Source: Candidatus Poribacteria bacterium (GTDB taxonomy: Bacteria > Poribacteria > WGA-4E > WGA-3G). From it: a stretch of 64,000 nt of DNA. A program made the position numbers and the translations under genes. The notes beneath the pieces were generated by a model. The model worked only from the letters and a program-made list of their open reading frames with translations. It was not told the origin of the DNA and did not search any database. The DNA lies in contig JAJEAG010000059.1 in assembly GCA_022824265.1 (NCBI GenBank), positions 8,736 to 72,735 on the forward strand. The letters are read 5' to 3'. Below are positions 1 through 64,000 of this stretch, piece by piece (positions within the stretch are counted from its first letter, which is position 1; each line of letters opens with the position of its first letter).

Positions 1-593
1 TCAAGAAACTTGCCTTCCCGATTTTCAGTGTGATGGTCAACAACTCCTAACCGATGTGAACCTGCAACGACCTGTAGGCATCCGTTAGTTTCGTCAACAG
101 GCACGAGTGGAATCCAAGCGGTTGGTATGAGTGACTCTTCGCTGACTTTCCCAAAATAACCGCTATCTTGATGCCACGGAACAACGGTTAACTGTTGACC
201 GGGAAGTTTGGGACGGGCATTAAATACGGGATGCCCAATAACATCAGTTCCTGTGAGTTGACCAATTGCATCTACGAGGCGTGCAGCGTAATGCAAATCG
301 AAAATTTCAGCGGTAGCGATTTGTCCACGCCACGACCGACCGAAGCGGTTGGCATGTTCTTTAGCAACTTGTGCAAGACGCGTTTCGAACGGTAGTTCTG
401 TTCCTTCATCTTCAACGACTCCCTGTTCTTTCAGTTGGCGAATAATACCATCAACAACGCGCGCAAAACTGTCGCGTACACCATTGATAGTAGCCTTTGG
501 AACAACGTCCTTCAGCAGTAGATAGCCGTCGTTTTCCCATTGATGCATCTGTTCAGGAGAAAGTGGAGTTGGTTGCTTTTTATCGGTTGTCAT
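1..593 (-). CDS. Phytanoyl-CoA dioxygenase (PhyH) family protein, partial (C-terminus runs off left window edge)
   Basis: Own reverse-strand translation from ATG (complement of 591-593): MTTDKKQPTPLSPEQMHQWENDGYLLLKDVV...VPWHQDSGYFG...VVAGSHRLGVVDHH, which is PhyH-like. No stop before the window edge. Not in the ORF track, presumably because it is edge-truncated. Confidence 0.6.
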   Translation of the reverse strand, partial: MTTDKKQPTPLSPEQMHQWENDGYLLLKDVVPKATINGVRDSFARVVDGIIRQLKEQGVVEDEGTELPFETRLAQVAKEHANRFGRSWRGQIATAEIFDLHYAARLVDAIGQLTGTDVIGHPVFNARPKLPGQQLTVVPWHQDSGYFGKVSEESLIPTAWIPLVPVDETNGCLQVVAGSHRLGVVDHHTENREGKFL

Positions 594-714
594 ATTTTTC
601 TTACTTCCGTATTAACATTTTCTATGTTGATGATTTATCTATGTGTTTCCATATATGTTCTGAGCACTGTATTTATCCGGAGGTGGTAATCTTGTCCTTG
701 TCTTTTGAACCATT

Positions 715-927
715 CTAAAACCTCAGGTTCAATTTGAAGGAGATTTTCGGGAGAATCTGATCTGCATTTTCCCAAAAGTCATCATCAAGTTCCGGAATTT
801 CTGATGTGTCAATAGCGTCTTCAGGGAGACTCTCAATTTCAGAGAGTCGCGTCTTTGATAACTGTATTGTATCTTCTCCTTTCCTTAGAAGTGGCTTTTC
901 TTGCCGATATAATTCGATGCTTTCCAT
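715..927 (-). CDS. hypothetical small acidic protein (70 aa)
   Basis: ORF in track; no recognisable motif; sits just upstream (on the minus strand) of the PhyH gene. Confidence 0.25.
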   Translation of the reverse strand: MESIELYRQEKPLLRKGEDTIQLSKTRLSEIESLPEDAIDTSEIPELDDDFWENADQILPKISFKLNLRF

Positions 928-1145
928 CCCTTGGAAGTTTGATCATTTTTATTCTCGTCCCACTCGAATTCCATAATATCGTATTGATTTATTTCTAATA
1001 AGACATCTCATTTATTATATCACTTTTAAGTAAAATTGACTATTATTTTTCAAGTATACATTTTGTTGTGCTGACAAATATTCCTTATACCGTTGACATT
1101 TTACCCAGAAATTGATACCCTACACATATCAAAGGAGGAAACATC

Positions 1146-2519
1146 ATGGCAACTTTGACGCAAACTGAAAACCGCATTAGACCCCTCTATATTGACGGAT
1201 ACACCCATCAACTGAGTTACGCACCTGGCGAAGAGATTGCCTTTCATGTCTCAACCAGTGCTGGGAACCACTCTCTTGAGATTGCACGCATCGGTGCAGA
1301 ACGTGAAGTAGTATTCAATGAATCTGGACTACCCGGGAAGGCACAACCTGTTCCCGTAAATGCTTCATCTCACGGATGTGGGTGGGAAGCTACCTATACG
1401 TTTGAAGTGCCAGATACATGGCAGAGCGGATATTATGAAGGTATACTCCGCGCATCAGATGGTGGTGGTGACCCCATCTATAGGAACCATCGCACAGTAG
1501 AAAGTTCTTTACACTTTATTGTTCGTCCAGCAGAACCGGGAGCTAAAACTCCAATGCTATTTCAACTTTCCACCAACACATATAACGCTTATACCAACTG
1601 GGGTGGTTTTAGTCTTTATGGGTATCACGGACAGAATGGAATGCAGGGACGACGTGTTTCATTTGACCGACCTATTGGGAGCCAGTATAGGACGTGGGAG
1701 TTACCTTTTGTTGTCTGGGCAGAACAGAATGGATATACACTTGATTATGCTGCAAATAGTGACCTTGAATTCCGTCCTGAGATGTTGAAAAATTACAAAC
1801 TGGTATTGAGCCTTGGGCACGACGAATACTGGTCTACACCAATGCGCGACAATCTTGAGAAATTCATTGCGGATGGAGGAAATGTCGCCTTCTTTAGTGG
1901 TAATGCTGTGTGTTGGCAAGTGCGTTCTGAAGACGATGGACGCGCCCTCGTCTGTTGGAAGCAAAGCTACAATCAAGACCCTGTTTACAAAACAGATGAT
2001 CACAGTACATTGAGCACTTTGTGGAGCCACCATCTGGTGAAACGTCCTGAAAACGAACTGACCGGTGTCGGTTTCCTTCAAGGTGGTTATCATTTGAGTC
2101 ACGGTCAATTTATGGATGGAGATGGTGCATATACGGCACACCGTCCAGAACATTGGGTGTTTGAAGGCACTAACTTGTCAAGGGATGAAAAGTTCGGTGG
2201 GCAAAATACCGTAGTCGGCTACGAATGCGATGGATGTGAATTTACACTTGAAGATGGCTTACCTGTACCAACTTATAAAGATGGCACTCCTGAAGGATTT
2301 ACAATTCTCGCCACGGCACCAGTCCGTTGGCATCCAGATGATTGCGAATGGTATGAACATTGGGAGCAAGGATATACAGGTGCTGCAACGATGGGTATCT
2401 ACACAAAAGGTGGCACTGTCTTTACTGCTGCTACGACAGACTGGTCACACGGCTTGGCAGGTGGGGATGCTGTTGTGGAACAGATTACGCATAATGTTTT
2501 GCGGCGGCTTTCGGCATGA
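1146..2519 (+). CDS. hypothetical protein, tentatively an N,N-dimethylformamidase-large-subunit-like / class-I glutamine-amidotransferase-like domain protein
   Basis: 457-aa ORF with SD (aaaggaggaaacatcATG). Motifs LFQLSTNTYNAYTNWGG and LGHDEYWS are recalled from DMFase-beta-like family members. Family assignment is from memory only. Confidence 0.45.
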   Translation: MATLTQTENRIRPLYIDGYTHQLSYAPGEEIAFHVSTSAGNHSLEIARIGAEREVVFNESGLPGKAQPVPVNASSHGCGWEATYTFEVPDTWQSGYYEGILRASDGGGDPIYRNHRTVESSLHFIVRPAEPGAKTPMLFQLSTNTYNAYTNWGGFSLYGYHGQNGMQGRRVSFDRPIGSQYRTWELPFVVWAEQNGYTLDYAANSDLEFRPEMLKNYKLVLSLGHDEYWSTPMRDNLEKFIADGGNVAFFSGNAVCWQVRSEDDGRALVCWKQSYNQDPVYKTDDHSTLSTLWSHHLVKRPENELTGVGFLQGGYHLSHGQFMDGDGAYTAHRPEHWVFEGTNLSRDEKFGGQNTVVGYECDGCEFTLEDGLPVPTYKDGTPEGFTILATAPVRWHPDDCEWYEHWEQGYTGAATMGIYTKGGTVFTAATTDWSHGLAGGDAVVEQITHNVLRRLSA

Positions 2520-2603
2520 AGTAATTTCTATATAACATCTAATTCTATGACCTAACAAAACGTTAAACCACCAAATTTAACATTTCCCTACATGGAGTTT
2601 TGA

Positions 2604-4052
2604 ATGGCTAATGAACGTCCGAATATCGTATTAATCACCACAGACCAACAACGCGGCGACTGTTTGGGTATTGACCCCGACGGTCCTGACTGTCTACAGA
2701 CACCGAATCTTGACTGGATCGGTCGCAGTGGAACACATTTTCGACGCGGATACGCGGAATGCCCGAGTTGTATTCCTGCCCGACGCGGTCTAATGACAGG
2801 CACTGCACCTGCAGCCAACGGAATGGTTGGATATACAGGAGCACAATGGAACCCACCACATACGCTGGCAGGTGAATTGTCCGCAGCTGGTTATCAAACC
2901 GAGATGATCGGCAAACTACATCTATCTCCACCACGCAGACGATACGGCTTTGATCACGTCCAGTTGTCCGATGCTACTCATGGAACTGCCAATAACGACT
3001 ACGTCGAATGGTTACAACAATACCATTGTCGTAATGATTACGATCCAGGGATGGCACACGGTGTCTCTGCTAACGGGTGGGTTGGACGACCACATCATCT
3101 TCCCGAAGAACAGATGCACACCTTCTGGTGTGTCGACCGCGCCCTTAAATTCCTCCGAAAACGCGATCCATCAACTCCCTTTTTCCTTAACATCTCCTTT
3201 ATAGACCCGCACCCACCGTTGACACCACCCGCACACTATTACCAACGTTACATACAGCGGGATCTTCCACCACCCGTTATTGGTGACTGGTCATTAAACC
3301 TTGACATTGAACAGAAAGGGCAGAATCCAAATGCGTGGAAGATTAACCTTGACAAATACGATATGCAATGTGCGCGGGCTGCCTATTACGGAATGATTAA
3401 TTTTATTGACGATCAGATAGGTCGGTTGCTTCAAAATGCTGGTAGTTTGAATGACTGTCTCGTTATTTTTACTTCCGACCACGGTGAAATGCTTGGTGAC
3501 CATAACATGTACCGCAAAACCTTCCCTTATGAAGCCTCTGCACGAGTGCCGTTTCTTATACGAGCACCTCGGAGATGGGGTTATCCACAAGAAACCGTCT
3601 GTAATAGTCCTGTCGGTTTGCAGGACATCATGCCCACTATACTTGATGCTGCAAATATTGAGATTCCAAGCACCTGTACTGGTAAAAGTCTATTACCTAT
3701 CATGCGAGGTGATGCTGATCGGATAAGAGAATGCCTACATGGGGAACACTCCGGTTGCTACGATAACAAACATGGCAACCACTATGTGACTGATGGACAA
3801 CACAAGTACATCTGGTATTCCCAAACGGGTAGAGAACATCTCTTCAATTTGCAAGAGGATCCACACGAAACAACAGACTTAGCACTTCAGAGCGACGCTG
3901 AAACTCTACTAACTCCGTGGAGGAATCGTCTGATTGAGTTCCTCCGCGACCGTCCTGAAGGTTTTACGGATGGAAAGAACCTCATTGCGGGGCAACCCCA
4001 TAAAGCTTTGTTGCCTGACTATGATGCCAATGCAACATATCCTTATTTATGA
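2604..4052 (+). CDS. sulfatase (formylglycine-dependent arylsulfatase family)
   Basis: N-terminal PNIVLITTDQQRGD plus the CIPARRGLMTG signature (C-x-P-x-R) in the 482-aa ORF. Confidence 0.9.
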   Translation: MANERPNIVLITTDQQRGDCLGIDPDGPDCLQTPNLDWIGRSGTHFRRGYAECPSCIPARRGLMTGTAPAANGMVGYTGAQWNPPHTLAGELSAAGYQTEMIGKLHLSPPRRRYGFDHVQLSDATHGTANNDYVEWLQQYHCRNDYDPGMAHGVSANGWVGRPHHLPEEQMHTFWCVDRALKFLRKRDPSTPFFLNISFIDPHPPLTPPAHYYQRYIQRDLPPPVIGDWSLNLDIEQKGQNPNAWKINLDKYDMQCARAAYYGMINFIDDQIGRLLQNAGSLNDCLVIFTSDHGEMLGDHNMYRKTFPYEASARVPFLIRAPRRWGYPQETVCNSPVGLQDIMPTILDAANIEIPSTCTGKSLLPIMRGDADRIRECLHGEHSGCYDNKHGNHYVTDGQHKYIWYSQTGREHLFNLQEDPHETTDLALQSDAETLLTPWRNRLIEFLRDRPEGFTDGKNLIAGQPHKALLPDYDANATYPYL

Positions 4053-4070
4053 AAATCCGTTGCGGGTATA

Positions 4071-5522
4071 ATGTTAGTTACTGTTGCGTATTCGGTGATG
4101 ACGTGCTATCCTATTTATATGGAAACTGCAAAACGAAATCCTTCAGCAATGCGCACTCCCGGTGCTGTACTCTTAATCTCCTGCTATGAACTTGGACACC
4201 GACCAATAGGACTAACGCGTCCTCTTCGCGCACTTGAAAGTGCAGGATTTTCACCCGATACTATTGACATTGCAGTCGAAACCTTGGATACAGAAAAGGT
4301 CAGCCGTGCAGAGTTTATTGGTATCTCTGTACCGATGCATACTGCCTTACGACTCGGTGTTCACCTGCTCCAACGAATTCGTGAACTCAACCCAGATGTC
4401 CCAATATGCATGTATGGACTTTACGCGGGACTCAATGCCGACTACCTACTCTCACACGGGGTTGACTATTGCATCAGTGGTGAAGTGTCTACGCAACTTG
4501 TTGAGTTAGTACAATCTCTTGCAAAGAAAAAACACACGAAGGCACAGAAACATCCAACAATCACTATCGGAAAACTTCCTGCTTTAGAAAAATACGCACA
4601 ATTTGAGGATAAAGATGAAGTGCGAACCGTCGGCTATACAGAGACAACGCATGGATGCAAGCATCTTTGCACGCATTGCCCTATACCTCCTGTCTATAAC
4701 GGAAAATTTTTTCCTGTGCAGCGTGATACTGTGTTAGACGAAATTCAGAAACAGGTAGCAGAAGGGGCGACACACATAACATTCGGTGACCCTGATTTCC
4801 TCAACGGTCCAATGCACGGACTTCGCATTCTCCGCGCAATGCATGAGATCTGCCCCGACCTAACATTTGACTTTACAACAAAGATTGAGCATATTCTTAA
4901 ACATAGAAAACACTTTGCTGAATTTGCTGGACTCGGATGCCGATTTATCATTTCTGCGGTAGAATCGCTAAGTGACAAGGCGTTAACTATTTTGGAGAAA
5001 CACCACACTCGCGCAGATGTTGAAACTGCACTTGAGATTGTTCACGGTGCTGGAATCGCACTAAGACCAACATGGGTACCGTTCACTCCGTGGACAACCT
5101 TAGACGACTATCTTGAAATCCTTGAATTCGTCAACACACACCGACTCGTTTACCATGTTGATCTTGTACAGTACGCGGTTCGGTTGCTCATTCCACCCGG
5201 TTCATATCTGCTAAACCGACCCGAAACAAAAGCACTTTCATTCACATTTGATCAAACTGTCTTTAGTTATATGTGGTCACACTCCGATCCACGTATGGAT
5301 GAACTTCACAAAACGGTTAATGCCCTTGTAGAAAAAGACGCACGAACCGATGTTGATACAAAGGACACCTTTTATCGGATATGGGAACTTGCCGCTGATA
5401 TGAAAGGACAACCTATACCGAAACGAAGGAGTGTATTACATTTACCCGCGCCACGTATTACTGAAGCATGGTTTTGCTGAGCGGAACCTACCGAAGGGCA
5501 GTTTGCCCCAATACATGTTTAG
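4071..5522 (+). CDS. B12-binding-domain radical SAM protein, CUAEP-tail family; predicted selenoprotein (in-frame TGA 5478-5480 read as Sec; real stop TAG 5520-5522)
   Basis: CX3CX2C (GCKHLCTHC) is a radical-SAM cluster motif. The N-terminal domain resembles class-B B12-binding (..VDYCISGEVSTQLVEL..). The annotated ORF ends ...EAWFC-TGA, but the next codons GCG GAA CCT give C-U-A-E-P, then TEGQFAPIHV-TAG. The start codon is uncertain (ATG at 4071, 4098 or 4119). Confidence 0.7.
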
Positions 5523-5546
5523 AATTTACTTCACAAAGGAGAAAGT

Positions 5547-6233
5547 ATGTCAAAACAATTACAAGAACTACTTGACTTAGAAACTGCACCTATTGCAGTA
5601 ACATTCCACGAGGCACAACCTGATGGTGTTTCCCGTGTGGAAAAAGTTGAAGCATCAGGTTGCACCTATTGGAAACGCGCATCAGAAGGAAAAACCTTTT
5701 ACACAGAAGCATCTGACCATTACAACTGTCCAATAGGGTGTTATACTCATAATGTCGAACTACCCGATGAACAAATGAAGGAGTTGGAAAACACTCTTGG
5801 ATTAATGGGTGAACTCGGTTATATTAGTATGGATGAAGTCCCCGGTATCCCTCGTCAAGAAAATACGTTTCAAAACGCAGTCTACTCCCCATTAGCAGAC
5901 ACACAAGACATACCGGATGTTGTTATTATCTCTGGCACGCCAAAGCAGATGATGCTCTTAGTTGAAGCCGCGACCGCTGCAGGAATAGAGATAGAAAACG
6001 GCATCATGGGAAGACCAACCTGTGCTGTTATACCTGCTGTTATTCAGTCTGATGGAGGCGCAAGTAGTCTGGGATGCATTGGTAACCGAGTTTATACTGC
6101 GCTCTCTGACGATGATTTCTACTTAGCTTTCCCAGGCAAACATATTGATGCTATTATAGATAAGTTAGAGACAATTGTGAATGCAAACCATGCATTAGCG
6201 GAATATCATCAGCAACGGCAAGAGGAAATCTGA
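5547..6233 (+). CDS. DUF169 family protein
   Basis: 228-aa ORF with a strong SD (aaaggagaaagtATG). Cys-containing motifs (ASGCTYW, NCPIGCY, PTCAVIP, LGCIGNR) are typical of DUF169/COG2043. Its stop overlaps the next gene's start (TGAATG). Confidence 0.7.
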   Translation: MSKQLQELLDLETAPIAVTFHEAQPDGVSRVEKVEASGCTYWKRASEGKTFYTEASDHYNCPIGCYTHNVELPDEQMKELENTLGLMGELGYISMDEVPGIPRQENTFQNAVYSPLADTQDIPDVVIISGTPKQMMLLVEAATAAGIEIENGIMGRPTCAVIPAVIQSDGGASSLGCIGNRVYTALSDDDFYLAFPGKHIDAIIDKLETIVNANHALAEYHQQRQEEI

Positions 6234-7025
6234 ATGAAAAGCGTTGCTGTGATTACCGGTGCCGCAAGTGGCATCGGACGCGGTATGGCGGAACGGTTCG
6301 CTGCAGAAGGAATGGCAGTTGTCATCGCGGATATTGAGGAACAACCATTAGCCAAACTTGAGGCAGACCTACGGACTAAAGGCGCAACAGTCCTCGCTGT
6401 CCGAACAGATGTCTCAAACGCAGCCGATGTTGAAAACCTTGCTGTACAAACGGTTGATACTTATGGTGCGGTGCATATCCTGTGCAACAACGCAGGTGTA
6501 GTCTGTAGCCGTCCAATCTGGGAACATACCCCCGCCGATTGGGAATGGGTATTAGGTGTCAACCTCTGGGGTGTAATTCACGGTATCCGTGCATTTGTCC
6601 CACGCATGCTAAAGCAAGAAACTGTATGTCATATTGTGAACACTGCTTCTATTCTCGGTTTAGTCCGAGGTCCAGGTGAAGGCATCTATAAAGTCAGCAA
6701 ACACGGTGTCGTTACGCTTTCGGAAACCCTTGCCGACGAGTTAGCACAAAAAGATTCACAAATTCAGGTGCATGTATTGTGTCCCGGTTGGGTGCGCACA
6801 GGTATACTCAATTCCTCTCGTAATCGTCCAGATGTTGAAGCGCACCATAATCGGCAACATATCACCGAATCCCAGAATGTTCGCGCTGAGATGGAAGCAG
6901 GAATCTCTCCTGCCGAAGTGGCAGATCATGTCTACAACGCAATTCAGACAGGTACATTCTATATTCACACACACCCTGAACATAAAGCGTGGATCCGCGC
7001 CCGTATGGAAGGTATTCTCGGTTAG
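6234..7025 (+). CDS. SDR family oxidoreductase (short-chain dehydrogenase/reductase)
   Basis: TGAASGIGRG Rossmann motif, NNAG, and the catalytic Y-x3-K (YKVSKHG). Confidence 0.9.
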   Translation: MKSVAVITGAASGIGRGMAERFAAEGMAVVIADIEEQPLAKLEADLRTKGATVLAVRTDVSNAADVENLAVQTVDTYGAVHILCNNAGVVCSRPIWEHTPADWEWVLGVNLWGVIHGIRAFVPRMLKQETVCHIVNTASILGLVRGPGEGIYKVSKHGVVTLSETLADELAQKDSQIQVHVLCPGWVRTGILNSSRNRPDVEAHHNRQHITESQNVRAEMEAGISPAEVADHVYNAIQTGTFYIHTHPEHKAWIRARMEGILG

Positions 7026-7086
7026 TTTATGTTATTCTACCTGTTTTATATATGGTGAACTTTGTAAATAAAGGGACTTATGTTCT

Positions 7087-7151
7087 GTAGGAGCGATCTC
7101 CGAATCGCGACGATACTCATTGATAGTCGGGAATCGGAGTTCCCAACCTAC
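7087..7151. repeat. Inverted pair of REP-like palindromic elements with a 5' GTAG head (gtaggagcgatctccgaatcgcgac / rc tgtaggttgggaactccgattcccgac)
   Basis: Seen directly. The first unit is identical to 54781-54805. The second unit on the opposite strand has the same GTAGG+stem-loop architecture. Confidence 0.6.
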
Positions 7152-7299
7152 ATCTCTATATGTTCCATTAATTCTAAAGTTCACCATAAACGAATCTAAA
7201 CAGATTTATTTCAGGAGAAACTAATCCTGGTAATCCTATAATCCTGAAAATCTTGGTTCTGACAAAACAACCATACATATCTATATCTCTGCATTGCCG

Positions 7300-7329
7300 T
7301 TGACAAAATCAACTTTTTCATTGTATACT
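7300..7329 (+). promoter_or_regulatory. candidate sigma-70 promoter (TTGACA-18 nt-TATACT) for the 7514 lipoprotein operon
   Basis: ttgacaaaatcaactttttcattgtatact. Same -10 context (tgtatact) as the tRNA promoter at 53362. Confidence 0.45.
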
Positions 7330-7513
7330 ATTTTTAATAGAGTATTAACTTTTGATCTCAAGGAACCTTATATTCTCATCTTACCAAGTGAGAATATAAA
7401 AGCCGAAGATATACCAAGGGTTGAAACGCGGATAATTATTAAACCGCGCTAACTGGCGAACGAAACCTTTTTATCAACCCATGATCGTTAATAATTCAAG
7501 AGGAGAGATTTAC

Positions 7514-8014
7514 GTGTTTCGCTTAAAATTGAAATTACGAGCAGTTATTCTCGTCTGCATCTGCATACTCACACTGCTTGCATGCGGAACAGGGGAAATC
7601 CAAAATTTTGAAGGTATCAGCATCATATCTGAATCGCGTATTGATCGGATAAACATCACCGTTTATCTTACTGATAAACATGGAGTTCCACTAATATGGA
7701 ATCAAAGTATTCTTAGTCCAAGTGTCGGTGTTAGCACTATTTCAGACGCTGACTTTATCACACACGCAAAAATCTATTCAATGCGCAACGGTGAGAAACA
7801 TCGGTTAGTTTACGATGAAAGGCTTGTTGATGTGCGATGGGGACAGGAACCAAACAGCCTTAATAGAATCCTGAAGGCAGAAATACCGCGCGCGCTAATT
7901 GATGAAGACCCAGACCGTGATACGAGAAATGGAGTTATCACTGTTGAAGTAAAGACAGAAAAACAGGGTCCTTTCACGGATACCGTGGAAGAAACTGCTA
8001 TATATAGAAAATAA
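7514..8014 (+). CDS. putative lipoprotein (signal peptide + LLACG lipobox)
   Basis: SD agaggagag 6 nt before GTG 7514. The N-terminus is VFRLKLKLRAVILVCICILTLLACG. The track ORF starts at the upstream ATG 7481. Confidence 0.5.
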   Translation: MFRLKLKLRAVILVCICILTLLACGTGEIQNFEGISIISESRIDRINITVYLTDKHGVPLIWNQSILSPSVGVSTISDADFITHAKIYSMRNGEKHRLVYDERLVDVRWGQEPNSLNRILKAEIPRALIDEDPDRDTRNGVITVEVKTEKQGPFTDTVEETAIYRK

Positions 8015-8016
8015 CA

Positions 8017-8874
8017 ATGCCTATACACACACAAGACTATCGACATTGGGAAGGGACGCTAAACCCTCAAAAATATACACGGTGGTGGGTTATCGCAAAA
8101 GCTGAATTGAAACTACTCGCAAAACGCAAAATCGTCCGACTAATTATTGCGATTCCACCGGTTATTTACATCATAGTGCACGCAGTAATGATCTACTTAT
8201 ACAACCTGTTTGAAGCGGTTGATTTTCCCTTTAAGGTAGACTCAGCGTTTTTTCAGCACTTTATTTTTAGAATTGAGTTTATATCAGGACTTTTTGTTGC
8301 CATAATTGCAATTTTTGGGGGTGCAGGGTTAATTGCCAACGATCTAAAGAGCAACGCACTTTCCCTTTACCTATCTAAACCAATTTCATGGGTAGATTAC
8401 CTCATCGGAAAATTTGCTGCAGTCGGTATATTGCTTACATGCATAACGTTGTTACCCGGGATGTTGCTATTTCTGGAACAACTGTTGTTATCCGATTTTA
8501 ACTTCTTTAAAGAGAATTTCTGGATAGTTTTCTCCATTATCGGCTATTCAATAGTCGTCACCACTATCACGAGCCTACTGATGTTGGTCTTCTCATCACT
8601 AACAACAAATTCTCGGTATGCGACCATCGGTTTTTGTGCAGTTTGGTTTGGATTACCTGTCCTCCACGCCATCCTCATAATAACTCTTCGAACGAGCAAA
8701 GTTGCTTTAGTCTCTATTTGGGCAAACTATGATCGTCTTGGTTCAGTCCTTTTCGCTTCAGATAATAGCTACACCACACACTGGTCTATCACGCTCCTGA
8801 TATTAAGTGCGTTGACTGTCGGCTGTATCCTCGTTCTTAGACATCGGATACGTGCTGTAGAGATCGTCAAATAG
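8017..8874 (+). CDS. polytopic membrane protein, ABC-2-type permease-like
   Basis: N-terminal RWWVIAKAELKLL, as in ABC-2 permeases, with about 6 hydrophobic helices. There is a 2-nt gap to the upstream lipoprotein gene. No ATPase gene is adjacent. Confidence 0.5.
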   Translation: MPIHTQDYRHWEGTLNPQKYTRWWVIAKAELKLLAKRKIVRLIIAIPPVIYIIVHAVMIYLYNLFEAVDFPFKVDSAFFQHFIFRIEFISGLFVAIIAIFGGAGLIANDLKSNALSLYLSKPISWVDYLIGKFAAVGILLTCITLLPGMLLFLEQLLLSDFNFFKENFWIVFSIIGYSIVVTTITSLLMLVFSSLTTNSRYATIGFCAVWFGLPVLHAILIITLRTSKVALVSIWANYDRLGSVLFASDNSYTTHWSITLLILSALTVGCILVLRHRIRAVEIVK

Positions 8875-8887
8875 ACTATTTATTCTA

Positions 8888-9745
8888 TTACTTTAATCTG
8901 GCACCGTTTGCATCCCACATTTCCTGTTCTGAATATAACTGAGGCGGTGTTATGGGTGTTAACGTCGGTTGCCAATCTGGTCGGTATTGTTGAACCAGTC
9001 GCACGGCATTTTGATAAGCAATCCGTTCCTTCGTTTCGTCGTCAAGGTTCGCTGATTCTATTTGCGATTGGACTAAGCGGAAATCGTAATACGGCAGGTC
9101 ACTACCGAACATAAGTCTCTCTTTACAGAGGTTATTCACAAGATGCACTAAGTCCCAACTTTCATCTCCAGGAGGCTTTTGTGCAATATCATACCAAATA
9201 TTCTCCTGCTTTGCACAATGTGCAATGGCATCAAGTTGTCCTGCTTTATTCATTGAAACATGTCCGATGATGAAAGTTATTGACGGAAATCTGTTCGCAT
9301 ACGCAGCGATATTTTGCGTTGAACCTGCCTGATGCAGTAGGCACAATCCGTTGTGCATTCCCACAACTTCAAGGAACGCATGTAATTCACCCCCAAGCGA
9401 ATGACCCGACAACGCAGGATGACATACAAATCCAACTAAACCGTCCTCCTGCATAGCTCTATCAAGTTCGTCAACACCTGCTTGTTCATGCCGAACTTCC
9501 ACAATTCCAAGTCCGATAGGGAAACGTTCTGGATACTTTCGGCAAGCATTTGCGATTGTCTCGTTCTGAGTCCTAGTGTCTAATACACCGCGCGCTTGAG
9601 GTCCACCAGCCGTAGGACACGGAATCGCACCGATAACGTCGGCAGAAGCCATCCGTGCCAAACACCTACCAACACTTTGTCCAATAACCGGGGCACGAGA
9701 TACTGTCATACCGATATGACAATGCACATCAAAATAGGGTCGCAT
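8888..9745 (-). CDS. amidohydrolase-2 family metal-dependent hydrolase (TIM barrel)
   Basis: MRPYFDVHCHIG N-terminal His motif and overall similarity to PF04909-type hydrolases. Confidence 0.75.
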   Translation of the reverse strand: MRPYFDVHCHIGMTVSRAPVIGQSVGRCLARMASADVIGAIPCPTAGGPQARGVLDTRTQNETIANACRKYPERFPIGLGIVEVRHEQAGVDELDRAMQEDGLVGFVCHPALSGHSLGGELHAFLEVVGMHNGLCLLHQAGSTQNIAAYANRFPSITFIIGHVSMNKAGQLDAIAHCAKQENIWYDIAQKPPGDESWDLVHLVNNLCKERLMFGSDLPYYDFRLVQSQIESANLDDETKERIAYQNAVRLVQQYRPDWQPTLTPITPPQLYSEQEMWDANGARLK

Positions 9746-9765
9746 AAGTACTCCTCTCTAAAACG

Positions 9766-10533
9766 TTAGAATTCCGGGACAGATTCATAAGTATTATACC
9801 CATCTGTTCTATCCACACCTTGCACAAGATAAATGTTGTGTGTTCGCCGCCAATTCGCACCGTGAAATTGCACATTTGCAGGCATGTAACGCATCGTATA
9901 ACCACACCGACGTTTTTGTGAGGCATTCGGACTGGAATTGTGAATTGTCCACGCATCGTGAAAATGACATTCACCCACCTCAAGTTCAAGGTTAACTGCC
10001 TTTGTCCCGTCCAAGTCTGCCTCTACAACTTCGCTTCCAAAGAGATTATTGTCCCGATCTACCTTTTCATAACGACGGTCGCGCAAATTGTGACTACCAG
10101 AAATAACACGCATGCACCCGTTTTCTATCTTGGATTCATCCACTGCTAACCACATTGTAATGACATGCATCGGTTCCAGCATTTTGCCCCAATAGACACC
10201 GTCCTGATGCCATGGTACCTCCATACCGTCCTTTTCGCGTTTGCTGATAAAGTGACTTGACCAAAGTACAATATCAGGTCCGATAAATCGCTCAATAACC
10301 TTCAACACATTTGGATGTGTGAGATATTTGAAAAGATATGGATGTTCAAAGTGTGGTACATCCATCTGTTCCGGACGTCTTCCTTCGGGTAAGTTTTCAA
10401 TCATTACATCAACATAATCACGAAGTTCATCTAACTCTGGTTCTGTGAAAATTCGTCCAAATGTGATATATCCATTTTCCTTGTAAAATTGTACCTGTTC
10501 CTCAGAGACTGTTGTTTGTGTTTCCCAACTCAT
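9766..10533 (-). CDS. phytanoyl-CoA dioxygenase (PhyH) family protein
   Basis: YKENGYI..., WHQDGVYWG, and an H-x-D...H Fe/2OG-like pattern. Confidence 0.8.
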   Translation of the reverse strand: MSWETQTTVSEEQVQFYKENGYITFGRIFTEPELDELRDYVDVMIENLPEGRRPEQMDVPHFEHPYLFKYLTHPNVLKVIERFIGPDIVLWSSHFISKREKDGMEVPWHQDGVYWGKMLEPMHVITMWLAVDESKIENGCMRVISGSHNLRDRRYEKVDRDNNLFGSEVVEADLDGTKAVNLELEVGECHFHDAWTIHNSSPNASQKRRCGYTMRYMPANVQFHGANWRRTHNIYLVQGVDRTDGYNTYESVPEF

Positions 10534-10686
10534 ATATCACCTGTTTTCATAGTATAATGCATAAATACACTTCAACAAATTATATCACATCAATGTTTTG
10601 TTGACTACAATCAATTCTATCCTACCAGAGTTATTTATTGCTTCACTTACTGATTCTGATGGGGTTCTATTTATTATACCATTTCT

Positions 10687-10837
10687 AAATAATAACTTCT
10701 CATTAACAAAGCACGCGTTCGTAGTCGCGCAATTCATTGCGCCTCTTACATTAAAGTCTCAAATGTCCTTTTATTGATTAGAATTGGTATTGCATCTATT
10801 ATATATTGTAGGTCGGAGCGAGCTTGCGACCTCCGAC
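10687..10837. repeat. composite intergenic repeat: ~66-bp element (aaataataacttctcattaacaaa..cgcgtt.gtagtcgcgcaattcattgcgcctcttacatt) plus REP-b (gtaggtcggagcgag..cgacct)
   Basis: Near-identical copies at 62618-62675 and 62764-62863. Contains the GTAG motif and palindrome gcgcaat/attgcgc. Confidence 0.55.
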
Positions 10838-10950
10838 ATGTTCTGTCAAAATCACAATAAACACATAACAAACCTTTTCCTTCTGTGTCTTCAGTACCTT
10901 CCGCGATACAGACAATCCGCGTTTCTGGCCACTGAAAACTGAAAACTACC

Positions 10951-11466
10951 CTGAACATACATGAAACATATTGTTCCAATCCACTCAAACCCTTCCATTC
11001 CACATCCACCACCTGTTATAATACTATCTATGAAAAACAAAAACCGAACATACCCACATTCACAACAAAAACCGACACCCGTCACCCAAAAAATGACCAA
11101 AATTCAGGAAATAAAAAACGCACCAAAAATGAAAAATTCAAAATTTCCAAAAACCCCTATAAACCCAGTCCCAGACTGGTAAAACCCCAAATATCAAAAC
11201 GCACCAATGTGCGAAAAACACCCGTTTTTAGTGCGTTTTTAAAAGGAGCAAAAACCGATGAATTTACAACAAAAACACAAACAATTCGCTGTCAGCCCCT
11301 TTAATCTCATTCTAATCGTAGGGGCGAGGTTACCTCGCCCGTCTAATCTGTATTTTCTCTTTATTCGGAATGGGGAACTCCTCCCTATGATTGGAATGTC
11401 CTGTGGGATCAACCCTTCTGCGTCTTCCGCGATTAAGACAGAAAAATCGGCAATTGAATGTCTCTG
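10951..11466. repeat. copy 1 of a ~0.5-0.6 kb duplicated, G-depleted non-coding module (second copy 63034-63646)
   Basis: Long stretches identical or near-identical to 63034-63646. Includes the hairpin aaaacgcac...gtgcgttttt and a conserved short-ORF start with a strong SD. The ORFs 10961..11182 and 11258..11467 are not conserved between the copies. Confidence 0.6.
11318..11341. repeat. REP-like element gtaggggcgaggttacctcgcccg (GTAGG + 6-bp stem around GGTTaCC), inserted within copy 1 of the module
   Basis: Same consensus as 62722-62745 (gtaggggcgaggtttcctcgcccg). Absent from the corresponding position in copy 2, where a different GTAGG element sits instead. Confidence 0.5.
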
Positions 11467-11484
11467 ATTTAATAAAACCTAATC

Positions 11485-11513
11485 TTGACAAAACGGGTTG
11501 TGTATGATAGACT
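11485..11513 (+). promoter_or_regulatory. candidate promoter for glycerate kinase (TTGACA-17 nt-TAGACT)
   Basis: ttgacaaaacgggttgtgtatgatagact ends 7 nt before ATG 11521. This argues against the track's 11485 start. Confidence 0.35.
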
Positions 11514-11520
11514 TGCGGTC

Positions 11521-12750
11521 ATGAAAATTGTTGTCGCACCAGATTCATTTAAAGGAAGCGTCACCGCATTACAAGCCGCGAATGCCATTGAACAAGGACT
11601 CCGCCGAGTATTTCCTGATGCTGATATAGATAAAATTCCGATGGCAGACGGCGGTGAAGGTACTGTGCAATCCCTTGTTGATGCCACTGGTGGTAACATT
11701 CAGACGCAACGCGTGCTTGGTCCGCTCGGAAACGAGGTGGATGCACAATTCGGAATCCTCGCAGATGAAGAGACAGCGGTGATTGAGATGGCATCTGCAT
11801 CGGGATTAACGCTTGTTGCAACAGATAAGCGAAATCCATTGCTAACCACAACCTACGGTACAGGACAACTTATTCGTACTGCATTAGAAAAAGGTTGCAG
11901 AAAGTTAATCATCGGAATTGGTGGGAGTGCAACAAATGATGGTGGGGCAGGCATGGCAGAAGCACTTGGTGTACAATTCCTTAAATCAGATGGAAATCCC
12001 ATTGCGCGAGGTGGAGGTGGACTGGGTGAGTTAGACTCAATAGATAACACGAATATACATCCAGCAATAGCGGAAACGGCAACAATTGTCGCTTGTGATG
12101 TCAATAATCCGTTGACCGGACCAGATGGGGCATCACATGTTTACGGACCGCAGAAAGGTGCAACCCCTGAGATGGTGACAACGCTTGACGCACATCTGGA
12201 ACATTATGGCAACGTTTTGAAGCAGACACTTAGGCAATCCTATAACGACATTCCCGGTGCAGGTGCTGCGGGTGGATTAGGTGCTGGTCTGATGGCATTT
12301 CTCAATGCAAAATTGCAACTCGGTGTTGACATTATGATTGATGCTGTTAATCTGAAGGATCGGATGAAAGGTGCTTCTCTTGTCTTCACTGGTGAAGGTC
12401 AATTAGATTTTCAAACGGCATTTGGCAAAACTCCTGTCGGTGTTGCAAAGGTAGCAAAAGAACACAATATCCCTGTGATAGCAATTGCTGGAGGTATTGG
12501 TGACGGGGCAGAAGCGGTATATAATGCCGGTATTGATGCGATGTTAGGCATTGTCCAAGCACCGATGTCGCTTGAGGATGCAGTTGAAGACGCGCTGCAA
12601 CTAATTACCGATACAGCTGAGCAAGCCGCACGATTGATTGCAGTTGGTCAACGTGAACCCTTTAGACGAAATTTGACCAAGTTAAAAGAAAAATGGGAAA
12701 GGCAGAAGACAAACGATGCTAACCCTCCCATTTCCCATTCTTCTAACTAA
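11521..12750 (+). CDS. glycerate kinase (GarK/GlxK family)
   Basis: MKIVVAPDSFKGS N-terminus and a GxGGSATNDGG-type motif (IGIGGSATNDGGAG). Confidence 0.85.
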   Translation: MKIVVAPDSFKGSVTALQAANAIEQGLRRVFPDADIDKIPMADGGEGTVQSLVDATGGNIQTQRVLGPLGNEVDAQFGILADEETAVIEMASASGLTLVATDKRNPLLTTTYGTGQLIRTALEKGCRKLIIGIGGSATNDGGAGMAEALGVQFLKSDGNPIARGGGGLGELDSIDNTNIHPAIAETATIVACDVNNPLTGPDGASHVYGPQKGATPEMVTTLDAHLEHYGNVLKQTLRQSYNDIPGAGAAGGLGAGLMAFLNAKLQLGVDIMIDAVNLKDRMKGASLVFTGEGQLDFQTAFGKTPVGVAKVAKEHNIPVIAIAGGIGDGAEAVYNAGIDAMLGIVQAPMSLEDAVEDALQLITDTAEQAARLIAVGQREPFRRNLTKLKEKWERQKTNDANPPISHSSN

Positions 12751-12925
12751 TAGTTATACCCAATTAACGAGATTTATCTTGTTATTCGACAGTAGATGCG
12801 GTTTCCTAACCAATGCAGAATGCCATAAGTGCATTCTGCCGAGACCAAAGAATTGTCAGTAGGAATGAGGTTTCCTTGTCCGTGCAAACAAGACAAATTA
12901 GGTTAATTTGGTATTACATTTGCAT

Positions 12926-12980
12926 GAGGATACGCTGCAACTGATTGCGGACACCGTTGAACAAGTTTCGCGATTCATCT
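12926..12980 (+). pseudogene. remnant duplicate of the glycerate kinase 3' end (~70% nt identity to 12586-12637)
   Basis: gaggatacgctgcaactgattgcggacaccgttgaacaag... aligns with gaagacgcgctgcaactaattaccgatacagctgagcaag... It translates to EDTLQLIADTVEQVSRFIS versus EDALQLITDTAEQAARLIA, and stops interrupt it upstream. Confidence 0.35.
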
Positions 12981-13006
12981 CTAACAAAGACTTGTTTACA
13001 ACATTT

Positions 13007-13071
13007 CTTATTAACGTTTAAGAGGGTAAACGTTAATAACGGGATTGCTTATTAACGTTTAAGAGGGTAAA
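13007..13071. repeat. two perfect 24-bp direct repeats (cttattaacgtttaagagggtaaa) 41 bp apart, upstream of fic; candidate operator
   Basis: Seen directly. The near-palindrome cgttaataacg lies between the repeats. Confidence 0.6.
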
Positions 13072-13102
13072 ATTAATAATCTAATTCTTTGTAATTAAGG
13101 TA

Positions 13103-14299
13103 ATGCGATCTGAAATGAACCAAGAAAACTTCAGAAATTCAAGTGCAGGTAGATGTATCCGAAGTATAGGCAGGCACCCATATTGGGCTTTTGTGCCGAA
13201 TCCGCTGCCTCCCAAAATCGAACTGGACTGGGAGTTGATAGACCTACTTTCCAAAGCAGATATCAGACTTGGAAAATTGTCTGGAGCCGGTCAACTACTT
13301 CCAAATCCTCACCTGTTGATCAGTCCGTTTATACGCAGGGAGGCAGTCATGAGTTCCAGAATTGAAAACACACAATCTGGGTTAAAGCAACTATTTTTGT
13401 TTGAGGCAGACCAAACAGAAACACCACGTATTCCCGATGTCCAAGAAGTTCGTAACTACGTTAATGCAATGGAATACGGAATCAAAAGGTTGAAAGACTT
13501 ACCGATGAGTGTAAGGCTTGTTTGTGAAATCCACGAAATACTAATGGAAGGTGTTCGGGGAGAAAATGCAACACCAGGGTTGATGCGGACAAAACAAAAC
13601 TGGATTGGTAAACCCAACTGTACTTTAATGGATGCCACTTATGTTCCTCCCCCAGTACCAGAAATGAGAGACTGCTTTTCTGAATTGGAGAAATATATTC
13701 ATTCCAACACAAAAGAACCAGCTTTGATTCAATGCGCGTTGATCCATTATCAATTTGAGGCTATTCACCCATTTGTTGATGGAAATGGAAGAATCGGCAG
13801 GCTTTTGATTACATTTATGTTAATAGAACGAGGGGTATTGTCACAACCGCTCCTGTATCTCTCTGATTATTTCGAACAACATAGAAATACCTATTATGAA
13901 TTGTTGTTGAATGTGAGTCAAAAAGGTGATTGGAAATCGTGGTTGAAGTTTTTTCTTGATGGTGTGTGTGAACAATCTGAAGATGCACTTTCAACAGTTC
14001 AAAAACTTCTTACATTGAAAGATGAATACACGGAGATTGCAAGGGAACCGAAGGTGTCAAAGACTGTAGCCCAACTAGTTGAGGTATTATTTGGAAAACC
14101 AATTGTATCAATATCAGAATTGATGAGAAGGTGGGATACATCGTTTCCTACGGTTAAACGGGGAGTGGATTATCTTGTTGATAGAGGAAAACTGACAGAA
14201 GTGACAGGAAAACAACGCAACCGTTTATATGCTGCAAATGAAATCCTTGACGTGATTATGACTGAAAGAACAGAAGCACTTAGTAACACAAAGGAATAG
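13103..14299 (+). CDS. Fic family protein (Fic_N + FIC domain, HPFVDGNGRIGR motif)
   Basis: Canonical HxFx(D/E)GNGRxxR motif and an N-terminal YWAFVPNPLPP Fic_N-like region. Confidence 0.85.
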   Translation: MRSEMNQENFRNSSAGRCIRSIGRHPYWAFVPNPLPPKIELDWELIDLLSKADIRLGKLSGAGQLLPNPHLLISPFIRREAVMSSRIENTQSGLKQLFLFEADQTETPRIPDVQEVRNYVNAMEYGIKRLKDLPMSVRLVCEIHEILMEGVRGENATPGLMRTKQNWIGKPNCTLMDATYVPPPVPEMRDCFSELEKYIHSNTKEPALIQCALIHYQFEAIHPFVDGNGRIGRLLITFMLIERGVLSQPLLYLSDYFEQHRNTYYELLLNVSQKGDWKSWLKFFLDGVCEQSEDALSTVQKLLTLKDEYTEIAREPKVSKTVAQLVEVLFGKPIVSISELMRRWDTSFPTVKRGVDYLVDRGKLTEVTGKQRNRLYAANEILDVIMTERTEALSNTKE

Positions 14300-14406
14300 C
14301 TCGATTTTACTAAAGTTGAGGTAAATCAACGCCAAATATCTGATGCACATTTGACGTTGATTTAGCCTAAAAATGTGAAATCCATATAGGATTTGACGGA
14401 GTATGC

Positions 14407-15744
14407 TTACTGCAACAATACTGGCACATCTTTCATAAAATCATCGGTCTCTGTCTGCCATCTATTTAGTTCAGTAGCCAACGATTTGACGCGTTCCGCG
14501 TGTTCCGGTTGTTCAGCAAGGTTGTTTGTTTCCCAAGGGTCATTCTCTAAATCAAACAATTGAAGGTAATTGGTGCCTTTACCAGTCTCTTCAGAGACAT
14601 AATAGCGGATAAGTTTCCATTTGCCATCACTCACAGTGCGATGAATGTCTTTATACGCAGCAAAAACCGTATCGCGAACCTTGTCAACACAACCTTCCAT
14701 CAGCGGAACTAAGCTGCAGCCTTCCACTGTATCCGGAATGTCAACGTTGGTAAGGTCACACACGGTGGGAAATACGTCGTAGAGATAGGTCAATGCATCG
14801 ACTGTCTGCCCTTCGGGGATTCCCGGTCCAGCAAATATTGACGGCACACGAATGCTGTGGTTATACAAATTCTGTTTTCCAAGTAACCCGTGTTGTCCAA
14901 CTGCGAGTCCGTGGTCTGCAGTGTAGATTACAATAGTGTTATCAAGATGCCCTTTTGCCTCTAATGTCTGTAGGACGCGACCCATTTCGGCATCCTGACT
15001 GGTAATCATACCGTAATAATCAGCAATATGTTGCTGGACAATCTCTGGAGTGCGTGGGAACGGTGCTAATACTTCATCTCGAATCCGCATCTCTCCATTG
15101 TCAAATGGGTGTTCGGCAACGAAGTTCTCCGGAACGGGAACATCTTCAGGTTTATACATCGTCGCATATTCACCTGGTGGAGTTCTTGGATCGTGCGGAG
15201 AAGTAAAGGAGAGATATACAAAAAATGGATCCGTTTGGTCATAGTTTTCTATAAAATCCACGGCGGAGTCTGTAAACAGTGTCGTAGAGAATTTATCTCC
15301 GATATACCTGTTATCTTTCGGATAAGCACCTGACGGATCATAATCGAAAATGGGCACTTTATATTGATTACCCATGCCACCGAAGAAAATAGTAGCACCA
15401 TCGTCAAAACTATTGGTAAACGTCTGTCTGTCATTGTGCCACTTACCGCTAAAAAATGTACTATATCCTGCATCACGCATGACCTGTGGCCAAACAGCCA
15501 AATCTCGGTTAAGTTGGTTGCCACCACTGCGGAATAGGTTAGCACTGGTAAGAACAGCAGCACGACTGGGTACACAGACAGCACCAACGAGAGAACCCAT
15601 GATATGAGTTTCTCGGAACGTCGTTCCACGTGCCATGAGTGAGTCCATCGTCGGTGTTTTCACCGTCGAGTCCCCATAACCTGCTATGGCATCCCAACGG
15701 TGGTCATCGGCAATCATAAAGAGTATATTAGGTTGTGAAGGCAT
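14407..15744 (-). CDS. sulfatase (formylglycine-dependent)
   Basis: PNILFMIADDHRWD and the CVPSRAAVLTS C-x-P-S-R signature. Confidence 0.9.
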   Translation of the reverse strand: MPSQPNILFMIADDHRWDAIAGYGDSTVKTPTMDSLMARGTTFRETHIMGSLVGAVCVPSRAAVLTSANLFRSGGNQLNRDLAVWPQVMRDAGYSTFFSGKWHNDRQTFTNSFDDGATIFFGGMGNQYKVPIFDYDPSGAYPKDNRYIGDKFSTTLFTDSAVDFIENYDQTDPFFVYLSFTSPHDPRTPPGEYATMYKPEDVPVPENFVAEHPFDNGEMRIRDEVLAPFPRTPEIVQQHIADYYGMITSQDAEMGRVLQTLEAKGHLDNTIVIYTADHGLAVGQHGLLGKQNLYNHSIRVPSIFAGPGIPEGQTVDALTYLYDVFPTVCDLTNVDIPDTVEGCSLVPLMEGCVDKVRDTVFAAYKDIHRTVSDGKWKLIRYYVSEETGKGTNYLQLFDLENDPWETNNLAEQPEHAERVKSLATELNRWQTETDDFMKDVPVLLQ

Positions 15745-15820
15745 GATGTCTCCTATAATGGTTGTAAGTTATCAGTTAAATATGAAAAGCGATGTTATAT
15801 AAACTTAAAAGGAAATTTCA

Positions 15821-16966
15821 ATGAAGATCGCAACTATTGAACAATTTTACCCACGTCGTCGGATGCGTCTCGTTAAGATTACAACAGACACCGGCATCGT
15901 CGGATGGGGTGAAACTACACTTGAAGGTAAACCGAAAAGCACATGGGCAGCAGTTGGAGAACTTGCGGACTATTTTATCGGTAAAGACCCGTTACGTATT
16001 GAACACCACTGGCAGCATGTCTACCGATCCGCCTTTTTCCGAGGTGGTAATATCTTGATGTCCGCCCTATCCGGAATTGATCAAGCACTCTGGGACATTG
16101 CTGGCAAATATCACGGTATACCGACCTACCAACTATTAGGCGGTGCCGTGCGGGACCGAATCCGTGTTTATGCTCATTGGGGCATCGGCAGTTTAACTGA
16201 CGAAGGAAAAGCCGCGGCAAAAGAACGACTTGATTTATTACTACAAAAAGGCGGTTATACAGCGTTTAAAAGTGGTCCCGGTGGCAAATGGCGCGGACAT
16301 GAACCTCCTTCGGTGATCGATGCTTTTGTTGAACGTGCCTATCTGATGCGTGAATGGGTCGGTCCCGATGTTGAACTTGCCTTCGATTTTCATGGGAAAA
16401 TGACACCTGCCCTCGCTATTGAAATTTGCCATGAAATTAAGGGGATGCGACCAATGTTTGTTGAGGAACCTGTACCACAAGAGAATGTTGATGCCTTAAA
16501 ATTAGTGTCCGACCATGTGCCGTTTCCAATTGCGACAGGTGAACGTTTGTTGACCCGATGGGGTTTCCGAGAGGTATTTGAGAAACAGGCTGTCGCGTAC
16601 CTACAACCCGACACCTCTCATGCTGGTGGTATTACAGAACTCAAGAAAATTGCTAACATGGCAGAGGTATATTACATGCATATTGCACCGCATTGTGCGA
16701 TTGGACCGGTTGCTTTCTCTGCCTCCCTTCATGTTGATGCTGTTGTTCCAAACTTCCTAATCCAAGAGCAGATTGATGACGGTTTAGGGGCAGGTCTGTT
16801 TACTGAAAATTGGCAAGTTACAGATGGACACATTGAATTGCCGACGAAACCGGGTCTCGGATTTGAGATTGATAAAAAAGAAGCAGAACAGACACTTGAC
16901 ACCTATCCCGAAGAACTTGGTGGTGAATACTATTACGAAACCGATGGTAGTGTAGCAGATTGGTAA
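15821..16966 (+). CDS. dgoD: D-galactonate dehydratase (enolase superfamily, MR/MLE family)
   Basis: MKIATIEQF...VGWGE...DYFIGKDP...ILMSALSGIDQALWDIAGK...YQLLGG closely matches the recalled DgoD N-terminal consensus. Confidence 0.8.
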   Translation: MKIATIEQFYPRRRMRLVKITTDTGIVGWGETTLEGKPKSTWAAVGELADYFIGKDPLRIEHHWQHVYRSAFFRGGNILMSALSGIDQALWDIAGKYHGIPTYQLLGGAVRDRIRVYAHWGIGSLTDEGKAAAKERLDLLLQKGGYTAFKSGPGGKWRGHEPPSVIDAFVERAYLMREWVGPDVELAFDFHGKMTPALAIEICHEIKGMRPMFVEEPVPQENVDALKLVSDHVPFPIATGERLLTRWGFREVFEKQAVAYLQPDTSHAGGITELKKIANMAEVYYMHIAPHCAIGPVAFSASLHVDAVVPNFLIQEQIDDGLGAGLFTENWQVTDGHIELPTKPGLGFEIDKKEAEQTLDTYPEELGGEYYYETDGSVADW

Positions 16967-17027
16967 TTGGCTGTCAGTTATCAGCTGTTAGCATTCAGCA
17001 GTAAACTATTCTTGATTCATACAACCA

Positions 17028-17774
17028 CTAAACCACCGGTTTACGGTGTGCAACGTAAGGAGGCTCTAACATCAACTTCTGATCTTCTTCAGTCATCAGA
17101 TTGCGGAGTGCATCGTCATATCTACCCTGTCCCCATGAAGCATGTCCCGGGGAATACTTGAATAGGATTGAACGACGTTCATGTGTAGCAGTCCAAGGCA
17201 AAGTCCCGTGTGTCAACGCCTCTGTAAAGATAACCGCGTCCCCTGCTTTCTGATGCACTGGAGTCATACAGGTTTTGTTTTCCACTACGGGGCGGAACTG
17301 TGGAGGACACGGATAATTGCTTTTATGACTACCCGGAATACAGCAGAAACCACCATGTTCCGGCAGCATATCTGTCAATGCCCATGAAACTACGGTCAAA
17401 CCGTTATACATCCGATCATTTCTAAACACATAATATTGTGATGGATCGTAAGGTGTACCACCACCGTGAAGTGTACCTCCCGGATTTCCTTCTATCATCA
17501 AAATACCGTAGACATGATCAAGCCGAAATTTCGGACCGACGATCTCTGCTAAGCACGGCATAATACGCGGGTGATTGAGAAGTGTCCGAAAAGCATCGTC
17601 TTCCCAACTTAGGAAACCGCCAAATCGTTGTGAATGGATGTTATCATCCGCAGGATCAGGATAGTCCTGTGCATCAATCAATGCGTTCAGTTGTGCAAGT
17701 TCATCTTCACCTAAAACGCCTTCTAAATTAACATATCCCCATAAGTCAAACAGATATTTTTCTTCAGCGTTCAT
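17028..17774 (-). CDS. phytanoyl-CoA dioxygenase (PhyH) family protein
   Basis: PhyH-like N-terminus (KYLFDLWGYV) and a HGG...H pattern. Confidence 0.75.
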   Translation of the reverse strand: MNAEEKYLFDLWGYVNLEGVLGEDELAQLNALIDAQDYPDPADDNIHSQRFGGFLSWEDDAFRTLLNHPRIMPCLAEIVGPKFRLDHVYGILMIEGNPGGTLHGGGTPYDPSQYYVFRNDRMYNGLTVVSWALTDMLPEHGGFCCIPGSHKSNYPCPPQFRPVVENKTCMTPVHQKAGDAVIFTEALTHGTLPWTATHERRSILFKYSPGHASWGQGRYDDALRNLMTEEDQKLMLEPPYVAHRKPVV

Positions 17775-17793
17775 ACAGACATCTCCGTTGCTC

Positions 17794-18117
17794 TTATTGA
17801 TGTGGTGAGCGCGAGGTCGGCTCCAGTCGTGTTACAACGATTTTAGATCTATCAATGAGTTCACCGACGCGCGCTGAAATTTCGTTGACCCATCGGTCAT
17901 CTTCGTAAACCGCTGCGTAGAGTTGTTCTCGTTGTTCCTCACTTTCAAACCTTCTAATCCAGACGTATAGGTCATCCTCCTCTTCACCGATAAAACTACC
18001 GATGACGACCATGCCTTTAGAAATCTGGAATGGGATAACCGTTTCTTCCATGTATTTGACCCAGTTTTCGTGTTGACCAGGCTGGGTTCGATATTGACGT
18101 AATTCAAAAAATGCCAT
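17794..18117 (-). CDS. NIPSNAP family protein
   Basis: 107-aa protein MAFFELRQYRTQPG...WVKYMEE... matching the NIPSNAP (dimeric alpha/beta barrel) signature. Confidence 0.7.
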   Translation of the reverse strand: MAFFELRQYRTQPGQHENWVKYMEETVIPFQISKGMVVIGSFIGEEEDDLYVWIRRFESEEQREQLYAAVYEDDRWVNEISARVGELIDRSKIVVTRLEPTSRSPHQ

Positions 18118-18141
18118 AAAATCTCCTTGTTAATATTCTAA

Positions 18142-21100
18142 TTATAGCCGATCATAACCATAACCGTTTCCAGTAATCTCAAAGAGTGCAGATGCAGCAA
18201 GGAAATGAATATCAGCATCTGTGTCTTCCAATACTGATTCCAGAACTTGTATAGTGCTTACGTTCTTTGCATCTGCCATTGCTCTAATCAGGTCAATTTG
18301 AAACGCGCGTTCAGTTTTATCAGCATATAACGTGGTAAGTTTTTGCACAAGTGCTGAAACAGCATCATTCGTAGCAATTTTCCCGAGTGCGCGTGCAGCA
18401 TCTCTGCGGATTTCAATATGGTTTTCATCATTGTTCATGATTTCAATAAGAGCGTCAGTTGTGGAAGCGTCTGCAAGTTCACCTAATGCTTGTGTTGCTA
18501 ACCTACGAACATCTTTATTGTTCTCATTTTCACCGTTTGCTACGAGCACAAGGTCGTTTGTCAATGCAACTGTATTTGTTTCACCAATTTTACGAGCAGT
18601 ATCCTTGCGTGTATCCACGTCTGGATCAGAAAGTGCTTCTCTGAGTTGTGAGACATCAAGGGAACGCGTGCGTCCTAAAGCGACTGAAGCTGCGTTTCTG
18701 ATAGGATTCCCTTCCCATTTGTCATCCACGCGCGCCTGCAATTTTCCCGAAATGAATTCAGGTAGATTATGTTTTTTTGCAGCCCCAACGATAATTCTCC
18801 AACTCCAATTCCGTTTTCTATCATTAAGAGCCAAATTGCGTCTGTTTGCAGCATCTTCAAGGGCAATAATATATTCCGTGTCATCAATGAGACGATTGGC
18901 AAGTGCGTTTGTCGCTTCTATACCACCAATTTGTCCTAAGGCAACAGCGGCTTTCATTCGAGGGGAAGCATTTGCTAATACAGCTGTGCTGGCATCTAAA
19001 GGAATCCGCTTATCCTCTAAGATTGGAATTAGTTTTGATACGGCTTTCGTACTTTCCAGTTTGCCAAGTGCTATGATGGCATTGTTGGAGATATTGCCTA
19101 TGCGTCCATCAACTGCACGGAGTAGAAGGTCCTCGGAAGTTTGATCACCGATATTACCCAGTGCCGTAACCGCCGCAGCACGGATAGCATCAGTCTCTAA
19201 AGGGTTCTCAACCATTTCGCTGAGTTGAATAACCGATTTCGCATCTCTTATACCTCCCAAAGCAGCGACCGCCTGTAAACGGACAGCACTGTTTTCATCA
19301 TTGAGTGCATTTCGAAGGATAGGAGCTGCGCGTTCGTCGCGAAGGGCATTCAACGAGGCAACGGCTGCAGCGCGTATAGATTTCGATTCTTCTCTGTTTT
19401 CCAGAATTGCTATTAAAGGTTCTACTGTCTTTCTATCTTTGAAGCCTCCAAGCCGAGTAACAACTTCCTTGCGAATAACATAACTCGGATTATTCAATTC
19501 AGCAAGCATCGTATCCAATGCTGAACTGTGGTGAATGACACCAAGCATATAAATGATTGCCCAATGAGTCCATTCATCATCAACAGTTTTGAGGGCATCA
19601 AGTAGAAATTCTGTTGTCGTTGCATTTCCGTTTATTAGGAGTGCACCGATTACCTCGTTTTGAACAGATTGAACTTCATGACCATCTTCAAAGTTGCCTC
19701 GTCCCTTTTTAACAATTTCAACGAGTGCTTTGTCAGCAAGTGTTGGACTAATTTCTCTTAGTGCCTTAGTCGCTTCAAGACGTGCTGTTTCATACTTATC
19801 AGTCTTGATTATATCAATTAATGGTTCAACGCTTTTAGCAGATTTAATTGTTCCTAACGCAATGGCTGCTTCTTGACGGACAACCCCCTGTTTTTCCTTC
19901 TTTAGAGCAGTAATAAGCGCATCAACTGCTACGTCACCACCAACCCTACCGAGTGCCCATGCGGCACTACGTCGTACTGTTGCACGTTGATCATCAACCA
20001 ATGCATTCGTTAGTGGTTCAACGACGGTATCACCTTTGAAAATACCGAGTGCGCGTGCAGCTTCACTACGAACAAGACTGGGTATGGGTTTGAGTTCACC
20101 CCAAATCCGATAGTATGGACGCCGATATTCTGTTGTCCATTCGATATTCAGAGAATCAAGATGTGATCTAAGTGCATCAAGTGTCTTATACTTCCGTTTC
20201 ATGTGACGCTGAAAATCGGATATCTCATCGAATTGCATGGACAATACCCAAAGTAAGACGGGAAGTGTTTCTGTGTCTTTAATACGGCTTAGAACCTTTA
20301 CAGCGTTTGATCGGATCACAGCACTTGTTTCATCACTAAGTATGAGCAATAGCATCGGTTGTATAGCCTCTGTCGGTTTCATTTGCCACAAGGCGTTGAT
20401 AGCAGCGGATCTGACCGTTTCCCGTCGCAGCTTATCCATTGAAATCGCAATCAATTTCTCAACATTTTCTTTAGTAGTGACATTTATTTTACTGAGTGCT
20501 TCCGCTGCCTGTGTAACTGTCGTATCATCAAGTTGGAGTGCTACAGTAAGTGCAGTGACAGCAGTATTGTTAGGACCGCGTGCACGCATGTTACCAAGCC
20601 CTTTAGCTGCAATAGCTTTCACCTCTTTGTTGGCATCACCAGTCAAGATGTTAATGAATGGTTGTATTGCGCGTCTATCCCCAATTGTACTCAAAGCATT
20701 TGCAGATTCTAATTGAACAAGATATTCACCCGTTTGCAGCGCGTCTATAAGTGCTGGTACCGCTGCTCCTCGCATTGTAATTAGCGCGGTAAGTGCTGCA
20801 CCCTTTAGGTCTTCGTCTGCCAATAGTTGAATTATAGAAACAACTGCTTCTTCCGCCCTGATTATACCCAGAGTACTAATCGCAGCAGATTGTACTCGCA
20901 AACGGTATTTTTTCATCCAAGAATCGTCAATAAACGCACTCGCTATATATTGATATTGTTCTGAAAAACCGTTATCTACATCTGGAATGATATTGTTTGC
21001 GCGGGTTTCAAGCACGGCTAAAAGCGGTGTGATCGCTGGTTCACCAATTCTATCCAGAGCAACTATAGCAGTGTCTTTGACGTAACCATTAGAATCGGCT

Positions 21101-22020
21101 AAAAGCTTGATTAAATCGTCAACTGCTGCTTCTGCTTGGAGTTTTCCCAGAAGTTTCGCAGCATGCATCCGAACTTGAGCATTGTTGTTTCTTGTTGCCA
21201 GCTGTAGTATTGAAACTATTTCCGGATTAAGTTGGAATTTAGGCTTACAGAGTGCTCCTACCGCAACAATCGCGCTATAGGCGGCTTCTGGTGCTTCATC
21301 TGTTTTGGATAGAATTGACTTATAGGTTGAAATCAGTTCACTGTTTTGCAGTGTTCCTAATTCTCTAATTGCTGCTTTTCTAATCTGAGGGTCTTGGTGT
21401 TGTATAGCGGATTTTAGTAGCGTAACATAATTAGAATCCACACCATCTGTTTTGTTCTTTAGTCGTTGTAATAGGTGTGAAACTGCAACGTGGACACCTT
21501 GTTGATAACATTTTTGACTTTCTAACAGCGCAACTGCAACGACTGAATCCTGTCTCTTTGCTAAGTCTGTTAACAATGTGGGTTGTTTCTCAACTGCCAT
21601 TGCGAGTGAAGTAGCAAGCAAACCTGAAATCGAGTTCCGTGATCTGATAAGTCGTTCCTGCCGGTTTAGTTCGTCAGAATCGGGGTCATCCAGTATGGTA
21701 ATTGCTCGGATATCTGTATTCAACGTTTCAAGATGTGCCAACGCTTGAACCATGGCTTGGTGCCAACTGCTTGCATCTGCACTGTTTCGTAACTGCAATA
21801 GTCGATTGAGATAAACTGCTTCCTGATTTTCTGAATCTTTATCACGGGCTTTTTGTACAGCAGATTCCGCTGCTGTATAATCCTTTTCAACAATTGCTTG
21901 TCTTGCTGAGAGGATAGTTTTGTCTTCTTTTTCTCCACACCCCACGAGAAATGAAATACACAGAATAATATGAATGCAGATTATAGAGTATCGCCTCATA
22001 ACGTATTGCCTCAACAACAT
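18142..22020 (-). CDS. HEAT-repeat (PBS-lyase-type) domain protein, 1292 aa, probable lipoprotein/secreted
   Basis: Dozens of ...VR..AA.ALG.IG...A...L...L.D.. units. N-terminal hydrophobic segment with LVGCG. The antisense ORF 18332..19144 is its low-complexity mirror. Confidence 0.8.
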   Translation of the reverse strand: MLLRQYVMRRYSIICIHIILCISFLVGCGEKEDKTILSARQAIVEKDYTAAESAVQKARDKDSENQEAVYLNRLLQLRNSADASSWHQAMVQALAHLETLNTDIRAITILDDPDSDELNRQERLIRSRNSISGLLATSLAMAVEKQPTLLTDLAKRQDSVVAVALLESQKCYQQGVHVAVSHLLQRLKNKTDGVDSNYVTLLKSAIQHQDPQIRKAAIRELGTLQNSELISTYKSILSKTDEAPEAAYSAIVAVGALCKPKFQLNPEIVSILQLATRNNNAQVRMHAAKLLGKLQAEAAVDDLIKLLADSNGYVKDTAIVALDRIGEPAITPLLAVLETRANNIIPDVDNGFSEQYQYIASAFIDDSWMKKYRLRVQSAAISTLGIIRAEEAVVSIIQLLADEDLKGAALTALITMRGAAVPALIDALQTGEYLVQLESANALSTIGDRRAIQPFINILTGDANKEVKAIAAKGLGNMRARGPNNTAVTALTVALQLDDTTVTQAAEALSKINVTTKENVEKLIAISMDKLRRETVRSAAINALWQMKPTEAIQPMLLLILSDETSAVIRSNAVKVLSRIKDTETLPVLLWVLSMQFDEISDFQRHMKRKYKTLDALRSHLDSLNIEWTTEYRRPYYRIWGELKPIPSLVRSEAARALGIFKGDTVVEPLTNALVDDQRATVRRSAAWALGRVGGDVAVDALITALKKEKQGVVRQEAAIALGTIKSAKSVEPLIDIIKTDKYETARLEATKALREISPTLADKALVEIVKKGRGNFEDGHEVQSVQNEVIGALLINGNATTTEFLLDALKTVDDEWTHWAIIYMLGVIHHSSALDTMLAELNNPSYVIRKEVVTRLGGFKDRKTVEPLIAILENREESKSIRAAAVASLNALRDERAAPILRNALNDENSAVRLQAVAALGGIRDAKSVIQLSEMVENPLETDAIRAAAVTALGNIGDQTSEDLLLRAVDGRIGNISNNAIIALGKLESTKAVSKLIPILEDKRIPLDASTAVLANASPRMKAAVALGQIGGIEATNALANRLIDDTEYIIALEDAANRRNLALNDRKRNWSWRIIVGAAKKHNLPEFISGKLQARVDDKWEGNPIRNAASVALGRTRSLDVSQLREALSDPDVDTRKDTARKIGETNTVALTNDLVLVANGENENNKDVRRLATQALGELADASTTDALIEIMNNDENHIEIRRDAARALGKIATNDAVSALVQKLTTLYADKTERAFQIDLIRAMADAKNVSTIQVLESVLEDTDADIHFLAASALFEITGNGYGYDRL

Positions 22021-22025
22021 AGTGT

Positions 22026-25000
22026 TTACTCCCCAGCAATTACCAATTTCGTCAAGTCAGCAACGACATAGACAGGTTCTGCTATACGGTTTAACAACGC
22101 CAATCGATTTCTACGTAGGTCAGTATCTTCTGCCATAACAAGTACGTCGTCAAAAAACTTGTCTATTGCAGGTTGAAGTCCTGCCAACTTTGTCAACAGT
22201 TCTGAATATGCTCTTGCCTGAATGCTTTTATCAAATTCGAGTTTTGCCTCGGTAATGACAGCATTTAGTTCTTTTTCAGCTTTATCTTTTAGCAGTGCAG
22301 CATCTACGGTTACTGGTACATCTTCAGGCAAGATTCTAAGCACCCGATTGAGTGCATTATATACCTCTTCAAAATTGTGTGTCAAGCGAAATTCAGCAAC
22401 GACACTGGCACGTTCGAGAATATCCACAATATCAACATTACCGACTGCTAAGACAGCATCTGCAAGATCAGGGGCGTATTGATGTGTCTGTAAGATACCG
22501 CGGAGACGTTCTTTAATAAAGTTTAGGACACTTGTTTCTGTATCGTCAACTAATTCTACTTCATACAGAGCAATTGCCTTCCGGACAATTGCATCTAAAG
22601 AGAGTGGCAACTGCCGATCTTGAAGGATACGGATTGTACCGAGTGCATGCCGACGCAACGAGTAAGGGTCCTGTGAACCTGTGGGACGTTCTTCTATACC
22701 GAAGTATCCAACAATCGTATCAAGTTTATCAGCGATAGCGAGGATTGCACCGATCTGAGTTTCAGGTAGAGGTGTATCCGCACCAAGTGGTTGGTAGTGT
22801 TCAGCGATAGCTGTTGCGACCTCATTGGGTTCGTCAGAGTTTTTAGCATAGTATCTGCCAGTAATTCCTTGCAGGGACGGAAATTCAATCACCATTTGGG
22901 TAGTTAAATCAGCCTTGCAGAGCCATGCTGCACGTTCTGCATGATATGTTGTTTCTTCTACCAACTTCAATTCAGCACTGATGAACTTCACCAAATCCTT
23001 TAATCGTTCTGCCTTATCTAAAAGAGAACCGAGTTTGGCGTGGAAGACGACAGCACCTAAACGTTCAACTTTATCGGTAAGACCAGTTTTCTGATCTGCA
23101 CTATAAAAGAACTCAGCATCGTTAAGCCGTGCGTGGAGCACCCGTTCATTCCCGTGCCTCACACCATCACTATTGCCATCTGTTCCATTAGATATAGTGA
23201 TGAATTTCGGAGCGAGTTCAGTATCATTCTTCCACATCGGAAAATAGCGTTGATGCTTTTTCATTGCTGTAATCAGCACTTCAGGTGGTATTTCCAGATG
23301 CGACTCACTGAAATTACCGACAATCGGTTGCGGATTCTCTACGAGATAGTTGACTGTATCCAATAGTTCTTCGTCCAATTTCGGGAGACATCCTTCGGTT
23401 TCAAAAACGGTTCGCACCTGTTTTTCAATTATATCACGTCGTTGCTTTGGACACGCGATAACATCAACTTCCTGTAATTTCTGAATATAGTTGTCCACGT
23501 CTGCGGATGCCAAAGTGATTGGATCGGGATGCAAAGATCTATGTCCATAGGTAATACGACCTGCATGTGCTGCACCGTAAGTGCAGTTGACAACTTCATC
23601 TCCGAGTAATGCAACTAACCAACGTATTGGACGGGCGAAACGGGCAAATGCGTTTGGTTCTTCAGATTCTGTTTCCCACCGCATCGTTTTCGGAAAACGG
23701 AGTGTCTCAATCCATTCGGGTAGTAGTGTTTCCAATAGTTCGTGAGTAGACACACCTTTTTCAAGTTTTGAAGCACAGATATACTCTCCCCGCTCAGTCT
23801 CAACGATACGAAGCTCGGAGATTTCAACACCTTGCGTTTTTGCGAAGCCAATCGCTGCCTTTGTGGGTTCACCGTTTTCATCGTAAGCGATGCTTTTCGG
23901 CGGTCCTGTAACTTCTGTCTCCTGACTTTCCTGCATGGTTTTGACATTCTCTATAGCAAGTGTGATACGGCGCGGTGTCCCCAATGTCTGAATTTCACCA
24001 AACGGTATTCTGTGTTCAGATAGAGAATCGGTTGCAATCTTACTAAGTTGCTCAAGAACAGGCGGCATATAACTTGCTGGGATTTCCTCTGTCCCAATTT
24101 CAAAGAGGAAGTCGGCAGTATCAGGAAGGTCTGATGTAGAGGGTTCGGTGCGGTTAGAAGCCACGTCTATTGTGGTAGAGGTATTTTCCGTGCCAAAACG
24201 TCCCATTAGAGGGTGTTCCATCTCTTCTCGTTGCGTTACATAGGCGCGAGCAATACGTTGTGCCAACCTACGCACACGTTCAATATAACTTACACGTTCC
24301 GTGACGCTGATAACACCCCGTGCATCCAGCATGTTGAAGGTATGTGAGCATCTCAAAACATGGTCAGTTGCGGGGAGAACTAAACCTGCATCTAAACATG
24401 CGTGGGTTTCTTTTTCATAAGTGCTAAACTGGTCAAAAAGCATGTCAACGTTTGCGTGTTCAAAGTTGTAGGTAGAGTATTCCACCTCACTTTGATGATG
24501 TACATCCCCATAGTTCAGGTGTTCATTCCAACGAATATCAAAAAAGGTATCAACATCCTGTAGATAAAGCGCAATACGTTCGAGTCCGTAGGTAATCTCA
24601 GCACAAATCGGGGCAAGGTCTATGCTACCCATCTGTTGAAAGTAGGTGAACTGTGTAACTTCTGCACCATTCCACCAGACTTCCCAACCAAGTCCTGATG
24701 CACCAAGGGTCGGAGATTCCCAATCATCTTCTACAAAACGTATGTCATTTTTTCGTGGAGAGATACCGAGATGATACAGACTCTCAAGGTAGAGTGGTAA
24801 TACATCCTCTGGTGCTGGTTTTAGTATGACTTGATATTGGTAGTATGCGCCAAGACGGAAGGGGTTTTCTGCGTATCTGCCATCGGTAGGTCTTCGGACA
24901 GGTTCTACATACGCTACCTTCCACGGTTCTGGACCGAGGCAACGTAAAAATGTGGCGGGGTTAAATGTGCCTGCGCCGACTTCTATATCGCATGGTTGTT

Positions 25001-25064
25001 GAATAATACATCCTTGTTCTGCCCAAAATTTCTCTAATGCTAATATTATTTCTTGTAAGGTCAT
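22026..25064 (-). CDS. glyQS: glycine--tRNA ligase, fused alpha/beta subunits
   Basis: N-terminus [37 protein letters not shown] is GlyQ. The ~700-aa C-terminal extension is GlyS-like. Confidence 0.9.
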
Positions 25065-25166
25065 ATCTGTTTGTTTGCTGTCTGCTCCGTTTTCGTAAGT
25101 TGTTTCGGGTAATTATTGTAGCATAAGGAGGGTTTATTAAGCAATGGATTTCTGAACTTGATAAAG

Positions 25167-25195
25167 TTGAATAAATGTGAAAGGGTTGTTATACT
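25167..25195 (+). promoter_or_regulatory. candidate promoter (TTGAAT-17 nt-TATACT) for the 862-aa ORF
   Basis: ttgaataaatgtgaaagggttgttatact lies ~37 nt upstream of ATG 25232. Confidence 0.35.
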
Positions 25196-25231
25196 TTAAT
25201 TATATTCTTAATAATTCTAAAAGGTAACTAA

Positions 25232-27820
25232 ATGAACAATATCCGCTTTGATATTCGACTACGACCTATAAGGTTTGGATTTTTAGTTCGTCCCGATGAT
25301 TCAGAAAAGACACTTGAGATTTTTCGACTCAATACATGTCTGTGGGGAGGTATGTTCAATCCGATTATTCCGAAATTTAAAAATGTGCCTTCTTGGTTAG
25401 AAGATGAAGGGTTTCATTATGAGGATGCCAAACACCTCATCAACAGTTATTTGGATTTTTTTGAACCTGATTTTCTTGTTGAAGCAGAAGAAGGTTTAGC
25501 GGATGAATTGGGTTATGATCCGAAAAGAGTTGTAAAACTTGATAATATTCTTGAAGAACTTGGTGGAAACTATGCACATAGATATGGATTAGGTGTCTAT
25601 GGAATCTATAGGGATTTATATGCAAATACTTTTCAGTTTGAACAACGGTATAAGCATAATATTGTATTGGTAAAACCCGCTGATACGGCTTTCACACATT
25701 TGGCTGCGGCTAATTTCGGGAGTTTTCCTGTTGAAGAAAAATTTGAATATTTTGAACACTATTATATGGATATATTTCGTCCAAAACACATAGTGTTTGA
25801 TAGTGCTGCATTTTCAAGTTTGTATCACTCCAATTCCAATTATAGCACCCCTTTAACTATCGGACGCCAAGGTATCTATGTGCAATATAACGGGCCTATG
25901 TTGTCAACACTATTTATACTTAATGCAAAGGAATCAAATGACGTAGTTGATTTTTGGAATCTACGAGCAATACACAAACATGTTGTTGCGATCCCTATTC
26001 AATGGCTTGAAGAACTTGTTCCCTTCTGTAAAAGATTCATAAGTGAAAATCACCTTCGTCTACCCGAAGATCCAAGTCCGAATATAGTTGGTCCCGTTAT
26101 AATGTTTTCACAATCTCTGTCTGAGACTAATATAGAAGAAATTATTGAAAAAAATCTTCTTATTGACGAAGAAGATATTTGCTCAGTAAGAAAATGGGGT
26201 CCAATAGTCTGGTATAAGTATTCAAGGAGACATACTTTTCCTGATATTAAGAATTTAGGGATAGATGAAAATACCCCTGAATATCGACAATTCATGTATA
26301 GAGCATCAGCAAAGTTTCCTAGTCCTACCCGTCCGATCTTGGTGGCGGATAGGAAAATTATGAACATACAAGTTGATAATGACAAACCTGAAATTCGATT
26401 TGATACGATCATTCCAAATTTTGCTAATGTATATTATAACCTATATCGCGTAGCAAATGTTGTCAGATTACAAGATTGGAGTAATGCTCCCCAGTATGTT
26501 AGATTGCGGTATAGAAGTGAATACGATCAAATCGCAACAGTTTTTCCATGTAACTATAAAAATCCTTCTGTTCCGAAATTCCAACCTAATGCTGAACAGG
26601 AATGGGAATTTCTTTTGCCCACTACAGAAGGGTTCGTCATTTTTCCTTCTGATGAACAAATGTATGAACAGTGGGATTTAATGGATGGAACAACTGCATT
26701 CAACCAGTGGTTCAACGACAACCAAATTCCTGCTATCCGTTCTGATGGGGGTAGAACAACGGAACAGATAATTCAAACACTGGAAAGTTTAAAGCGAGGT
26801 GTTAGCTATTTAGCAAATCAAAATATTATTAAATTACTCAATGAAATGGCAAACAGTGCTACCAAAACTGCTCATTATAAAGAATTTGAAAATAAGATTA
26901 ATAATGCGATCACTTACGAAAAACGTAAAAAGCAAACATTTGATAAATTAGTCAAGCATGGTGCAGTAGAACTTGGGTATGAACTTAAGTGTAACAAATG
27001 CAACAGTAAGAATTGGTATTCGGTAAAAGAACTTGATTACGTACTCACTTGTGATCTGTGTCAAAAACAGTTTAACTTTCCTATTACTACTCCTTTAAGT
27101 GAACATTCCAGATGGGCATATCGCGTAGTAGGTCCTTTTGCTCTTCCCGATTACGCCATTGGTGGATATGCTGCATCACTTGCTATTCGTTTCTTTGCAG
27201 ATATTATAGGTGGATATGATAAGGCGGAGATTACTTGGTCGACAGGTCAACAACTTGATTTGCCATCAAGTGAAAAGGTTGAGAGCGATTTTATGTTATG
27301 GTATCGTCGTAAAGAAATTTGGCCCGTAGAAAGAACTTTTTTTGCGTCTGGTCTACCAAATTTTGGCATAGAAAAACAAACCGAAACATTGTTCGGTGAA
27401 GCCAAGAGTTTTGGAAAACCTGGTGAGGATGTTTTCAAACAAGACGATATTGATAAAATGAAATTATTGGCTGAGGCGTTTCCATGTTCTATATTTGTGT
27501 TTGCCACAATGAGAGATGCGACAGATCTAACAAAAGGAGAAATTGAACACATCAGGAAATTAGCTGAATGGGGGCGGGAATATGATAACGAAAGAAAACA
27601 AACACGCGCACCAATTATAATGCTTACAGGAACAGAACTTTTCACAACAGGTTCTTTAAGGAGTTCGTGGGAAGAAAAAGGTGGACAACATAGGAAATTG
27701 AGTGACCGAACTTCGTTAGGAATCCCCGATCTGAGAATATTGGCAGATATTACACAGTTTTTATATTTGGGAATGCAGCCTCACGGTTCAAGAGTAAGAG
27801 AAATTATAGATTCAATTTGA
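25232..27820 (+). CDS. large hypothetical protein (862 aa) with an internal Cys4 zinc ribbon; AT-rich relative to flanks
   Basis: Clean 2.6-kb ORF. CNKCNS...(17 aa)...CDLCQ ribbon. No motif I can assign. Visibly lower GC than the flanking glyQS and sulfatase genes. Confidence 0.7.
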   Translation: MNNIRFDIRLRPIRFGFLVRPDDSEKTLEIFRLNTCLWGGMFNPIIPKFKNVPSWLEDEGFHYEDAKHLINSYLDFFEPDFLVEAEEGLADELGYDPKRVVKLDNILEELGGNYAHRYGLGVYGIYRDLYANTFQFEQRYKHNIVLVKPADTAFTHLAAANFGSFPVEEKFEYFEHYYMDIFRPKHIVFDSAAFSSLYHSNSNYSTPLTIGRQGIYVQYNGPMLSTLFILNAKESNDVVDFWNLRAIHKHVVAIPIQWLEELVPFCKRFISENHLRLPEDPSPNIVGPVIMFSQSLSETNIEEIIEKNLLIDEEDICSVRKWGPIVWYKYSRRHTFPDIKNLGIDENTPEYRQFMYRASAKFPSPTRPILVADRKIMNIQVDNDKPEIRFDTIIPNFANVYYNLYRVANVVRLQDWSNAPQYVRLRYRSEYDQIATVFPCNYKNPSVPKFQPNAEQEWEFLLPTTEGFVIFPSDEQMYEQWDLMDGTTAFNQWFNDNQIPAIRSDGGRTTEQIIQTLESLKRGVSYLANQNIIKLLNEMANSATKTAHYKEFENKINNAITYEKRKKQTFDKLVKHGAVELGYELKCNKCNSKNWYSVKELDYVLTCDLCQKQFNFPITTPLSEHSRWAYRVVGPFALPDYAIGGYAASLAIRFFADIIGGYDKAEITWSTGQQLDLPSSEKVESDFMLWYRRKEIWPVERTFFASGLPNFGIEKQTETLFGEAKSFGKPGEDVFKQDDIDKMKLLAEAFPCSIFVFATMRDATDLTKGEIEHIRKLAEWGREYDNERKQTRAPIIMLTGTELFTTGSLRSSWEEKGGQHRKLSDRTSLGIPDLRILADITQFLYLGMQPHGSRVREIIDSI

Positions 27821-27865
27821 GATAAAAATTATCAACGCAATTGAGATTAAACAAAATACACCTCA

Positions 27866-28090
27866 TTACAGTAGGTAATGCATTCCCTCTGGTAGTTCAC
27901 CAGTATAATGTATCGCTGCGCCACCTTCATAATGTCCAGAAGCTTCATAAACATCGTCCCGAGATTTACTATGGACGGCAACAATTCCTGATAACAACTC
28001 GGTATTTTCACTGATTTCACAATCAATAATAAACAACCACTGATCGGGGTATTTCTCAGTCATTTCTTCAAGCGTCATACGTTCCTTTTC
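27866..28090 (-). CDS. small hypothetical protein (74 aa)
   Basis: SD gtaggagaaatataATG at 28090; convergent with the 862-aa gene. The track ORF is extended upstream to 28162. Confidence 0.4.
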   Translation of the reverse strand, partial: EKERMTLEEMTEKYPDQWLFIIDCEISENTELLSGIVAVHSKSRDDVYEASGHYEGGAAIHYTGELPEGMHYLL

Positions 28091-28163
28091 CATTATATTT
28101 CTCCTACGCGTAACGGCATCGTCAGATATGGTATTATACCTAATTATAGTGACTATTGTCAAA

Positions 28164-29564
28164 TCATTTCAATAATGACCAATCAGGTTCGTCTTCAGGA
28201 TCGCCAAGAGGTCCGTGGGCGTTACGGACGATGCGACGTTGTGCGTCATACCAATCCGTATAGCTTGTGGCAGGTTGGAGTTTATCGTTACGAGCATCCA
28301 TCAGGTTTAGGAGGGTGGTTTCCATCTCATCTGCTAAAGATTGTGCTTCAGAGTTGTCAATCAGGTTGTTCATCTGCAGCGGATCTGATCCAATGTCGTG
28401 CAGCATCCGTTTACCGTTAAGCCATCGTGCATAGCTATGGGTTTTTGTGCGAACACCTCGCCATTCGTTACCATCAACAAGGTAATCGTAGGTTGACCCA
28501 AAGTTCATCGTCAGAACAGCATCTTGTTCATAAGCATCCGTTTCACCACGCCAAGATGCAGACAAATCGTAACCTTCCACTGTGCGAGGTGTCGGAATTC
28601 CGCATAAACCGCAGAGAGAGGGAAATAGGTCTACAGGTGATGTGAGGGTGTCACAGGTTCCATTATCTTCAAAAACACCGGGTAACCGCATGATGAGTGG
28701 TACTTTGATCGATTCCTCGTAAGGTTCTCGCTTTGCCCAGAAATTGAGATTCTGTGCACCACCTTGCGTACCGTGATCAGAACCAAAGACGAGTAATGTG
28801 TTATCCACACGACCCGTTTTTTCAAGATATGCCATCAACTCTCCGAGCATATCGTCTACTGCTAAAATCATAGCAAGATAGTGTCTGTAAGCATTTAACG
28901 AACGTTCTCGTTGGTTGTCTGAAACGTTCTCAGGTAGATGGAGTTCAGCGGGTAGGCGTTCATAGTATTCTTGTGGTGCATATTCGTAGGGTGTCCCGTG
29001 TGCTTGATGTGGAGAGATAAACAGACAGAACGGGGTATCCTTACCTATATCATCCATAAATTGAAATGCGTATCGGTTGAGTGCATCTGTCTCGTATCCT
29101 TCCCATCTTTCGTTCCGCCAATTGTCAAGGTTTACAGTACCATTGAAATAGTCGGTGTGGAAGTTGTAGCCACGCCAATGTTGAAATCCGAGACGGTCAC
29201 GACCTTCAGGGACATAATCGCGTCCACCGATTTCTGGGAATGAACCTGTGTGGAGATGCCATTTACCGACCCATGCTGTGCGATAACCGTTACGATTGAA
29301 AACGTCACCGAGTCCAATTTCATCGTGACGTGTCTTTACGAAATTTATGAGATGACCGGTTGTCTGCGGGTGTCGTCCCGTGAGTAGCATGGAACGGTAG
29401 GGGGTACAGACAGGTGCAGTAGCAATTGCGTTTGAGAAAACGGTGCCTTCTTGTGCGAGTCTATCTATATGTGGTGTTTCAATCTGCTTTTCACCGTATA
29501 CTGGTAATGAGCAGGCACGAATTTGATCTGATAGGAGATATACGATGTTCGGTTTGTTTGTCAT
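28164..29564 (-). CDS. sulfatase (formylglycine-dependent)
   Basis: MTNKPNIVYLLSDQ and the CTPYRSMLLTGRHP C-x-P-x-R signature. The start may instead be the upstream ATG at 29603. Confidence 0.85.
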   Translation of the reverse strand: MTNKPNIVYLLSDQIRACSLPVYGEKQIETPHIDRLAQEGTVFSNAIATAPVCTPYRSMLLTGRHPQTTGHLINFVKTRHDEIGLGDVFNRNGYRTAWVGKWHLHTGSFPEIGGRDYVPEGRDRLGFQHWRGYNFHTDYFNGTVNLDNWRNERWEGYETDALNRYAFQFMDDIGKDTPFCLFISPHQAHGTPYEYAPQEYYERLPAELHLPENVSDNQRERSLNAYRHYLAMILAVDDMLGELMAYLEKTGRVDNTLLVFGSDHGTQGGAQNLNFWAKREPYEESIKVPLIMRLPGVFEDNGTCDTLTSPVDLFPSLCGLCGIPTPRTVEGYDLSASWRGETDAYEQDAVLTMNFGSTYDYLVDGNEWRGVRTKTHSYARWLNGKRMLHDIGSDPLQMNNLIDNSEAQSLADEMETTLLNLMDARNDKLQPATSYTDWYDAQRRIVRNAHGPLGDPEDEPDWSLLK

Positions 29565-29641
29565 GATTATTAGATTGTAATGTATGGGATTTAAAATGCC
29601 CATCCCATGAGAAATAACTATTTGTCATAGTTGATCAAATT

Positions 29642-29815
29642 CATCTGGAGTTAGTCCTGCATGGCGTAAAATAGTGCGTAGTGTCACAATCCGAACTTCA
29701 CGATTGATTTGGAACTATCACTGTACGCACCTCACCTTCGTTTTTACGGACAAACTTTACATGACTTCCACGTTGATGAATCACATTAAAACCTGCTCTT
29801 TCAAGTTTACGTTTA
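29642..29815 (-). pseudogene. hicA: hicA-like toxin gene, disrupted (frameshift plus stop at N-terminus)
   Basis: Minus-strand translation gives QIKRKLERAGFNVIHQRGSHVKFVRKNEGEVRTVIVPNQS*. A +1 frame continues HREVRIVTLRTILRHAGLTPDEFDQL*. Together these resemble HicA (GSH..F...G....VP.H..D.....L..IL.QAGL), but the reading frame is broken and there is no start codon. Confidence 0.55.
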
Positions 29816-30046
29816 ATCTGTCAATAGGATAGTGGTTTCATTAGTAGCGATTTTTGCCTTAAATTTGCGAAGTTTTGGAATCACGGTGGGGTGTGGTTCA
29901 TCAAAATATAGTTCTATAGCTTCTCTAAGGTTGTTGATTGCTTCGTCTTCACTCTTACCTTGACTTGCAACATCTACCTCCAAACATTGCGCAACAAACC
30001 ACCGTCCCTCTTGAGAAATACATGCTGTAAAGGGATAGGTTTTCAT
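29813..30046 (-). CDS. hicB: HicB family antitoxin
   Basis: 77 aa: ...EGRWFVAQCLEVDVASQGKSEDEAINNLREAIELYF matches the HicB/UPF0150 consensus. Confidence 0.7.
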   Translation of the reverse strand: MKTYPFTACISQEGRWFVAQCLEVDVASQGKSEDEAINNLREAIELYFDEPHPTVIPKLRKFKAKIATNETTILLTD

Positions 30047-30083
30047 TATAGTTCTCCTACTATTACGATATTTGTAGTGGAGT

Positions 30084-31229
30084 CTAAAACTTTAGCCCCA
30101 CACTAACACGGTGTGCGTCATTCAGGTGTCCAAAGTCAGCGAAGGCGTAATCAAATGATAGCATTGTTTCACCTAACTTTAGGTGTATACCTAAACCGAG
30201 TGTCAATCCCTCTTCATCATCTATTTGGTCAGGACCTAATCGGAATTTGTATCCCGCACGAATTGCTGCCATCTTTTTGTACCAGTATTCCATACCAATA
30301 TTGAGACGTTCACTGTTATCATTCGGATGGTTGCCATCAAGAGCGATAGTAAGCAGATTGCTTTCATCATCAATCAGGTCATAAGCAACTCCGAGACGGA
30401 AATTAGATGGAAGCGGGTATTCAACGGTATCCAATTCCGCTTTACGCGTTGGGTTCGTGGTATCTGGGTGGGGTGAATATTCGGCAATTTGTTCCTCTCC
30501 AGCAACTTCGTTACCAGTCTCAAGGTCGGGTCCACTAAAACTCATCTCTGGTCCGAAGTTTGAGAAGCACATTCCGATACGTAGGCTTCGCCAGCCTGTG
30601 TGATATAAAGTGCCGATGTCTATAGCAACACCTTTCGCACTTTCCCGATGAATCTGCTGATGAATATATTTTGCATTGATACCGAAGGAGAGGTTAGCAC
30701 CTGATTCTTTCTCATAAAGTTGTCTGGAATACGCTAACGAGACTGCCGTATCCCATGCAGAATACCAAAGTCCAGTGCCATCAGGTTTATCAAGCGTTGT
30801 GATTTCCGTATCAGGAACGTTGAGAAACGTGACACTTGCACCCAACGTGCCGACCTTCTCTATCGGTGTGGCAAACGCGAGATAGTTGTAACGGACATCC
30901 GCAAGCCATATCGTATGTGTATCTGAGAAACTGGTCTTCTTAAGTTGGTTGAGTCCGGCAGGATTCCAATAGATTGTGGTAACATCGTTAGCAATTGCTC
31001 CGAAAGTACCACCTAAGCTGTCCACCCGTGCCCCCGGTCCAATTTTGAGAAATTGTGCACCAGCAGTTCCAACATTTGTGGTTGCATAACTGGAAACGGT
31101 CAATGTAAATACTGAAGCGACCATAAGCAAGAATGAGAGAAAGGGAACATAGTAGCGAGGTCTATCAGCCTTTCGTCCCTTTGCAATTCTATGGTCTTGT
31201 GAATCTTGATATAAAATAGTATTGTGCAT
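30084..31229 (-). CDS. PorV/PorQ-like (UPF0164) outer-membrane beta-barrel protein
   Basis: Signal peptide, then GTAGAQFLKIGPGARVDSLGGTFGAIANDVTTIYWNPAGL, the PorV-family N-terminal signature. C-terminal residue F. Confidence 0.7.
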   Translation of the reverse strand: MHNTILYQDSQDHRIAKGRKADRPRYYVPFLSFLLMVASVFTLTVSSYATTNVGTAGAQFLKIGPGARVDSLGGTFGAIANDVTTIYWNPAGLNQLKKTSFSDTHTIWLADVRYNYLAFATPIEKVGTLGASVTFLNVPDTEITTLDKPDGTGLWYSAWDTAVSLAYSRQLYEKESGANLSFGINAKYIHQQIHRESAKGVAIDIGTLYHTGWRSLRIGMCFSNFGPEMSFSGPDLETGNEVAGEEQIAEYSPHPDTTNPTRKAELDTVEYPLPSNFRLGVAYDLIDDESNLLTIALDGNHPNDNSERLNIGMEYWYKKMAAIRAGYKFRLGPDQIDDEEGLTLGLGIHLKLGETMLSFDYAFADFGHLNDAHRVSVGLKF

Positions 31230-31255
31230 GTGTTTCTCCTCAAATCGTGTTACCG

Positions 31256-34252
31256 TTATCGTATGATTGCGAACCTTCCAATCTTATTCCCGATGACGTT
31301 ATTGCTTCCATCTTGTGCTTCAACATGGTAGATATAAACACCGCTTGCCAATGCCTGATTATATCGGTTGAGCAGGTCAAATTCAGTAGTTCCACCTTTG
31401 TCACCCTGTGCGAGACGTTCATCTTCGTTGAAGGGTGTTGCACTTTCATGTTTTAATTCTCGCACCAATTCACCAGCCAATGTATAGATTCGGATGGTAC
31501 ATCGCGGCGGTAGACGCATGAAATAGATTTTATCTGTTCCTTCAGTCTGTACTGCTCTATTGGTGACGAAATACGGGTTCGGCACAACACGAATATTTGC
31601 GAGATCTTCTTCTATATCATCAGCTTCAAGTGATTCGCCTTGTGTTGCGATCAGAATCTCGTCTCCATCCTGTGGTGCAGCAACGCCACCCATTTCAACT
31701 GTGAATACATCACCAGCGGAAAGTTCACCATTGGGATCAAAGATATAGACGTAGGCACCACGGATGAATATTCTAAAGTATCCTACCGTATCCTGTGGCA
31801 CATATTCATCACTCCAACCTGCCCCTGTCAAGATAGCATACCCATCAGCACGTTGGTCATTGAATTTGATTTCCTCCCCTGTATCTTCGTCCACCACCTT
31901 AACGTGTGTATCGTCTGTAAATGTGATGGAGTAGGTATGGGGACGATAGTAGGTAGCCCAAAAGATATTGGGCCAAGTATTTTCACCTGCCCCAGGAGAT
32001 TCTATCTTCACTGACCAGTCTGTGACGGTTCCTGCTGTTAGTTTAACATCATTGATTGGGTTTTCGTCGGGACTACCATAAGTTACGTCAACCCCTTTCA
32101 TATTCAAGATTATGCCATCAAACATTGGTGTACGTGCCTCATAAGCCTCAAAGTGGTTAGCATCATACCAGTCGAACGTTGTTTTTTCTACGACCGTTTG
32201 ATTCGTTGTAGTATCAATGATTTCGTAAGCTGGGGGTTGATGTCCAGGACCTGTGATATATGCCCCAGGTCCGGTCTGTTTAGCCCCATACCAAACAATC
32301 TTATATTGATTTCCCGTAACTTTGTTTGGGACTATCACCATTGGCTCTATGCTAACAGGAATAGCGTTTTGTTCCACATCAATGACCGGTTCTCTATAAC
32401 CTGCGGGATGCGCGCGTGGAACAACATGAACCATCGTTTCAATCTGGCTACTTTCCATCGCTGGTAATGCTTTTTTAGGGTTCCCTGTATCGTAAGAGGT
32501 GACTGCGTAGGTATACTGAATTCCGTTGGTTAAGTCTGTATCTGTATAGAAATTCTTGATGCCGACATCTTCCCCAAGAGCCTGTGATGGTGTGGAAACG
32601 ACGCGGAAAATGTCGCCTGCAACTGGCGGACCTGAAGGACCATCGGTTATTTTTACGTAGAGTCCACCGAAATAAATCTGCTCTCCAGAACGATATGTTC
32701 CATCTGGGTAGGGTTCTCCTGAATTCGGATCCTTTACGACAACATACCCACCACCATTTGCGGGAAATTCGGGATTATATGCCATAACTTCCCACAATGT
32801 CGTGTTAATCACCTCAAAACTTGTGCTGGAATTAAATTTGATGGCATAGGTAGCACTCTTAAAGAAATCAGCGAAAAAGGGTTCATCTCCCATGCTTTCA
32901 ATGGTGGCATCTGACTGCTTACCAACGTGTGAAACGGTGAAGAAATTACCGGTAGCACTCGGTTTGTCAAACTCCATCAACAATTCCCAGTCTTCAACAG
33001 GTTTTCCAGTGTTTTCATCATAAGCGGTATCTCGTCTATAAACTCTGTAGCCTTCAAAGATTTTTTCTGGATCGGTTACATCAACATACTCTTCAATACT
33101 TTTTTGGACACCGTTATCAACCCAACGTCCAGCACTTTCCCAAACAAGTGACACCTGTCCATCGGCAGGATAAGCCGCTACAAGAGGGGAAGGAGGCGGA
33201 GCTGGGGCAACATAATCATCGTCATATAACTTCTGTGCCCAGTCAGATGATGTTTGCAAACCCGCAAGTCCTTCACCGATTGCCACCGCGATGATGACGT
33301 TAAATGTTTCACCAGGGGCAAGTGTTTCAATCGGACCGTAGGATTGGATAAAACGCTGGTCATCGTAGTTTGCAGGAAGAGGTTCAACACCGGGAGTGCT
33401 GATTAACGCGTACATTTCCGCATCAGTTGTTGGATCTGTATCTATTGTAATTCGTTTGTGTGCAATAAAATTGATTTTTGCATCCGCATCTTCTGGATCC
33501 TCACCCATGTATGCATCTAAGACTCGCAGCCCGATGTAACCGGGGGCAGAGGCATTAGAGAAACCGTAAGAGAGGTACCGATTTGGGTGATCATCTGGGT
33601 TGAGACCGTCTGGTGTCTGATCGAGCGCGACGAAATCATCCGCTGAGTAACTTGCCGTTCCTGTTTCGTTACTGGAGATGTCTACATCATAGCGGAAAGC
33701 CATAAACACATCTTCAAGTGTGTCTTCTCCAACGTTTTTTACATTATATTCAAGTATAAAGAAGTCGTACAGCGGGGCGTAACTCCATTGGAATCCGCTA
33801 ACATCAAGTTCTAAGCCGAGGATCAACCCTTTATTTGCTTCAGGGTTGGTATCAGAACATTTGAATCTAATTAATTGGTTTGTCGGTGTGCCTTTTGATG
33901 TCACTCCTGGTTTCTTGGAAAGAATATCAACTAATTGACCAGTATCTGGATCTTCAATTGGAATTGGCCAGATTTCACTTTGTCTGCCATCTGCCTCAGC
34001 AACGCCAATCTCACCACCTTTTCTGGCACCAATCCAGATATCTCCTTCATAAATGTAAGAATCGTTAGTACCTGCGGGCCACCATCCTGACGGATTCTGT
34101 GAAGGGTTCCTGGGATACCCTACGACTGCAGTGTTGAAAATAGCAGAGGACATATTGCCGACATCAAGTGCTTTCCAATCCTCTCCTGCATTGACCAATA
34201 GTGTGCTAAATGTTAAAACCGTAAATAAAATACTATATCGCAGTATTTTCAT
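31256..34252 (-). CDS. large secreted protein (998 aa) with C-terminal T9SS-type / FlgD-Ig-like sorting domain
   Basis: Signal peptide. C-terminal ~100 aa VVPNPYF...IRIYTLAGELVREL...SGVYIYHVEAQDG...IGRFAIIR resembles the Por-secretion CTD. Adjacent to the PorV-like gene. Confidence 0.65.
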   Translation of the reverse strand: MKILRYSILFTVLTFSTLLVNAGEDWKALDVGNMSSAIFNTAVVGYPRNPSQNPSGWWPAGTNDSYIYEGDIWIGARKGGEIGVAEADGRQSEIWPIPIEDPDTGQLVDILSKKPGVTSKGTPTNQLIRFKCSDTNPEANKGLILGLELDVSGFQWSYAPLYDFFILEYNVKNVGEDTLEDVFMAFRYDVDISSNETGTASYSADDFVALDQTPDGLNPDDHPNRYLSYGFSNASAPGYIGLRVLDAYMGEDPEDADAKINFIAHKRITIDTDPTTDAEMYALISTPGVEPLPANYDDQRFIQSYGPIETLAPGETFNVIIAVAIGEGLAGLQTSSDWAQKLYDDDYVAPAPPPSPLVAAYPADGQVSLVWESAGRWVDNGVQKSIEEYVDVTDPEKIFEGYRVYRRDTAYDENTGKPVEDWELLMEFDKPSATGNFFTVSHVGKQSDATIESMGDEPFFADFFKSATYAIKFNSSTSFEVINTTLWEVMAYNPEFPANGGGYVVVKDPNSGEPYPDGTYRSGEQIYFGGLYVKITDGPSGPPVAGDIFRVVSTPSQALGEDVGIKNFYTDTDLTNGIQYTYAVTSYDTGNPKKALPAMESSQIETMVHVVPRAHPAGYREPVIDVEQNAIPVSIEPMVIVPNKVTGNQYKIVWYGAKQTGPGAYITGPGHQPPAYEIIDTTTNQTVVEKTTFDWYDANHFEAYEARTPMFDGIILNMKGVDVTYGSPDENPINDVKLTAGTVTDWSVKIESPGAGENTWPNIFWATYYRPHTYSITFTDDTHVKVVDEDTGEEIKFNDQRADGYAILTGAGWSDEYVPQDTVGYFRIFIRGAYVYIFDPNGELSAGDVFTVEMGGVAAPQDGDEILIATQGESLEADDIEEDLANIRVVPNPYFVTNRAVQTEGTDKIYFMRLPPRCTIRIYTLAGELVRELKHESATPFNEDERLAQGDKGGTTEFDLLNRYNQALASGVYIYHVEAQDGSNNVIGNKIGRFAIIR

Positions 34253-34317
34253 ATTTCCTTACCTCCAGGTTGCGGAGTGTGTGACGAACCGCACCCATAG
34301 AATTGTAGTTTGATATT

Positions 34318-34692
34318 TCAAGACGCATCTCGTAACGAATACGGTTGAATCAAAATATCCGCAGAAATACCGAGACCTTTGTGCAGACTTCGGATCATAT
34401 CCAAAGTCAAAGTGCGCTGTCGTTTCAAAACATCTGTCACGCATGATCGCGAACCAATATAGGGTTCAAGATCATGCTCTGATAGTCCCTGACTCTCCAT
34501 ACAGTGAAGGATCACATCAATTGGATCTGTTGGTGGAATAGGATGATGTTCCTCCTCATACACCTCTACGAGTGTTACCAGAATATCTAATTTATCACCT
34601 TCTGGAGAACCATAACTCGCGTCCCAGAGTTGATCTATTTTTTTCAGTGCATCTTCATAGTCAGATTCAGTTTTAATTGGTTTGATTTCCAT
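34318..34692 (-). CDS. higA: HigA family antitoxin (HTH-containing)
   Basis: Start MEIKPIKTESDYEDALKKIDQLW with SD taaggtga. It lies downstream of higB, and the C-terminal HTH region is typical. The track ORF is extended into higB. Confidence 0.7.
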   Translation of the reverse strand: MEIKPIKTESDYEDALKKIDQLWDASYGSPEGDKLDILVTLVEVYEEEHHPIPPTDPIDVILHCMESQGLSEHDLEPYIGSRSCVTDVLKRQRTLTLDMIRSLHKGLGISADILIQPYSLRDAS

Positions 34693-34702
34693 AACAATCA
34701 CC

Positions 34703-34996
34703 TTAGATCGTAGTAATATCAATCCTATCGTATTCTTGGTGAGTTCCAATAAATCGGATATAAACAATTCGATATTGATATTTTATTGCCACTACTAAAC
34801 GGTACGAATTTCCCTTAATATTGAATATCACGCGGTTGTTTGCGACAAAACTTGCGTTTTGATAAGCAGCCTTTATATCAGATGATGTTTTCCAATCTGC
34901 ACGTTTAACTTTAGCATACCAGGCTTGAAGTGGTCTCTCAGCATCAGGATGTTTCATCCAAAATTCCCTCAAAGTACGCCGCGATATTATTCTCAT
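34703..34996 (-). CDS. higB: HigB toxin (RelE/ParE superfamily mRNA interferase)
   Basis: MRIISRRTLREFWMKHPDAERPLQAWYAKVKRADW...NNRVIFNIKGNSYRLVVAIKYQYRIVYIRFIGTHQEYDRID is a near-textbook HigB. Confidence 0.8.
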   Translation of the reverse strand: MRIISRRTLREFWMKHPDAERPLQAWYAKVKRADWKTSSDIKAAYQNASFVANNRVIFNIKGNSYRLVVAIKYQYRIVYIRFIGTHQEYDRIDITTI

Positions 34997-35043
34997 GCGT
35001 GTATTATACCATTAATTGCCGATTGACACTTCAATAAATATAA

Positions 35044-36900
35044 TCATTGTGTTTCTGCGATTGTAAAAATCCTATATCTTTGTTTCTTACCACCGCCTAC
35101 ATCTACCTCACCTTCAATATACAGCGGATATTTGTATTCCGTTTCTGTAACAGAGAATAGGTATGGAATTGCGCCAGCCTGCCGTGCTTCTCTCGCTTTC
35201 TTTTCAAGATCACGTAACTCATCCTCGTTAGTAGTTTTGACCAAATATGTTGATCTGTCAGCATAATACATCAAATCAAAATGTGCTCCTGTACGGTTTT
35301 CATCAAGAAAAAAGCAAGCATTTTTTGGCATCTCTTGTTGAATACGTTTACCACTGACAACATACAAAGGAATTTGCTCATTACGTTCTGTAACCTTATA
35401 TGCACCCTCAACATAACTCACTGTATAAAATATAGTGATGAAGAGTGCTGCATAACGAACACCAGTCCATACCCATCTTTGCCAATCTCTTTGACGTATT
35501 AGATAATATATTCCTGTAAATAGTCCGAGTAAGACCCCAAATCCGATGAGTTGTTCAGTTATCCAGAAATGTCTATGCATAAATGGTGCGAAACTTTTGA
35601 TCCAATCAATCGGAAGAACGTTGCGAATTTGGACACGTCCGTTAGTTCTCGTTGCTAAGGTAGTGATGAGAACAATAGACAGCATTGATGCACCCCAGAT
35701 TGACGTGTAAAACCAATCTTTACGTTGCCATGCCAGGCTGATAATCACAGCAAGACAAATGAGCAGGGGTGGCACAGCAATCATTGTCGCTGACGGTGTT
35801 TTCGTTTGAGCGAGTGTGTGTGGAACAATAACCCCAATTGCCCATGCTAACACGAATAATACGGGCAACTTCCATCGTTTGAACATCAACACAAGCAGAC
35901 ACAACACAATAGCAAAAAGGGCAGCATAAAAAAATGGATAAAATAGCGGCATATATTCAAATAACGGTCTATCCCAACTTGCCTTCCATCCTTCAATATT
36001 TGTATTTAGATGCTCAAGAACACGTCTGTGTTCCCATATATATTCCCGAGGATATCTTATCAAACAATAGATTGCCCAAGGTGCGACAGTGCCGATTCCA
36101 ACAAGAAGGAGTAACCCAACGTCTTTGAGTCGAATTCTCGCCTCTTCTTCATGTGAATTTGCGTCCTCCGGCTCTTCCGTTTCAATCTTATTCATACTAT
36201 CAGAGGATTTCCTAAGTGTTAGAATTCTCTGTTTTCCCCATTTTACAAACCAAACGACAAACGCGATACCGAAAGTTATTAGTGCCAGATAACTTTTTGA
36301 GAGATAGGCAATGCCCATTGCCACTCCCGATAGGATGTAATTCCTCCTTTTACCTGTCCGAATTGCACGTAGCAAGAACCAACATGATACTTGAACCCAA
36401 AGCAGCAGTGCAATGTCAATATGATCAGAAAACCGATAACCGTGAACAGATGCGAAAAGAAACGGATTAAATGCCTGAAAAAATGCTGCGATGAGACCTG
36501 TCCGTTTATCAAACAGATCCGAAGCGATTCTAAATGTCAACCATGCTGACAGCACCAGACTTAAAGCAGATGGCAAACGTAGTGCAAAAGCGTTAATCCC
36601 AAGTATAAAATGTGAAAGGCAAATTTTCCACATGGCAACTGGTGGTTTATGAAGCCAAATGTGGTTATTTCCCCAATGTTTGTAATCATATTCAAGCCAA
36701 GGTTGATCGTAGAGTGTGAACTTTAGCGGATGTTTCGTTAGATTTCGCGCGACAATGGCATGAAATCCTTCATCCCAAAAGTGAATCTTGCTGTGTCCAA
36801 GGTTGCGTAATACTAAACTAAAGGATGCAATCAGAATACAACATAGGATAATTTTTATTGAAATAGCTTCACTTTTTTCTTGTAAATTCTCTGATATCAT
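35044..36900 (-). CDS. GT39/GT83-like membrane glycosyltransferase (ArnT/PMT-like), 618 aa
   Basis: Multiple TM helices; an N-terminal loop with FWDEGFHA (DE-containing, as in PMT/ArnT family); a C-terminal soluble domain. Confidence 0.55.
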   Translation of the reverse strand: MISENLQEKSEAISIKIILCCILIASFSLVLRNLGHSKIHFWDEGFHAIVARNLTKHPLKFTLYDQPWLEYDYKHWGNNHIWLHKPPVAMWKICLSHFILGINAFALRLPSALSLVLSAWLTFRIASDLFDKRTGLIAAFFQAFNPFLFASVHGYRFSDHIDIALLLWVQVSCWFLLRAIRTGKRRNYILSGVAMGIAYLSKSYLALITFGIAFVVWFVKWGKQRILTLRKSSDSMNKIETEEPEDANSHEEEARIRLKDVGLLLLVGIGTVAPWAIYCLIRYPREYIWEHRRVLEHLNTNIEGWKASWDRPLFEYMPLFYPFFYAALFAIVLCLLVLMFKRWKLPVLFVLAWAIGVIVPHTLAQTKTPSATMIAVPPLLICLAVIISLAWQRKDWFYTSIWGASMLSIVLITTLATRTNGRVQIRNVLPIDWIKSFAPFMHRHFWITEQLIGFGVLLGLFTGIYYLIRQRDWQRWVWTGVRYAALFITIFYTVSYVEGAYKVTERNEQIPLYVVSGKRIQQEMPKNACFFLDENRTGAHFDLMYYADRSTYLVKTTNEDELRDLEKKAREARQAGAIPYLFSVTETEYKYPLYIEGEVDVGGGKKQRYRIFTIAETQ

Positions 36901-37139
36901 CAGTTCTGCAATATACCTATCTAAAGTCCTTGTGTATCTTGTAATTCTATCTCTAATTTATGAATTCAAGATTCAGAGTTTTCAGAGTCAGACGAAAAAT
37001 GTCGGAATATTGTCATGTGCTACGACCCCTTATTATGACTGAATTAATGGGCTATTTATGACAATATAGGTCAGAAATGACTCTGAAAATTTTGAATTTT
37101 TCATCGTAGAATTCTACTGTTCTAAAGACGCGTGTTTTA

Positions 37140-37775
37140 TTACATCTTATCACCAATGTTTTGGAATAAAATAACCATCCCAATTCCACCAATGACCATT
37201 AGTACCCCCATTATAACATAGAAAATACAAGTAGTGAGTTTTATTGGACCGGATGAAAGGTGAAAATGGTCATTCATTTTAGTGACTATTTCTTTTAGTA
37301 GTGCACGGTGTTCGCGCTGTTTAATCTTAATCATTCCTGATCCTAACCACGACTGTACGGACACCTGTAAATCTGCCTCAATAGAGGTCAACCGCATAGT
37401 AGATAGGGTTTCTTCATAAGGCAACTGCTGTTTTTCAAGAGCATCAAGGAGTGCTTCACGGAATGATGTATCGGTAACGCCATAAGCAACATACCCCTTC
37501 AATGCAAACCACATCATTACAAGAACAACTATAAATATCGCGGGATTTAGCCATTGCATGATATTCATATCAGGTGGCGAAAAAAATAGAGGTTGCAAAA
37601 TCAATGGTATAAAAATAATAAATATCATCCAAAGCAACCATTTATTTGAAACTAAGAAAGGTCGTTTGGTTATGATGCCTCTCAGCCCAATTACTAAGAA
37701 AAAAGCAGCCATTGTCCCGAACATAATTGGGAATACAATTATATACATTTGGACAATATCGAAATCACTACCCAT
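37140..37775 (-). CDS. hypothetical integral membrane protein
   Basis: 211-aa ORF with ~5 hydrophobic helices; no motif recognised. Confidence 0.5.
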   Translation of the reverse strand: MGSDFDIVQMYIIVFPIMFGTMAAFFLVIGLRGIITKRPFLVSNKWLLWMIFIIFIPLILQPLFFSPPDMNIMQWLNPAIFIVVLVMMWFALKGYVAYGVTDTSFREALLDALEKQQLPYEETLSTMRLTSIEADLQVSVQSWLGSGMIKIKQREHRALLKEIVTKMNDHFHLSSGPIKLTTCIFYVIMGVLMVIGGIGMVILFQNIGDKM

Positions 37776-37822
37776 CTATCTTCTCCAAAGGTTTAGTTGA
37801 AATTCCTCTATTATGTATAGAC

Positions 37823-38824
37823 TTAGACCCATCCATCTTCAATCATCAGTGTTAATGGTGATTCCATCTCTTCCATAGGCAACTGAATCCGCTGTCTTTT
37901 CCGAGATGACTCGTAGATTGCCATAAGTAGTTCAAGGGTCGCGTAACCACAATGACCGCTTGAACGATGTTCTCTATCTTCCTCAATTGCATTGATGAGG
38001 TCTCGCACGGGGGTAATTCCTGGTGGTAGTTCCGGCGTTTCCCATGCCCCACCTGTCTCCTGATTTCGGTAACGGATTCCTGGACCACCGGGAGCGGCAA
38101 GTTCTATTTCACCCTCTGTACCGTAGCAGTAAATATGGTGATAACCTGGTGCGGTATCGTTACCCGATTCTATGATACCGCGAACATTATCCTCAAACTT
38201 GAAGTAGCCGACCGCGAAATCCTCGGAGTGCAGATCGTATTTAGTGGGTGTACCGATGCGTTCAATTTGTCCGATTACCCAACTGACAGGGCAGTCGTCG
38301 TGGAGATATAGCATAAGGTCTACGGTATGTGTTGCGTTGTCCTTGAGGTCGCCGCCACCACAGATGCCGTGAATACGGAAGATGTCACCGATTGCACCGT
38401 CTATAATCATCTGTCTTGCGTGTTGATAAGGGGTACTAAACCGTACTTGATGGTCAATTGCTAACTTTACACCGTTTTGTGCGCAGGACTCAAGCATCGC
38501 CTTTCCTTGTCCGAGATTTTCTGCCATCGGTTTTTCGGATAGTATGCCTTTGACCCCGTGTTTTGCTGTTTCAATTACGAGTGGCGCATGGTGTTTCGGA
38601 CGCGTACAGACTGAAACGAGATCAATTTCTTCAGTCTTAAGCATTTCGATGTAATCGGTGTACTGTTTTTCGACTTCATACTTTTCTCCATAAGCATTAA
38701 GCCGTCCTTCATCAATATCTGCAATTGCGGTAATCTCTGCTCTCGGTTCGTTCACATACCATCCTGCGTGCATGTGGGAAATCCCACCGCATCCGATGAT
38801 TGCAACCTTATATATTTTGTCCAT
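37823..38824 (-). CDS. Gfo/Idh/MocA family oxidoreductase
   Basis: YKVAIIGCGGISHMHAGW Rossmann N-terminus; 333 aa. Confidence 0.85.
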   Translation of the reverse strand: MDKIYKVAIIGCGGISHMHAGWYVNEPRAEITAIADIDEGRLNAYGEKYEVEKQYTDYIEMLKTEEIDLVSVCTRPKHHAPLVIETAKHGVKGILSEKPMAENLGQGKAMLESCAQNGVKLAIDHQVRFSTPYQHARQMIIDGAIGDIFRIHGICGGGDLKDNATHTVDLMLYLHDDCPVSWVIGQIERIGTPTKYDLHSEDFAVGYFKFEDNVRGIIESGNDTAPGYHHIYCYGTEGEIELAAPGGPGIRYRNQETGGAWETPELPPGITPVRDLINAIEEDREHRSSGHCGYATLELLMAIYESSRKRQRIQLPMEEMESPLTLMIEDGWV

Positions 38825-38869
38825 TAAAATACCTCTTTTTTGTTCGTTGATAAGTTCAGGGAATATGAA

Positions 38870-39697
38870 CTACAAACCAGATTCGTTGATTTTATTGAAG
38901 ATATCTGTCCCTAAGTCGACTAATTCTTTTCGGATTTCATCCCAATCGTCTCTGTCATTTTTACCTTTGTCAAGAATAGGAAATATCACCGTTGTTTGTG
39001 AAGATGTATCTTTGTACTCATAATCGTATTCTGATTCTGGGAACAATTCCATGATCTTATCCCGTCGTTCAAAATGATTAGGACTTAAGAAGTACAGTCT
39101 AATATAACATTGCTGTTTGTTAAGATATAAGCAAATTTGAACCTTGCGAATTGTTTTCATAATCCAACGTTCATCCCTAATAGGTATAGGTTTTCCAACA
39201 AAGAGTTCGCCGAATTTTCCCTCACGGATGGGTTCCCAAAATTCGCTGTACACAATATCCCCTTTCTTTTCAGTTTGGATATCTATTGCAGGTCGCGAAA
39301 TATGATTAAAAAAGAGTTCACTGTGTGAATTTGCTTGCGCTTGAATTAAATACCAATTGACATTACTGTCTTCATTGCGGAGATTACACGTAACGATCAT
39401 CAGTTCTTCAAAGTCTTCAGCGACCAAAACTGCGACATCAGCCTCCTTCAACCGTGCGTAAGCCTCAAGTCTACCCCAGTGATCCCAATCTGCTTTACCA
39501 AACTGGTTTTCGACTACAAGGATCCCATCCTCGCCAACAGCTACAATGTCTGCTCGCCGCGTACCGACGTTGGCTTCTGTCTCGGCATCTTCAAACTTAC
39601 CGACGTTGAGTGCAGCCAGCGTATTGGCGAGGTCCGATGAAAATTCCTCTTCTCGTGTATATATATCTGATAGTGGTATAGTTTGTTGAAGATTCAT
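38870..39697 (-). CDS. hypothetical protein, possibly PD-(D/E)XK-nuclease-like
   Basis: 275 aa. RADIVAVGEDGILVVENQFGKAD resembles a D...(E)xQ/K nuclease core. Assignment is tentative. Confidence 0.5.
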   Translation of the reverse strand: MNLQQTIPLSDIYTREEEFSSDLANTLAALNVGKFEDAETEANVGTRRADIVAVGEDGILVVENQFGKADWDHWGRLEAYARLKEADVAVLVAEDFEELMIVTCNLRNEDSNVNWYLIQAQANSHSELFFNHISRPAIDIQTEKKGDIVYSEFWEPIREGKFGELFVGKPIPIRDERWIMKTIRKVQICLYLNKQQCYIRLYFLSPNHFERRDKIMELFPESEYDYEYKDTSSQTTVIFPILDKGKNDRDDWDEIRKELVDLGTDIFNKINESGL

Positions 39698-39781
39698 TTA
39701 AGTTCCTACTTGATATGACAATTATTGATCATGATTAATATTGAGATGCTTTCCATCCTTCACTACTTTTAACACGTATCA

Positions 39782-39961
39782 TAACGCTTCATTGACGGCT
39801 TCTTCAGTAGGAAAAGCCGCAGCAACATCTGGATCAAGAAGGACAAGGTTTGTCCCGGCAGCGTATTGTACTGCATATTTCCCACGGACACCGCTTTTGA
39901 GTAAAGTTTCGTCATATTTAGAACGTAGTTCGTCATTAATTTCGGTTTTGTTTGTCATTAA
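39782..39961 (-). CDS. small ORF (59 aa) absent from the track; BrnA/DUF4415-like putative antitoxin
   Basis: Own translation: MTNKTEINDELRSKYDETLLKSGVRGKYAVQYAAGTNLVLLDPDVAAAFPTEEAVNEAL*. The KGkRG...v.LD.DV..aF pattern is recalled from BrnA-type antitoxins. It is 59 aa, so below the track cutoff. Confidence 0.4.
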
Positions 39962-39971
39962 ACCGTTCCAT

Positions 39972-42900
39972 CTAAAAATCCAAACTCACACCAACCATAA
40001 CCAACCTTGGGGAACTCCACGAAAACGGACTGGAATGCTTCTGTGCGGTCAATGGAATACCATAACGGTCATACGTAACTGCGTCAAGCAAATTGTTCAA
40101 ATTCTTTGTGTTGAAGATGTTACGAATATCAGCAAAGATAGTATATGTCATCCCGCTAACCCGACTCCGTTTGCTAATGACGGCATCAACATTGTATGTC
40201 GCAGGATAACGTTTTGAGTTGATTGCAGGTTTAACCGGTGCTCGCGGATTCGGTGTATAGGGTAATCCGCTGGCATACCTACCGACAAAGTTGACAGACG
40301 AAGTAAAGGGCAATTGAATGTCTAACGTTGCGGATACAATATGACGTTGATCCCATGCTAATGGATGACTTTCGGTCACTTCAGGCTGCTGACGATAATA
40401 GGTAAGGTATCCCAAATTCCGACTTGAACCTTTACCTTTCGCAACAGAATAGGTATAACTCAGCATGCCAGAAACTGGACTATTTCCTGTACGCCACTTA
40501 CGGATTGAGAGTTCAAATCCTTGAACGCGTCCATAGATGTTGTTGATGAAATAACTATAATCATTGGATATATCAACGTGCACGCTATCTACAAGATTGT
40601 CAATATCTTTTGTAAATCCTGTTATATCAACGGTTAAGTCCTCAGTAAACTGCTGAGCAATGCCGACTTCATAGGCAATCGTTCGTTCTGGATCCATATC
40701 AGGATTCCCTCTTCTACGGATTGCCCCACGCATATCAAAACTGAGATTTTCATAGAGATCATCACCGCGTGGTATCTGGTAGTAATGCCCGTAAGTAAAA
40801 TGCAACTTTGCCCGATCAGTAACCGGGAACGAGATACCGAGACGTGGTGAGATCATGTGCTTCGTAGAAGGTTTCACTGGATCTTTGATTGTCGGTAACC
40901 CAACAAGATATTCACTTTCATCCAACTTGATTGTGCCATCTTCTTCATTCAAGACAAGCGGATCTAACGGATCTTTGGGTGATACACCATCCGGATTATA
41001 TATGTCATATCGCAATCCGGCATTGACAATCATACCTTCATATTCCATCTTATCTTGAGCATATAAACTTAGGGATGTAGGTGTTACATCATAATACTCC
41101 ATATAAAGATTTGAACTCCCGTAGTTTGTTGTGCCAAGATTGTAGAGGTGATTGGTTGAGAATTCAAGTCCTGTTTGGATTAGATGATTTTCAGTAACTT
41201 GACTTGCAAAGACACCTTTAAAAATAGAAGTTGTTGAATTGCGTGTGACCCAGAAATTATTATCCCCTGCGACATCATAAGTTGAATCGTTGTATGCTTG
41301 CTGCGCAGGATTTCTAATTCTGCCTTCTTCCTGATTCTGTTCAAAGGATTTTTTTGGATCGTAAGCGTTTTCCTCAAAGGTTTTATTCAACGGGTCCCAC
41401 ACTTTGCCGGGTTGATTGCTATCATAGGAACGGTAGAATTGCCCAAAGGTTAAAGTATAGAAAGTACCTGAATTGATGTTATGTGATAGTTGAACGGAAA
41501 GACTTCGTCCATCTCTATTGTCAACTTCAATTGCATAAGGCACGAAACGCAAACTTCCACCAGTGTTGTTGAATTCGCGTATATCATAGAGTCCACTTGC
41601 TGTGAGTTTCAGTTCAGGTGTTATTTCAAACTTAAGCTTTCCCTGTAACGTGTGCCCACCACTACCGCTATTGGGCAGATAGCTTTCATCTCGTCGCAAC
41701 TGGCTGGCGAAAGAGAATGTTAAACGATTGCCAATTATCGGACCACTGAGCGCGAATTCTCCGATGTGACTCGGAGATAACTTATAATTTTTTGTGTCAT
41801 TGAACTGTCCGCTGAACTGTTCCAAATCTACGATGTAACCGTCTATAAGTGTAACCTGTTTTTGCTCATAGTCAATTACCGTACCATCCGCATCCTTAAA
41901 AGGTTGCCGTTCCATAACAACTTCACCGGTCTCTTCGTTAACCATAGGTTCACCTGATTCGGGGTCAATCACTGGTTGTAATGGATTTTCTGTTCTATCT
42001 GCATATACCCCAGGGTAAATCTCAGTGAAAACCACCTGATCATCACCTTCTTTTTTCGCCAATTCTCCAACTGTGACAGCGTCACCACGGTAGGGTGCTT
42101 GATAATCATAAGGTTCACCTATGAATATACCTCTAAAAGGTTCAAGAGCAACTGGTCGGAAGCCGTTGTCGGGGTCTAACCAAGGTCCGTAATAGGGATC
42201 ACCATGATGGTCTGCCCATTGACCGACCCGATATCTGATTCTACCAGTAAATTTATGTGTTCCTGCTTTTGTGATGAGGTTAATAATGCCAGATTGTGCG
42301 TCACCGTGTTCAGCATTAAATCCACCTGTGATAACCTCCATCTGTTCAAGCGCGTTTGTGCTAATTTGCAACCCCATACCTCTAAAAATAGGATCATTAA
42401 CTGGAATACCGTCAATAAGATATTTTATCTCCATTGACCTACCACCGCGTATATGAAGTGATCCACTTGAGTTTAGCACAGCCACACCAGCTTGTGTTTG
42501 GAGGATACCGTTCACGGTATCGCGGGGCATAGAAGCAATTTCGTCCGATTCAATAATCCGGGTTGTTTGCGTGACATCCTTTTTAATCAGAGGTTTAGTT
42601 GCTACGACTGTTACGCCCTCAAGTTCAGCGACATCAGCAACTTCCAAAGTAAAGTTGATAGTTGTCGTGAGTCCTGCGAAGACTGTTGTGGCTTGAACTG
42701 TTTTAGAACGGTAGCCAGTGAGTTCAACTTGGACATCATATCCACCAGGGTCGATATTGGTCATAACATAGTAGCCAGAATCGTTTGTTGTTGCAGTAGT
42801 ATTTGTGCCAACAATTGATACTTTTGCATTTGCTATAGGTTGATTGGTTGCTTCATCGGTAACAATACCGGAAATTTTTCCGATTGTGGCAGCATCAGTA

Positions 42901-43037
42901 CTATAAGTGCCGACTACGGCTAAACATGTGACAATGCTCAGAAAAAAGATCGAAATTTTAAAGATATTATCTACTTTCAATGGACGGCTCCTTGTTTTCT
43001 CTGGCACATGTTGCGAACGTGCCAAATTATTTAGCAT
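39972..43037 (-). CDS. TonB-dependent-receptor-like outer membrane protein with N-terminal carboxypeptidase-regulatory-like domain
   Basis: Signal peptide; ISGIVTDEATNQPIANAKVSIVG (CarbopepD_reg-like); plug-like DEIASMP...; long beta-rich body ending in F. Confidence 0.7.
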   Translation of the reverse strand: MLNNLARSQHVPEKTRSRPLKVDNIFKISIFFLSIVTCLAVVGTYSTDAATIGKISGIVTDEATNQPIANAKVSIVGTNTTATTNDSGYYVMTNIDPGGYDVQVELTGYRSKTVQATTVFAGLTTTINFTLEVADVAELEGVTVVATKPLIKKDVTQTTRIIESDEIASMPRDTVNGILQTQAGVAVLNSSGSLHIRGGRSMEIKYLIDGIPVNDPIFRGMGLQISTNALEQMEVITGGFNAEHGDAQSGIINLITKAGTHKFTGRIRYRVGQWADHHGDPYYGPWLDPDNGFRPVALEPFRGIFIGEPYDYQAPYRGDAVTVGELAKKEGDDQVVFTEIYPGVYADRTENPLQPVIDPESGEPMVNEETGEVVMERQPFKDADGTVIDYEQKQVTLIDGYIVDLEQFSGQFNDTKNYKLSPSHIGEFALSGPIIGNRLTFSFASQLRRDESYLPNSGSGGHTLQGKLKFEITPELKLTASGLYDIREFNNTGGSLRFVPYAIEVDNRDGRSLSVQLSHNINSGTFYTLTFGQFYRSYDSNQPGKVWDPLNKTFEENAYDPKKSFEQNQEEGRIRNPAQQAYNDSTYDVAGDNNFWVTRNSTTSIFKGVFASQVTENHLIQTGLEFSTNHLYNLGTTNYGSSNLYMEYYDVTPTSLSLYAQDKMEYEGMIVNAGLRYDIYNPDGVSPKDPLDPLVLNEEDGTIKLDESEYLVGLPTIKDPVKPSTKHMISPRLGISFPVTDRAKLHFTYGHYYQIPRGDDLYENLSFDMRGAIRRRGNPDMDPERTIAYEVGIAQQFTEDLTVDITGFTKDIDNLVDSVHVDISNDYSYFINNIYGRVQGFELSIRKWRTGNSPVSGMLSYTYSVAKGKGSSRNLGYLTYYRQQPEVTESHPLAWDQRHIVSATLDIQLPFTSSVNFVGRYASGLPYTPNPRAPVKPAINSKRYPATYNVDAVISKRSRVSGMTYTIFADIRNIFNTKNLNNLLDAVTYDRYGIPLTAQKHSSPFSWSSPRLVMVGVSLDF

Positions 43038-43040
43038 ATC

Positions 43041-43835
43041 TTAGATTTCTAACACACTCTCAATAAATTTAAGACTTTTTAAACTTCGTTCCGTATGGTA
43101 TTGGATAAAACTACTCAACATAAGTTTCATTTCAATATGATTCCGTTTGGATGCACGCATCCGATTTAATTTGTTAAACTCTGATTTTCGAAGTGTTTTT
43201 AGTAATTCGCAACTACCGGGGGTTATAGTAAATGCTGAAGTATCTCTATGCTGACATTTAGCACATAGCAATCCGCCGTGTTGCACGCTAAACCGCATTA
43301 CTAAGGGGGATGTTGGTGTTACCTGTGATGTTTTTGCTGGTCCGGGGGTTGGTACTGAGCCACAATGTGCACACTGAGAGAGTTGCGGTGCATAACCTGC
43401 GAAGTCAAGAAACTTGATTTCAAACACCCTTGCGAGCAAAGGCACATCATCAGTGTCCACTAAAAATTGATATGTATTTCGCAGTAACTCAAAAATCTCA
43501 GGGTTCGCGTCACCTTCTAATGCAATAGCATCAACTAATTCTGCGAAGTAACATCCGTAGGTAATTCGGGCGAAATCGGCGCGTATGCCATCAAATCCTT
43601 CAATAAGGTCAAAACCTGTCAGGCTTTGAAGATCTCTGTTTTCGCGATAGGTAAAAAGTAGCATGCCGTGGTTAAGCAGTTCTAACCTACCGCTCAATTT
43701 GCTCTTGGGGCTTTTAACACCGTACGCAACGGCTTTTATTTTACCAAAATCGGGGGTATAGAAGGTGATAATTTTGTGAGTTTCGCGTAAAGGAAAAGCG
43801 CGAATCACAATTGCATGGGTCTTTTGAGCAGGCAT
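43041..43835 (-). CDS. recO: DNA repair protein RecO
   Basis: AIVIRAFPLRETHKIITFYT..GKI.AVAYGVKS N-terminal OB-fold region and a C-terminal Cys cluster (CAHCG...C..C). Confidence 0.85.
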   Translation of the reverse strand: MPAQKTHAIVIRAFPLRETHKIITFYTPDFGKIKAVAYGVKSPKSKLSGRLELLNHGMLLFTYRENRDLQSLTGFDLIEGFDGIRADFARITYGCYFAELVDAIALEGDANPEIFELLRNTYQFLVDTDDVPLLARVFEIKFLDFAGYAPQLSQCAHCGSVPTPGPAKTSQVTPTSPLVMRFSVQHGGLLCAKCQHRDTSAFTITPGSCELLKTLRKSEFNKLNRMRASKRNHIEMKLMLSSFIQYHTERSLKSLKFIESVLEI

Positions 43836-43873
43836 TTTTTATGTGTATCAGTTTGCCATAGGGTGGGATAAAA

Positions 43874-43948
<75 letters not shown>

Positions 43949-43997
43949 TTCTCCCTAATTATACGGTACTTTTGGAACTTTGTCAATTCCATTTATC

Positions 43998-45284
43998 TTA
44001 TTCTGAATTTTCATCTGCGTTAGCATTTTTCGGCATCTGAATTTGTACTCGATGAATCCTCCGTTCGTCTGCCTCTAATATCGTGAAATTGATACCTCTA
44101 TAGGTAAACACAGTATCTATTTCAGGAACTCGTCCGAGGTGATCAACAATAAATCCACCGATAGTGTCAATATTCTCTGCCTCAAGTTCTGTGCCAAGTT
44201 TTTCGTTCAATTCGACAAGGTTTAATCTGGCATCAACGGAATAGGTGTTTGCTTCTGTCTGAATGTATGCGTCCTGTTCATCCGCTTCATCTTCATCTTG
44301 TATTTCACCTACAATTTCTTCAATAATGTTTTCGAGGGTAATTATTCCTGCTGTGCCACCGTATTCATCAACGACAATGGAAATGTGTTGGTTATGTTCC
44401 CGTAGTTCACGGAACAATTCAGATATTTTTTTACTCTCAGGTGTAAAAAAAGGTGTGCGACCAACGATAAGTTCACTAAGGTTAATTGGTTTATCTTCTG
44501 CCCAACAATCCAACATATCTTTTACATGTAAAATACCGACAATATTGTCAATTGTATCTTTATATATTGGAATGCGGGTATGTCTGCATGCGATTGTCGT
44601 TTGCAAGACTTCGGCAGCAGGTGTTCCGACTTCAAGGCATACCACATCAGTTCGTGCTACCATGATTTCCCTTGCCACTTTGTCAGGGAGATCCAAAATA
44701 CGAGAGATCATTTCACGGTTATCTGGTTCTAAAATCTCCTGGATGTCAGCAACGTTATCCAGTGTTTCTAATACTTCTGGAGACACCAAGCTATCTTGTG
44801 CTGATGTGCTCTTGCCACCAAAGATACGTACGATAAGATTTACAAGAAAATTCAAGGGGATTAATATTAGAAAACCGCCCCAATAGACGATGCGTAAGGC
44901 ACGTAAAGCATGAATGGTTGTTCCACTGGGACTATTTTGGACATAGTTCTTAGGAAACAATTCTGTGAAAACAACAAGACACAATGCTGCGATCCCACCG
45001 CTCAATATGCGATTTTCCCAAAACGTTGCAAACAGTATCACACTGGCAACCATCAGGAGAGTCTTGACTGTGATAATGGTCAACGAGTAGCGTCGGGGGT
45101 GTCGTAAAAGCGACGTTAACACTTCATAACGTTTTCCACCTTCCTCCGCAAACTCTAAGATATCCGCCCGTGTTAACCGCGCGAGTAAAGCCTCTGATGC
45201 TGAAAACAGGGCATTAAAAATTAACAGAATTCCTAAACAAACTAATCTTGTAGCTATATGTAGGTCATCCAAGTCTGAAATCAC
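43998..45284 (-). CDS. HlyC/CorC family transporter (DUF21 + CBS pair + CorC_HlyC)
   Basis: N-terminal TM region; CBS-like segments; conserved C-terminus. Sits in the ybeX position of the phoH-ybeY-ybeX operon. Confidence 0.85.
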   Translation of the reverse strand: MISDLDDLHIATRLVCLGILLIFNALFSASEALLARLTRADILEFAEEGGKRYEVLTSLLRHPRRYSLTIITVKTLLMVASVILFATFWENRILSGGIAALCLVVFTELFPKNYVQNSPSGTTIHALRALRIVYWGGFLILIPLNFLVNLIVRIFGGKSTSAQDSLVSPEVLETLDNVADIQEILEPDNREMISRILDLPDKVAREIMVARTDVVCLEVGTPAAEVLQTTIACRHTRIPIYKDTIDNIVGILHVKDMLDCWAEDKPINLSELIVGRTPFFTPESKKISELFRELREHNQHISIVVDEYGGTAGIITLENIIEEIVGEIQDEDEADEQDAYIQTEANTYSVDARLNLVELNEKLGTELEAENIDTIGGFIVDHLGRVPEIDTVFTYRGINFTILEADERRIHRVQIQMPKNANADENSE

Positions 45285-45392
45285 ACCTCCATTATATCTA
45301 AAATATGTGTCTACTTATCTACTACCGATGATTGAGTACTCAGACGGCAGTGTTTATTTAGTATGCTAACGTTAATTCAACCCAACTTATGG

Positions 45393-45833
45393 TTACTGCT
45401 GTGCCTGTAACAATTGCATTATCGAATCTTGTTTCTTAAACATAATAGAGGCATCATTTTGTGTTTGATGGTCATATCCGAGCAGGTGAAGTACACCGTG
45501 TACTGTAAGTAAAAGGACTTCCGCTTCAAATGTATGGGTTTTATCTTTTGCTTGACGTTCTGCTGTTTCCAAAGATATAACAACATCTCCGAGTATGTTA
45601 GATTTTACCAATTCGGCATCTTCGTTATCAAGTTGTGCAAATGCTAACACATCCGTTGGAGCATCTATCCCACGGTATTCCCGATTAAGTTCCGTTATAC
45701 GGGTATCATCCGTCAACAAAACACTCACTTCACAATTCGTAGATTGATGAATACTTAGAGCTGTCAAAACTGCTTGACGAATAATTTCCACATCAAATGT
45801 TGTATTGCTACTGATATTGGTAACGTCAATCAA
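45393..45833 (-). CDS. ybeY: rRNA maturation endoribonuclease YbeY
   Basis: HGVLHLLGYDH metal-binding motif; 146 aa. Confidence 0.85.
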   Translation of the reverse strand: MIDVTNISSNTTFDVEIIRQAVLTALSIHQSTNCEVSVLLTDDTRITELNREYRGIDAPTDVLAFAQLDNEDAELVKSNILGDVVISLETAERQAKDKTHTFEAEVLLLTVHGVLHLLGYDHQTQNDASIMFKKQDSIMQLLQAQQ

Positions 45834-45837
45834 ACTG

Positions 45838-46845
45838 TTAGTCTTCAGATTTTTCGGTTTCCACTAATACTTGTTTTACATCCGGGGTTTTTGGACGTTC
45901 GTAAGCTTCGATGATTCGTTGGACCAATTCATGTCGTACAACATCAACTTTTGAGAAATATATGAACTTAATCCCTTTGATCCCACTAAGTACCTCTTGA
46001 GCGTCAGCGAGTCCAGAGACTTTATGCGTTGGTAGGTCAGTTTGTGTGATGTCACCCGTGATAACAGCTTTTGAATCAAATCCGAGTCTTGTCAGGAACA
46101 TCTTCATCTGCTCAATAGTAGCATTTTGTGCCTCGTCAAGTACGACAAAAGAATTGTTGAGTGTTCTACCACGCATGAAAGCGATCGGTGCGACTTCAAT
46201 GATATTCCGTTCAATATAATTATCAAGTGTATCAGGTGGCATCATATCGTATAACGCATCGTATAAGGGTCGTAGATATGGATGCACCTTTGCCGCGATA
46301 TCACCAGGTAAAAAACCGAGATGTTCCCCTGCTTCAACAGCAGGACGTGTTAAAATGATTCGACTTACCTGACCATTTTTTAGTGCAGAAACAGCCATCG
46401 CCATAGCGAGGTAGGTTTTACCTGTTCCTGCTGGACCTATTCCAAATGCAAGGTCATTGTGTTTAATCGCTTCAACGTATCGTCTTTGTCCAGCAGTTTT
46501 CGGACGAATGACACCTCGTTTTGAGAATACGGGTATGGATTCGGCAGTACTCTGCTCTAAAGAACTTGCTTCCTCTGTTTCTGATGCGCGGATAACGTAA
46601 CTGACATCGGTTGCCTGAATTCGTTCTCCTTTTCGGATACGGTGTAGTAGCGACTCTAACACCGTCACGACTCTGTTTACCTCTTTTTGGTTTTCACCAA
46701 GGACAGCGATGCTATCGCTTTTCAAAACAACGCGCACATTAAAATCACGTTCAATAATTTTTAAGAAGGCATCACTTTGCCCAAATAGGGCTTGTACCTC
46801 AGCGTTGTTCTGTATAGGAACACCCTTTAATTCTTGTTTTTCCAA
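45838..46845 (-). CDS. phoH: PhoH family ATPase (YbeZ-like)
   Basis: Walker A GPAGTGKTYLAMAMAV and a VLDEAQN Walker B-like motif. Confidence 0.85.
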   Translation of the reverse strand: MEKQELKGVPIQNNAEVQALFGQSDAFLKIIERDFNVRVVLKSDSIAVLGENQKEVNRVVTVLESLLHRIRKGERIQATDVSYVIRASETEEASSLEQSTAESIPVFSKRGVIRPKTAGQRRYVEAIKHNDLAFGIGPAGTGKTYLAMAMAVSALKNGQVSRIILTRPAVEAGEHLGFLPGDIAAKVHPYLRPLYDALYDMMPPDTLDNYIERNIIEVAPIAFMRGRTLNNSFVVLDEAQNATIEQMKMFLTRLGFDSKAVITGDITQTDLPTHKVSGLADAQEVLSGIKGIKFIYFSKVDVVRHELVQRIIEAYERPKTPDVKQVLVETEKSED

Positions 46846-47024
46846 TCGGGTTTTGATCCTCCAAGAATGTAATGTGCTAAAGTTAACACGGTTTTGTAGA
46901 TAGAGTCAACAAAAATACTTGATGGACACAATGTAAAGCCAATTTCGGCAAACCTTAGGGTCTGGTTTTTCTTATGAGTAGTTTCATATTCTACAATATT
47001 GTAAAACAAAATTCAAGCAGATTC

Positions 47025-47651
47025 TTACATTCTCTCGTAAATTTTGACTTCACGAATTTTAGCCCCTTTCAAAGGAGTGACAACTTCATGAGAAAAGTTT
47101 AGATCATTACTTGCGGTACTCTTGCTATCCATGCGATTTCCAATGCCATCTGCAGTAATTCGCAGGTATAACACCTTTTGCCTTATATTGAACCTTGCAA
47201 CTTCTCTTTCTTTTATAGTTGTGTATCGTTTATCCTTTACAGGTATAAAAGAATTTGCCCATTTCGGTGATTTTTCCTCAACTGTTAAATCAAGAGTAAT
47301 CTTTGGAATTTCAGAATCAGCATATATTTCCACATAAGACACGTACGTTGGTTTATCCAATTTTATCAGTGTTTCTGTTTTTAGAGTGCCGCTATGGGTT
47401 GTTATAGAATCCCCAGGTTTAGTGAGAGCACCTGGTTTCCCTTCAATATGATACATTTGGCGAATTGCACCGTTTGCCCAAAATTCCCCTACTGTCTGCA
47501 AATCTCCATCTACCATCTCTGGATTTGCTGCACATGTTAGACGTGTAGGTGCTAATTCTACAGCAGGGGTATTTTGAAATATGGCACATCCCTGAACAGC
47601 GACTATTACTATTAGTAGTCCGATAATGGTATTGTAATTTCTATCGCGCAT
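47025..47651 (-). CDS. hypothetical lipoprotein, tandem paralog A
   Basis: Signal/lipobox IVAVQGCAIF. Shares the motifs DKPTYVSYVEIY..S.IP and LKGAKIREVKIYERM with the upstream paralog. Confidence 0.55.
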   Translation of the reverse strand: MRDRNYNTIIGLLIVIVAVQGCAIFQNTPAVELAPTRLTCAANPEMVDGDLQTVGEFWANGAIRQMYHIEGKPGALTKPGDSITTHSGTLKTETLIKLDKPTYVSYVEIYADSEIPKITLDLTVEEKSPKWANSFIPVKDKRYTTIKEREVARFNIRQKVLYLRITADGIGNRMDSKSTASNDLNFSHEVVTPLKGAKIREVKIYERM

Positions 47652-48306
47652 AAAATTTAACCTCCCGAATTGATGCACCTTTTAGCGGAATCTGGATGCG
47701 AGTATCCTTGTTCTCATCATGTTCTTTGCCCTTACCACGAAAAGGATTAAGTTCATCTTTAATACGTGTTGAATGTTGTTTGTCCTGAATCCCGTCAGCA
47801 GTCAACCGCAAATAAAGGATTTTTCTATTGATTTGTATTCTAACAGGCTGTTTAGTTTCAACATTGATATGTTGTTTATCAAGCACTACATCAAAGGATG
47901 ATTCAAACTGTGGGGGGTTGTTCAGCGTTGTTGTTAAGGCTAACCTTGGAATCCGGGATTCGGGATATATCTCAACATAGGTTATAAAGGTCGGTTTATC
48001 TAATTTTATCACCGCTTCCGATCGAGAATTACCTTCAACCTGAGTTAAATATCTGAGTTCAGCGGTATCGATTCTGCGATTCCTTTTTTCAAAAATCTGA
48101 TAGCCTTTTTCAACATGACCTTTCACAGTAAATGTGCTTACCGTCTCTAAATTTCCATCTACGAGTTCAGGATAGATTTGGCTTGAAAGCCGTAACGGAT
48201 CAACTTCAAAAGTTGGTTGGTTCAGGACAGCACACCCTAAAACACCAATCAGCAAAATGGATAAAATGCCTAAGTTTTTCATCTGTTTTCTCCTGTTGAT
48301 ATGCAA
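47641..48306 (-). CDS. hypothetical lipoprotein, tandem paralog B
   Basis: LIGVLGCAVLN lipobox; DKPTFITYVEIYPESRIP; C-terminal LKGASIREVKFYAR. Confidence 0.55.
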   Translation of the reverse strand: MHINRRKQMKNLGILSILLIGVLGCAVLNQPTFEVDPLRLSSQIYPELVDGNLETVSTFTVKGHVEKGYQIFEKRNRRIDTAELRYLTQVEGNSRSEAVIKLDKPTFITYVEIYPESRIPRLALTTTLNNPPQFESSFDVVLDKQHINVETKQPVRIQINRKILYLRLTADGIQDKQHSTRIKDELNPFRGKGKEHDENKDTRIQIPLKGASIREVKFYAR

Positions 48307-48351
48307 GTATACAGATATTGTTGATTAGAATCCAGAGAATTGAGCAACTAT

Positions 48352-49407
48352 TTATGGGAAAAGCGTAGTTGGTATAGTAACATCATAACGTTCGGCTGCT
48401 TCCACAAGTCGATTCCAAGTCAGATCTTCTATTGGGATTCCCTCCTCTGATCGTTTTTCACGACTACGTTGCTCAAAGTCACCTGGTACATAGATTTCGT
48501 CAATTCCCGGCATCTTTGCGGATGACTTAACCCACTCCACAAGATATTCTATCTCTTGTTCATAATCCACTAAGTCAATGAAATCTTCGATTTTTATTGC
48601 AAACATCACGATACCACTTGCCCCGCGTGTGGGTTGTTCACGGCTACATCCAGCCCAAGAAAGTCCACCTGCAATGGCATCAATCATCACACCGAGTCCA
48701 AAACCTTTGTGTCCAAACTGAAACCCACCGAGTGGCATTACTGCGGTATCGCTTCCTCGTTTTTGAAATGATTCTGGGTCGGTTAGCGGGTTGCCCTCGG
48801 AATCTATCATCCATCCTTCAGGAATCGGTTCACCGCGCGCAATCTGTACAAGGAACTTTCCACCGGCGACCACACTAAGTGTCATATCAAGCAGAAGCGG
48901 TTCTCCGTTTGCACGTGGCACAGAAATCGCAATCGGATTCGGTGGAAGTCTACGGGAAGTACCACCGTGTGGGTGCATAAATCTGCCGCCACCATTTAAT
49001 AAAACGATGCCGATCATCCCCGCACGTGCTGCGATTGGTGGATATTCACCCATCCTTCCAGCATGTCCACACCGATGCAAGCCGACTGCACCGATGGTAC
49101 AAGTTTTTGCCTTTTCAACAGCCATCTCCATTGCTTTGCGTGCTGCAACCATTCCGAGTGCACCGTTAACGTTTATAACAGTCGCAGCCCCACTCTCTTT
49201 GACAATCTCCATCTTGTCTGCTGCTGGACCGCCTGACATTCCACCGATATAGTTCGGTGCGTTGATAACACCGTGTGAATCGTGTCCCGCTAAATTTGAA
49301 TCAACGACGTGGTCGCTAACGATGCGTGCATCTTCTTCTGTACCACCTGCACCACGATATATTTCGTATACAAACTCTCTCAAAACAACATGAGATACAA
49401 TCGGCAT
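48352..49407 (-). CDS. Ldh_2 family oxidoreductase (malate/L-sulfolactate/ureidoglycolate dehydrogenase family)
   Basis: N-terminal ...RGAGGTEEDARIVSDHVVDSNLAGHDSHGV typical of PF02615. Confidence 0.7.
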   Translation of the reverse strand: MPIVSHVVLREFVYEIYRGAGGTEEDARIVSDHVVDSNLAGHDSHGVINAPNYIGGMSGGPAADKMEIVKESGAATVINVNGALGMVAARKAMEMAVEKAKTCTIGAVGLHRCGHAGRMGEYPPIAARAGMIGIVLLNGGGRFMHPHGGTSRRLPPNPIAISVPRANGEPLLLDMTLSVVAGGKFLVQIARGEPIPEGWMIDSEGNPLTDPESFQKRGSDTAVMPLGGFQFGHKGFGLGVMIDAIAGGLSWAGCSREQPTRGASGIVMFAIKIEDFIDLVDYEQEIEYLVEWVKSSAKMPGIDEIYVPGDFEQRSREKRSEEGIPIEDLTWNRLVEAAERYDVTIPTTLFP

Positions 49408-49456
49408 AAATGCCTCCTAAAACAATATCAATTCAGATTTCAAGATAAATCGGTAG

Positions 49457-50047
49457 TTAGTTCTCAAGAAAATCAACACGTCTATAAATGTCTTGTAGTG
49501 GTAACTCACATGCAATTGAAGTGAGGGATAGGACATTATCAAGTGAAAGGAATTCGGATGGTTTCCACAACGTTTCTTCTCGAATATAATGTTCAACGTG
49601 CACTTCGTCTTGTGATACAAGGATATATTCCTGCAAGGATTCCAGTTGCTGGTAGTGAGCGAATTTGTCTACGCGGTCATAGGTTTCCCTTGAAGGTGAA
49701 AGCACTTCTATTATGACAATCGGGTTGAGAAGCGTGTCGAAGGTATTATCTTCAAACTGCGGTTTGTCACATACCACGACAACATCGGGGTAGAAGTAAG
49801 AATTTGTAGAGGATGCCTTTACACGCATATCATTAGTGTGAACCGTACACGAATGTCCCTTCAATTGTATATAAAGCTCACCTGATATATTCATTGTGAT
49901 GAGGGTATGTCGATAACTTGCTCCGGACATAGCGACAATCTTGCCGCCTACATATTCACTCTTTGTAATTGCTTTGCGTTCCCAAGTGAGATATTCTTCT
50001 GGAGTGAGTTGGGTCTGAATTGCAACCGATGTCATTTGTATCTCCAT
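49457..50047 (-). CDS. Uma2 family endonuclease (DUF820)
   Basis: ...YLTWERKAITKSEYVGGKIVAMSGASYRH...PDVVVV...IVIEVLSPS... is the characteristic Uma2 pattern. Confidence 0.8.
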   Translation of the reverse strand: MEIQMTSVAIQTQLTPEEYLTWERKAITKSEYVGGKIVAMSGASYRHTLITMNISGELYIQLKGHSCTVHTNDMRVKASSTNSYFYPDVVVVCDKPQFEDNTFDTLLNPIVIIEVLSPSRETYDRVDKFAHYQQLESLQEYILVSQDEVHVEHYIREETLWKPSEFLSLDNVLSLTSIACELPLQDIYRRVDFLEN

Positions 50048-50190
50048 ATAGTGAATTCTAATAGAAGTAGTTTAATAGGTTGAATTGCTTATGGTGGATA
50101 AGTGTGTCAACATCCGATCAGCGATGTAAACGATAATCTCCATACAGTCCGCGCTACAACAACACCTATACAATTATAGTCTTTACGATT

Positions 50191-53166
50191 TTATTTTTCA
50201 AGATTAAAATGAAGCATACCGTTGTGTGACGTGCCAACGTATACGGTACTGCCATCAACTGCCAGAGAGGTAATCCCATCCGGTATCTCTGAAACAATTT
50301 GTTTCCATTTATCACTTTCTAAGCGATAGACACCTGTAGTCTTAGTAACTCCGTAGAGAGTTTTTTCGTCAACAGTCAGTGTATCCATAATGAGATTAGT
50401 GCCTTCTGAATCGGTAATAGTACCCCAATTATTTCCTTGGTCTGATGCAGCGACTCCTGCGTCTGTTGCCACATAAACTTTGGGACCGACAAACACGATA
50501 TCTTTGAAAGCTTTTACGGCAAAAGGTAGAACTGGTGTGAGATCAAGCCAATTATTTCCTTTATCAAGTGATACGAATAAGTGTCCATCCCGTTTTCCCA
50601 CATAGACAGTATCCCCTGATGCGGCAATTTTAAGACCTTGATTTGCTATTTCCAAAGACAACACAGTTTCTTCCTGTTTAGTGTCGTACCATTCTTTATC
50701 TCCTCGCTCCCATCGGAAGAGTTTAAAGTTGTATTCCATATAGAACGTATCACCACTAATAGCAGACGCACCACGTAAACCTAACGATATAAGCCTGTTC
50801 TGTATCTGAAAATCCTCTTTAACCAGTTGACTGAAGAACTCGGCTGCACCAGTAAAATTGTCTTGTAAATGTTCAAAAGATGGATCCCTTGACAGTGCAA
50901 TTTCCAACGGTTCAAAATAGTCTGAGTCAATAATTGGCATATCTTGAAGCGGTACAAACGTACTGTTATCTGTAGACAGACGATATAGACGCACTTTTCT
51001 TCCGTTTTCTTTATAATTTACACTTGCATAGATAATACCATCAGATATGACTATCTGATTTATATGTGGATTTTGCTCTCTGTGGGGTTTATCCATAGGT
51101 ATTTGAACTGGGACTTTCATCCAAGACCTGCCTTTATTGGCAGTTTTTACTGCATCTATTCCAAGTCTTCCATAGAGAATGGAAAGTCCATTTTGTGCTT
51201 TCTCATTTCCCTTATCCACAATGAAGTCATACATACTAACCTTATCCTTGTCCGGAGTGATATTCACCATATCCCACGTTTTACCTCCATCAGAAGAACG
51301 ATGAAGACCATCCCAACTACCGACATAAATCGTATCCATATTCACAACTACTGCAGAACTCATACTATCCATAGATGGAGTGATTGCAGCCGATTGTGGC
51401 GGCAACCATGTGATACCACCATCGGTAGAACGCACCATTCCTCTCTCCATTAATAGAAGTGTTTCACCAGCAGAAATGAGTTTGGCTTCGGGGATAAAAC
51501 CATTCACTGCCCAAGCGTTTATTGGGGTAATATCAAGCCACCTTTTACCAAGGTTACTTGTGCCAAACACTCCCCAACCACGATCATGTCCTCGGGACAC
51601 TTTTTCGGGATTATGAGCGGCACGACTGAGTTCTGCCAATACATAAACCCGCTTTTTATTCGTAGCGACTGAGTACACCTCTTTAATTGACTCAGGTAAT
51701 TCCATGCGTTTCCAACCGTCCTCGTCCAAGCGAAAGAGACCATCATCTGTTCCAGCAAAAATTGTGTTTTGGACCTCTACTAATGACTTTATCCTTTCCG
51801 GTAACCTACCGCTAATCTCTTTCCAAGTTTTTCCTGAATCCTTAGAGCTAAAGATACCATTTTCAAATGCCATATAAAACGCTTGTTCTGTTAAGATTAA
51901 TTCAATAGGAAAATAGTATTTAAAGTTATCCCATGAATAAAGTAGATCCCATGTTTTGCCGTCATCTATTGATGTGAATAGATCGCTTGACTGCGTATAA
52001 TACATAGTCTTGTCCCACTTCGCAATAATTTGATTTACGAAACCGGAATGGTCTAATGTAGAAATATCAGAGATTGCTTCCCATTTTTCTTCATTTGCAG
52101 GCAATTTATATATCTTTCCAGAAGCAGGAATTACAGTATAGAGATCACCCTCAGGTGTCGCAAAAAAGCCGTCCACAGAACTACCAAATATCGGTTCAGA
52201 TGGAACCCACGCCAGTTTAGGAACAGAAACATCCTCAACCTCACCCGAAGCAGCCGCAAGTTGAGTTTCATCAGGTTTCTGCCCACTATTATCATTCACA
52301 CTAAGTGCGTTTGCATTCCCAAACTGGTGATTAACTTCTGGATTTATTTCAATATTTAGCACTATCGGAGCATCAACAAGTTCTACCACCATCTCAGTTT
52401 GCGAATCCAAACTAAAAGGTGGTTGAAAATGTGCCAAGTATTGACTACCTATGCCGAGCATCAGTATAATCAATACTGCACTTGATGCAGCAATTGCCCA
52501 CGGAACTAAGGGTTTGCTGGCAGATGGGGTAGCAGGTTTAAGTCGTGCGACTTCCTGCAAAATATTATCGGTTAAGTTCGGTGAGATCTGAAAATGGTCC
52601 AGTGCTTCTCTAATCATCGTTTCCTCCCTTTGTAAACGGTTCCGTGCTCGCTGCAATCGACTTTTTATTGTTCCTGAAGATACTCCCAAGAATCGACTTA
52701 TTTCTTCAACTGTCATTTCCCCAAGATAATGCAACGTCATCACCGTACGCTCGCTCTCTTTCAACCTTGCAAGTAGTTTCTTCACAACATCACGTTGTGT
52801 CTGACCTGCAGTTTTGGCGCGTTCTTCTGTGATATGTTGGGAATAAGAATCTCCGTGTAACATCGTTGTCTCGGTGTCCTCCAAAGGTTCAGTTTGAATC
52901 CGTTTTTTGCGAAGCCAAGTGGCACATAGACGTGTCGTAATCACATACAACCACCCAGAAAATAGGTTTGGATCTTTTAGGGTATGAAGTCTCTGATACA
53001 CGATGAGGAAGACATCTTGGGTAATTTCCTCAGCAATATGGAAATCCTCAATTTTTCTCCAAGCCAGTGCATGAACCGGTTTTTTATACTTTTCTACAAG
53101 TTCGGTGAAGGCGGATTCATCACCAGAGAGAATTCTGTGGATGCGTTGGACATCTTCGTTTTTCAT
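50191..53166 (-). CDS. ECF sigma-70 family sigma factor fused through a transmembrane helix to a large BNR/Asp-box beta-propeller domain (991 aa)
   Basis: Residues ~1-190 carry sigma region 2 (FTELVEKYKKPVHALAWRKI...WLYVITTRL) and region 4 (MTLHYLGEMTVEEISRFLGVSSGTIKSRLQRAR). A TM helix follows (VPWAIAASSAVLIILMLGIG). After it come repeated S-x-D-x-G-x-T-W units (SIDDGKTW, SKDSGKTW, STDGGITW, SSDGGKTW, SLDKGNNW, ASDQGNNW). Confidence 0.75.
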   Translation of the reverse strand: MKNEDVQRIHRILSGDESAFTELVEKYKKPVHALAWRKIEDFHIAEEITQDVFLIVYQRLHTLKDPNLFSGWLYVITTRLCATWLRKKRIQTEPLEDTETTMLHGDSYSQHITEERAKTAGQTQRDVVKKLLARLKESERTVMTLHYLGEMTVEEISRFLGVSSGTIKSRLQRARNRLQREETMIREALDHFQISPNLTDNILQEVARLKPATPSASKPLVPWAIAASSAVLIILMLGIGSQYLAHFQPPFSLDSQTEMVVELVDAPIVLNIEINPEVNHQFGNANALSVNDNSGQKPDETQLAAASGEVEDVSVPKLAWVPSEPIFGSSVDGFFATPEGDLYTVIPASGKIYKLPANEEKWEAISDISTLDHSGFVNQIIAKWDKTMYYTQSSDLFTSIDDGKTWDLLYSWDNFKYYFPIELILTEQAFYMAFENGIFSSKDSGKTWKEISGRLPERIKSLVEVQNTIFAGTDDGLFRLDEDGWKRMELPESIKEVYSVATNKKRVYVLAELSRAAHNPEKVSRGHDRGWGVFGTSNLGKRWLDITPINAWAVNGFIPEAKLISAGETLLLMERGMVRSTDGGITWLPPQSAAITPSMDSMSSAVVVNMDTIYVGSWDGLHRSSDGGKTWDMVNITPDKDKVSMYDFIVDKGNEKAQNGLSILYGRLGIDAVKTANKGRSWMKVPVQIPMDKPHREQNPHINQIVISDGIIYASVNYKENGRKVRLYRLSTDNSTFVPLQDMPIIDSDYFEPLEIALSRDPSFEHLQDNFTGAAEFFSQLVKEDFQIQNRLISLGLRGASAISGDTFYMEYNFKLFRWERGDKEWYDTKQEETVLSLEIANQGLKIAASGDTVYVGKRDGHLFVSLDKGNNWLDLTPVLPFAVKAFKDIVFVGPKVYVATDAGVAASDQGNNWGTITDSEGTNLIMDTLTVDEKTLYGVTKTTGVYRLESDKWKQIVSEIPDGITSLAVDGSTVYVGTSHNGMLHFNLEK

Positions 53167-53186
53167 TGGTATCTCCAGAAAGCGAT

Positions 53187-53213
53187 AGTTTGATCAATCA
53201 CATATCAAACTAT
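53187..53213. promoter_or_regulatory. 9-bp inverted repeat (tagtttgat-N9-atcaaacta) in the promoter region of the sigma-fusion gene; candidate operator
   Basis: Seen directly, 21-47 nt upstream of the minus-strand ATG at 53166. Confidence 0.3.
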
Positions 53214-53361
53214 AATGACGCAAGTTAGAAGAAAAACGGTTGCATAATTCTGAGAAGACGAAAATTCTGGAAAGGAGAGAACACAGATTTAACAGAAGAA
53301 AGACCTTGAAAAAAGTGGTGTTATTTGGAAATTGAATGGTTCTGAAAAACATGAAAAAAAG

Positions 53362-53390
53362 TTGACAACTTCTTGAAAATTGTGTATACT
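53362..53390 (+). promoter_or_regulatory. consensus sigma-70 promoter (TTGACA-17 nt-TATACT) driving the tRNA-Leu/tRNA-fMet pair
   Basis: ttgacaacttcttgaaaattgtgtatact, ending 16 nt before the tRNA-Leu 5' end. Confidence 0.6.
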
Positions 53391-53406
53391 ATTATTCTAT
53401 GCATTC

Positions 53407-53493
53407 GGTCGAGTGGTGGAATCGGTAGACACAATGGACTTAAAATCCATCGCCCCTAACACAGGCGTGAGGGTTCAAGTCCCTCCTCGACCA
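53407..53493 (+). tRNA. tRNA-Leu (anticodon UAA), long variable arm
   Basis: GGTCGAG...anticodon loop CTTAAAA...long variable arm...T arm GAGGGTTCAAGTCCCTC...CTCGACC+A. Hand-folded. Confidence 0.85.
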
Positions 53494-53515
53494 TACTGTT
53501 TTTAACATGTCTTGT

Positions 53516-53589
<74 letters not shown>

Positions 53590-53659
53590 TCCCTTCTTTT
53601 TCTTTCCCATTTAGACTATATAATAATGTGTGTCTTATGTCAGATCCCAATTGGTTGGT

Positions 53660-54724
53660 TTAGGATAAGACACTCACATCATCGGAAGGATGCACTGGAT
53701 ATGGACTGATGTCGTAGTCGCCGTCCAACGCAATATCGTCAACCATGACGACTTTCTCTGATAGCGCAGATTGGTGCATGGCGAAAATAGTTTGGATGAT
53801 ATGTAGGTTGCTGCAACCATCAGTCATCGGCTTTTTTCCTGCTTGCAAGCATTCAATAAAATGAACCATTGCGTTCCCAAAGGCATCAGGAAACCACACA
53901 CCATCTATCTCAGGTTTTATATCTCTCGGTTCAGGCTGTGTGAGGTGAATAGTCATATCTGCACTGTTTCCATAGATTGCACCTTTAGTCCCTTGAATAC
54001 GTATCTCCTCATGTGGATGTTGGAGGTTGTGACCAGTATTCGCAAGAAACGACCAATTACATGAAAGTAGTCCCTTTACGCCATTACGACATTTGAATAG
54101 AACAACAGACATAGTTTCCCCTTCTTCAATAGAACGATCATGTCCATGTGCTTGACAATAAACACTCTCAAATTCACCGAACCATTTATGCACAAGGCTG
54201 ATGTGATGCACTTGCATGACAGGGATAAGATGTTTGCCAGGATAAGCGGTATAAAACCCGTTGCAGGTAATAGAAAAATGATAGATTTCACCGAGATAAT
54301 CGGTATTGATGTAAGGTTCAATGGCGAGGAATCCAGGAACAAAGCATGAGTTTTGGTTCACCATGAGTTGCACGTCGTGCTTTTCACATAAGTCGACCAT
54401 CTCAACAGCTTGTGACATCGTCATTGAAAAAGGTTTTTGACAAAATATATGTTTTCTTGCTTGTGCGGCGGCATTCACAATGGGTGAGCGAATCCACGGA
54501 TGGACAGCCATGTCCACTATGTCAACATCGGAATCTTCAATCAAGTCAACGATTCGGGTGTAACGTCTGTTTATACCGAATCTTTCCCCTACCTCGTGCA
54601 GTCGTGTTTCGTCTTTATCACAAATAGCAGCGATACGTAAGTCTTTGCGTTGATATCCAAGTAAATGTTGTTGTCCTATTCCTAAACCTATTAAACCGAT
54701 ACCGAGGTCTTGCCAATTTGTCAT
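53660..54724 (-). CDS. Gfo/Idh/MocA family oxidoreductase
   Basis: MTNWQDLGIGLIGLGIGQQH Rossmann N-terminus. The track ORF starts at an upstream TTG. Confidence 0.8.
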   Translation of the reverse strand: MTNWQDLGIGLIGLGIGQQHLLGYQRKDLRIAAICDKDETRLHEVGERFGINRRYTRIVDLIEDSDVDIVDMAVHPWIRSPIVNAAAQARKHIFCQKPFSMTMSQAVEMVDLCEKHDVQLMVNQNSCFVPGFLAIEPYINTDYLGEIYHFSITCNGFYTAYPGKHLIPVMQVHHISLVHKWFGEFESVYCQAHGHDRSIEEGETMSVVLFKCRNGVKGLLSCNWSFLANTGHNLQHPHEEIRIQGTKGAIYGNSADMTIHLTQPEPRDIKPEIDGVWFPDAFGNAMVHFIECLQAGKKPMTDGCSNLHIIQTIFAMHQSALSEKVVMVDDIALDGDYDISPYPVHPSDDVSVLS

Positions 54725-54780
54725 GTGGATAATTTCTTGTCTGAACCGGGGGTTATACAATAAACTTGATAAACTGATTT

Positions 54781-54805
54781 GTAGGAGCGATCTCCGAATC
54801 GCGAC
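54781..54805. repeat. REP-like element gtaggagcgatctccgaatcgcgac (identical to 7087-7111)
   Basis: Exact 25-nt identity with the copy at 7087. GTAG head plus stem gcgat/atcgc. Confidence 0.55.
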
Positions 54806-54910
54806 TGTCTATGTCTTTTCTCAATAAGAATAATATATCAATGTAGTCTGTCTTATAATCTATGAGTTTTACAGCACACGGAGTGTGCCAATTACTTTGC
54901 AAATGAAATC

Positions 54911-56173
54911 TCAAATGCCTAACCCATCATCAATTTCACGTTGGTAGGTATTGATGGATTCGTCTAACATCTTGTCCAAATGAACAATTTGTCCGGTTGC
55001 CCCGGATTCAAGCATTGCATAAGAGATTGCAACAGAACGCGTGCCTTGATATGCGTCAACTTCAATGGGACGGTTGCCTGCGATTGCTTCCGCAAAATCA
55101 CCATATTCAATTGCGATAATTTTTGCGTCTGTATCAGGAAAAGGGAAACTATACTGCCATAGACGTTCCCCACCGAATAGGTCTGTGGTAACGGCATCAA
55201 GACGGAAGTCAGGAACAAGTTCTAATAGTCTTTCATCGTTAATTGTTCCCTGTCCATTGATCTGTAGTGAAATAACTCCTCCGCTACGGTCACCTGGGAG
55301 CGTCATTGATCCTTGTGAACCGTGAATCTGACGTGTCCAACTCCCTTGTCCCCATGCACCGTGGTCTTCAATATATTGACCGACAACACCGTTTTTAAAG
55401 GTTAAGGTCGCATAAGCTGCATCTTCTGCGGTAGCCTCAAATTCTGCAGGCATTTTGCGTTGCCATTCTGTATAAACCCCCGCAGGATTTGATCCAGATT
55501 CACCTGTCACAGCAGCCGGATTGTGTCGGATCGGTTCATGAAGACGTGTTTGCGCATAAACGGTTTCTACCTCTCCGAGCAGATACTCAATCATGTCGGC
55601 ATAGTGAACACCAACATCAAGCAGGACTCCACTCTGATCCTTTTGATGTCGCCAAACAGAGATAAGCATTCGGTTTGAACCGCCAATAGCATGGTGGATG
55701 AGAAAGCGAGGTTTGCCAATCACTTCCGCATCAAGCAGTGCTTTTGCAAGCCGATTGATAGGATCTCTCCGATAGTTTTCTGCCACACTTAGCACAGCAT
55801 TAGTTTTCTCTGCAGCACGACGTATTAAGTTACACGCTCGAACTGTTAACCCCATCGGTTTTTCAACCATTGTATGCCATCCGCGTTCAAGCGTCTCAAC
55901 GGCAACGGTGTGATGGTAGGGTGGGGTTGTTGTGACATCTACGGCATCAATACCAATCTTCTCCAGTTCTTCAAGGTTTCCAACAACAGCAGGTTTCTTA
56001 CTGAAACGTTCTTCCGCTTGTTCAGCAAGTGATTCAGCGTTAGCAAGCACAGGGTCACACGCGCCGACGAGTTCAAACCGTTCCCATCCTGCTCGATATA
56101 GTTCCGCTAACCCATACATGTGCCGATGTCCCATACCGCCACATCCAACAATTGCCAATCGAATTGTATCCAT
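54911..56173 (-). CDS. Gfo/Idh/MocA family oxidoreductase
   Basis: IRLAIVGCGGMGHRH N-terminus; 420 aa. Confidence 0.85.
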   Translation of the reverse strand: MDTIRLAIVGCGGMGHRHMYGLAELYRAGWERFELVGACDPVLANAESLAEQAEERFSKKPAVVGNLEELEKIGIDAVDVTTTPPYHHTVAVETLERGWHTMVEKPMGLTVRACNLIRRAAEKTNAVLSVAENYRRDPINRLAKALLDAEVIGKPRFLIHHAIGGSNRMLISVWRHQKDQSGVLLDVGVHYADMIEYLLGEVETVYAQTRLHEPIRHNPAAVTGESGSNPAGVYTEWQRKMPAEFEATAEDAAYATLTFKNGVVGQYIEDHGAWGQGSWTRQIHGSQGSMTLPGDRSGGVISLQINGQGTINDERLLELVPDFRLDAVTTDLFGGERLWQYSFPFPDTDAKIIAIEYGDFAEAIAGNRPIEVDAYQGTRSVAISYAMLESGATGQIVHLDKMLDESINTYQREIDDGLGI

Positions 56174-56182
56174 GTATTGTTC

Positions 56183-57676
56183 CTACTTATTATTAAGTAC
56201 TATTTCTAATCTCTTCAAATCAGCTTCCAATAGTGTCGCATCACTGCGATATAAGTTCTGACGGTTTATCACCATATCAACGTATTTATGTCCTCTGCTG
56301 GTAAGCGGACCCTTTATTCTGACCCTACCCGGACCGACATTGTATGCACCAAGTGCCAGAGTCAAATTGTTCAGATATTTTTCCCGAAGTCTGTTGAAAT
56401 AAATTAATCCTGCAATAAGATTTTTTTCAGCATCGAATCGTTCATCTACTTTACCATCAAGATTTGGTTTAAGTTTATTTTTGTATTTCGGTACTTTCAG
56501 ACCAAGTTCTCTGGCTGTTCCAGGGACCATCTGCATCAAACCGCCAGCACCAGTTCTTGACACAGCAACAGGATTAAACTTTGATTCGACGTAAATCATA
56601 GCAAGCATAAGTTCTATAGAGATATTATGTTTTTTAGCAATTTGGATACTCTTTTTTTCTTTTGATTTTGGTACAAGTTTATTAGGGGTTTTCGGTGTTT
56701 CTCTTGAAGTAGATTTGGTAGAAATGGGTACATCTATTTCAGGATTATTTTCATTAGATGTTTGTTGTTTCCCACCAAAAGTCAAGCCAAATGCAAGTAG
56801 ATGCTTATAATTTAGGTTGTCTTCATTCAAAAAAGTATAATAGGTCTGCTTACCCCATTTTTTAAAGGAGAGCCCTAAACTCCATGATTGGGTAGGTGTA
56901 TTGGAGTCAAGTGAGAAATGTGAACCAACATTTGCAGAAAGAGGACCTGTAACGATTTCAAAACTTGTGCCCAAACTTGGTGAGGTAATATTAATACATG
57001 AATGCCATCGTATTAGGGGATGGGGCGTGAGAGTCGTTCCTATAGCAAATTGTTGATTAAAGGATTGTAATACTTTACCATTTGGGTCTTGAATGGATAC
57101 ACCGCTAATATCTCGGAACTGCATACCCACGGTGACAAGGGGTGAAAAAGACATGACTGCTCCAAAATCATAATTTGGTGCCCAAAGACTGTTCGTATCA
57201 GGGGCGCGACTGTATCCTGTGCTTACGCCAAGTTGCAGTGAACCAATATTCCTTGCATAAGAGAGAAGGGCTTGGTTGTAACCATATTCAAACGTACCGA
57301 AAGGATTGGATGTATGATGAACAAGAAAACGGTCAGAAATATTGAAATCAAGGAGGTTAATCCCAAAAGTTCCAATAGGATTTACAGGATAAGCAACAGA
57401 TAGTGCTCCTTGTGAGAAATCATATATAACACTCCCGTGTTTAAGGGCAGCGAGTCCCGCTGGGTTCCAAATCGGACTTGTTGCATCGTCAGCATTACTA
57501 ATAAACGCATGGCTTAAGCCGAGACCACGTGTTCCGACTGCTGGTCGCGAATCATTCGTTACAATTTCAGATGGAGGACTGTTTGGATCTGATAATGCAA
57601 ACTTTTCAAAAAGAAAAGCCGTGAATAAGATGAGAAAGATGGGGATAAGAAACCATCTTAGTTCACGGAAGATCAA
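56183..57676 (-). CDS. fusion protein: PorV-like (UPF0164) N-terminal beta-barrel domain + C-terminal lytic transglycosylase (SLT) domain
   Basis: The N-terminal part has ...GLGLSHAFISNADDATSPIWNPAGLAAL (compare the PorV-like protein at 30084). The C-terminus ...IELMLAMIYVESKFNPVAVSRTGAGGLMQMVPGTAREL is the SLT catalytic-Glu/ES motif. The proposed TTG start at 57676 (signal-like LIFRELRWFLIPIFLILF) avoids a 190-nt overlap with the upstream gene. Confidence 0.6.
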   Translation of the reverse strand: MIFRELRWFLIPIFLILFTAFLFEKFALSDPNSPPSEIVTNDSRPAVGTRGLGLSHAFISNADDATSPIWNPAGLAALKHGSVIYDFSQGALSVAYPVNPIGTFGINLLDFNISDRFLVHHTSNPFGTFEYGYNQALLSYARNIGSLQLGVSTGYSRAPDTNSLWAPNYDFGAVMSFSPLVTVGMQFRDISGVSIQDPNGKVLQSFNQQFAIGTTLTPHPLIRWHSCINITSPSLGTSFEIVTGPLSANVGSHFSLDSNTPTQSWSLGLSFKKWGKQTYYTFLNEDNLNYKHLLAFGLTFGGKQQTSNENNPEIDVPISTKSTSRETPKTPNKLVPKSKEKKSIQIAKKHNISIELMLAMIYVESKFNPVAVSRTGAGGLMQMVPGTARELGLKVPKYKNKLKPNLDGKVDERFDAEKNLIAGLIYFNRLREKYLNNLTLALGAYNVGPGRVRIKGPLTSRGHKYVDMVINRQNLYRSDATLLEADLKRLEIVLNNK

Positions 57677-58475
57677 GGTGGCGAGCTGGGTTTTCACTTT
57701 TGCCTTTGTATCTGATTTCAAAATGGAGGTGTGGACCTGTTGAACGACCAGTATCTCCTGATAATCCGATAACTTGACCTCGTCGGACGAAATCACCTGA
57801 GGATACGTATATTCTGGACAAATGCCCATAAACAGTACTGAAATCGTCTGCATGTTGTATCTCGATTACCTTACCATACCCGCCCTTTCTTCCCGAATAC
57901 TTAATCGATCCAGTTTTTGAAGCATAAACTCGTGTGCCAGTAGCCGCACGAAAATCTATACCATCATGCATACGGTAGTTCCTTGATATAGGATGGTTGC
58001 GATAACCGTATTCTGAGGTCACAACTAAATTAATACGTAAAGGTTTTGCGAAACCAACATTCCACTTGCCTGGAATGAATATCTTTTGACCAACTCTGAT
58101 CCGCTTGGGATTGTCAATACCGTTTATTTGTTGAAGTTTTTTCCAATCCTCAATATTGTGTTTTCGGGCGATAGCGTATATTGAGTCGCCAGGTTTAACG
58201 GTATACCATGTTCCCCCTGGATTTTCAGCCGCGTTTGCTGGCTTAGTTCCTACCGGTATTACTAACCTTTCCCCAATTTGTAGGCGGTCTAAAGATGCAA
58301 GACTGTTGGTTTGTGCTATAGACTTCATCGGAACATCATACATTCTGGCAATTCCTGATAACGTCTCCCCTTTTTTGACTTTATGTAGCATTCCAATACA
58401 TGAAGATGTCCATGTTGCTGAAATAAAAACCATTATTACAATGGTCATAATTAATTGTATATTATTTTTCTTCAT
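57663..58475 (-). CDS. LysM-domain M23 family metallopeptidase
   Basis: Two LysM-like segments (..GETLSGIARMY.., YTVKPGDSIYAIARKH..) and M23 motifs HDGIDF and PHLHFE. Start chosen at MKKNNIQL (signal peptide). Confidence 0.8.
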   Translation of the reverse strand: MKKNNIQLIMTIVIMVFISATWTSSCIGMLHKVKKGETLSGIARMYDVPMKSIAQTNSLASLDRLQIGERLVIPVGTKPANAAENPGGTWYTVKPGDSIYAIARKHNIEDWKKLQQINGIDNPKRIRVGQKIFIPGKWNVGFAKPLRINLVVTSEYGYRNHPISRNYRMHDGIDFRAATGTRVYASKTGSIKYSGRKGGYGKVIEIQHADDFSTVYGHLSRIYVSSGDFVRRGQVIGLSGDTGRSTGPHLHFEIRYKGKSENPARHLDLP

Positions 58476-58716
58476 TTGATTCCTAATTTGGTTATGCTTA
58501 CGAGAAATATCGTATAACTTTATATATTTGTGCAAATAGCCTTTGTCTACGTTTTATGAGACGTATATAAAATATATAATAACATAAAAAAAATGTCAAC
58601 AATTTTTTTATGTTTTTTCAAATAAAAGATAACAGTATTTGATTGTTGTATCTTTGTTTCAATATATGACATACATATTATATGTTTTGTGCGTTTTAAT
58701 TATACTTTATATTTTG

Positions 58717-59247
58717 TTATTCACGAACTACCTGCAGCAAGATTTCCTTTGTGTCAGAAAAAATTTGCGTATCAGTTTTTATTGCGGAAGCCTCTACTGA
58801 AATAACCTCACTGATGACAGTCACAACAAGTTGGAGAACTTCAACTTTAGTATCCACTTCACCTAATGAATCAGGAGCAGTCCAGGTAACAGCATTATCG
58901 TTAGTAGAGGAAAGTGTTCCATGCCCTGTAATATTTAACCAATTAAAAACGACACTCGTACCTCTAACTCCTTTCACTGAAGCCGTTAACTCCACTTGTT
59001 CTCCCGGTTTTACAGTTTTTTTCGTAACGGTGACAGATACATCAAGCTCACCAGCTTCTTCTACGTCTCCAACTTCCGTTGTTTCCAATTCGATGATGGA
59101 ATCATCTTTTTCTTGCATTGTATCAGTATCAGATACAGGGTTTTTCATATTGCTACCACCACAACCAGATAAACTAAGGACTGATACGATAAGGATAACA
59201 GAAATAAAATAACTTATATATAGAGATGTTCTCATTGATCCATCCAA
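58717..59247 (-). CDS. hypothetical lipoprotein
   Basis: Signal peptide plus LSLSGCGGS lipobox; acidic, T/V-rich body. Confidence 0.5.
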   Translation of the reverse strand: MDGSMRTSLYISYFISVILIVSVLSLSGCGGSNMKNPVSDTDTMQEKDDSIIELETTEVGDVEEAGELDVSVTVTKKTVKPGEQVELTASVKGVRGTSVVFNWLNITGHGTLSSTNDNAVTWTAPDSLGEVDTKVEVLQLVVTVISEVISVEASAIKTDTQIFSDTKEILLQVVRE

Positions 59248-59480
59248 GTTTTAGTGTTAAGGATAACAGAAAACTTATTTGCTATTCAGAATCCTGTTTC
59301 CACAAAGAATATTTCCCTGATTTAATCATTTATGCAGCATCATTATTACAGGGACACCTGACTTAATATAAGAATACATTAAATCAAAACGGATGGAATA
59401 GAAAGATGGTTACAACAAATAGGTAAGAATATAAAAAATGGTAGGAACGACTATATAGCATTCCTACCAAATAATTTGGT

Positions 59481-60266
59481 TTATCTTGCTGTGCTTTCCA
59501 TTTGATCACGGAGAAAGGCAAGAATATCAGCAATATCTTGGTCGCTGAGGATGTCAGAGGCATAGAACGGCATAAGCGTTCCGCCACCTCGTATTTTAGT
59601 TGCCCAACGGGTCATCGTACTATCAATATTACGAGGAGGTCTGCTTCTGACAAGTTGACTGCCGATACCCGCTTTGAAGGGTGTGGGGTGGCAAACAACA
59701 CATGCGCGTCCGAAAAGTTCCCATCCATTTTTCGAATCACCTTTCATCGCAGCAATTTTTTCACCGGCGGCTGCTTTGGCATCAGCATCTAACATCTCAA
59801 TTTCAAATTCGGGACCTTTGTTGTCACCCGAAACAGACTCAAAATAAGCCATGAGTGCTTCTGCATGTTCTGCAGGGATCGCTGTAGGATTCACTTTGTC
59901 ACCGGGGATATTCTGTAAGAAATGCTCATAACAGAAACCTCCTCCACCGGCTGCACGTGCAAAATTGGCACCAGCGATCATACCGCCTTTAGCTGAACCG
60001 CGTTGCGGGACACCGATGATACTATGTCCAGCACGGATTAGACCGTCCGGTTTTTTAGTTTCATCAAAATCGGCATGACAGTTCGCACAAGTAAGTCCTG
60101 TTGCAAAACCTTGCCCTTTGCCTGGTTTTATTGTTCCTTTAAAAGTTGGATCGTGGAATAGTTCGCGTCCAAGTTGCGCTTTATCTGACATCTGTGCTTG
60201 TGTAAAATAAACTACTACTGTTATCAGCAGAACGCCTATTGAAAACGAAACAAACTTACGCATCAA
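59481..60266 (-). CDS. dihaem c-type cytochrome
   Basis: Signal peptide; two CxxCH motifs (CANCH, CVVCH). Confidence 0.7.
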   Translation of the reverse strand: MMRKFVSFSIGVLLITVVVYFTQAQMSDKAQLGRELFHDPTFKGTIKPGKGQGFATGLTCANCHADFDETKKPDGLIRAGHSIIGVPQRGSAKGGMIAGANFARAAGGGGFCYEHFLQNIPGDKVNPTAIPAEHAEALMAYFESVSGDNKGPEFEIEMLDADAKAAAGEKIAAMKGDSKNGWELFGRACVVCHPTPFKAGIGSQLVRSRPPRNIDSTMTRWATKIRGGGTLMPFYASDILSDQDIADILAFLRDQMESTAR

Positions 60267-60386
60267 ACATCTCCTTATGTTGTAAAATCATAACATGCTA
60301 AGTTTAGCAAATTAAAATATAAATTGTCAAGTAAAACTGTATAGATAACTACATAAACGTCAATGAACATAAAATGTTTACTGTTT

Positions 60387-60953
60387 TTATGAGGTTGGCT
60401 TATGCCTTGCTTTTTCTGATGTTGTTTCTAAAACAGCGATATACGGTAAATTTCTATACATCTGTCCATAATCAAGTCCGTATCCAACGACAAAAACATT
60501 CGGAATTTCAAATCCTGAATAATCAATAGGCACAGAAACTTGACGACGATCAGGTTTATCGAGTAGGGTACAGATCTTAATCGTTTTTGGATTTAGTGTT
60601 CGTAAGTGTTTCATGAGAAACTGTAAGGTTTGTCCCGAATCAATAATGTCCTCTACAATAAGTACATCTTTATCTTCTATGTACCCACTTCCTGAACGTA
60701 TAAATTTTATATTTTTCGATGGTTCAGTACTATCATTGTAACTTGAAGTCTGTAGAAACTCAAACCTTAGTGGTAGCGAAATTTCACGTGCGAGATCCGC
60801 AAAAAACAGTGCAGCACCCCTGAGCACGCAAACCAAGACTAGTTCTTGATTTTCATAATCTTTGGATATCTGCTTGCCAAGTTCTCGTATCCTATTTCGA
60901 ATTTGTGCTTCAGAAAGCAGGATAGTTTTAGGATTCGATATTATCTCTTGCAT
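60387..60953 (-). CDS. hpt: hypoxanthine phosphoribosyltransferase
   Basis: MQEIISNPKTILLSEAQIRNRIRELGKQISKDY..., PRT motif VLIVEDIIDSGQTL. The track ORF is extended upstream into tilS. Confidence 0.8.
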   Translation of the reverse strand: MQEIISNPKTILLSEAQIRNRIRELGKQISKDYENQELVLVCVLRGAALFFADLAREISLPLRFEFLQTSSYNDSTEPSKNIKFIRSGSGYIEDKDVLIVEDIIDSGQTLQFLMKHLRTLNPKTIKICTLLDKPDRRQVSVPIDYSGFEIPNVFVVGYGLDYGQMYRNLPYIAVLETTSEKARHKPTS

Positions 60954-62343
60954 AATATAAATGAAGATACCTTTGTGTTGTTGGGTGAACTTTGAATTTC
61001 TCATTAGTGGTGAAACCGATAACCCACAGAATTTCCTTCCCACAAACAAGCATTGGAATGCGATCACGTTCAAACAGTGGCACTTTTGCATCCATCATAA
61101 AATCTTTTATTTTTTTTGTTCCTCGCATTCCATGAGGTTGAAATCTATCTCCATCTCGTCGATTGCGGATTGTCAACGGTAATTTTATCTTACTATAATC
61201 AAAAATCGCCTCAAAAGAGCCGTCAGGAATGGACAGTAAATCACCTTGCCTACCATCATATAAAATTGCGGTTATTTCTGCATTTAATTCTGGAATTATT
61301 ATACTACCTGATATGCTTAAAGTGTAGGCAAAGTCCTCAGTTTCAACAGGATTTTTCTCAAAGATAAGTTGCTGATATGCCCGTCTGAACTTTACGCCGT
61401 GTGGCAATGTAAACACTGCATTTGGTTTATCGGATTTTACGATGCCAAGCATTGTTTGGTAATGTTGATAGGAATAATCACTAATTTGTCCAATTAAATC
61501 AGTGATACTATGTCTTAGTATCCGTTTTTGCAAAATAATGTGATGTTTTAGAAATTCGTCTCTATCCAATATAATACTTGTGGACTGAGTAAATGAAAGT
61601 CTACAGGAGTCATATAATGCGTAAGTTATTTCATCAAGATATTCCGATTCATCACGTAGGATTTCAGCAGTTCTGCTTAAACCTGTTTTAATATTGGGGT
61701 TATACTTCTGTTCAAGCAATGGTATCAACTCGTGTCGAATTCGGTTTCGTAGATAACGTCTATCTGTATTCGTTGAATCCTGTCTTGGAACAATCCCTTC
61801 TGATTTAAGATAGGCTTCAATTTCTGCACGAGTGAACCGGACAAGCGGTCGAATGAACTTCCCATCTCTTATAGGTTTAATACCTTGTAATCCAGTGGCT
61901 CCAGCTCCACGGATCAAGTTCATTATGACTGTTTCGGCAATATCGTCTTGTTGGTGTCCGAGTGCTATTTTGGTTGCTCCTACCTGCGTACATACAGATT
62001 CAAAAAAGTCGTAACGCGCTTTTCGTCCTGCAGCTTCTACGGAAAGTTTCCACTGTTTTATTAAATGTGGTAATTCAACGGAGTGACCTGTAAAAGGTAG
62101 TTCTAATCGGGTAGCGTGTTCGTGGACGAAGTTTGCATCGGTGGCAGAATCATGTCTGAGACCGTGATCCAAATGAACGACGTGTAGATGGCAGTTTAGA
62201 TTTGTATGTAGGGAATGTAACCCGTAAAGCAGTGCAAGGGAATCAGCACCGCCTGACACTGCAACAAGCACCGTCTCTCCATCCTCAATCATCGCGTGCT
62301 GCAAAATGAAGTGATGCATCTCTCGCAGAAAACGGGCTTTCAT
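60928..62343 (-). CDS. tilS: tRNA(Ile)-lysidine synthetase
   Basis: PP-loop VLVAVSGGADSLALL; 471 aa. Overlaps hpt by 26 nt, the usual tilS-hpt arrangement. Confidence 0.85.
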   Translation of the reverse strand: MKARFLREMHHFILQHAMIEDGETVLVAVSGGADSLALLYGLHSLHTNLNCHLHVVHLDHGLRHDSATDANFVHEHATRLELPFTGHSVELPHLIKQWKLSVEAAGRKARYDFFESVCTQVGATKIALGHQQDDIAETVIMNLIRGAGATGLQGIKPIRDGKFIRPLVRFTRAEIEAYLKSEGIVPRQDSTNTDRRYLRNRIRHELIPLLEQKYNPNIKTGLSRTAEILRDESEYLDEITYALYDSCRLSFTQSTSIILDRDEFLKHHIILQKRILRHSITDLIGQISDYSYQHYQTMLGIVKSDKPNAVFTLPHGVKFRRAYQQLIFEKNPVETEDFAYTLSISGSIIIPELNAEITAILYDGRQGDLLSIPDGSFEAIFDYSKIKLPLTIRNRRDGDRFQPHGMRGTKKIKDFMMDAKVPLFERDRIPMLVCGKEILWVIGFTTNEKFKVHPTTQRYLHLYYARDNIES

Positions 62344-62365
62344 GAGGTATGCCTTTAAAGAACAA

Positions 62366-62437
62366 TGCCGGTGCGGAGAGTCGAACTCCGGACAGCACGA
62401 TTATGAGTCGTGTGCTCTACCACTGAGCTACACCGGC
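62366..62437 (-). tRNA. tRNA with CAU anticodon (elongator Met or, plausibly, tRNA-Ile2/lysidine substrate)
   Basis: rc: GCCGGUGUAGCUCAGUGGUAGAGCACACGACUCAUAAUCGUGCUGUCCGGAGUUCGACUCUCCGCACCGGCA. Cloverleaf folds. Anticodon stem CACGA/UCGUG resembles my recollection of E. coli tRNA-Ile2 (GCGAC/UCGC) more than elongator Met (AUCAC/UGAU). Not an initiator (no GGG/CCC stem, 1:72 paired). Confidence 0.8.
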
Positions 62438-62560
62438 ACGTTAAATGTATTGAATAAGTATATCACATGCCTTTCTTTAAGTCAAACAATTTTTCTTAAC
62501 GTGAGTTTGATAATAGGTATATGAATTTCATTTTTTTAAAAAATCACCCTTATAGACCCG

Positions 62561-62863
62561 GTAGGTGCGGTTTCCTAACCGCACCGAGTCCGAAAATCTG
62601 ATTTATCAACTCACGTTAAAATAATAACTTCTCATTAACAAAAAACGCGTTTGTAGTCGCGTAATTCATTGCCAAATCAACGCCAAATGCGCGTATGGCA
62701 TTTGGCACCTCGGACATTATTGTAGGGGCGAGGTTTCCTCGCCCGCATTGTTATACTATTTTTAAATAATAACTTCTCATTAACAAAAAACGCGTTTGTA
62801 GTCGCGCAATTCATTGCGCCTCTTACATTCTCGTAGGTCGGAGCGAGCAAAGCGACCTACGAC
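62561..62863. repeat. cluster of REP-like elements and repeat units (GTAGG-headed palindromes at 62561, 62722, 62833; two copies of the ~66-bp aaataataacttctcattaacaaa.. element; hairpin gccaaatgc-N7-gcatttggc)
   Basis: Seen directly; copies match 10687-10837, 11318-11341 and 12795-12840. Confidence 0.55.
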
Positions 62864-63033
62864 AAGTATTGTGTCTGAATCAAGATTTACAAAATAAGAG
62901 ATTTATATGCCAATGTTCCTATGCAAAAGTTAGCCCTTCATCCTTCACAACGGAATATATACTACAAATTCCTAATCCTGGAAATCCTGAAATCCTGGAA
63001 ATCCTGGTTCAGACAAAAAACTAAACCCAAAAA

Positions 63034-63646
63034 TCTGAAACATACATGAAAACATACATGAAATATATTGTTCCAACTCCCACAACCCCTTTCATCTCTC
63101 TCCACTACCTGTTATAATACGACCACTATGAAACACAAAAACCGCTTACACCCCACATTCACAACAAAAACCGGCACCCGTCACCAAAAAACATCCACCA
63201 AAAACCGACCAAAATTAAGCAAATAAAAAACGCACAAAAAATGAAAAACTCGGAATTTTCAAAAACCCCTATAAACCCAGTCCCAGACTGGCATAACCCC
63301 AAATATCAAAACGCACCAATGTGCAAAAAACACCCGTTTTTTGTGCGTTTTTAGAAGGAGCAAAAATTGATGTATTTACAAGAAAAGCACAAAGAATTCG
63401 CCGTCAGATCTTACGCAAAATTCATGACAAACAATCAAGTCGCGCAAGCATTCATATAAGAATTCTCTTGTAGGAGCGTGGTTTCCCTGTCCATATTATC
63501 CATACTTATCGTATGGTTAGTGTCTCCCTGCTTATTCGCACAGAGAAACCCTCCTTATGATTGTAATGTGCTGTAGAATCAACTCTTTCTGTGTCTTCCA
63601 CGTCTTCCGAGATTCAAACAGAAAAATCGACAATTGAATGGCTCTG
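63034..63646. repeat. copy 2 of the ~0.5-0.6 kb duplicated G-depleted module (first copy 10951-11466)
   Basis: Same order of conserved blocks: catacatgaaa, cctgttataatac, caacaaaaaccg.cacccgtcacc, aaaacgcac..gtgcgttttt hairpin, SD+ATG short ORF, ctcc.tatgatt..aatgt..., cagaaaaatcg.caattgaatg.ctctg. Confidence 0.6.
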
Positions 63647-63663
63647 TATAACTACTAAAAAAA

Positions 63664-63692
63664 GTTGACATCAGTAACTGTACTGTCTATAA
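63664..63692 (+). promoter_or_regulatory. consensus sigma-70 promoter (TTGACA-17 nt-TATAAT) upstream of the 63756 gene
   Basis: ttgacatcagtaactgtactgtctataat. Confidence 0.5.
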
Positions 63693-63755
63693 TACATTAG
63701 GTATTATCAAAACCAGAGGGATGCTGTCCCTTTCTATATTAATAAGTAATAAACA

Positions 63756-64000
63756 TGAAACAAATAGCAATTCTATTATTAATTACGGTTATATGTGGTA
63801 TTCAACCGCTGTTTGCACAAACACCGGAATCTCCTCCTACACTCCCCGAAGAAGAAAAATCAGTTGAGGATAATAGCCAAATTACTGAACCCGTATCGCA
63901 AACAACACAAGAACAACAATCCACAACACAAGTAGATCAATCCTCAGAAGACGAAAAACAAGATACCGAAAATGATTCACTGCCTCCACCTGAAGAAATT
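63756..64000 (+). CDS. secreted acidic/Q-,T-rich protein, N-terminal fragment (continues beyond window)
   Basis: Own translation MKQIAILLLITVICGIQPLFAQTPESPPTLPEEEKSVEDNS... with a signal peptide; no stop before the window end. Confidence 0.5.

Follow-up and report, generated by a model that had tools for sequence, protein, structure and literature searches.

A Large, Unnamed Family of Predicted Nucleases Spread Horizontally Among Bacteria, with a Likely Role in Defence

Introduction

Between glyQS and a sulfatase gene of a Candidatus Poribacteria genome lies a long open reading frame (ORF) that encodes a single protein of 862 amino acids (positions 25232–27820, + strand, of a 64,000-nucleotide stretch of contig JAJEAG010000059.1, herein referred to as the window). 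From its sequence this gene had been described as an AT-rich orphan with an internal zinc ribbon, acquired horizontally and likely to serve as a defence or accessory determinant, such as an abortive-infection (Abi)-like protein (herein referred to as the original prediction). The locus thus raises the question of whether the protein is truly without relatives and, if it is not, what its family, predicted structure and genomic neighbourhoods indicate about its function.

Results and Discussion

Gene and Base Composition

The reading frame is as clean and long as first described, running intact from ATG to stop, and all residues that are invariant among its homologues are present in its product. 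Compared with its orthologue at 86% identity the gene has a dN/dS ratio of 0.24, which indicates that it is functional and under purifying selection. Its GC content (0.365) is the lowest among the 39 window ORFs of at least 150 amino acids (mean of the other 38: 0.432, sd 0.032; z = −2.1), and GC at third codon positions is similarly depressed (0.267 vs. 0.361; z = −2.6). The expected compositional deviation is therefore present in base content; however, in relative synonymous codon usage the gene does not stand out (rank 19 of 39), and the flanking genes had been overestimated at 48–50% GC (glyQS: 44.5%; sulfatase: 46.1%). A candidate sigma-70-like promoter upstream of the gene (25167–25195, + strand; TTGAAT-17-TATACT with a TG extension) is weak, agreeing with 9 of 12 consensus positions; matches of this class number 18 around the gene against 11.4 ± 3.9 expected by chance from shuffles, a bare enrichment, so that a promoter here, although plausible, has no evidential weight and the call does not rise above chance.

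A Large Family Beyond Current Annotation

The 862-amino acid protein is a member of a large, unnamed and horizontally spread bacterial family. The notion of an orphan without homologues was overturned by a single search that returned 765 homologues and by an exhaustive one that returned at least 1,692 family clusters at 50% identity; members occur in 357 of ∼185,000 species genomes (0.2%) from more than 10 phyla, which rules out a taxonomically restricted gene. Family members are always annotated as "hypothetical" and share a fixed architecture of ∼800 amino acids; one apparent alternative domain fusion (P0261) was rejected because its gene call is truncated or chimeric and includes an ABC-3 membrane protein. 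The accompanying statement that the protein matches no known family was nonetheless correct: scans of the single sequence and of 60 members against Pfam, NCBIfam, PADLOC and PHROGs gave just sub-threshold zinc-ribbon matches (Zn_ribbon_4, YnfU, Elf1 and YjdM), none of the 5,027 models of PADLOC-DB v2.0.0 (including 145 embedded candidates) matched at E ≤ 1, PDB sequences searched with phmmer and with a profile in hmmsearch gave nothing meaningful for the protein or the family profile, and literature searches turned up precedents for embedding and no description of this family.

The family is distributed patchily across phyla, as had been suspected, and its tree is incongruent with taxonomy. 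Its genes have a lower GC content than their flanks in 95% of 76 loci. A Mu-like prophage carries one copy, and a search of plasmids found one homologue; complete E. coli genomes and a phage collection contained none.

A Mobile Cassette in a Variable Slot

In the window, the gene forms a 2.7-kb cassette (25152–27863, + strand) that comprises the ORF flanked by 80 bp of upstream and 43 bp of downstream sequence, delimited by blastn homology to the related loci L091 and L092 that ends towards glyQS at 25151 and picks up again towards the sulfatase gene at 27864. This sulfatase–glyQS slot is variable: it is empty in the equally close Poribacteria L090 and L093, whereas in L091 and L092 it is filled with other cargo, the occupant in L092 being a PtuA-like (Septu-like) ATPase. 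An empty slot in close relatives, varying contents elsewhere, the patchy distribution of the family and the discordance of its tree with taxonomy all bear out the predicted horizontal acquisition. The cassette ends showed neither terminal repeats, direct or inverted, nor a target-site signature, and no flank homology was found between the window cassette and the copies embedded in restriction–modification (R-M) operons described below.

The short convergent ORF downstream (74 amino acids; 27866–28090, − strand) had been regarded as the only companion of the large gene. The ORF exists, but it belongs to a pre-existing module: it is 81% identical to the copy of a 75-amino acid gene that occupies the same site in L091 without a gene of the 862-amino acid type, and it opens a multicopy module (the 75-amino acid gene plus an Asp_protease_2 gene) already at the slot in relatives that lack the large gene. 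The window cassette occupies the place of its Asp_protease_2 partner. On these grounds, the short ORF was rejected as a partner or antitoxin. A perfect 12/12 sigma-70 consensus is found near it (28162–28133, − strand).

Predicted Structure and Domain Organization

An AlphaFold model built from a shallow alignment (41 sequences at ≥52% identity) reached a pLDDT of 62 with a poor N-terminal half (model 1), whereas a second (model 2) reached a pLDDT of 86.3 and a pTM of 0.88 because a divergent 60-sequence alignment was used. Foldseek searches of model 1 gave noise and weak matches to Can2 (probability 0.2–0.3), and those of model 2, a confident model, gave no significant neighbour in the PDB and one borderline, uninformative match in BFVD, where the target was an uncharacterised protein of Bacillus phage JL. 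Residue conservation was scored in 60 family members with identities down to 23%. The motifs of the N-terminal domain, together with CxxC…CxxC, ExD and ExK further along the protein, are kept in relatives at 21–28% identity.

The first 330 residues (25232–26221; all domains are on the + strand) form a two-lobed alpha/beta, Rossmann-like domain with pLDDT mostly above 90 in model 2, and its invariant residues are W38-G39-(G40), N43, P47, P79-(D80), G163, D237, (D240), W242-N243 and (R245). Foldseek returned weak, generic Rossmann/GT-B-like matches for this domain, with weak similarity to racemases, dehydrogenases and glycosyltransferases, and the model is consistent with a putative ligand-binding (sensor) or enzymatic pocket. 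A lineage-specific insertion or linker follows (residues 331–361; 26222–26314), with a column occupancy of 0.14 in the family alignment and pLDDT below 50. The beta-rich middle domain (residues 362–485; 26315–26686; strands 366–371, 373–381, 387–391, 407–415, 468–470 and 478–482) shows the lowest conservation anywhere in the protein (mean top-residue frequency 0.32) and is a candidate specificity module. Next to it, a helical domain defined by the helix/strand pattern of model 2 (residues 486–576; 26687–26959) is possibly winged-helix-like, as hinted at by one weak GntR-type match at rank 31 of the model 1 Foldseek search.

The zinc ribbon of the original prediction is present at residues 577–618 (26960–27085), where four short strands (579–586, 593–597, 604–606 and 613–615) place each CxxC on a hairpin in model 2. 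Its motif, verified by translation, reads CNKC…16 residues…CDLC (C587, C590, C607 and C610; nt 26990–27061, with cysteine codons at 26990–26992, 26999–27001, 27050–27052 and 27059–27061), and all four cysteines are invariant in 60/60 family members. The predicted arrangement of two CxxC knuckles on successive beta-hairpins is that of a Cys4 zinc ribbon, and zinc binding is predicted.

Following the ribbon, residues 619–760 (27086–27511) constitute a predicted PD-(D/E)xK nuclease core, recognised from model topology and the conserved ExD and ExK motifs. The secondary-structure order of model 2, from which this topology is read, is the alpha-beta-beta-beta-alpha-beta of that superfamily (helix 645–658, strands 665–676, 682–695 and 718–725, helix 737–749 and strand 754–759), with the acidic residues E684 and D686 on strand 2 (nt 27281–27289) and the (D/E)xK residues E723 and K725 on strand 3 (nt 27398–27406), all confirmed by translation. 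Conservation of these four positions in the family is close to complete (E684, 58/60; D686, 60/60; E723, 60/60; K725, 59/60). A strand-2 E-x-D followed by a strand-3 h-h-h-(G/A)-E-x-K-(S/T) is typical of Mrr/Hjc/YraN-type nucleases, and the protein displays both; unlike those enzymes, its nuclease domain is preceded by the Cys4 ribbon and followed by ∼100 conserved extra residues. This C-terminal extension (residues 761–862; 27512–27817), delineated by conservation and model 2, contains an LTGxELF motif with the invariant E802, the invariant W813 and a T841-Q842-x-x-Y845 helix. Neither the PDB profile search nor Foldseek with model 2 detected significant similarity to an established PD-(D/E)xK member. 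Alignment of the family profile by hhalign with E. coli Mrr, McrC and the N-terminus of HsdR likewise revealed none, a result that is uninformative because each target was a single sequence. We infer that E684-x-D686/E723-x-K725 is a PD-(D/E)xK signature and that the protein is probably a nuclease; catalysis and metal binding are suggested by how strictly ExD…ExK and the four cysteines are retained among highly divergent members.

Genomic Context

The family gene immediately precedes hsdS-hsdR within a type I R-M operon at 13 distinct loci of Poribacteria (L002, L004, L005, L006, L011, L012, L013, L018, L019, L020, L023, L071 and the short contig L003), on the same strand and −20 to 265 bp from hsdS, and hsdM is found upstream wherever the sequence extends far enough. 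This operon position has been inherited stably within a clade of Poribacteria whose divergence extends to ∼47% identity. Additional adjacent cargo at these loci includes type II R-M, a PD-Lambda-4_A-like gene and the candidate PDC-S11, and in nine loci the genes of a validated system, HEC-03A and HEC-03B (E = 6e-34 and 6e-108), are directly beside the family gene. Genes are frequently embedded in type I R-M operons, and seven of nine such candidates gave defence when tested (10.1101/2024.01.29.577857). The present family shares this guilt by embedding with the systems of that study (Payne et al.; HEC-01 to HEC-09 and PDC); however, its architecture is distinct from theirs, and the protein matches none of the 145 embedded-candidate models.

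Defence genes also lie near the family gene elsewhere. In another lineage (L079) it is located 26 bp after DUF1156 and DUF499 (Hma-type) genes, and it is two genes from a Type ISP enzyme in L048, and immediate neighbours at other loci include AriAB, TIR-TM, AbiEi, type IIG R-M, McrBC, HEPN and HipA. Many neighbours are housekeeping genes, and integrases or a terminase are occasionally nearby. Across 88 loci, the Poribacterial R-M island is the only setting in which a partner gene is conserved; neither a recombinase nor a transposase accompanies the gene consistently, and no CRISPR or cyclase neighbours were found. Within 10 kb of the gene, ∼60 loci from outside the Poribacteria lack any type I R-M gene. 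Residence in an hsd operon is hence not obligate, as nearly all loci from other phyla lack an R-M context and the copies in the window and in L010 are not part of an R-M operon yet remain under purifying selection.

The contexts of R-M loci, HEC-03, type II R-M, PDC-S11, Hma-type genes and the Mu-like prophage support the predicted role of a single large polypeptide in defence or accessory functions. The protein clearly does not belong to a housekeeping family in conserved synteny, which favours the general idea of the original prediction; its Abi-like form is unsupported as such and is one among several readings.

Competing Explanations

We hypothesize, with a probability of roughly 0.55, that the protein is a stand-alone, horizontally mobile multidomain nuclease from a large family never described before, most likely acting in defence against phages or other mobile elements. 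One specific form of this explanation, which we consider less likely than not, is a modification-dependent (type IV-like) restriction endonuclease that would cut modified or hypermodified phage DNA escaping type I restriction. The predicted nuclease would resemble such enzymes in having no cognate methyltransferase, since no methyltransferase partner is conserved and methyltransferases are only sporadic near the ∼60 non-Poribacterial loci, and model 2 places the nuclease domain at the C-terminus behind N-terminal recognition modules. GmrSD/TgvAB are known to inhabit type I R-M operons, and in E. coli K-12 the hsdRMS genes have Mrr and McrBC on their flanks. TgvAB from Vibrio cholerae VPI-2 resides within such an operon, has no cognate methyltransferase and is independent of HsdR restriction activity, its authors proposing that the two systems complement each other (PMC11411939). 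Like TgvAB, the family gene is a non-Hsd gene nested in an hsdM/hsdS/hsdR operon; however, it encodes one polypeptide with a predicted PD-(D/E)xK nuclease rather than two proteins, and it has neither DUF262/DUF1524 (ParB-like NTPase plus HNH) nor sequence or profile similarity to that system. No recognised modified-DNA reader (SRA, PUA/EVE, DUF262 or Mrr_N) was detected in 60 members with Pfam, NCBIfam and PADLOC, the single-sequence comparisons with Mrr and McrC revealed no similarity, and a Rossmann-like N-terminal domain is atypical of modified-base readers.

A second, similarly doubtful form of the same explanation is an abortive-infection or guard nuclease, whose N-terminal domain would bind a nucleotide-like signal or sense R-M inactivation, as in PrrC, and unleash indiscriminate degradation of host and phage nucleic acid. 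The invariant W, N, D and R pocket suggests ligand binding, and a Rossmann-like sensor followed by a restriction endonuclease-like effector is the layout of Can2/Card1 (CARF plus PD-(D/E)xK, from type III CRISPR systems). The protein is nevertheless twice the size of Can2/Card1, with additional beta-rich, helical and zinc-ribbon domains, has no CARF profile match and no CRISPR or cyclase association, and its Can2 matches in Foldseek (≤0.3) vanished with the better model; nor is any other signal-producing gene conserved nearby. Latent nucleases embedded in R-M loci do exist: PrrC and RloC are anticodon nucleases of type I R-M loci that provide a back-up when restriction is neutralised, and a predicted nuclease gene inside such a locus recalls them. 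Both are named among ATPase-containing defence systems (10.1101/2024.01.29.577857), whereas the present protein has no ABC-ATPase domain or anticodon-nuclease motif and most members of its family are not linked to R-M.

Outside the stand-alone defence nuclease, we consider three explanations that differ in what the gene serves. A nuclease that is selfish or maintains a mobile element, either homing-like or involved in element replication or transposition, and whose spread reflects its own mobility rather than a benefit to the host, is improbable: a single-gene cassette that precisely replaces another gene, a patchy distribution at odds with taxonomy, the prophage and plasmid copies and the occasional integrases or terminase would fit, but the absence of terminal repeats, target-site signature and conserved recombinase or transposase does not, nor does an operon position inherited stably across the Poribacterial clade, and ∼800 residues with four extra conserved domains are unlike homing endonucleases. 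A non-autonomous accessory subunit dedicated to Poribacterial type I R-M, such as an alternative nuclease or regulator acting with HsdS and HsdM, is very unlikely; the gene keeps its place immediately upstream of hsdS in 13 loci while other cargo varies, and L023 consists of just hsdM, the family gene and hsdS, yet the non-Poribacterial loci without type I R-M, the continued purifying selection on the copies in the window and L010 and the solitary occurrence of the gene on a prophage and a plasmid all speak for autonomy, and by homology the family would not be an Hsd subunit (no Hsd domains in Pfam; no hhalign match to the HsdR N-terminus as a single-sequence target). Least probable is an accessory metabolic or regulatory enzyme with a catalytic Rossmann-like domain and a non-catalytic restriction endonuclease-like C-terminal fold; the lack of a significant match to any nuclease, the weak likeness of the N-terminal domain to metabolic enzymes and the many housekeeping neighbours are set against the invariance of ExD…ExK and the four cysteines, the defence-slot contexts and a presence in only 0.2% of species.

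Proposed Mechanism and Implications

If the protein is indeed a stand-alone defence nuclease, its N-terminal domain, with the invariant W/G/N/D/R pocket, and the variable beta-rich domain would sense a non-self cue, for which DNA modifications, nucleotide-like ligands and phage components are candidates, and gate the nuclease. The helical domain and Cys4 zinc ribbon would position nucleic acid, probably DNA, for metal-dependent cleavage by the C-terminal PD-(D/E)xK domain (E684, D686, E723, K725 and perhaps E802). In most Poribacteria the gene is probably co-transcribed with hsdS-hsdR and may provide a second layer that complements type I restriction; in the window lineage it would have moved, as the 2.7-kb cassette, to a different variable slot. 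We also entertain, as an unlikely extension, that the family represents a new kind of self-contained immune nuclease whose N-terminal domain, for which no structural or sequence relative is detectable, either senses a nucleotide-like signal of infection in a new way or is an enzyme of a new type that modifies DNA or reads its modifications, with a self/non-self discrimination absent from described restriction and Abi systems.

The family escapes annotation by Pfam, NCBIfam, PADLOC, PHROGs and the PDB, and its size merits the definition of its domains even without a role in defence. If that role is confirmed, a widespread single-gene defence nuclease (∼1,700 clusters from many phyla) would be added to the prokaryotic immune repertoire, the conserved N-terminal domain could uncover new sensing or modification chemistry, and a compact, autonomous and possibly ligand- or modification-gated nuclease would be a useful tool. 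For the Poribacteria themselves, which are uncultivated sponge symbionts, the hsdM…hsdS-hsdR island and the sulfatase–glyQS slot are clean natural hotspots of defence cargo.

A Widespread Family of AT-Rich Genes

The 862-aa gene of this Candidatus Poribacteria MAG contig (25232–27820, +) is intact, is divergent from glyQS (22026–25064, −) and convergent with both a small ORF and a sulfatase gene (28164–29603, −), and is 100% identical to the copy on contig JAJDWI010000112.1 (L009). Its GC content (0.365) is the lowest among the 39 window ORFs of at least 150 aa (mean of the remainder 0.432; z = −2.1) and its GC3 is 0.267, against 0.361 in the others (z = −2.6). The original prediction that the gene is more AT-rich than its neighbors is thus borne out, although these have 44.5% and 46.1% GC, lower than the 48–50% estimated; the deviation holds for GC and GC3 but not for relative synonymous codon usage, which is ordinary (rank 19 of 39). 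The promoter proposed at 25167–25195 is not supported: it agrees with 9 of 12 consensus positions and such matches are barely commoner in the region than in shuffled sequence (18 vs. 11.4 ± 3.9). Purifying selection on the gene continues (dN/dS = 0.24).

Neither the Pfam, NCBIfam and PADLOC models (including those for embedded candidates) nor the PDB sequences matched the 862-aa protein, and searches with 60 divergent relatives, as a profile or member by member and including PHROGs, were again without a match. The protein is nonetheless no orphan, as had been supposed: a word-indexed search returned 765 homologs, many of them full length at 50–86% identity, an exhaustive search yielded 1,692 clusters at 50% identity (475 with E ≤ 1e-30, almost all ~800 aa), and the family is present in 357 of ~185,000 species-representative genomes, with every source annotating its members as “hypothetical protein”. 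Hosts include Poribacteria, Alpha-, Beta- and Gammaproteobacteria (among proteobacteria Legionella, Rhizobium, Psychrobacter, Shewanella and an Enterobacteriaceae isolate), Campylobacterota, Acidobacteriota, Planctomycetota, Spirochaetia, Ignavibacteria, Omnitrophica, and one CPR bacterium. The family is absent from complete E. coli genomes and from ~50,000 phage records, and occurs on 1 of 72,556 plasmids and, as members or distant relatives, on 5 of 2.9 million viral contigs. One of these five (L096, IMGVR_UViG_2908857009_000002) is a genuine Mu-like prophage that encodes a c repressor, MuA- and MuB-like proteins, an endolysin, and baseplate and tail components, and that carries a full-length member (8001–10409, 33% identity) as cargo in the accessory region between its transposition and lysis modules. 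The other four (L097–L100, ~8001–10300 in each IMG/VR-listed contig) encode a distant subfamily of ~760–800 aa at 21–28% identity that keeps all signature motifs (LWGGRFNPI, DLxxxWNLRA, CxxC...CxxC, CExDF, (G/A)ECKD, LTxxEL), so the superfamily is wider than the clusters counted.

The protein tree does not follow taxonomy: it places Nitrosomonas, a gammaproteobacterium and a Nitrospirales MAG, for instance, as sisters of Poribacteria. Across 76 loci (L001–L088), the GC content of the family gene averages 6 points less than that of its flanks; it is lower in 95% of the loci, by as much as 15 points. Because this is seen across hosts of 32% to 73% GC and also in an apparently vertically inherited Poribacterial clade, the AT bias is a family trait and not merely a mark of recent arrival, which suggests that it is intrinsic or selected rather than a simple lag in amelioration.

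Predicted Domain Architecture

A model built on a shallow alignment was poor (pLDDT 62), whereas one built on a divergent 60-sequence alignment (23–86% identity) was confident (pLDDT 86.3, pTM 0.88); domains were read from its secondary structure and from conservation among the 60 sequences. A two-lobed, Rossmann-like alpha/beta region (aa 1–330) carries invariant residues in strand-end loops (W38-G39-G40, N43, P47, P79-D80, G163, D237, D240, W242-N243, R245) and is followed by a lineage-specific disordered insertion (aa 331–361), a beta-rich domain with the lowest conservation in the protein (aa 362–485) and a helical, possibly winged-helix-like domain (aa 486–576). The expected Cys4 motif is present (nt 26990–27061) and lies in a four-stranded ribbon (aa 577–618), its four cysteines retained in 60/60 sequences. 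The next domain (aa 619–760) has the order helix-strand-strand-strand-helix-strand, with E684 (58/60) and D686 (60/60) on strand 2 and E723 (60/60) and K725 (59/60) on strand 3, in the context h-h-h-(G/A)-E-x-K-(S/T); we take this topology and its ExD...ExK pattern to be those of PD-(D/E)xK nucleases of the Hjc/YraN/Mrr type. A conserved extension (aa 761–862) contains LTGxELF, with E802 invariant, and a T-Q-x-x-Y helix. Our searches detected no relative of the N-terminal half. Zinc binding by the ribbon, nuclease chemistry, the substrate and the mode of gating are all inferred.

Genomic Contexts of the Family

Slot content among close Poribacteria, found via GlyQS orthologs, reveals an insertion polymorphism. 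Between the sulfatase gene and glyQS, L093 (GlyQS 83% identical) has nothing and L090 (89%) only a 37-aa ORF call; L091 (87%) has a 75-aa gene and an Asp_protease_2 gene; L092 (87%) has a cassette (4603–6803) in which three small ORFs accompany a PtuA-like (Septu) AAA_21 ATPase that looks truncated; and the window and L001/L010 (GlyQS 88%, family protein 86%) have the 862-aa gene. The slot behaves as a small defense-cargo hotspot. By DNA comparison, the window-specific segment (25152–27863) exactly replaces the L091 protease gene, and it has neither terminal repeats nor flank homology to copies embedded in restriction–modification (R-M) loci. Directly downstream of glyQS, a 1,292-aa HEAT-repeat lipoprotein-like protein (18142–22020, −), unrelated to the 862-aa gene, is syntenic in every Poribacterial relative examined (L001, L090–L093).

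The convergent 74-aa ORF (27866–28090, −), once considered the only companion of the 862-aa gene, is no partner of it. A two-gene module, encoding a 75-aa protein without family match and a 130–160-aa Asp_protease_2/retropepsin-like protein, is multicopy in Poribacteria and occupies variable slots, the R-M island included (L091 3906–4531 and 6042–6667; L093 4785–5407; L004 6980–7750). Since the window segment takes the place of the L091 protease, the ORF is the surviving first gene of this older module, of which the window retains nothing else; it is preceded by a perfect 12/12 sigma-70 consensus (TTGACA-18-TATAAT, 28162–28133, −). The pair could be toxin–antitoxin-like or defense-associated. 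Between the sulfatase and PorV-like genes lies a 77-aa DUF7387 protein (29813–30046, −; E = 7e-7) with faint RelB/PHD-type antitoxin similarity, and relatives carry this family at the same place (L091 3624–3836), followed by the 75-aa and protease module.

Thirteen distinct Poribacterial loci have hsdS-hsdR directly downstream of the family gene and in the same orientation, at a distance of −20 to 265 bp, with hsdM further upstream wherever the sequence extends far enough. Only the family gene separates hsdM from hsdS in L023; the other islands hold variable cargo between hsdM and the family gene, comprising a type II R-M pair, a PD-Lambda-4_A-like gene, candidate PDC-S11 and, at nine loci immediately upstream of the family gene (L002, L003, L006, L011, L013, L018, L019, L020, L071), HEC-03B/A, an AAA_15/AAA_21/DUF3696 ATPase with a 168-aa PIN-like protein starting VIVDTNV (E = 6e-108 and 6e-34; L002 6136–7958). 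The host operon of HEC-03 at these loci is type I R-M rather than Hma. HEC-03 is a two-gene system with experimental antiphage defense, described in a study that validated 7/9 embedded candidates and names type I R-M operons as common hosts of embedded genes (10.1101/2024.01.29.577857); likewise, the type IV system TgvAB of V. cholerae is nested inside a type I operon (PMC11411939). The window, across its whole 64 kb, has no R-M genes, and in a neighbor-joining tree its copy and that of L010 nest inside the R-M-embedded clade, indicating that they left the island secondarily.

Outside Poribacteria, immediate neighbors in ~60 loci are heterogeneous and none is conserved; hence the mobile unit is the gene alone. 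They range from housekeeping genes (DnaE, UvrD, FolB, FTHFS, ribosomal L17) to defense and mobile genes (AriAB, TIR-TM, AbiEi, a type IIG R-M enzyme, McrBC, HEPN, HipA, candidates PDC-S31/S60/S68, mad2/mad8, integrases, a terminase). In an unclassified bacterial MAG (L079, 3481–9957), two genes in the same orientation, DUF1156 (978 aa) and DUF499 (990 aa), end 26 bp before the family gene begins. Such a methylase and ATPase are typical of Hma-type systems; this would be a second, independent adjacency to a multigene defense system. A Type ISP enzyme lies two genes away in L048.

A Candidate Defense Nuclease

We assign a probability of 0.55 to the family being a defense-related nuclease, most economically a stand-alone, horizontally mobile one. 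The zinc ribbon, helical module and PD-(D/E)xK domain would form the effector part, controlled by an N-terminal domain of a type without known relatives and by the variable beta-rich domain. Within this reading, two tentative possibilities are about equally likely: a type IV-like, modification-dependent enzyme, which fits both the R-M embedding and the absence of a methyltransferase, and a ligand- or guard-activated abortive nuclease, which fits the Rossmann-like domain with its invariant pocket. A selfish or element-maintenance nuclease is improbable. A dedicated type I R-M accessory, which many R-M-free loci contradict, is more so, and a function other than that of a nuclease is the least credible.

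The family is described in none of the libraries or papers searched, and a defense phenotype is moderately probable. Overall, the core of the original prediction, an acquired accessory or defense determinant, is supported, and the kind to which the gene would belong is already well known, whether as a nuclease gene lying within or beside a restriction system or as a defense cassette of one gene.

Follow-up and report, generated by a model that had tools for sequence, protein, structure and literature searches.

How might a sigma factor be controlled when it is itself part of a membrane protein? This question is raised by a gene in a 64,000-nucleotide stretch of a Candidatus Poribacteria contig (hereafter the window, to which all positions refer). 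In this fusion gene of sponge-associated Poribacteria, a sigma factor of the ECF type is joined via one membrane helix to an outward-facing double propeller, which is probably a sensor. The gene and the parts of its product are:

50191..53166, minus strand: complete gene for the 991-aa fusion of ECF sigma factor, TM helix and tandem BNR propeller (stop codon 50191-50193)
52882..53166, minus strand: sigma region 2, residues 1-95, for core binding and -10 recognition (Pfam Sigma70_r2 at 23-89)
52621..52791, minus strand: sigma region 4, residues 126-182, HTH for -35 recognition (Pfam Sigma70_r4_2 at 128-178)
52513..52620, minus strand: cytoplasmic juxtamembrane linker, residues 183-218, EETMIREALDHFQISPNLTDNILQEVARLKP..., with two predicted short helices
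52444..52512, minus strand: single TM helix, residues 219-241, PLVPWAIAASSAVLIILMLGIGS, rich in Pro, Ser, Ala and Gly
52312..52443, minus strand: extracytoplasmic juxtamembrane segment, residues 242-285, QYL..FQ.P.SLD.Q.E..VELVDAPIVLN...
52207..52311, minus strand: variable, low-confidence spacer, residues 286-320, from the AF2 model and family comparison
50194..52206, minus strand: tandem beta-propeller ectodomain, residues 321-991, with ~14 blades and a helical insert at 754-796

An earlier interpretation made from the nucleotides alone (the sequence-only reading) had placed sigma factor and propeller in one uninterrupted 991-aa ORF, and indeed the frame from 50191 to 53166 on the minus strand is single and unbroken. 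The proposed succession of ECF sigma factor, TM helix and extracytoplasmic BNR propeller is likewise correct and is conserved in relatives. The possibility that an assembly or frameshift error has joined separate sigma and BNR genes, or that the gene is a pseudogene, is vanishingly small: nothing was found in its favor and the comparative data refute it, there being 128 complete family ORFs (median length 1001 aa) from independent genomes, over 120 full-length clusters at 100% coverage, uniform conservation across the sigma/propeller junction, and an upstream tRNA synteny common to this gene and its 82% orthologue. Besides a protein 100% identical to the fusion (P0001), more than 120 full-length relatives were recovered. 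None of the other ~1000-aa ORFs in the window is a paralog; these encode GlyQS, a TonB-dependent receptor, a HEAT-repeat protein and proteins with no Pfam match.

The N-terminal part matches Pfam Sigma70_r2 (residues 23-89; E 3.5e-11; 43.2 bits against a cutoff of 24), Sigma70_r4_2 (residues 128-178; E 2.6e-15; 56.2 bits against 25.7) and Sigma70_ECF (24.0 bits against 21.1), as well as the NCBIfam sigma70-ECF model TIGR02937 (88.3 bits against 42.9). Regions 2 and 4 are present, no Pfam match to regions 3 and 1 was found in the fusion protein, and the curated thresholds are exceeded; this is the domain composition of the ECF (group 4) sigma-70 proteins, which lack regions 1.1 and 3, and the complete ECF sigma factor that had been proposed is confirmed by the r2, r4_2 and TIGR02937 matches. 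Its nearest solved relatives are SigW, AlgU and RpoE, a profile of the sigma part recovering the SigW structure 5wuq at 3.8e-31, and region 2 is modeled by AF2 as helices with pLDDT 71-83. By the NCBIfam cutoffs it is nevertheless no SigW, RpoE or SigM equivalog (SigW PRK09641, 106.5 against 209; RpoE TIGR02939, 70.1 against 236). The sigma core contains a single cysteine, C81, with a second one in the sigma4 of some paralogs. Judged by these matches, residues 1-182 would constitute a complete, functional-looking cytoplasmic ECF sigma factor.

Sigma4 is separated from the membrane by 36 residues only, a stretch devoid of a Cys/His motif (zero Cys, one His). Searches of the fusion for an anti-sigma domain gave no match to zf-HC2, RskA or FecR, the last being absent even at E<=1, and neither a ZAS zinc finger (HxxxCxxC) ahead of the TM helix nor a zf-HC2 match in the linker was found. 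The sequence-only reading had envisaged sigma factor, anti-sigma factor and sensor merged in one protein; the sigma factor and the sensor stand, but as no anti-sigma domain is detected the protein is better described as sigma, TM helix and sensor. The linker has a mean column conservation of 0.82, level with the sigma domains, and is kept both in members whose ectodomain is of another kind and in derivatives that have lost the sigma part. AF2 yielded no confident model of linker, TM helix or stalk, whether for the full-length protein (linker confidence below 50) or for residues 1-250, and the latter run (17 sequences; mean pLDDT 44) was uninformative as to docking of the linker on the sigma domains.

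The membrane-spanning helix suggested earlier is borne out by topology analysis: a hydrophobic segment at ~219-241, with a Kyte-Doolittle peak of 2.23 and the sole window above 1.6, is flanked by charges of +2 on its N side and -2 on its C side, which fits an N-in/C-out orientation, and recurs at positions 220-224 in 58 of 58 aligned relatives with a conservation of 0.80. P219, P222, W223 and G238 are invariant, and the helix also carries S227/S228 and G240. Thus, it combines the properties of a RIP substrate, a single-pass N-in/C-out TM helix with helix-destabilizing residues. The conservation of linker and helix, on par with that of the sigma domains, exceeds the needs of an anchor and is typical of intramembrane-protease substrates such as those of RseP/RasP. 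Beyond the helix, residues 242-285 are conserved among proteins with five ectodomain types, the similarity stopping at about residue 285, and are a candidate site-1 cleavage or partner-binding region.

The ectodomain had been described as ~750 aa of Asp-box/BNR repeats, six in number and extracytoplasmic. Its BNR nature and topology hold, with repeated S-x-D-x-G-x-T-W motifs on a beta-propeller, but the folded part comprises ~670 aa (321-991) preceded by a low-confidence stalk of ~80 aa, and the Asp-boxes number five strict (399, 441, 580, 624, 866) and two loose ones (536, 675). The AF2 model corroborates the predicted C-terminal propeller as an all-beta tandem structure of ~14 four-stranded blades with pLDDT mostly 80-95. 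Pfam matches in this region are Sortilin-Vps10 (36.1 bits against a cutoff of 33) and BNR; no WD40 match was found in the 991-aa protein and no Reg_prop match in the ectodomain, such that its resemblance to Bacteroides HTCS proteins is at the fold level only. The top Foldseek matches are GH74 xyloglucanases (E ~1e-17; TM-score 0.44-0.48 normalized to the target), and also include the Bacteroides HTCS sensor domains BT4673, BT4663 and BT3049; against both GH74 and HTCS domains the TM-scores stay moderate (0.29-0.48), and identity is 13-15% to GH74 and 10-13% to the HTCS sensors. The model has the tandem 7-bladed propellers that define the GH74 fold, with sequence alignments to GH74 spanning local blades only. 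Most plausibly, the BNR propeller is a ligand-binding sensor for a glycan or other polymer.

A search for the same architecture in relatives, as had been proposed, recovered 587 or more copies from reference genomes, often clustered and often several per genome. The best 75 loci are all from Candidatus Poribacteria, except for two from one MAG. The earlier statement that ECF fusions with TM and C-terminal extensions are known from few phyla is right as to precedents but not as to rarity: these fusions form a very large family specific to Poribacteria, and systems of this type had been described from other phyla before. A literature search on Poribacteria with BNR repeats or sigma factors found nothing relevant. 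As a conserved transducer module, residues 1-285 also occur joined to WD40, transglutaminase, CarboxypepD_reg and Ig-like (Big_5) ectodomains, the WD40-bearing paralogs P0234, P0235, P0239, P0242 and P0243 sharing the N-terminal module of the 991-aa protein; this reuse fits a generic transducer with exchangeable sensors. Proteins starting at Met184 were considered as possible remnants of separate sigma and anti-sigma ancestor genes, and proved to be sigma-deleted or decayed derivatives rather than members of gene pairs.

Three elements precede the gene:

53216..53252, minus strand: predicted ECF-type autoregulatory promoter, comprising A/T-rich CAGAATTAT, -35, 16-nt spacer and -10
53185..53213, minus strand: perfect 10-bp inverted repeat ATAGTTTGAT-N9-ATCAAACTAT, ending 19 nt before the ATG
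53172..53176, minus strand: Shine-Dalgarno GGAGA, 5 nt upstream of the ATG, with GGAG conserved in relatives

The promoter hexamers are GCAACC (-35, 53243-53238) and GCGTCA (-10, 53221-53216), and the exact motif GCAACC-N16-GCGTCA (53216-53243) occurs once in the 64-kb window. Family members have kept this promoter at a constant 46-52 nt ahead of the ATG, and among paralogs the -35 hexamer varies by sub-family in step with the sigma4 recognition helix (mutual information 2.41, as against 1.09 +/- 0.07 in permutations, with 0 of 2000 reaching the observed value). This association could partly stem from co-inheritance of genes with their own promoters. Autoregulation had been inferred from the palindrome; it is supported by the conserved ECF-type promoter and the sigma4/-35 co-variation, and not by way of the palindrome.

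The search for further genes under the same promoter, with which the sequence-only reading had hoped to define a regulon, came back empty: about 0.8 Mb of sequence yielded no gene outside the family that carries it. When metagenome contigs were scanned for the exact 18-base promoter, 31 matches came up, of which the three poribacterial ones all precede family genes and the rest are due to chance. Relaxed scans of the window remained at chance level, and one intergenic-looking match (34321-34348) falls within a HigA-like gene. No anti-sigma gene lies adjacent within the window, and across the 75 loci there is no recurrent neighbor encoding a protease, an anti-sigma factor or a target, the commonest neighbors being without the promoter.

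The inverted repeat itself is real but was misjudged in size and position: in place of 9 bp at 53187-53213, it has two 10-bp arms (53185-53194 and 53204-53213) separated by 9 nt, and rather than within the promoter it sits directly downstream of the -10, at predicted +1 to +30. It is conserved at the same position in ~33 of 149 family upstream regions, and its core, TTGAT-N9-ATCAA, was seen 22 times against 1.45 expected in 0.76 Mb of related loci, directly preceding family genes in 20 of these cases. The palindrome is thus beyond chance, conserved and family-specific. It might act as an RNA element, a 10-bp hairpin that stabilizes the transcript or modulates translation, given that the stem is present in the minimum-free-energy fold, at -9.5 kcal/mol, and that the Shine-Dalgarno follows the palindrome; moreover, as the predicted transcription start coincides with the first bases of the left arm, the hairpin would occupy the very 5' end of the mRNA. 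However, the fold has a z-score of only -1.35, there is no RNA covariation in the palindrome (85.3% of cells paired versus 85.0% in shuffles, with one pair showing double changes), G-U and A-C mismatches are about equally frequent (12 and 10), so that strand asymmetry is lacking, conservation extends to the 9-nt spacer, and only the left half is retained in other sub-families. We accordingly down-weight the RNA element as rather unlikely. The palindrome is most likely a second control point, a DNA site for a dimeric regulator.

How, then, would the sigma factor be activated? Regulated proteolysis and a membrane-tethered sigma factor, both raised by the sequence-only reading, remain the two live mechanisms. 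On balance, we consider it somewhat more likely than not that the protein is a one-polypeptide transmembrane signal transducer whose sigma factor is freed by regulated proteolysis. The sigma part (1-182) would be tethered to the inner membrane by the 36-residue linker and the single conserved TM helix, and on the outside the ~45-residue juxtamembrane segment and the variable spacer would bear the sensor of ~7+7 BNR blades. Ligand binding or damage to the ectodomain would make the stalk accessible to a site-1 protease, upon which a site-2 (RseP-type) protease would cut inside the helix-destabilized TM segment, and the freed sigma factor would join core RNA polymerase at GCAACC-N16-GCGTCA promoters including its own, resulting in positive autoregulation. 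Consistent with this model are the intact sigma domains and RIP control of their nearest solved relatives SigW, AlgU and RpoE, the missing anti-sigma gene and recurrent neighbor, and an ectodomain fold resembling GH74 and the glycan-sensing tandem propellers of Bacteroides. Proteolytic activation of a fused sigma factor also has a precedent in IutY, which is cut by Prc and RseP (PMC8999054). Against the model, site-2 cleavage would leave a tail of ~40-50 residues on the sigma factor, the ~0.8 Mb searched holds no target outside the family, TM-scores of the ectodomain are moderate, and linker, TM helix and stalk are not confidently modeled. Architecture, topology signals, conservation, family size, the promoter motif with its sigma4 co-variation, fold similarity and ectodomain swapping are observed; proteolytic release, the class of ligand and the part played by the palindrome are inferred.

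Alternatively, the sigma factor might stay permanently tethered and uncleaved, with the ligand altering conformation or oligomerization and RNA polymerase being recruited at the membrane in a ToxR/CadC-like manner. The protein contains no anti-sigma domain to be destroyed, its highly conserved linker and TM helix could pass on a conformational signal, C-terminal extensions of sigma4 are tolerated in the ECF41/42 holoenzyme (PMC8999054), and planctomycetal ECF sigma factors occur in detergent-soluble (membrane) fractions (PMC8567305). Yet a 36-residue tether would have to keep a ~400-kDa holoenzyme together with DNA at the membrane, a mode of action not known for any sigma factor, the nearest sigma relatives are RIP-regulated, and IutY, the sole experimentally characterized fused transmembrane sigma factor, is freed by proteolysis (PMC8999054); permanent tethering thus appears improbable.

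A different view of the outer part would make it a membrane-anchored enzyme, a GH74-like endo-glucanase or other glycosidase, with the sigma factor coupling turnover or substrate load to expression. GH74 xyloglucanases are its top fold and sequence matches, NCBIfam reports a weak match to 'F510_1955 family glycosylhydrolase' (80.8 bits), and Poribacteria are glycan degraders. However, that score is far below the cutoff of 175, GH74 identity is only 13-15%, the non-catalytic HTCS sensors match the fold equally well, and paralogs place clearly non-catalytic WD40 and Ig-like ectodomains on the same module, making a primarily enzymatic role unlikely.

Proteolytic release of a fused sigma factor, our preferred reading, invites comparison with several known systems. 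One is IutY of Pseudomonas putida (ECF243), a hybrid of sigma and anti-sigma factor that belongs to a cell-surface signaling system and whose sigma domain is released by Prc and then RseP (PMC8999054). It likewise joins an N-terminal ECF sigma factor, a TM segment and a C-terminal portion in the periplasm within one polypeptide. Unlike the Poribacteria protein, which has its own propeller sensor and no FecR domain between sigma4 and the TM helix, and so is not of the IutY type, IutY has a FecR-type anti-sigma domain and senses via a TonB-dependent receptor; the poribacterial sigma part is also nearer to SigW and RpoE than to FecI. ECF48/52/53 of Actinobacteria, for which proteolytic activation has been proposed, similarly continue from an ECF sigma factor into one or more TM helices and an extracytoplasmic part, that of Streptomyces coelicolor SCO4117 being a Pro-rich stalk and a carbohydrate-binding domain (PMC8999054). 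They differ in phylum and ectodomain fold, and bear a zinc-finger (ZAS-like) anti-sigma segment between sigma factor and TM helix where the Poribacteria linker has no Cys and one His. The planctomycetal ECF57/ECF01-Gob proteins with WD40 extensions (PMC7826278, PMC8999054, PMC8567305) are also a lineage-specific multi-copy ECF family with large C-terminal beta-propellers, and planctomycetal ECF sigma factors, most of them reported to carry WD40 domains, are recovered in membrane fractions (PMC8567305); in contrast, the 991-aa protein has BNR/Asp-box repeats and, of the two conserved cysteines linking sigma2 and sigma4 in ECF57, only C81.

On the sensor side, the Bacteroides HTCS proteins (the heparin sensor BT4663, BT4673 and BT3049) place a ~700-aa tandem propeller, similar to our ectodomain by Foldseek, on the outer face of the inner membrane, bind glycan fragments and signal across one membrane. 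Their output is, however, a histidine kinase, response regulator and AraC module rather than a sigma factor, and sequence similarity is not detectable (10-13% identity). The GH74 xyloglucanases, the best fold and profile match, share two 7-bladed Asp-box propellers and a similar size, but are soluble secreted enzymes without a sigma or TM part. SigW/RsiW, RpoE/RseA and AlgU/MucA offer the nearest sigma domains by sequence and the paradigm of site-1/site-2 proteolysis; in these, a protein of its own serves as anti-sigma factor and has an anti-sigma domain of ~80-90 aa, whereas here the sigma factor is itself the membrane protein.

A fused sigma factor, probably released by proteolysis, is already a known principle, with IutY, ECF52 and the planctomycetal WD40-ECFs as precedents of the same kind, and the gain is therefore incremental rather than conceptual. 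ECF sigma factors with fused TM or sensor extensions are nonetheless known mainly from genome surveys, with IutY alone studied mechanistically, and in this family one transducer with exchangeable sensors comes in hundreds of natural versions, sigma-deletion derivatives among them. Since its autoregulatory promoter is easily recognized and the -35 tracks the sigma4 helix, the family amounts to a natural library of sigma/promoter pairs, potentially orthogonal ones, for use in synthetic biology, and it would let one ask if membrane tethering alone can stand in for an anti-sigma domain. Tentatively, and with more doubt than conviction, these proteins may be read as a modular one-polypeptide sigma class of the Poribacteria's own: no anti-sigma domain would be needed, the 36-aa linker serving as a minimal built-in inhibitor or degradation tag; a 285-residue transducer with a protease-addressable TM helix would accept interchangeable BNR, WD40, transglutaminase or Ig-like ectodomains; paralogs would form mutually orthogonal sigma4/-35 pairs, with sigma-deleted copies that keep the promoter acting as decoy receptors; and the family would serve these sponge symbionts as their main network for sensing envelope and host matrix. 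The family hints at how such uncultivated symbionts may sense the matrix of their host.

The gene analyzed here is a single uninterrupted frame joining an ECF sigma factor, a membrane helix and a BNR propeller, and the following features of the gene, its upstream region and its product are used below:

50191..53166, minus strand: ECF sigma-TM-BNR fusion gene, 991 codons
53185-53194 and 53204-53213: palindrome with 10-bp perfect arms and a 9-nt spacer, ending 19 nt before the ATG
53216-53243, minus strand: predicted ECF-type promoter GCAACC-N16-GCGTCA, the single exact occurrence in the 64-kb window
53407-53592, plus strand: tRNA-Leu(UAA) and tRNA-Met(CAU) pair, divergent from the sigma gene
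Residues 23-89: Sigma70_r2 (Pfam, well over gathering score)
Residues 128-178: Sigma70_r4_2 (Pfam, well over gathering score)
Residues 183-218: predicted cytoplasmic linker, EETMIREALDHFQISPNLTDNIMQEVARLKP (58-sequence alignment)
Residues ~219-241: TM helix, PLVPWAIAASSAVLIILMLGIGS, the sole strongly hydrophobic stretch in the protein (Kyte-Doolittle scan)

The sequence-only reading of an unbroken ORF with ECF regions 2 and 4 and a membrane-spanning helix is thereby upheld, the helix lying at an identical position in every member of a 58-sequence alignment. The protein scores 88.3 bits with TIGR02937, the NCBIfam ECF superfamily model (cutoff 42.9), and falls below cutoff in all NCBIfam equivalog models (SigW, RpoE, SigM and others); PDB-sequence profile matches of the sigma part are SigW (3.8e-31), AlgU and RpoE. 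Since net charges of +2 and -2 flank the helix on its N and C sides, the sigma should lie in the cytoplasm and the C-terminal part outside. A fused anti-sigma function, also proposed in that reading, finds no counterpart: no anti-sigma domain is detectable in the protein, the linker has neither Cys nor a Pfam match, and with only 36 residues it could not accommodate a class I anti-sigma domain. The window likewise holds no separate anti-sigma gene. Mean column conservation of the linker (0.82) and TM helix (0.80) resembles that of sigma2 (0.83) and sigma4 (0.87) and exceeds that of the propeller (0.64-0.78).

In an AlphaFold2 model based on this alignment, sigma2 and sigma4 are folded (pLDDT 70-83), residues 183-317 are modelled without confidence, and 321-991 form a confidently predicted all-beta domain (pLDDT mostly 80-95). 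This domain comprises about 14 blades of four strands each, plus a helical insert at 754-796. The expected beta-propeller is thus predicted, but over 321-991 rather than ~750 aa of repeats, and the Asp-box motifs, earlier counted as six, are five strict and two loose ones. GH74 xyloglucanases take the top Foldseek rank against PDB (E ~1e-17; target-normalised TM-score 0.44-0.48), and GH74 enzymes are also the ectodomain's PDB-sequence profile matches. Interleaved with the GH74 entries in the Foldseek ranking are the tandem-propeller periplasmic sensor domains of three Bacteroides hybrid two-component systems (HTCS), BT4673, BT4663 and BT3049, of which BT4663 senses heparin/heparan sulphate.

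In the protein collection, more than 120 full-length clusters besides the protein itself were recovered (54-83% identity, 91-100% coverage; 941-1053 aa, nearly all ~970-1010), and all named matches are Candidatus Poribacteria. A scan of species-representative genomes confirmed at least 587 relatives; the best 75 of these loci are all labelled Poribacteria bar two, both from one 'uncultured bacterium' MAG. In these 75 loci, of ~11 kb each, a motif search identified 151 family N-termini and clustering identified 190 family ORFs; one locus can hold as many as four copies, often tandem or head-to-tail (e.g. L015, L018, L026 and L058). Different -35/sigma4 sub-types adjoin one another in clustered loci. 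Because the architecture sought in relatives recurs across loci, copies and 128 complete ORFs of median length 1001 aa, the notion that the fusion is an assembly or frameshift artefact can for practical purposes be dismissed.

There are no paralogues among the other large ORFs of the window, and the gene's neighbours (Uma2, Ldh_2, PhoH, GFO/IDH/MocA oxidoreductases and SLT) are unrelated to it. An 82% orthologue in a relative's genome (L104) retains the tRNA-Met/tRNA-Leu pair upstream, which marks it as the positional orthologue among many paralogues. Other features of the window include:

18142-22020, minus strand: 1292-aa HEAT/Armadillo-repeat protein with 12 HEAT_2 stretches; such eukaryote-like repeat proteins are of a kind reported for sponge symbionts
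22026-25064, minus strand: fused glycyl-tRNA synthetase alpha and beta in a single 1012-aa ORF (PF02091, PF02092 and DALR)
31256-34252, minus strand: protein of 998 aa whose N-terminus resembles a signal sequence; Pfam has no match for it at E<=1e-4
~34320-35000, minus strand: two small ORFs resembling a HigB-toxin/HigA-antitoxin pair, as read from translation
47025-47678 and 47641-48306, minus strand: overlapping pair of lipoprotein-like ORFs, ~220 aa each and similar to one another, no Pfam family

A search of a 1.84-billion-protein representative library with residues 183-991, the sigma being omitted, recovered full-length relatives of the same architecture with identities as low as about 30%; in every case the match begins at target residue ~183. 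In a second class, of other total lengths, just the first 120-140 query residues were matched (46-64% identity, start ~183); in these proteins the ECF sigma domains are intact and precede ectodomains of other types (Pfam):

P0234, P0235, P0239, P0242 and P0243: WD40 propeller
P0214: transglutaminase core
P0238: CarboxypepD_reg/SdrD-like
P0244: Big_5 Ig-like

In an alignment of nine such proteins, similarity spans residue 1 to about 285 and none further, a stretch that includes the extracytoplasmic motif FQ.P.S.D...E..VE.VDAPIV.N. The named ones are all poribacterial, and one 552-kb contig holds the BNR-type P0128, the WD40-type P0234 and the gene's orthologue. Some paralogues differ in sigma-core sub-type yet are almost the same in linker, TM helix and ectodomain sequence, a pattern suggestive of recombination or exchange of domains within the family.

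Six representatives start exactly at Met184 (MIREA...); their interpretation as ancestral split genes was rejected, as genomic contexts show them to be derivatives. At one relative's locus (L107), two tandem copies (2446-5170 and 5629-7027) retain the promoter of the family together with the RBS and the opening 11 codons (MKNEDAELIQR), and an internal deletion drops the sigma domain and rejoins beside a new GGAGG-ATG at the conserved MIREAI. Sigma-deleted tandem derivatives of this kind also occur at L108, and L109 has a decayed sigma4 remnant. The predicted L107/L108 product is a linker-TM-stalk-WD40 protein without sigma, the family promoter still lying upstream, and could serve as a decoy receptor.

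Aligned upstream regions of family members share a bipartite motif that is strongly conserved, cAGAATTATGCAACCGTTTT-N10-TGCGTCAyT, equivalent to GCAACC-N16-GCGTCA and ending 46-52 nt from the ATG; an AAC...CGTC signature is typical of ECF promoters. The -10 GCGTCA is common to most members with a recognisable promoter, and the -35 varies by sub-family (GCAACC, GCACCA, GCACCC, GAGACT, GTGACT, GAAACT) in tight association with the sigma4 recognition helix of the same gene. Thus, GCAACC occurs in 17/17 genes with helix '...GVSAGTIKSRLQRAR' and GCACCA in 17 of the 19 with '...GVSANTIRSRLRRAQ'; mutual information is 2.41 vs 1.09 +/- 0.07 in 2000 permutations, of which none attains 2.41. Part of this association comes from common ancestry of gene and promoter; even so, variation in the -35 alongside a constant -10 and a matching sigma4 is the pattern that autoregulated, diverging ECF paralogues should display. 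The exact 18-base promoter matched 31 metagenome contigs; only three of these matches are poribacterial, and all three precede family genes. The wider regulon for which a search had been proposed did not emerge: no non-family gene with the promoter was found in the window, metagenome contigs or family loci, relaxed matches elsewhere in the window are at chance level, and across the best 75 loci no neighbour gene recurs, the commonest neighbours lacking the promoter. An intergenic-looking relaxed match (34321-34348) was discarded, as it sits within the HigA-like gene, a chance 2-mismatch match at the antitoxin's 3' end.

A -10 at 53221-53216 predicts a transcription start among the opening bases of the left palindrome arm, placing the palindrome in the initial transcribed region and not, as once thought, within the promoter. 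The inverted repeat itself is real, with 10-bp arms at 53185-53213 instead of 9 bp at 53187-53213. It is kept in about 33/149 family upstream regions at equal distance from the ATG, and its recurrence before other genes holds for family genes: 0.76 Mb of loci contain 22 copies of the core TTGAT-N9-ATCAA (1.45 expected), 20 of them directly before family genes. Another core, at 47864-47882 in the coding sequence of the lipoprotein-like ORF 47641-48306 (minus strand), is probably due to chance. A position in the transcribed region would suit an RNA role as a structural 5' hairpin, but pairing is no better than in column shuffles (85.3% vs 85.0% paired cells), a double change occurs in one pair only, G-U and A-C mismatches are equally common (12 and 10), and the fold z-score is weak (-1.35). 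As the spacer is conserved as well and other sub-families keep the left half only, we regard the hairpin as rather unlikely and favour a DNA-level site, putatively an operator at +1 bound by a dimeric regulator.

The principle of a fused sigma is already established. Known transmembrane ECF fusions include IutY (ECF243, with a FecR-type anti-sigma domain), which Prc and RseP release; the actinobacterial ECF48/52/53, with a ZAS segment and TM helix(es), to which SCO4117 adds a carbohydrate-binding domain; and ECF57/ECF01-Gob of Planctomycetes, with WD40 extensions and a mean of 5.3 copies per genome, which were found in membrane fractions (PMC8999054, PMC7826278, PMC8567305). The poribacterial protein would work like these systems; however, it lacks FecR, the defining feature of IutY, and the ZAS segment of ECF52, and it carries BNR repeats in place of the WD40 repeats of ECF57/ECF01-Gob. 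A literature search found no paper linking Poribacteria to BNR or describing a sigma-TM-BNR fusion.

On balance, we lean towards a one-polypeptide transmembrane transducer whose sigma is released by site-1/site-2 proteolysis, because the nearest sigma relatives are RIP-type, the linker, TM helix and stalk are unusually conserved, no anti-sigma domain is detectable and no anti-sigma gene lies in the window, residues 1-285 are reused modularly, and IutY offers a precedent (PMC8999054). The tandem propeller would bind a ligand outside the cytoplasm, and its analogy to the GH74 and HTCS domains makes a glycan or polymer probable; the conserved juxtamembrane segment and helix-destabilised TM helix would be substrates of the site-1 and site-2 proteases; and the freed sigma would transcribe its own promoter and other targets. 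A sigma that stays membrane-tethered and is never cleaved would be compatible with the membrane-fraction findings in Planctomycetes, and given the considerations favouring release we judge it improbable. Slightly less probable still is an ectodomain that is mainly an enzyme, to which the GH74 matches could point, the HTCS sensor domains ranking among them.

What is specific here is a Poribacteria-specific expansion of an anti-sigma-less 285-residue transducer with interchangeable ectodomains, together with sigma4/-35 co-variation, a conserved palindrome at the predicted +1 and sigma-deleted derivatives.
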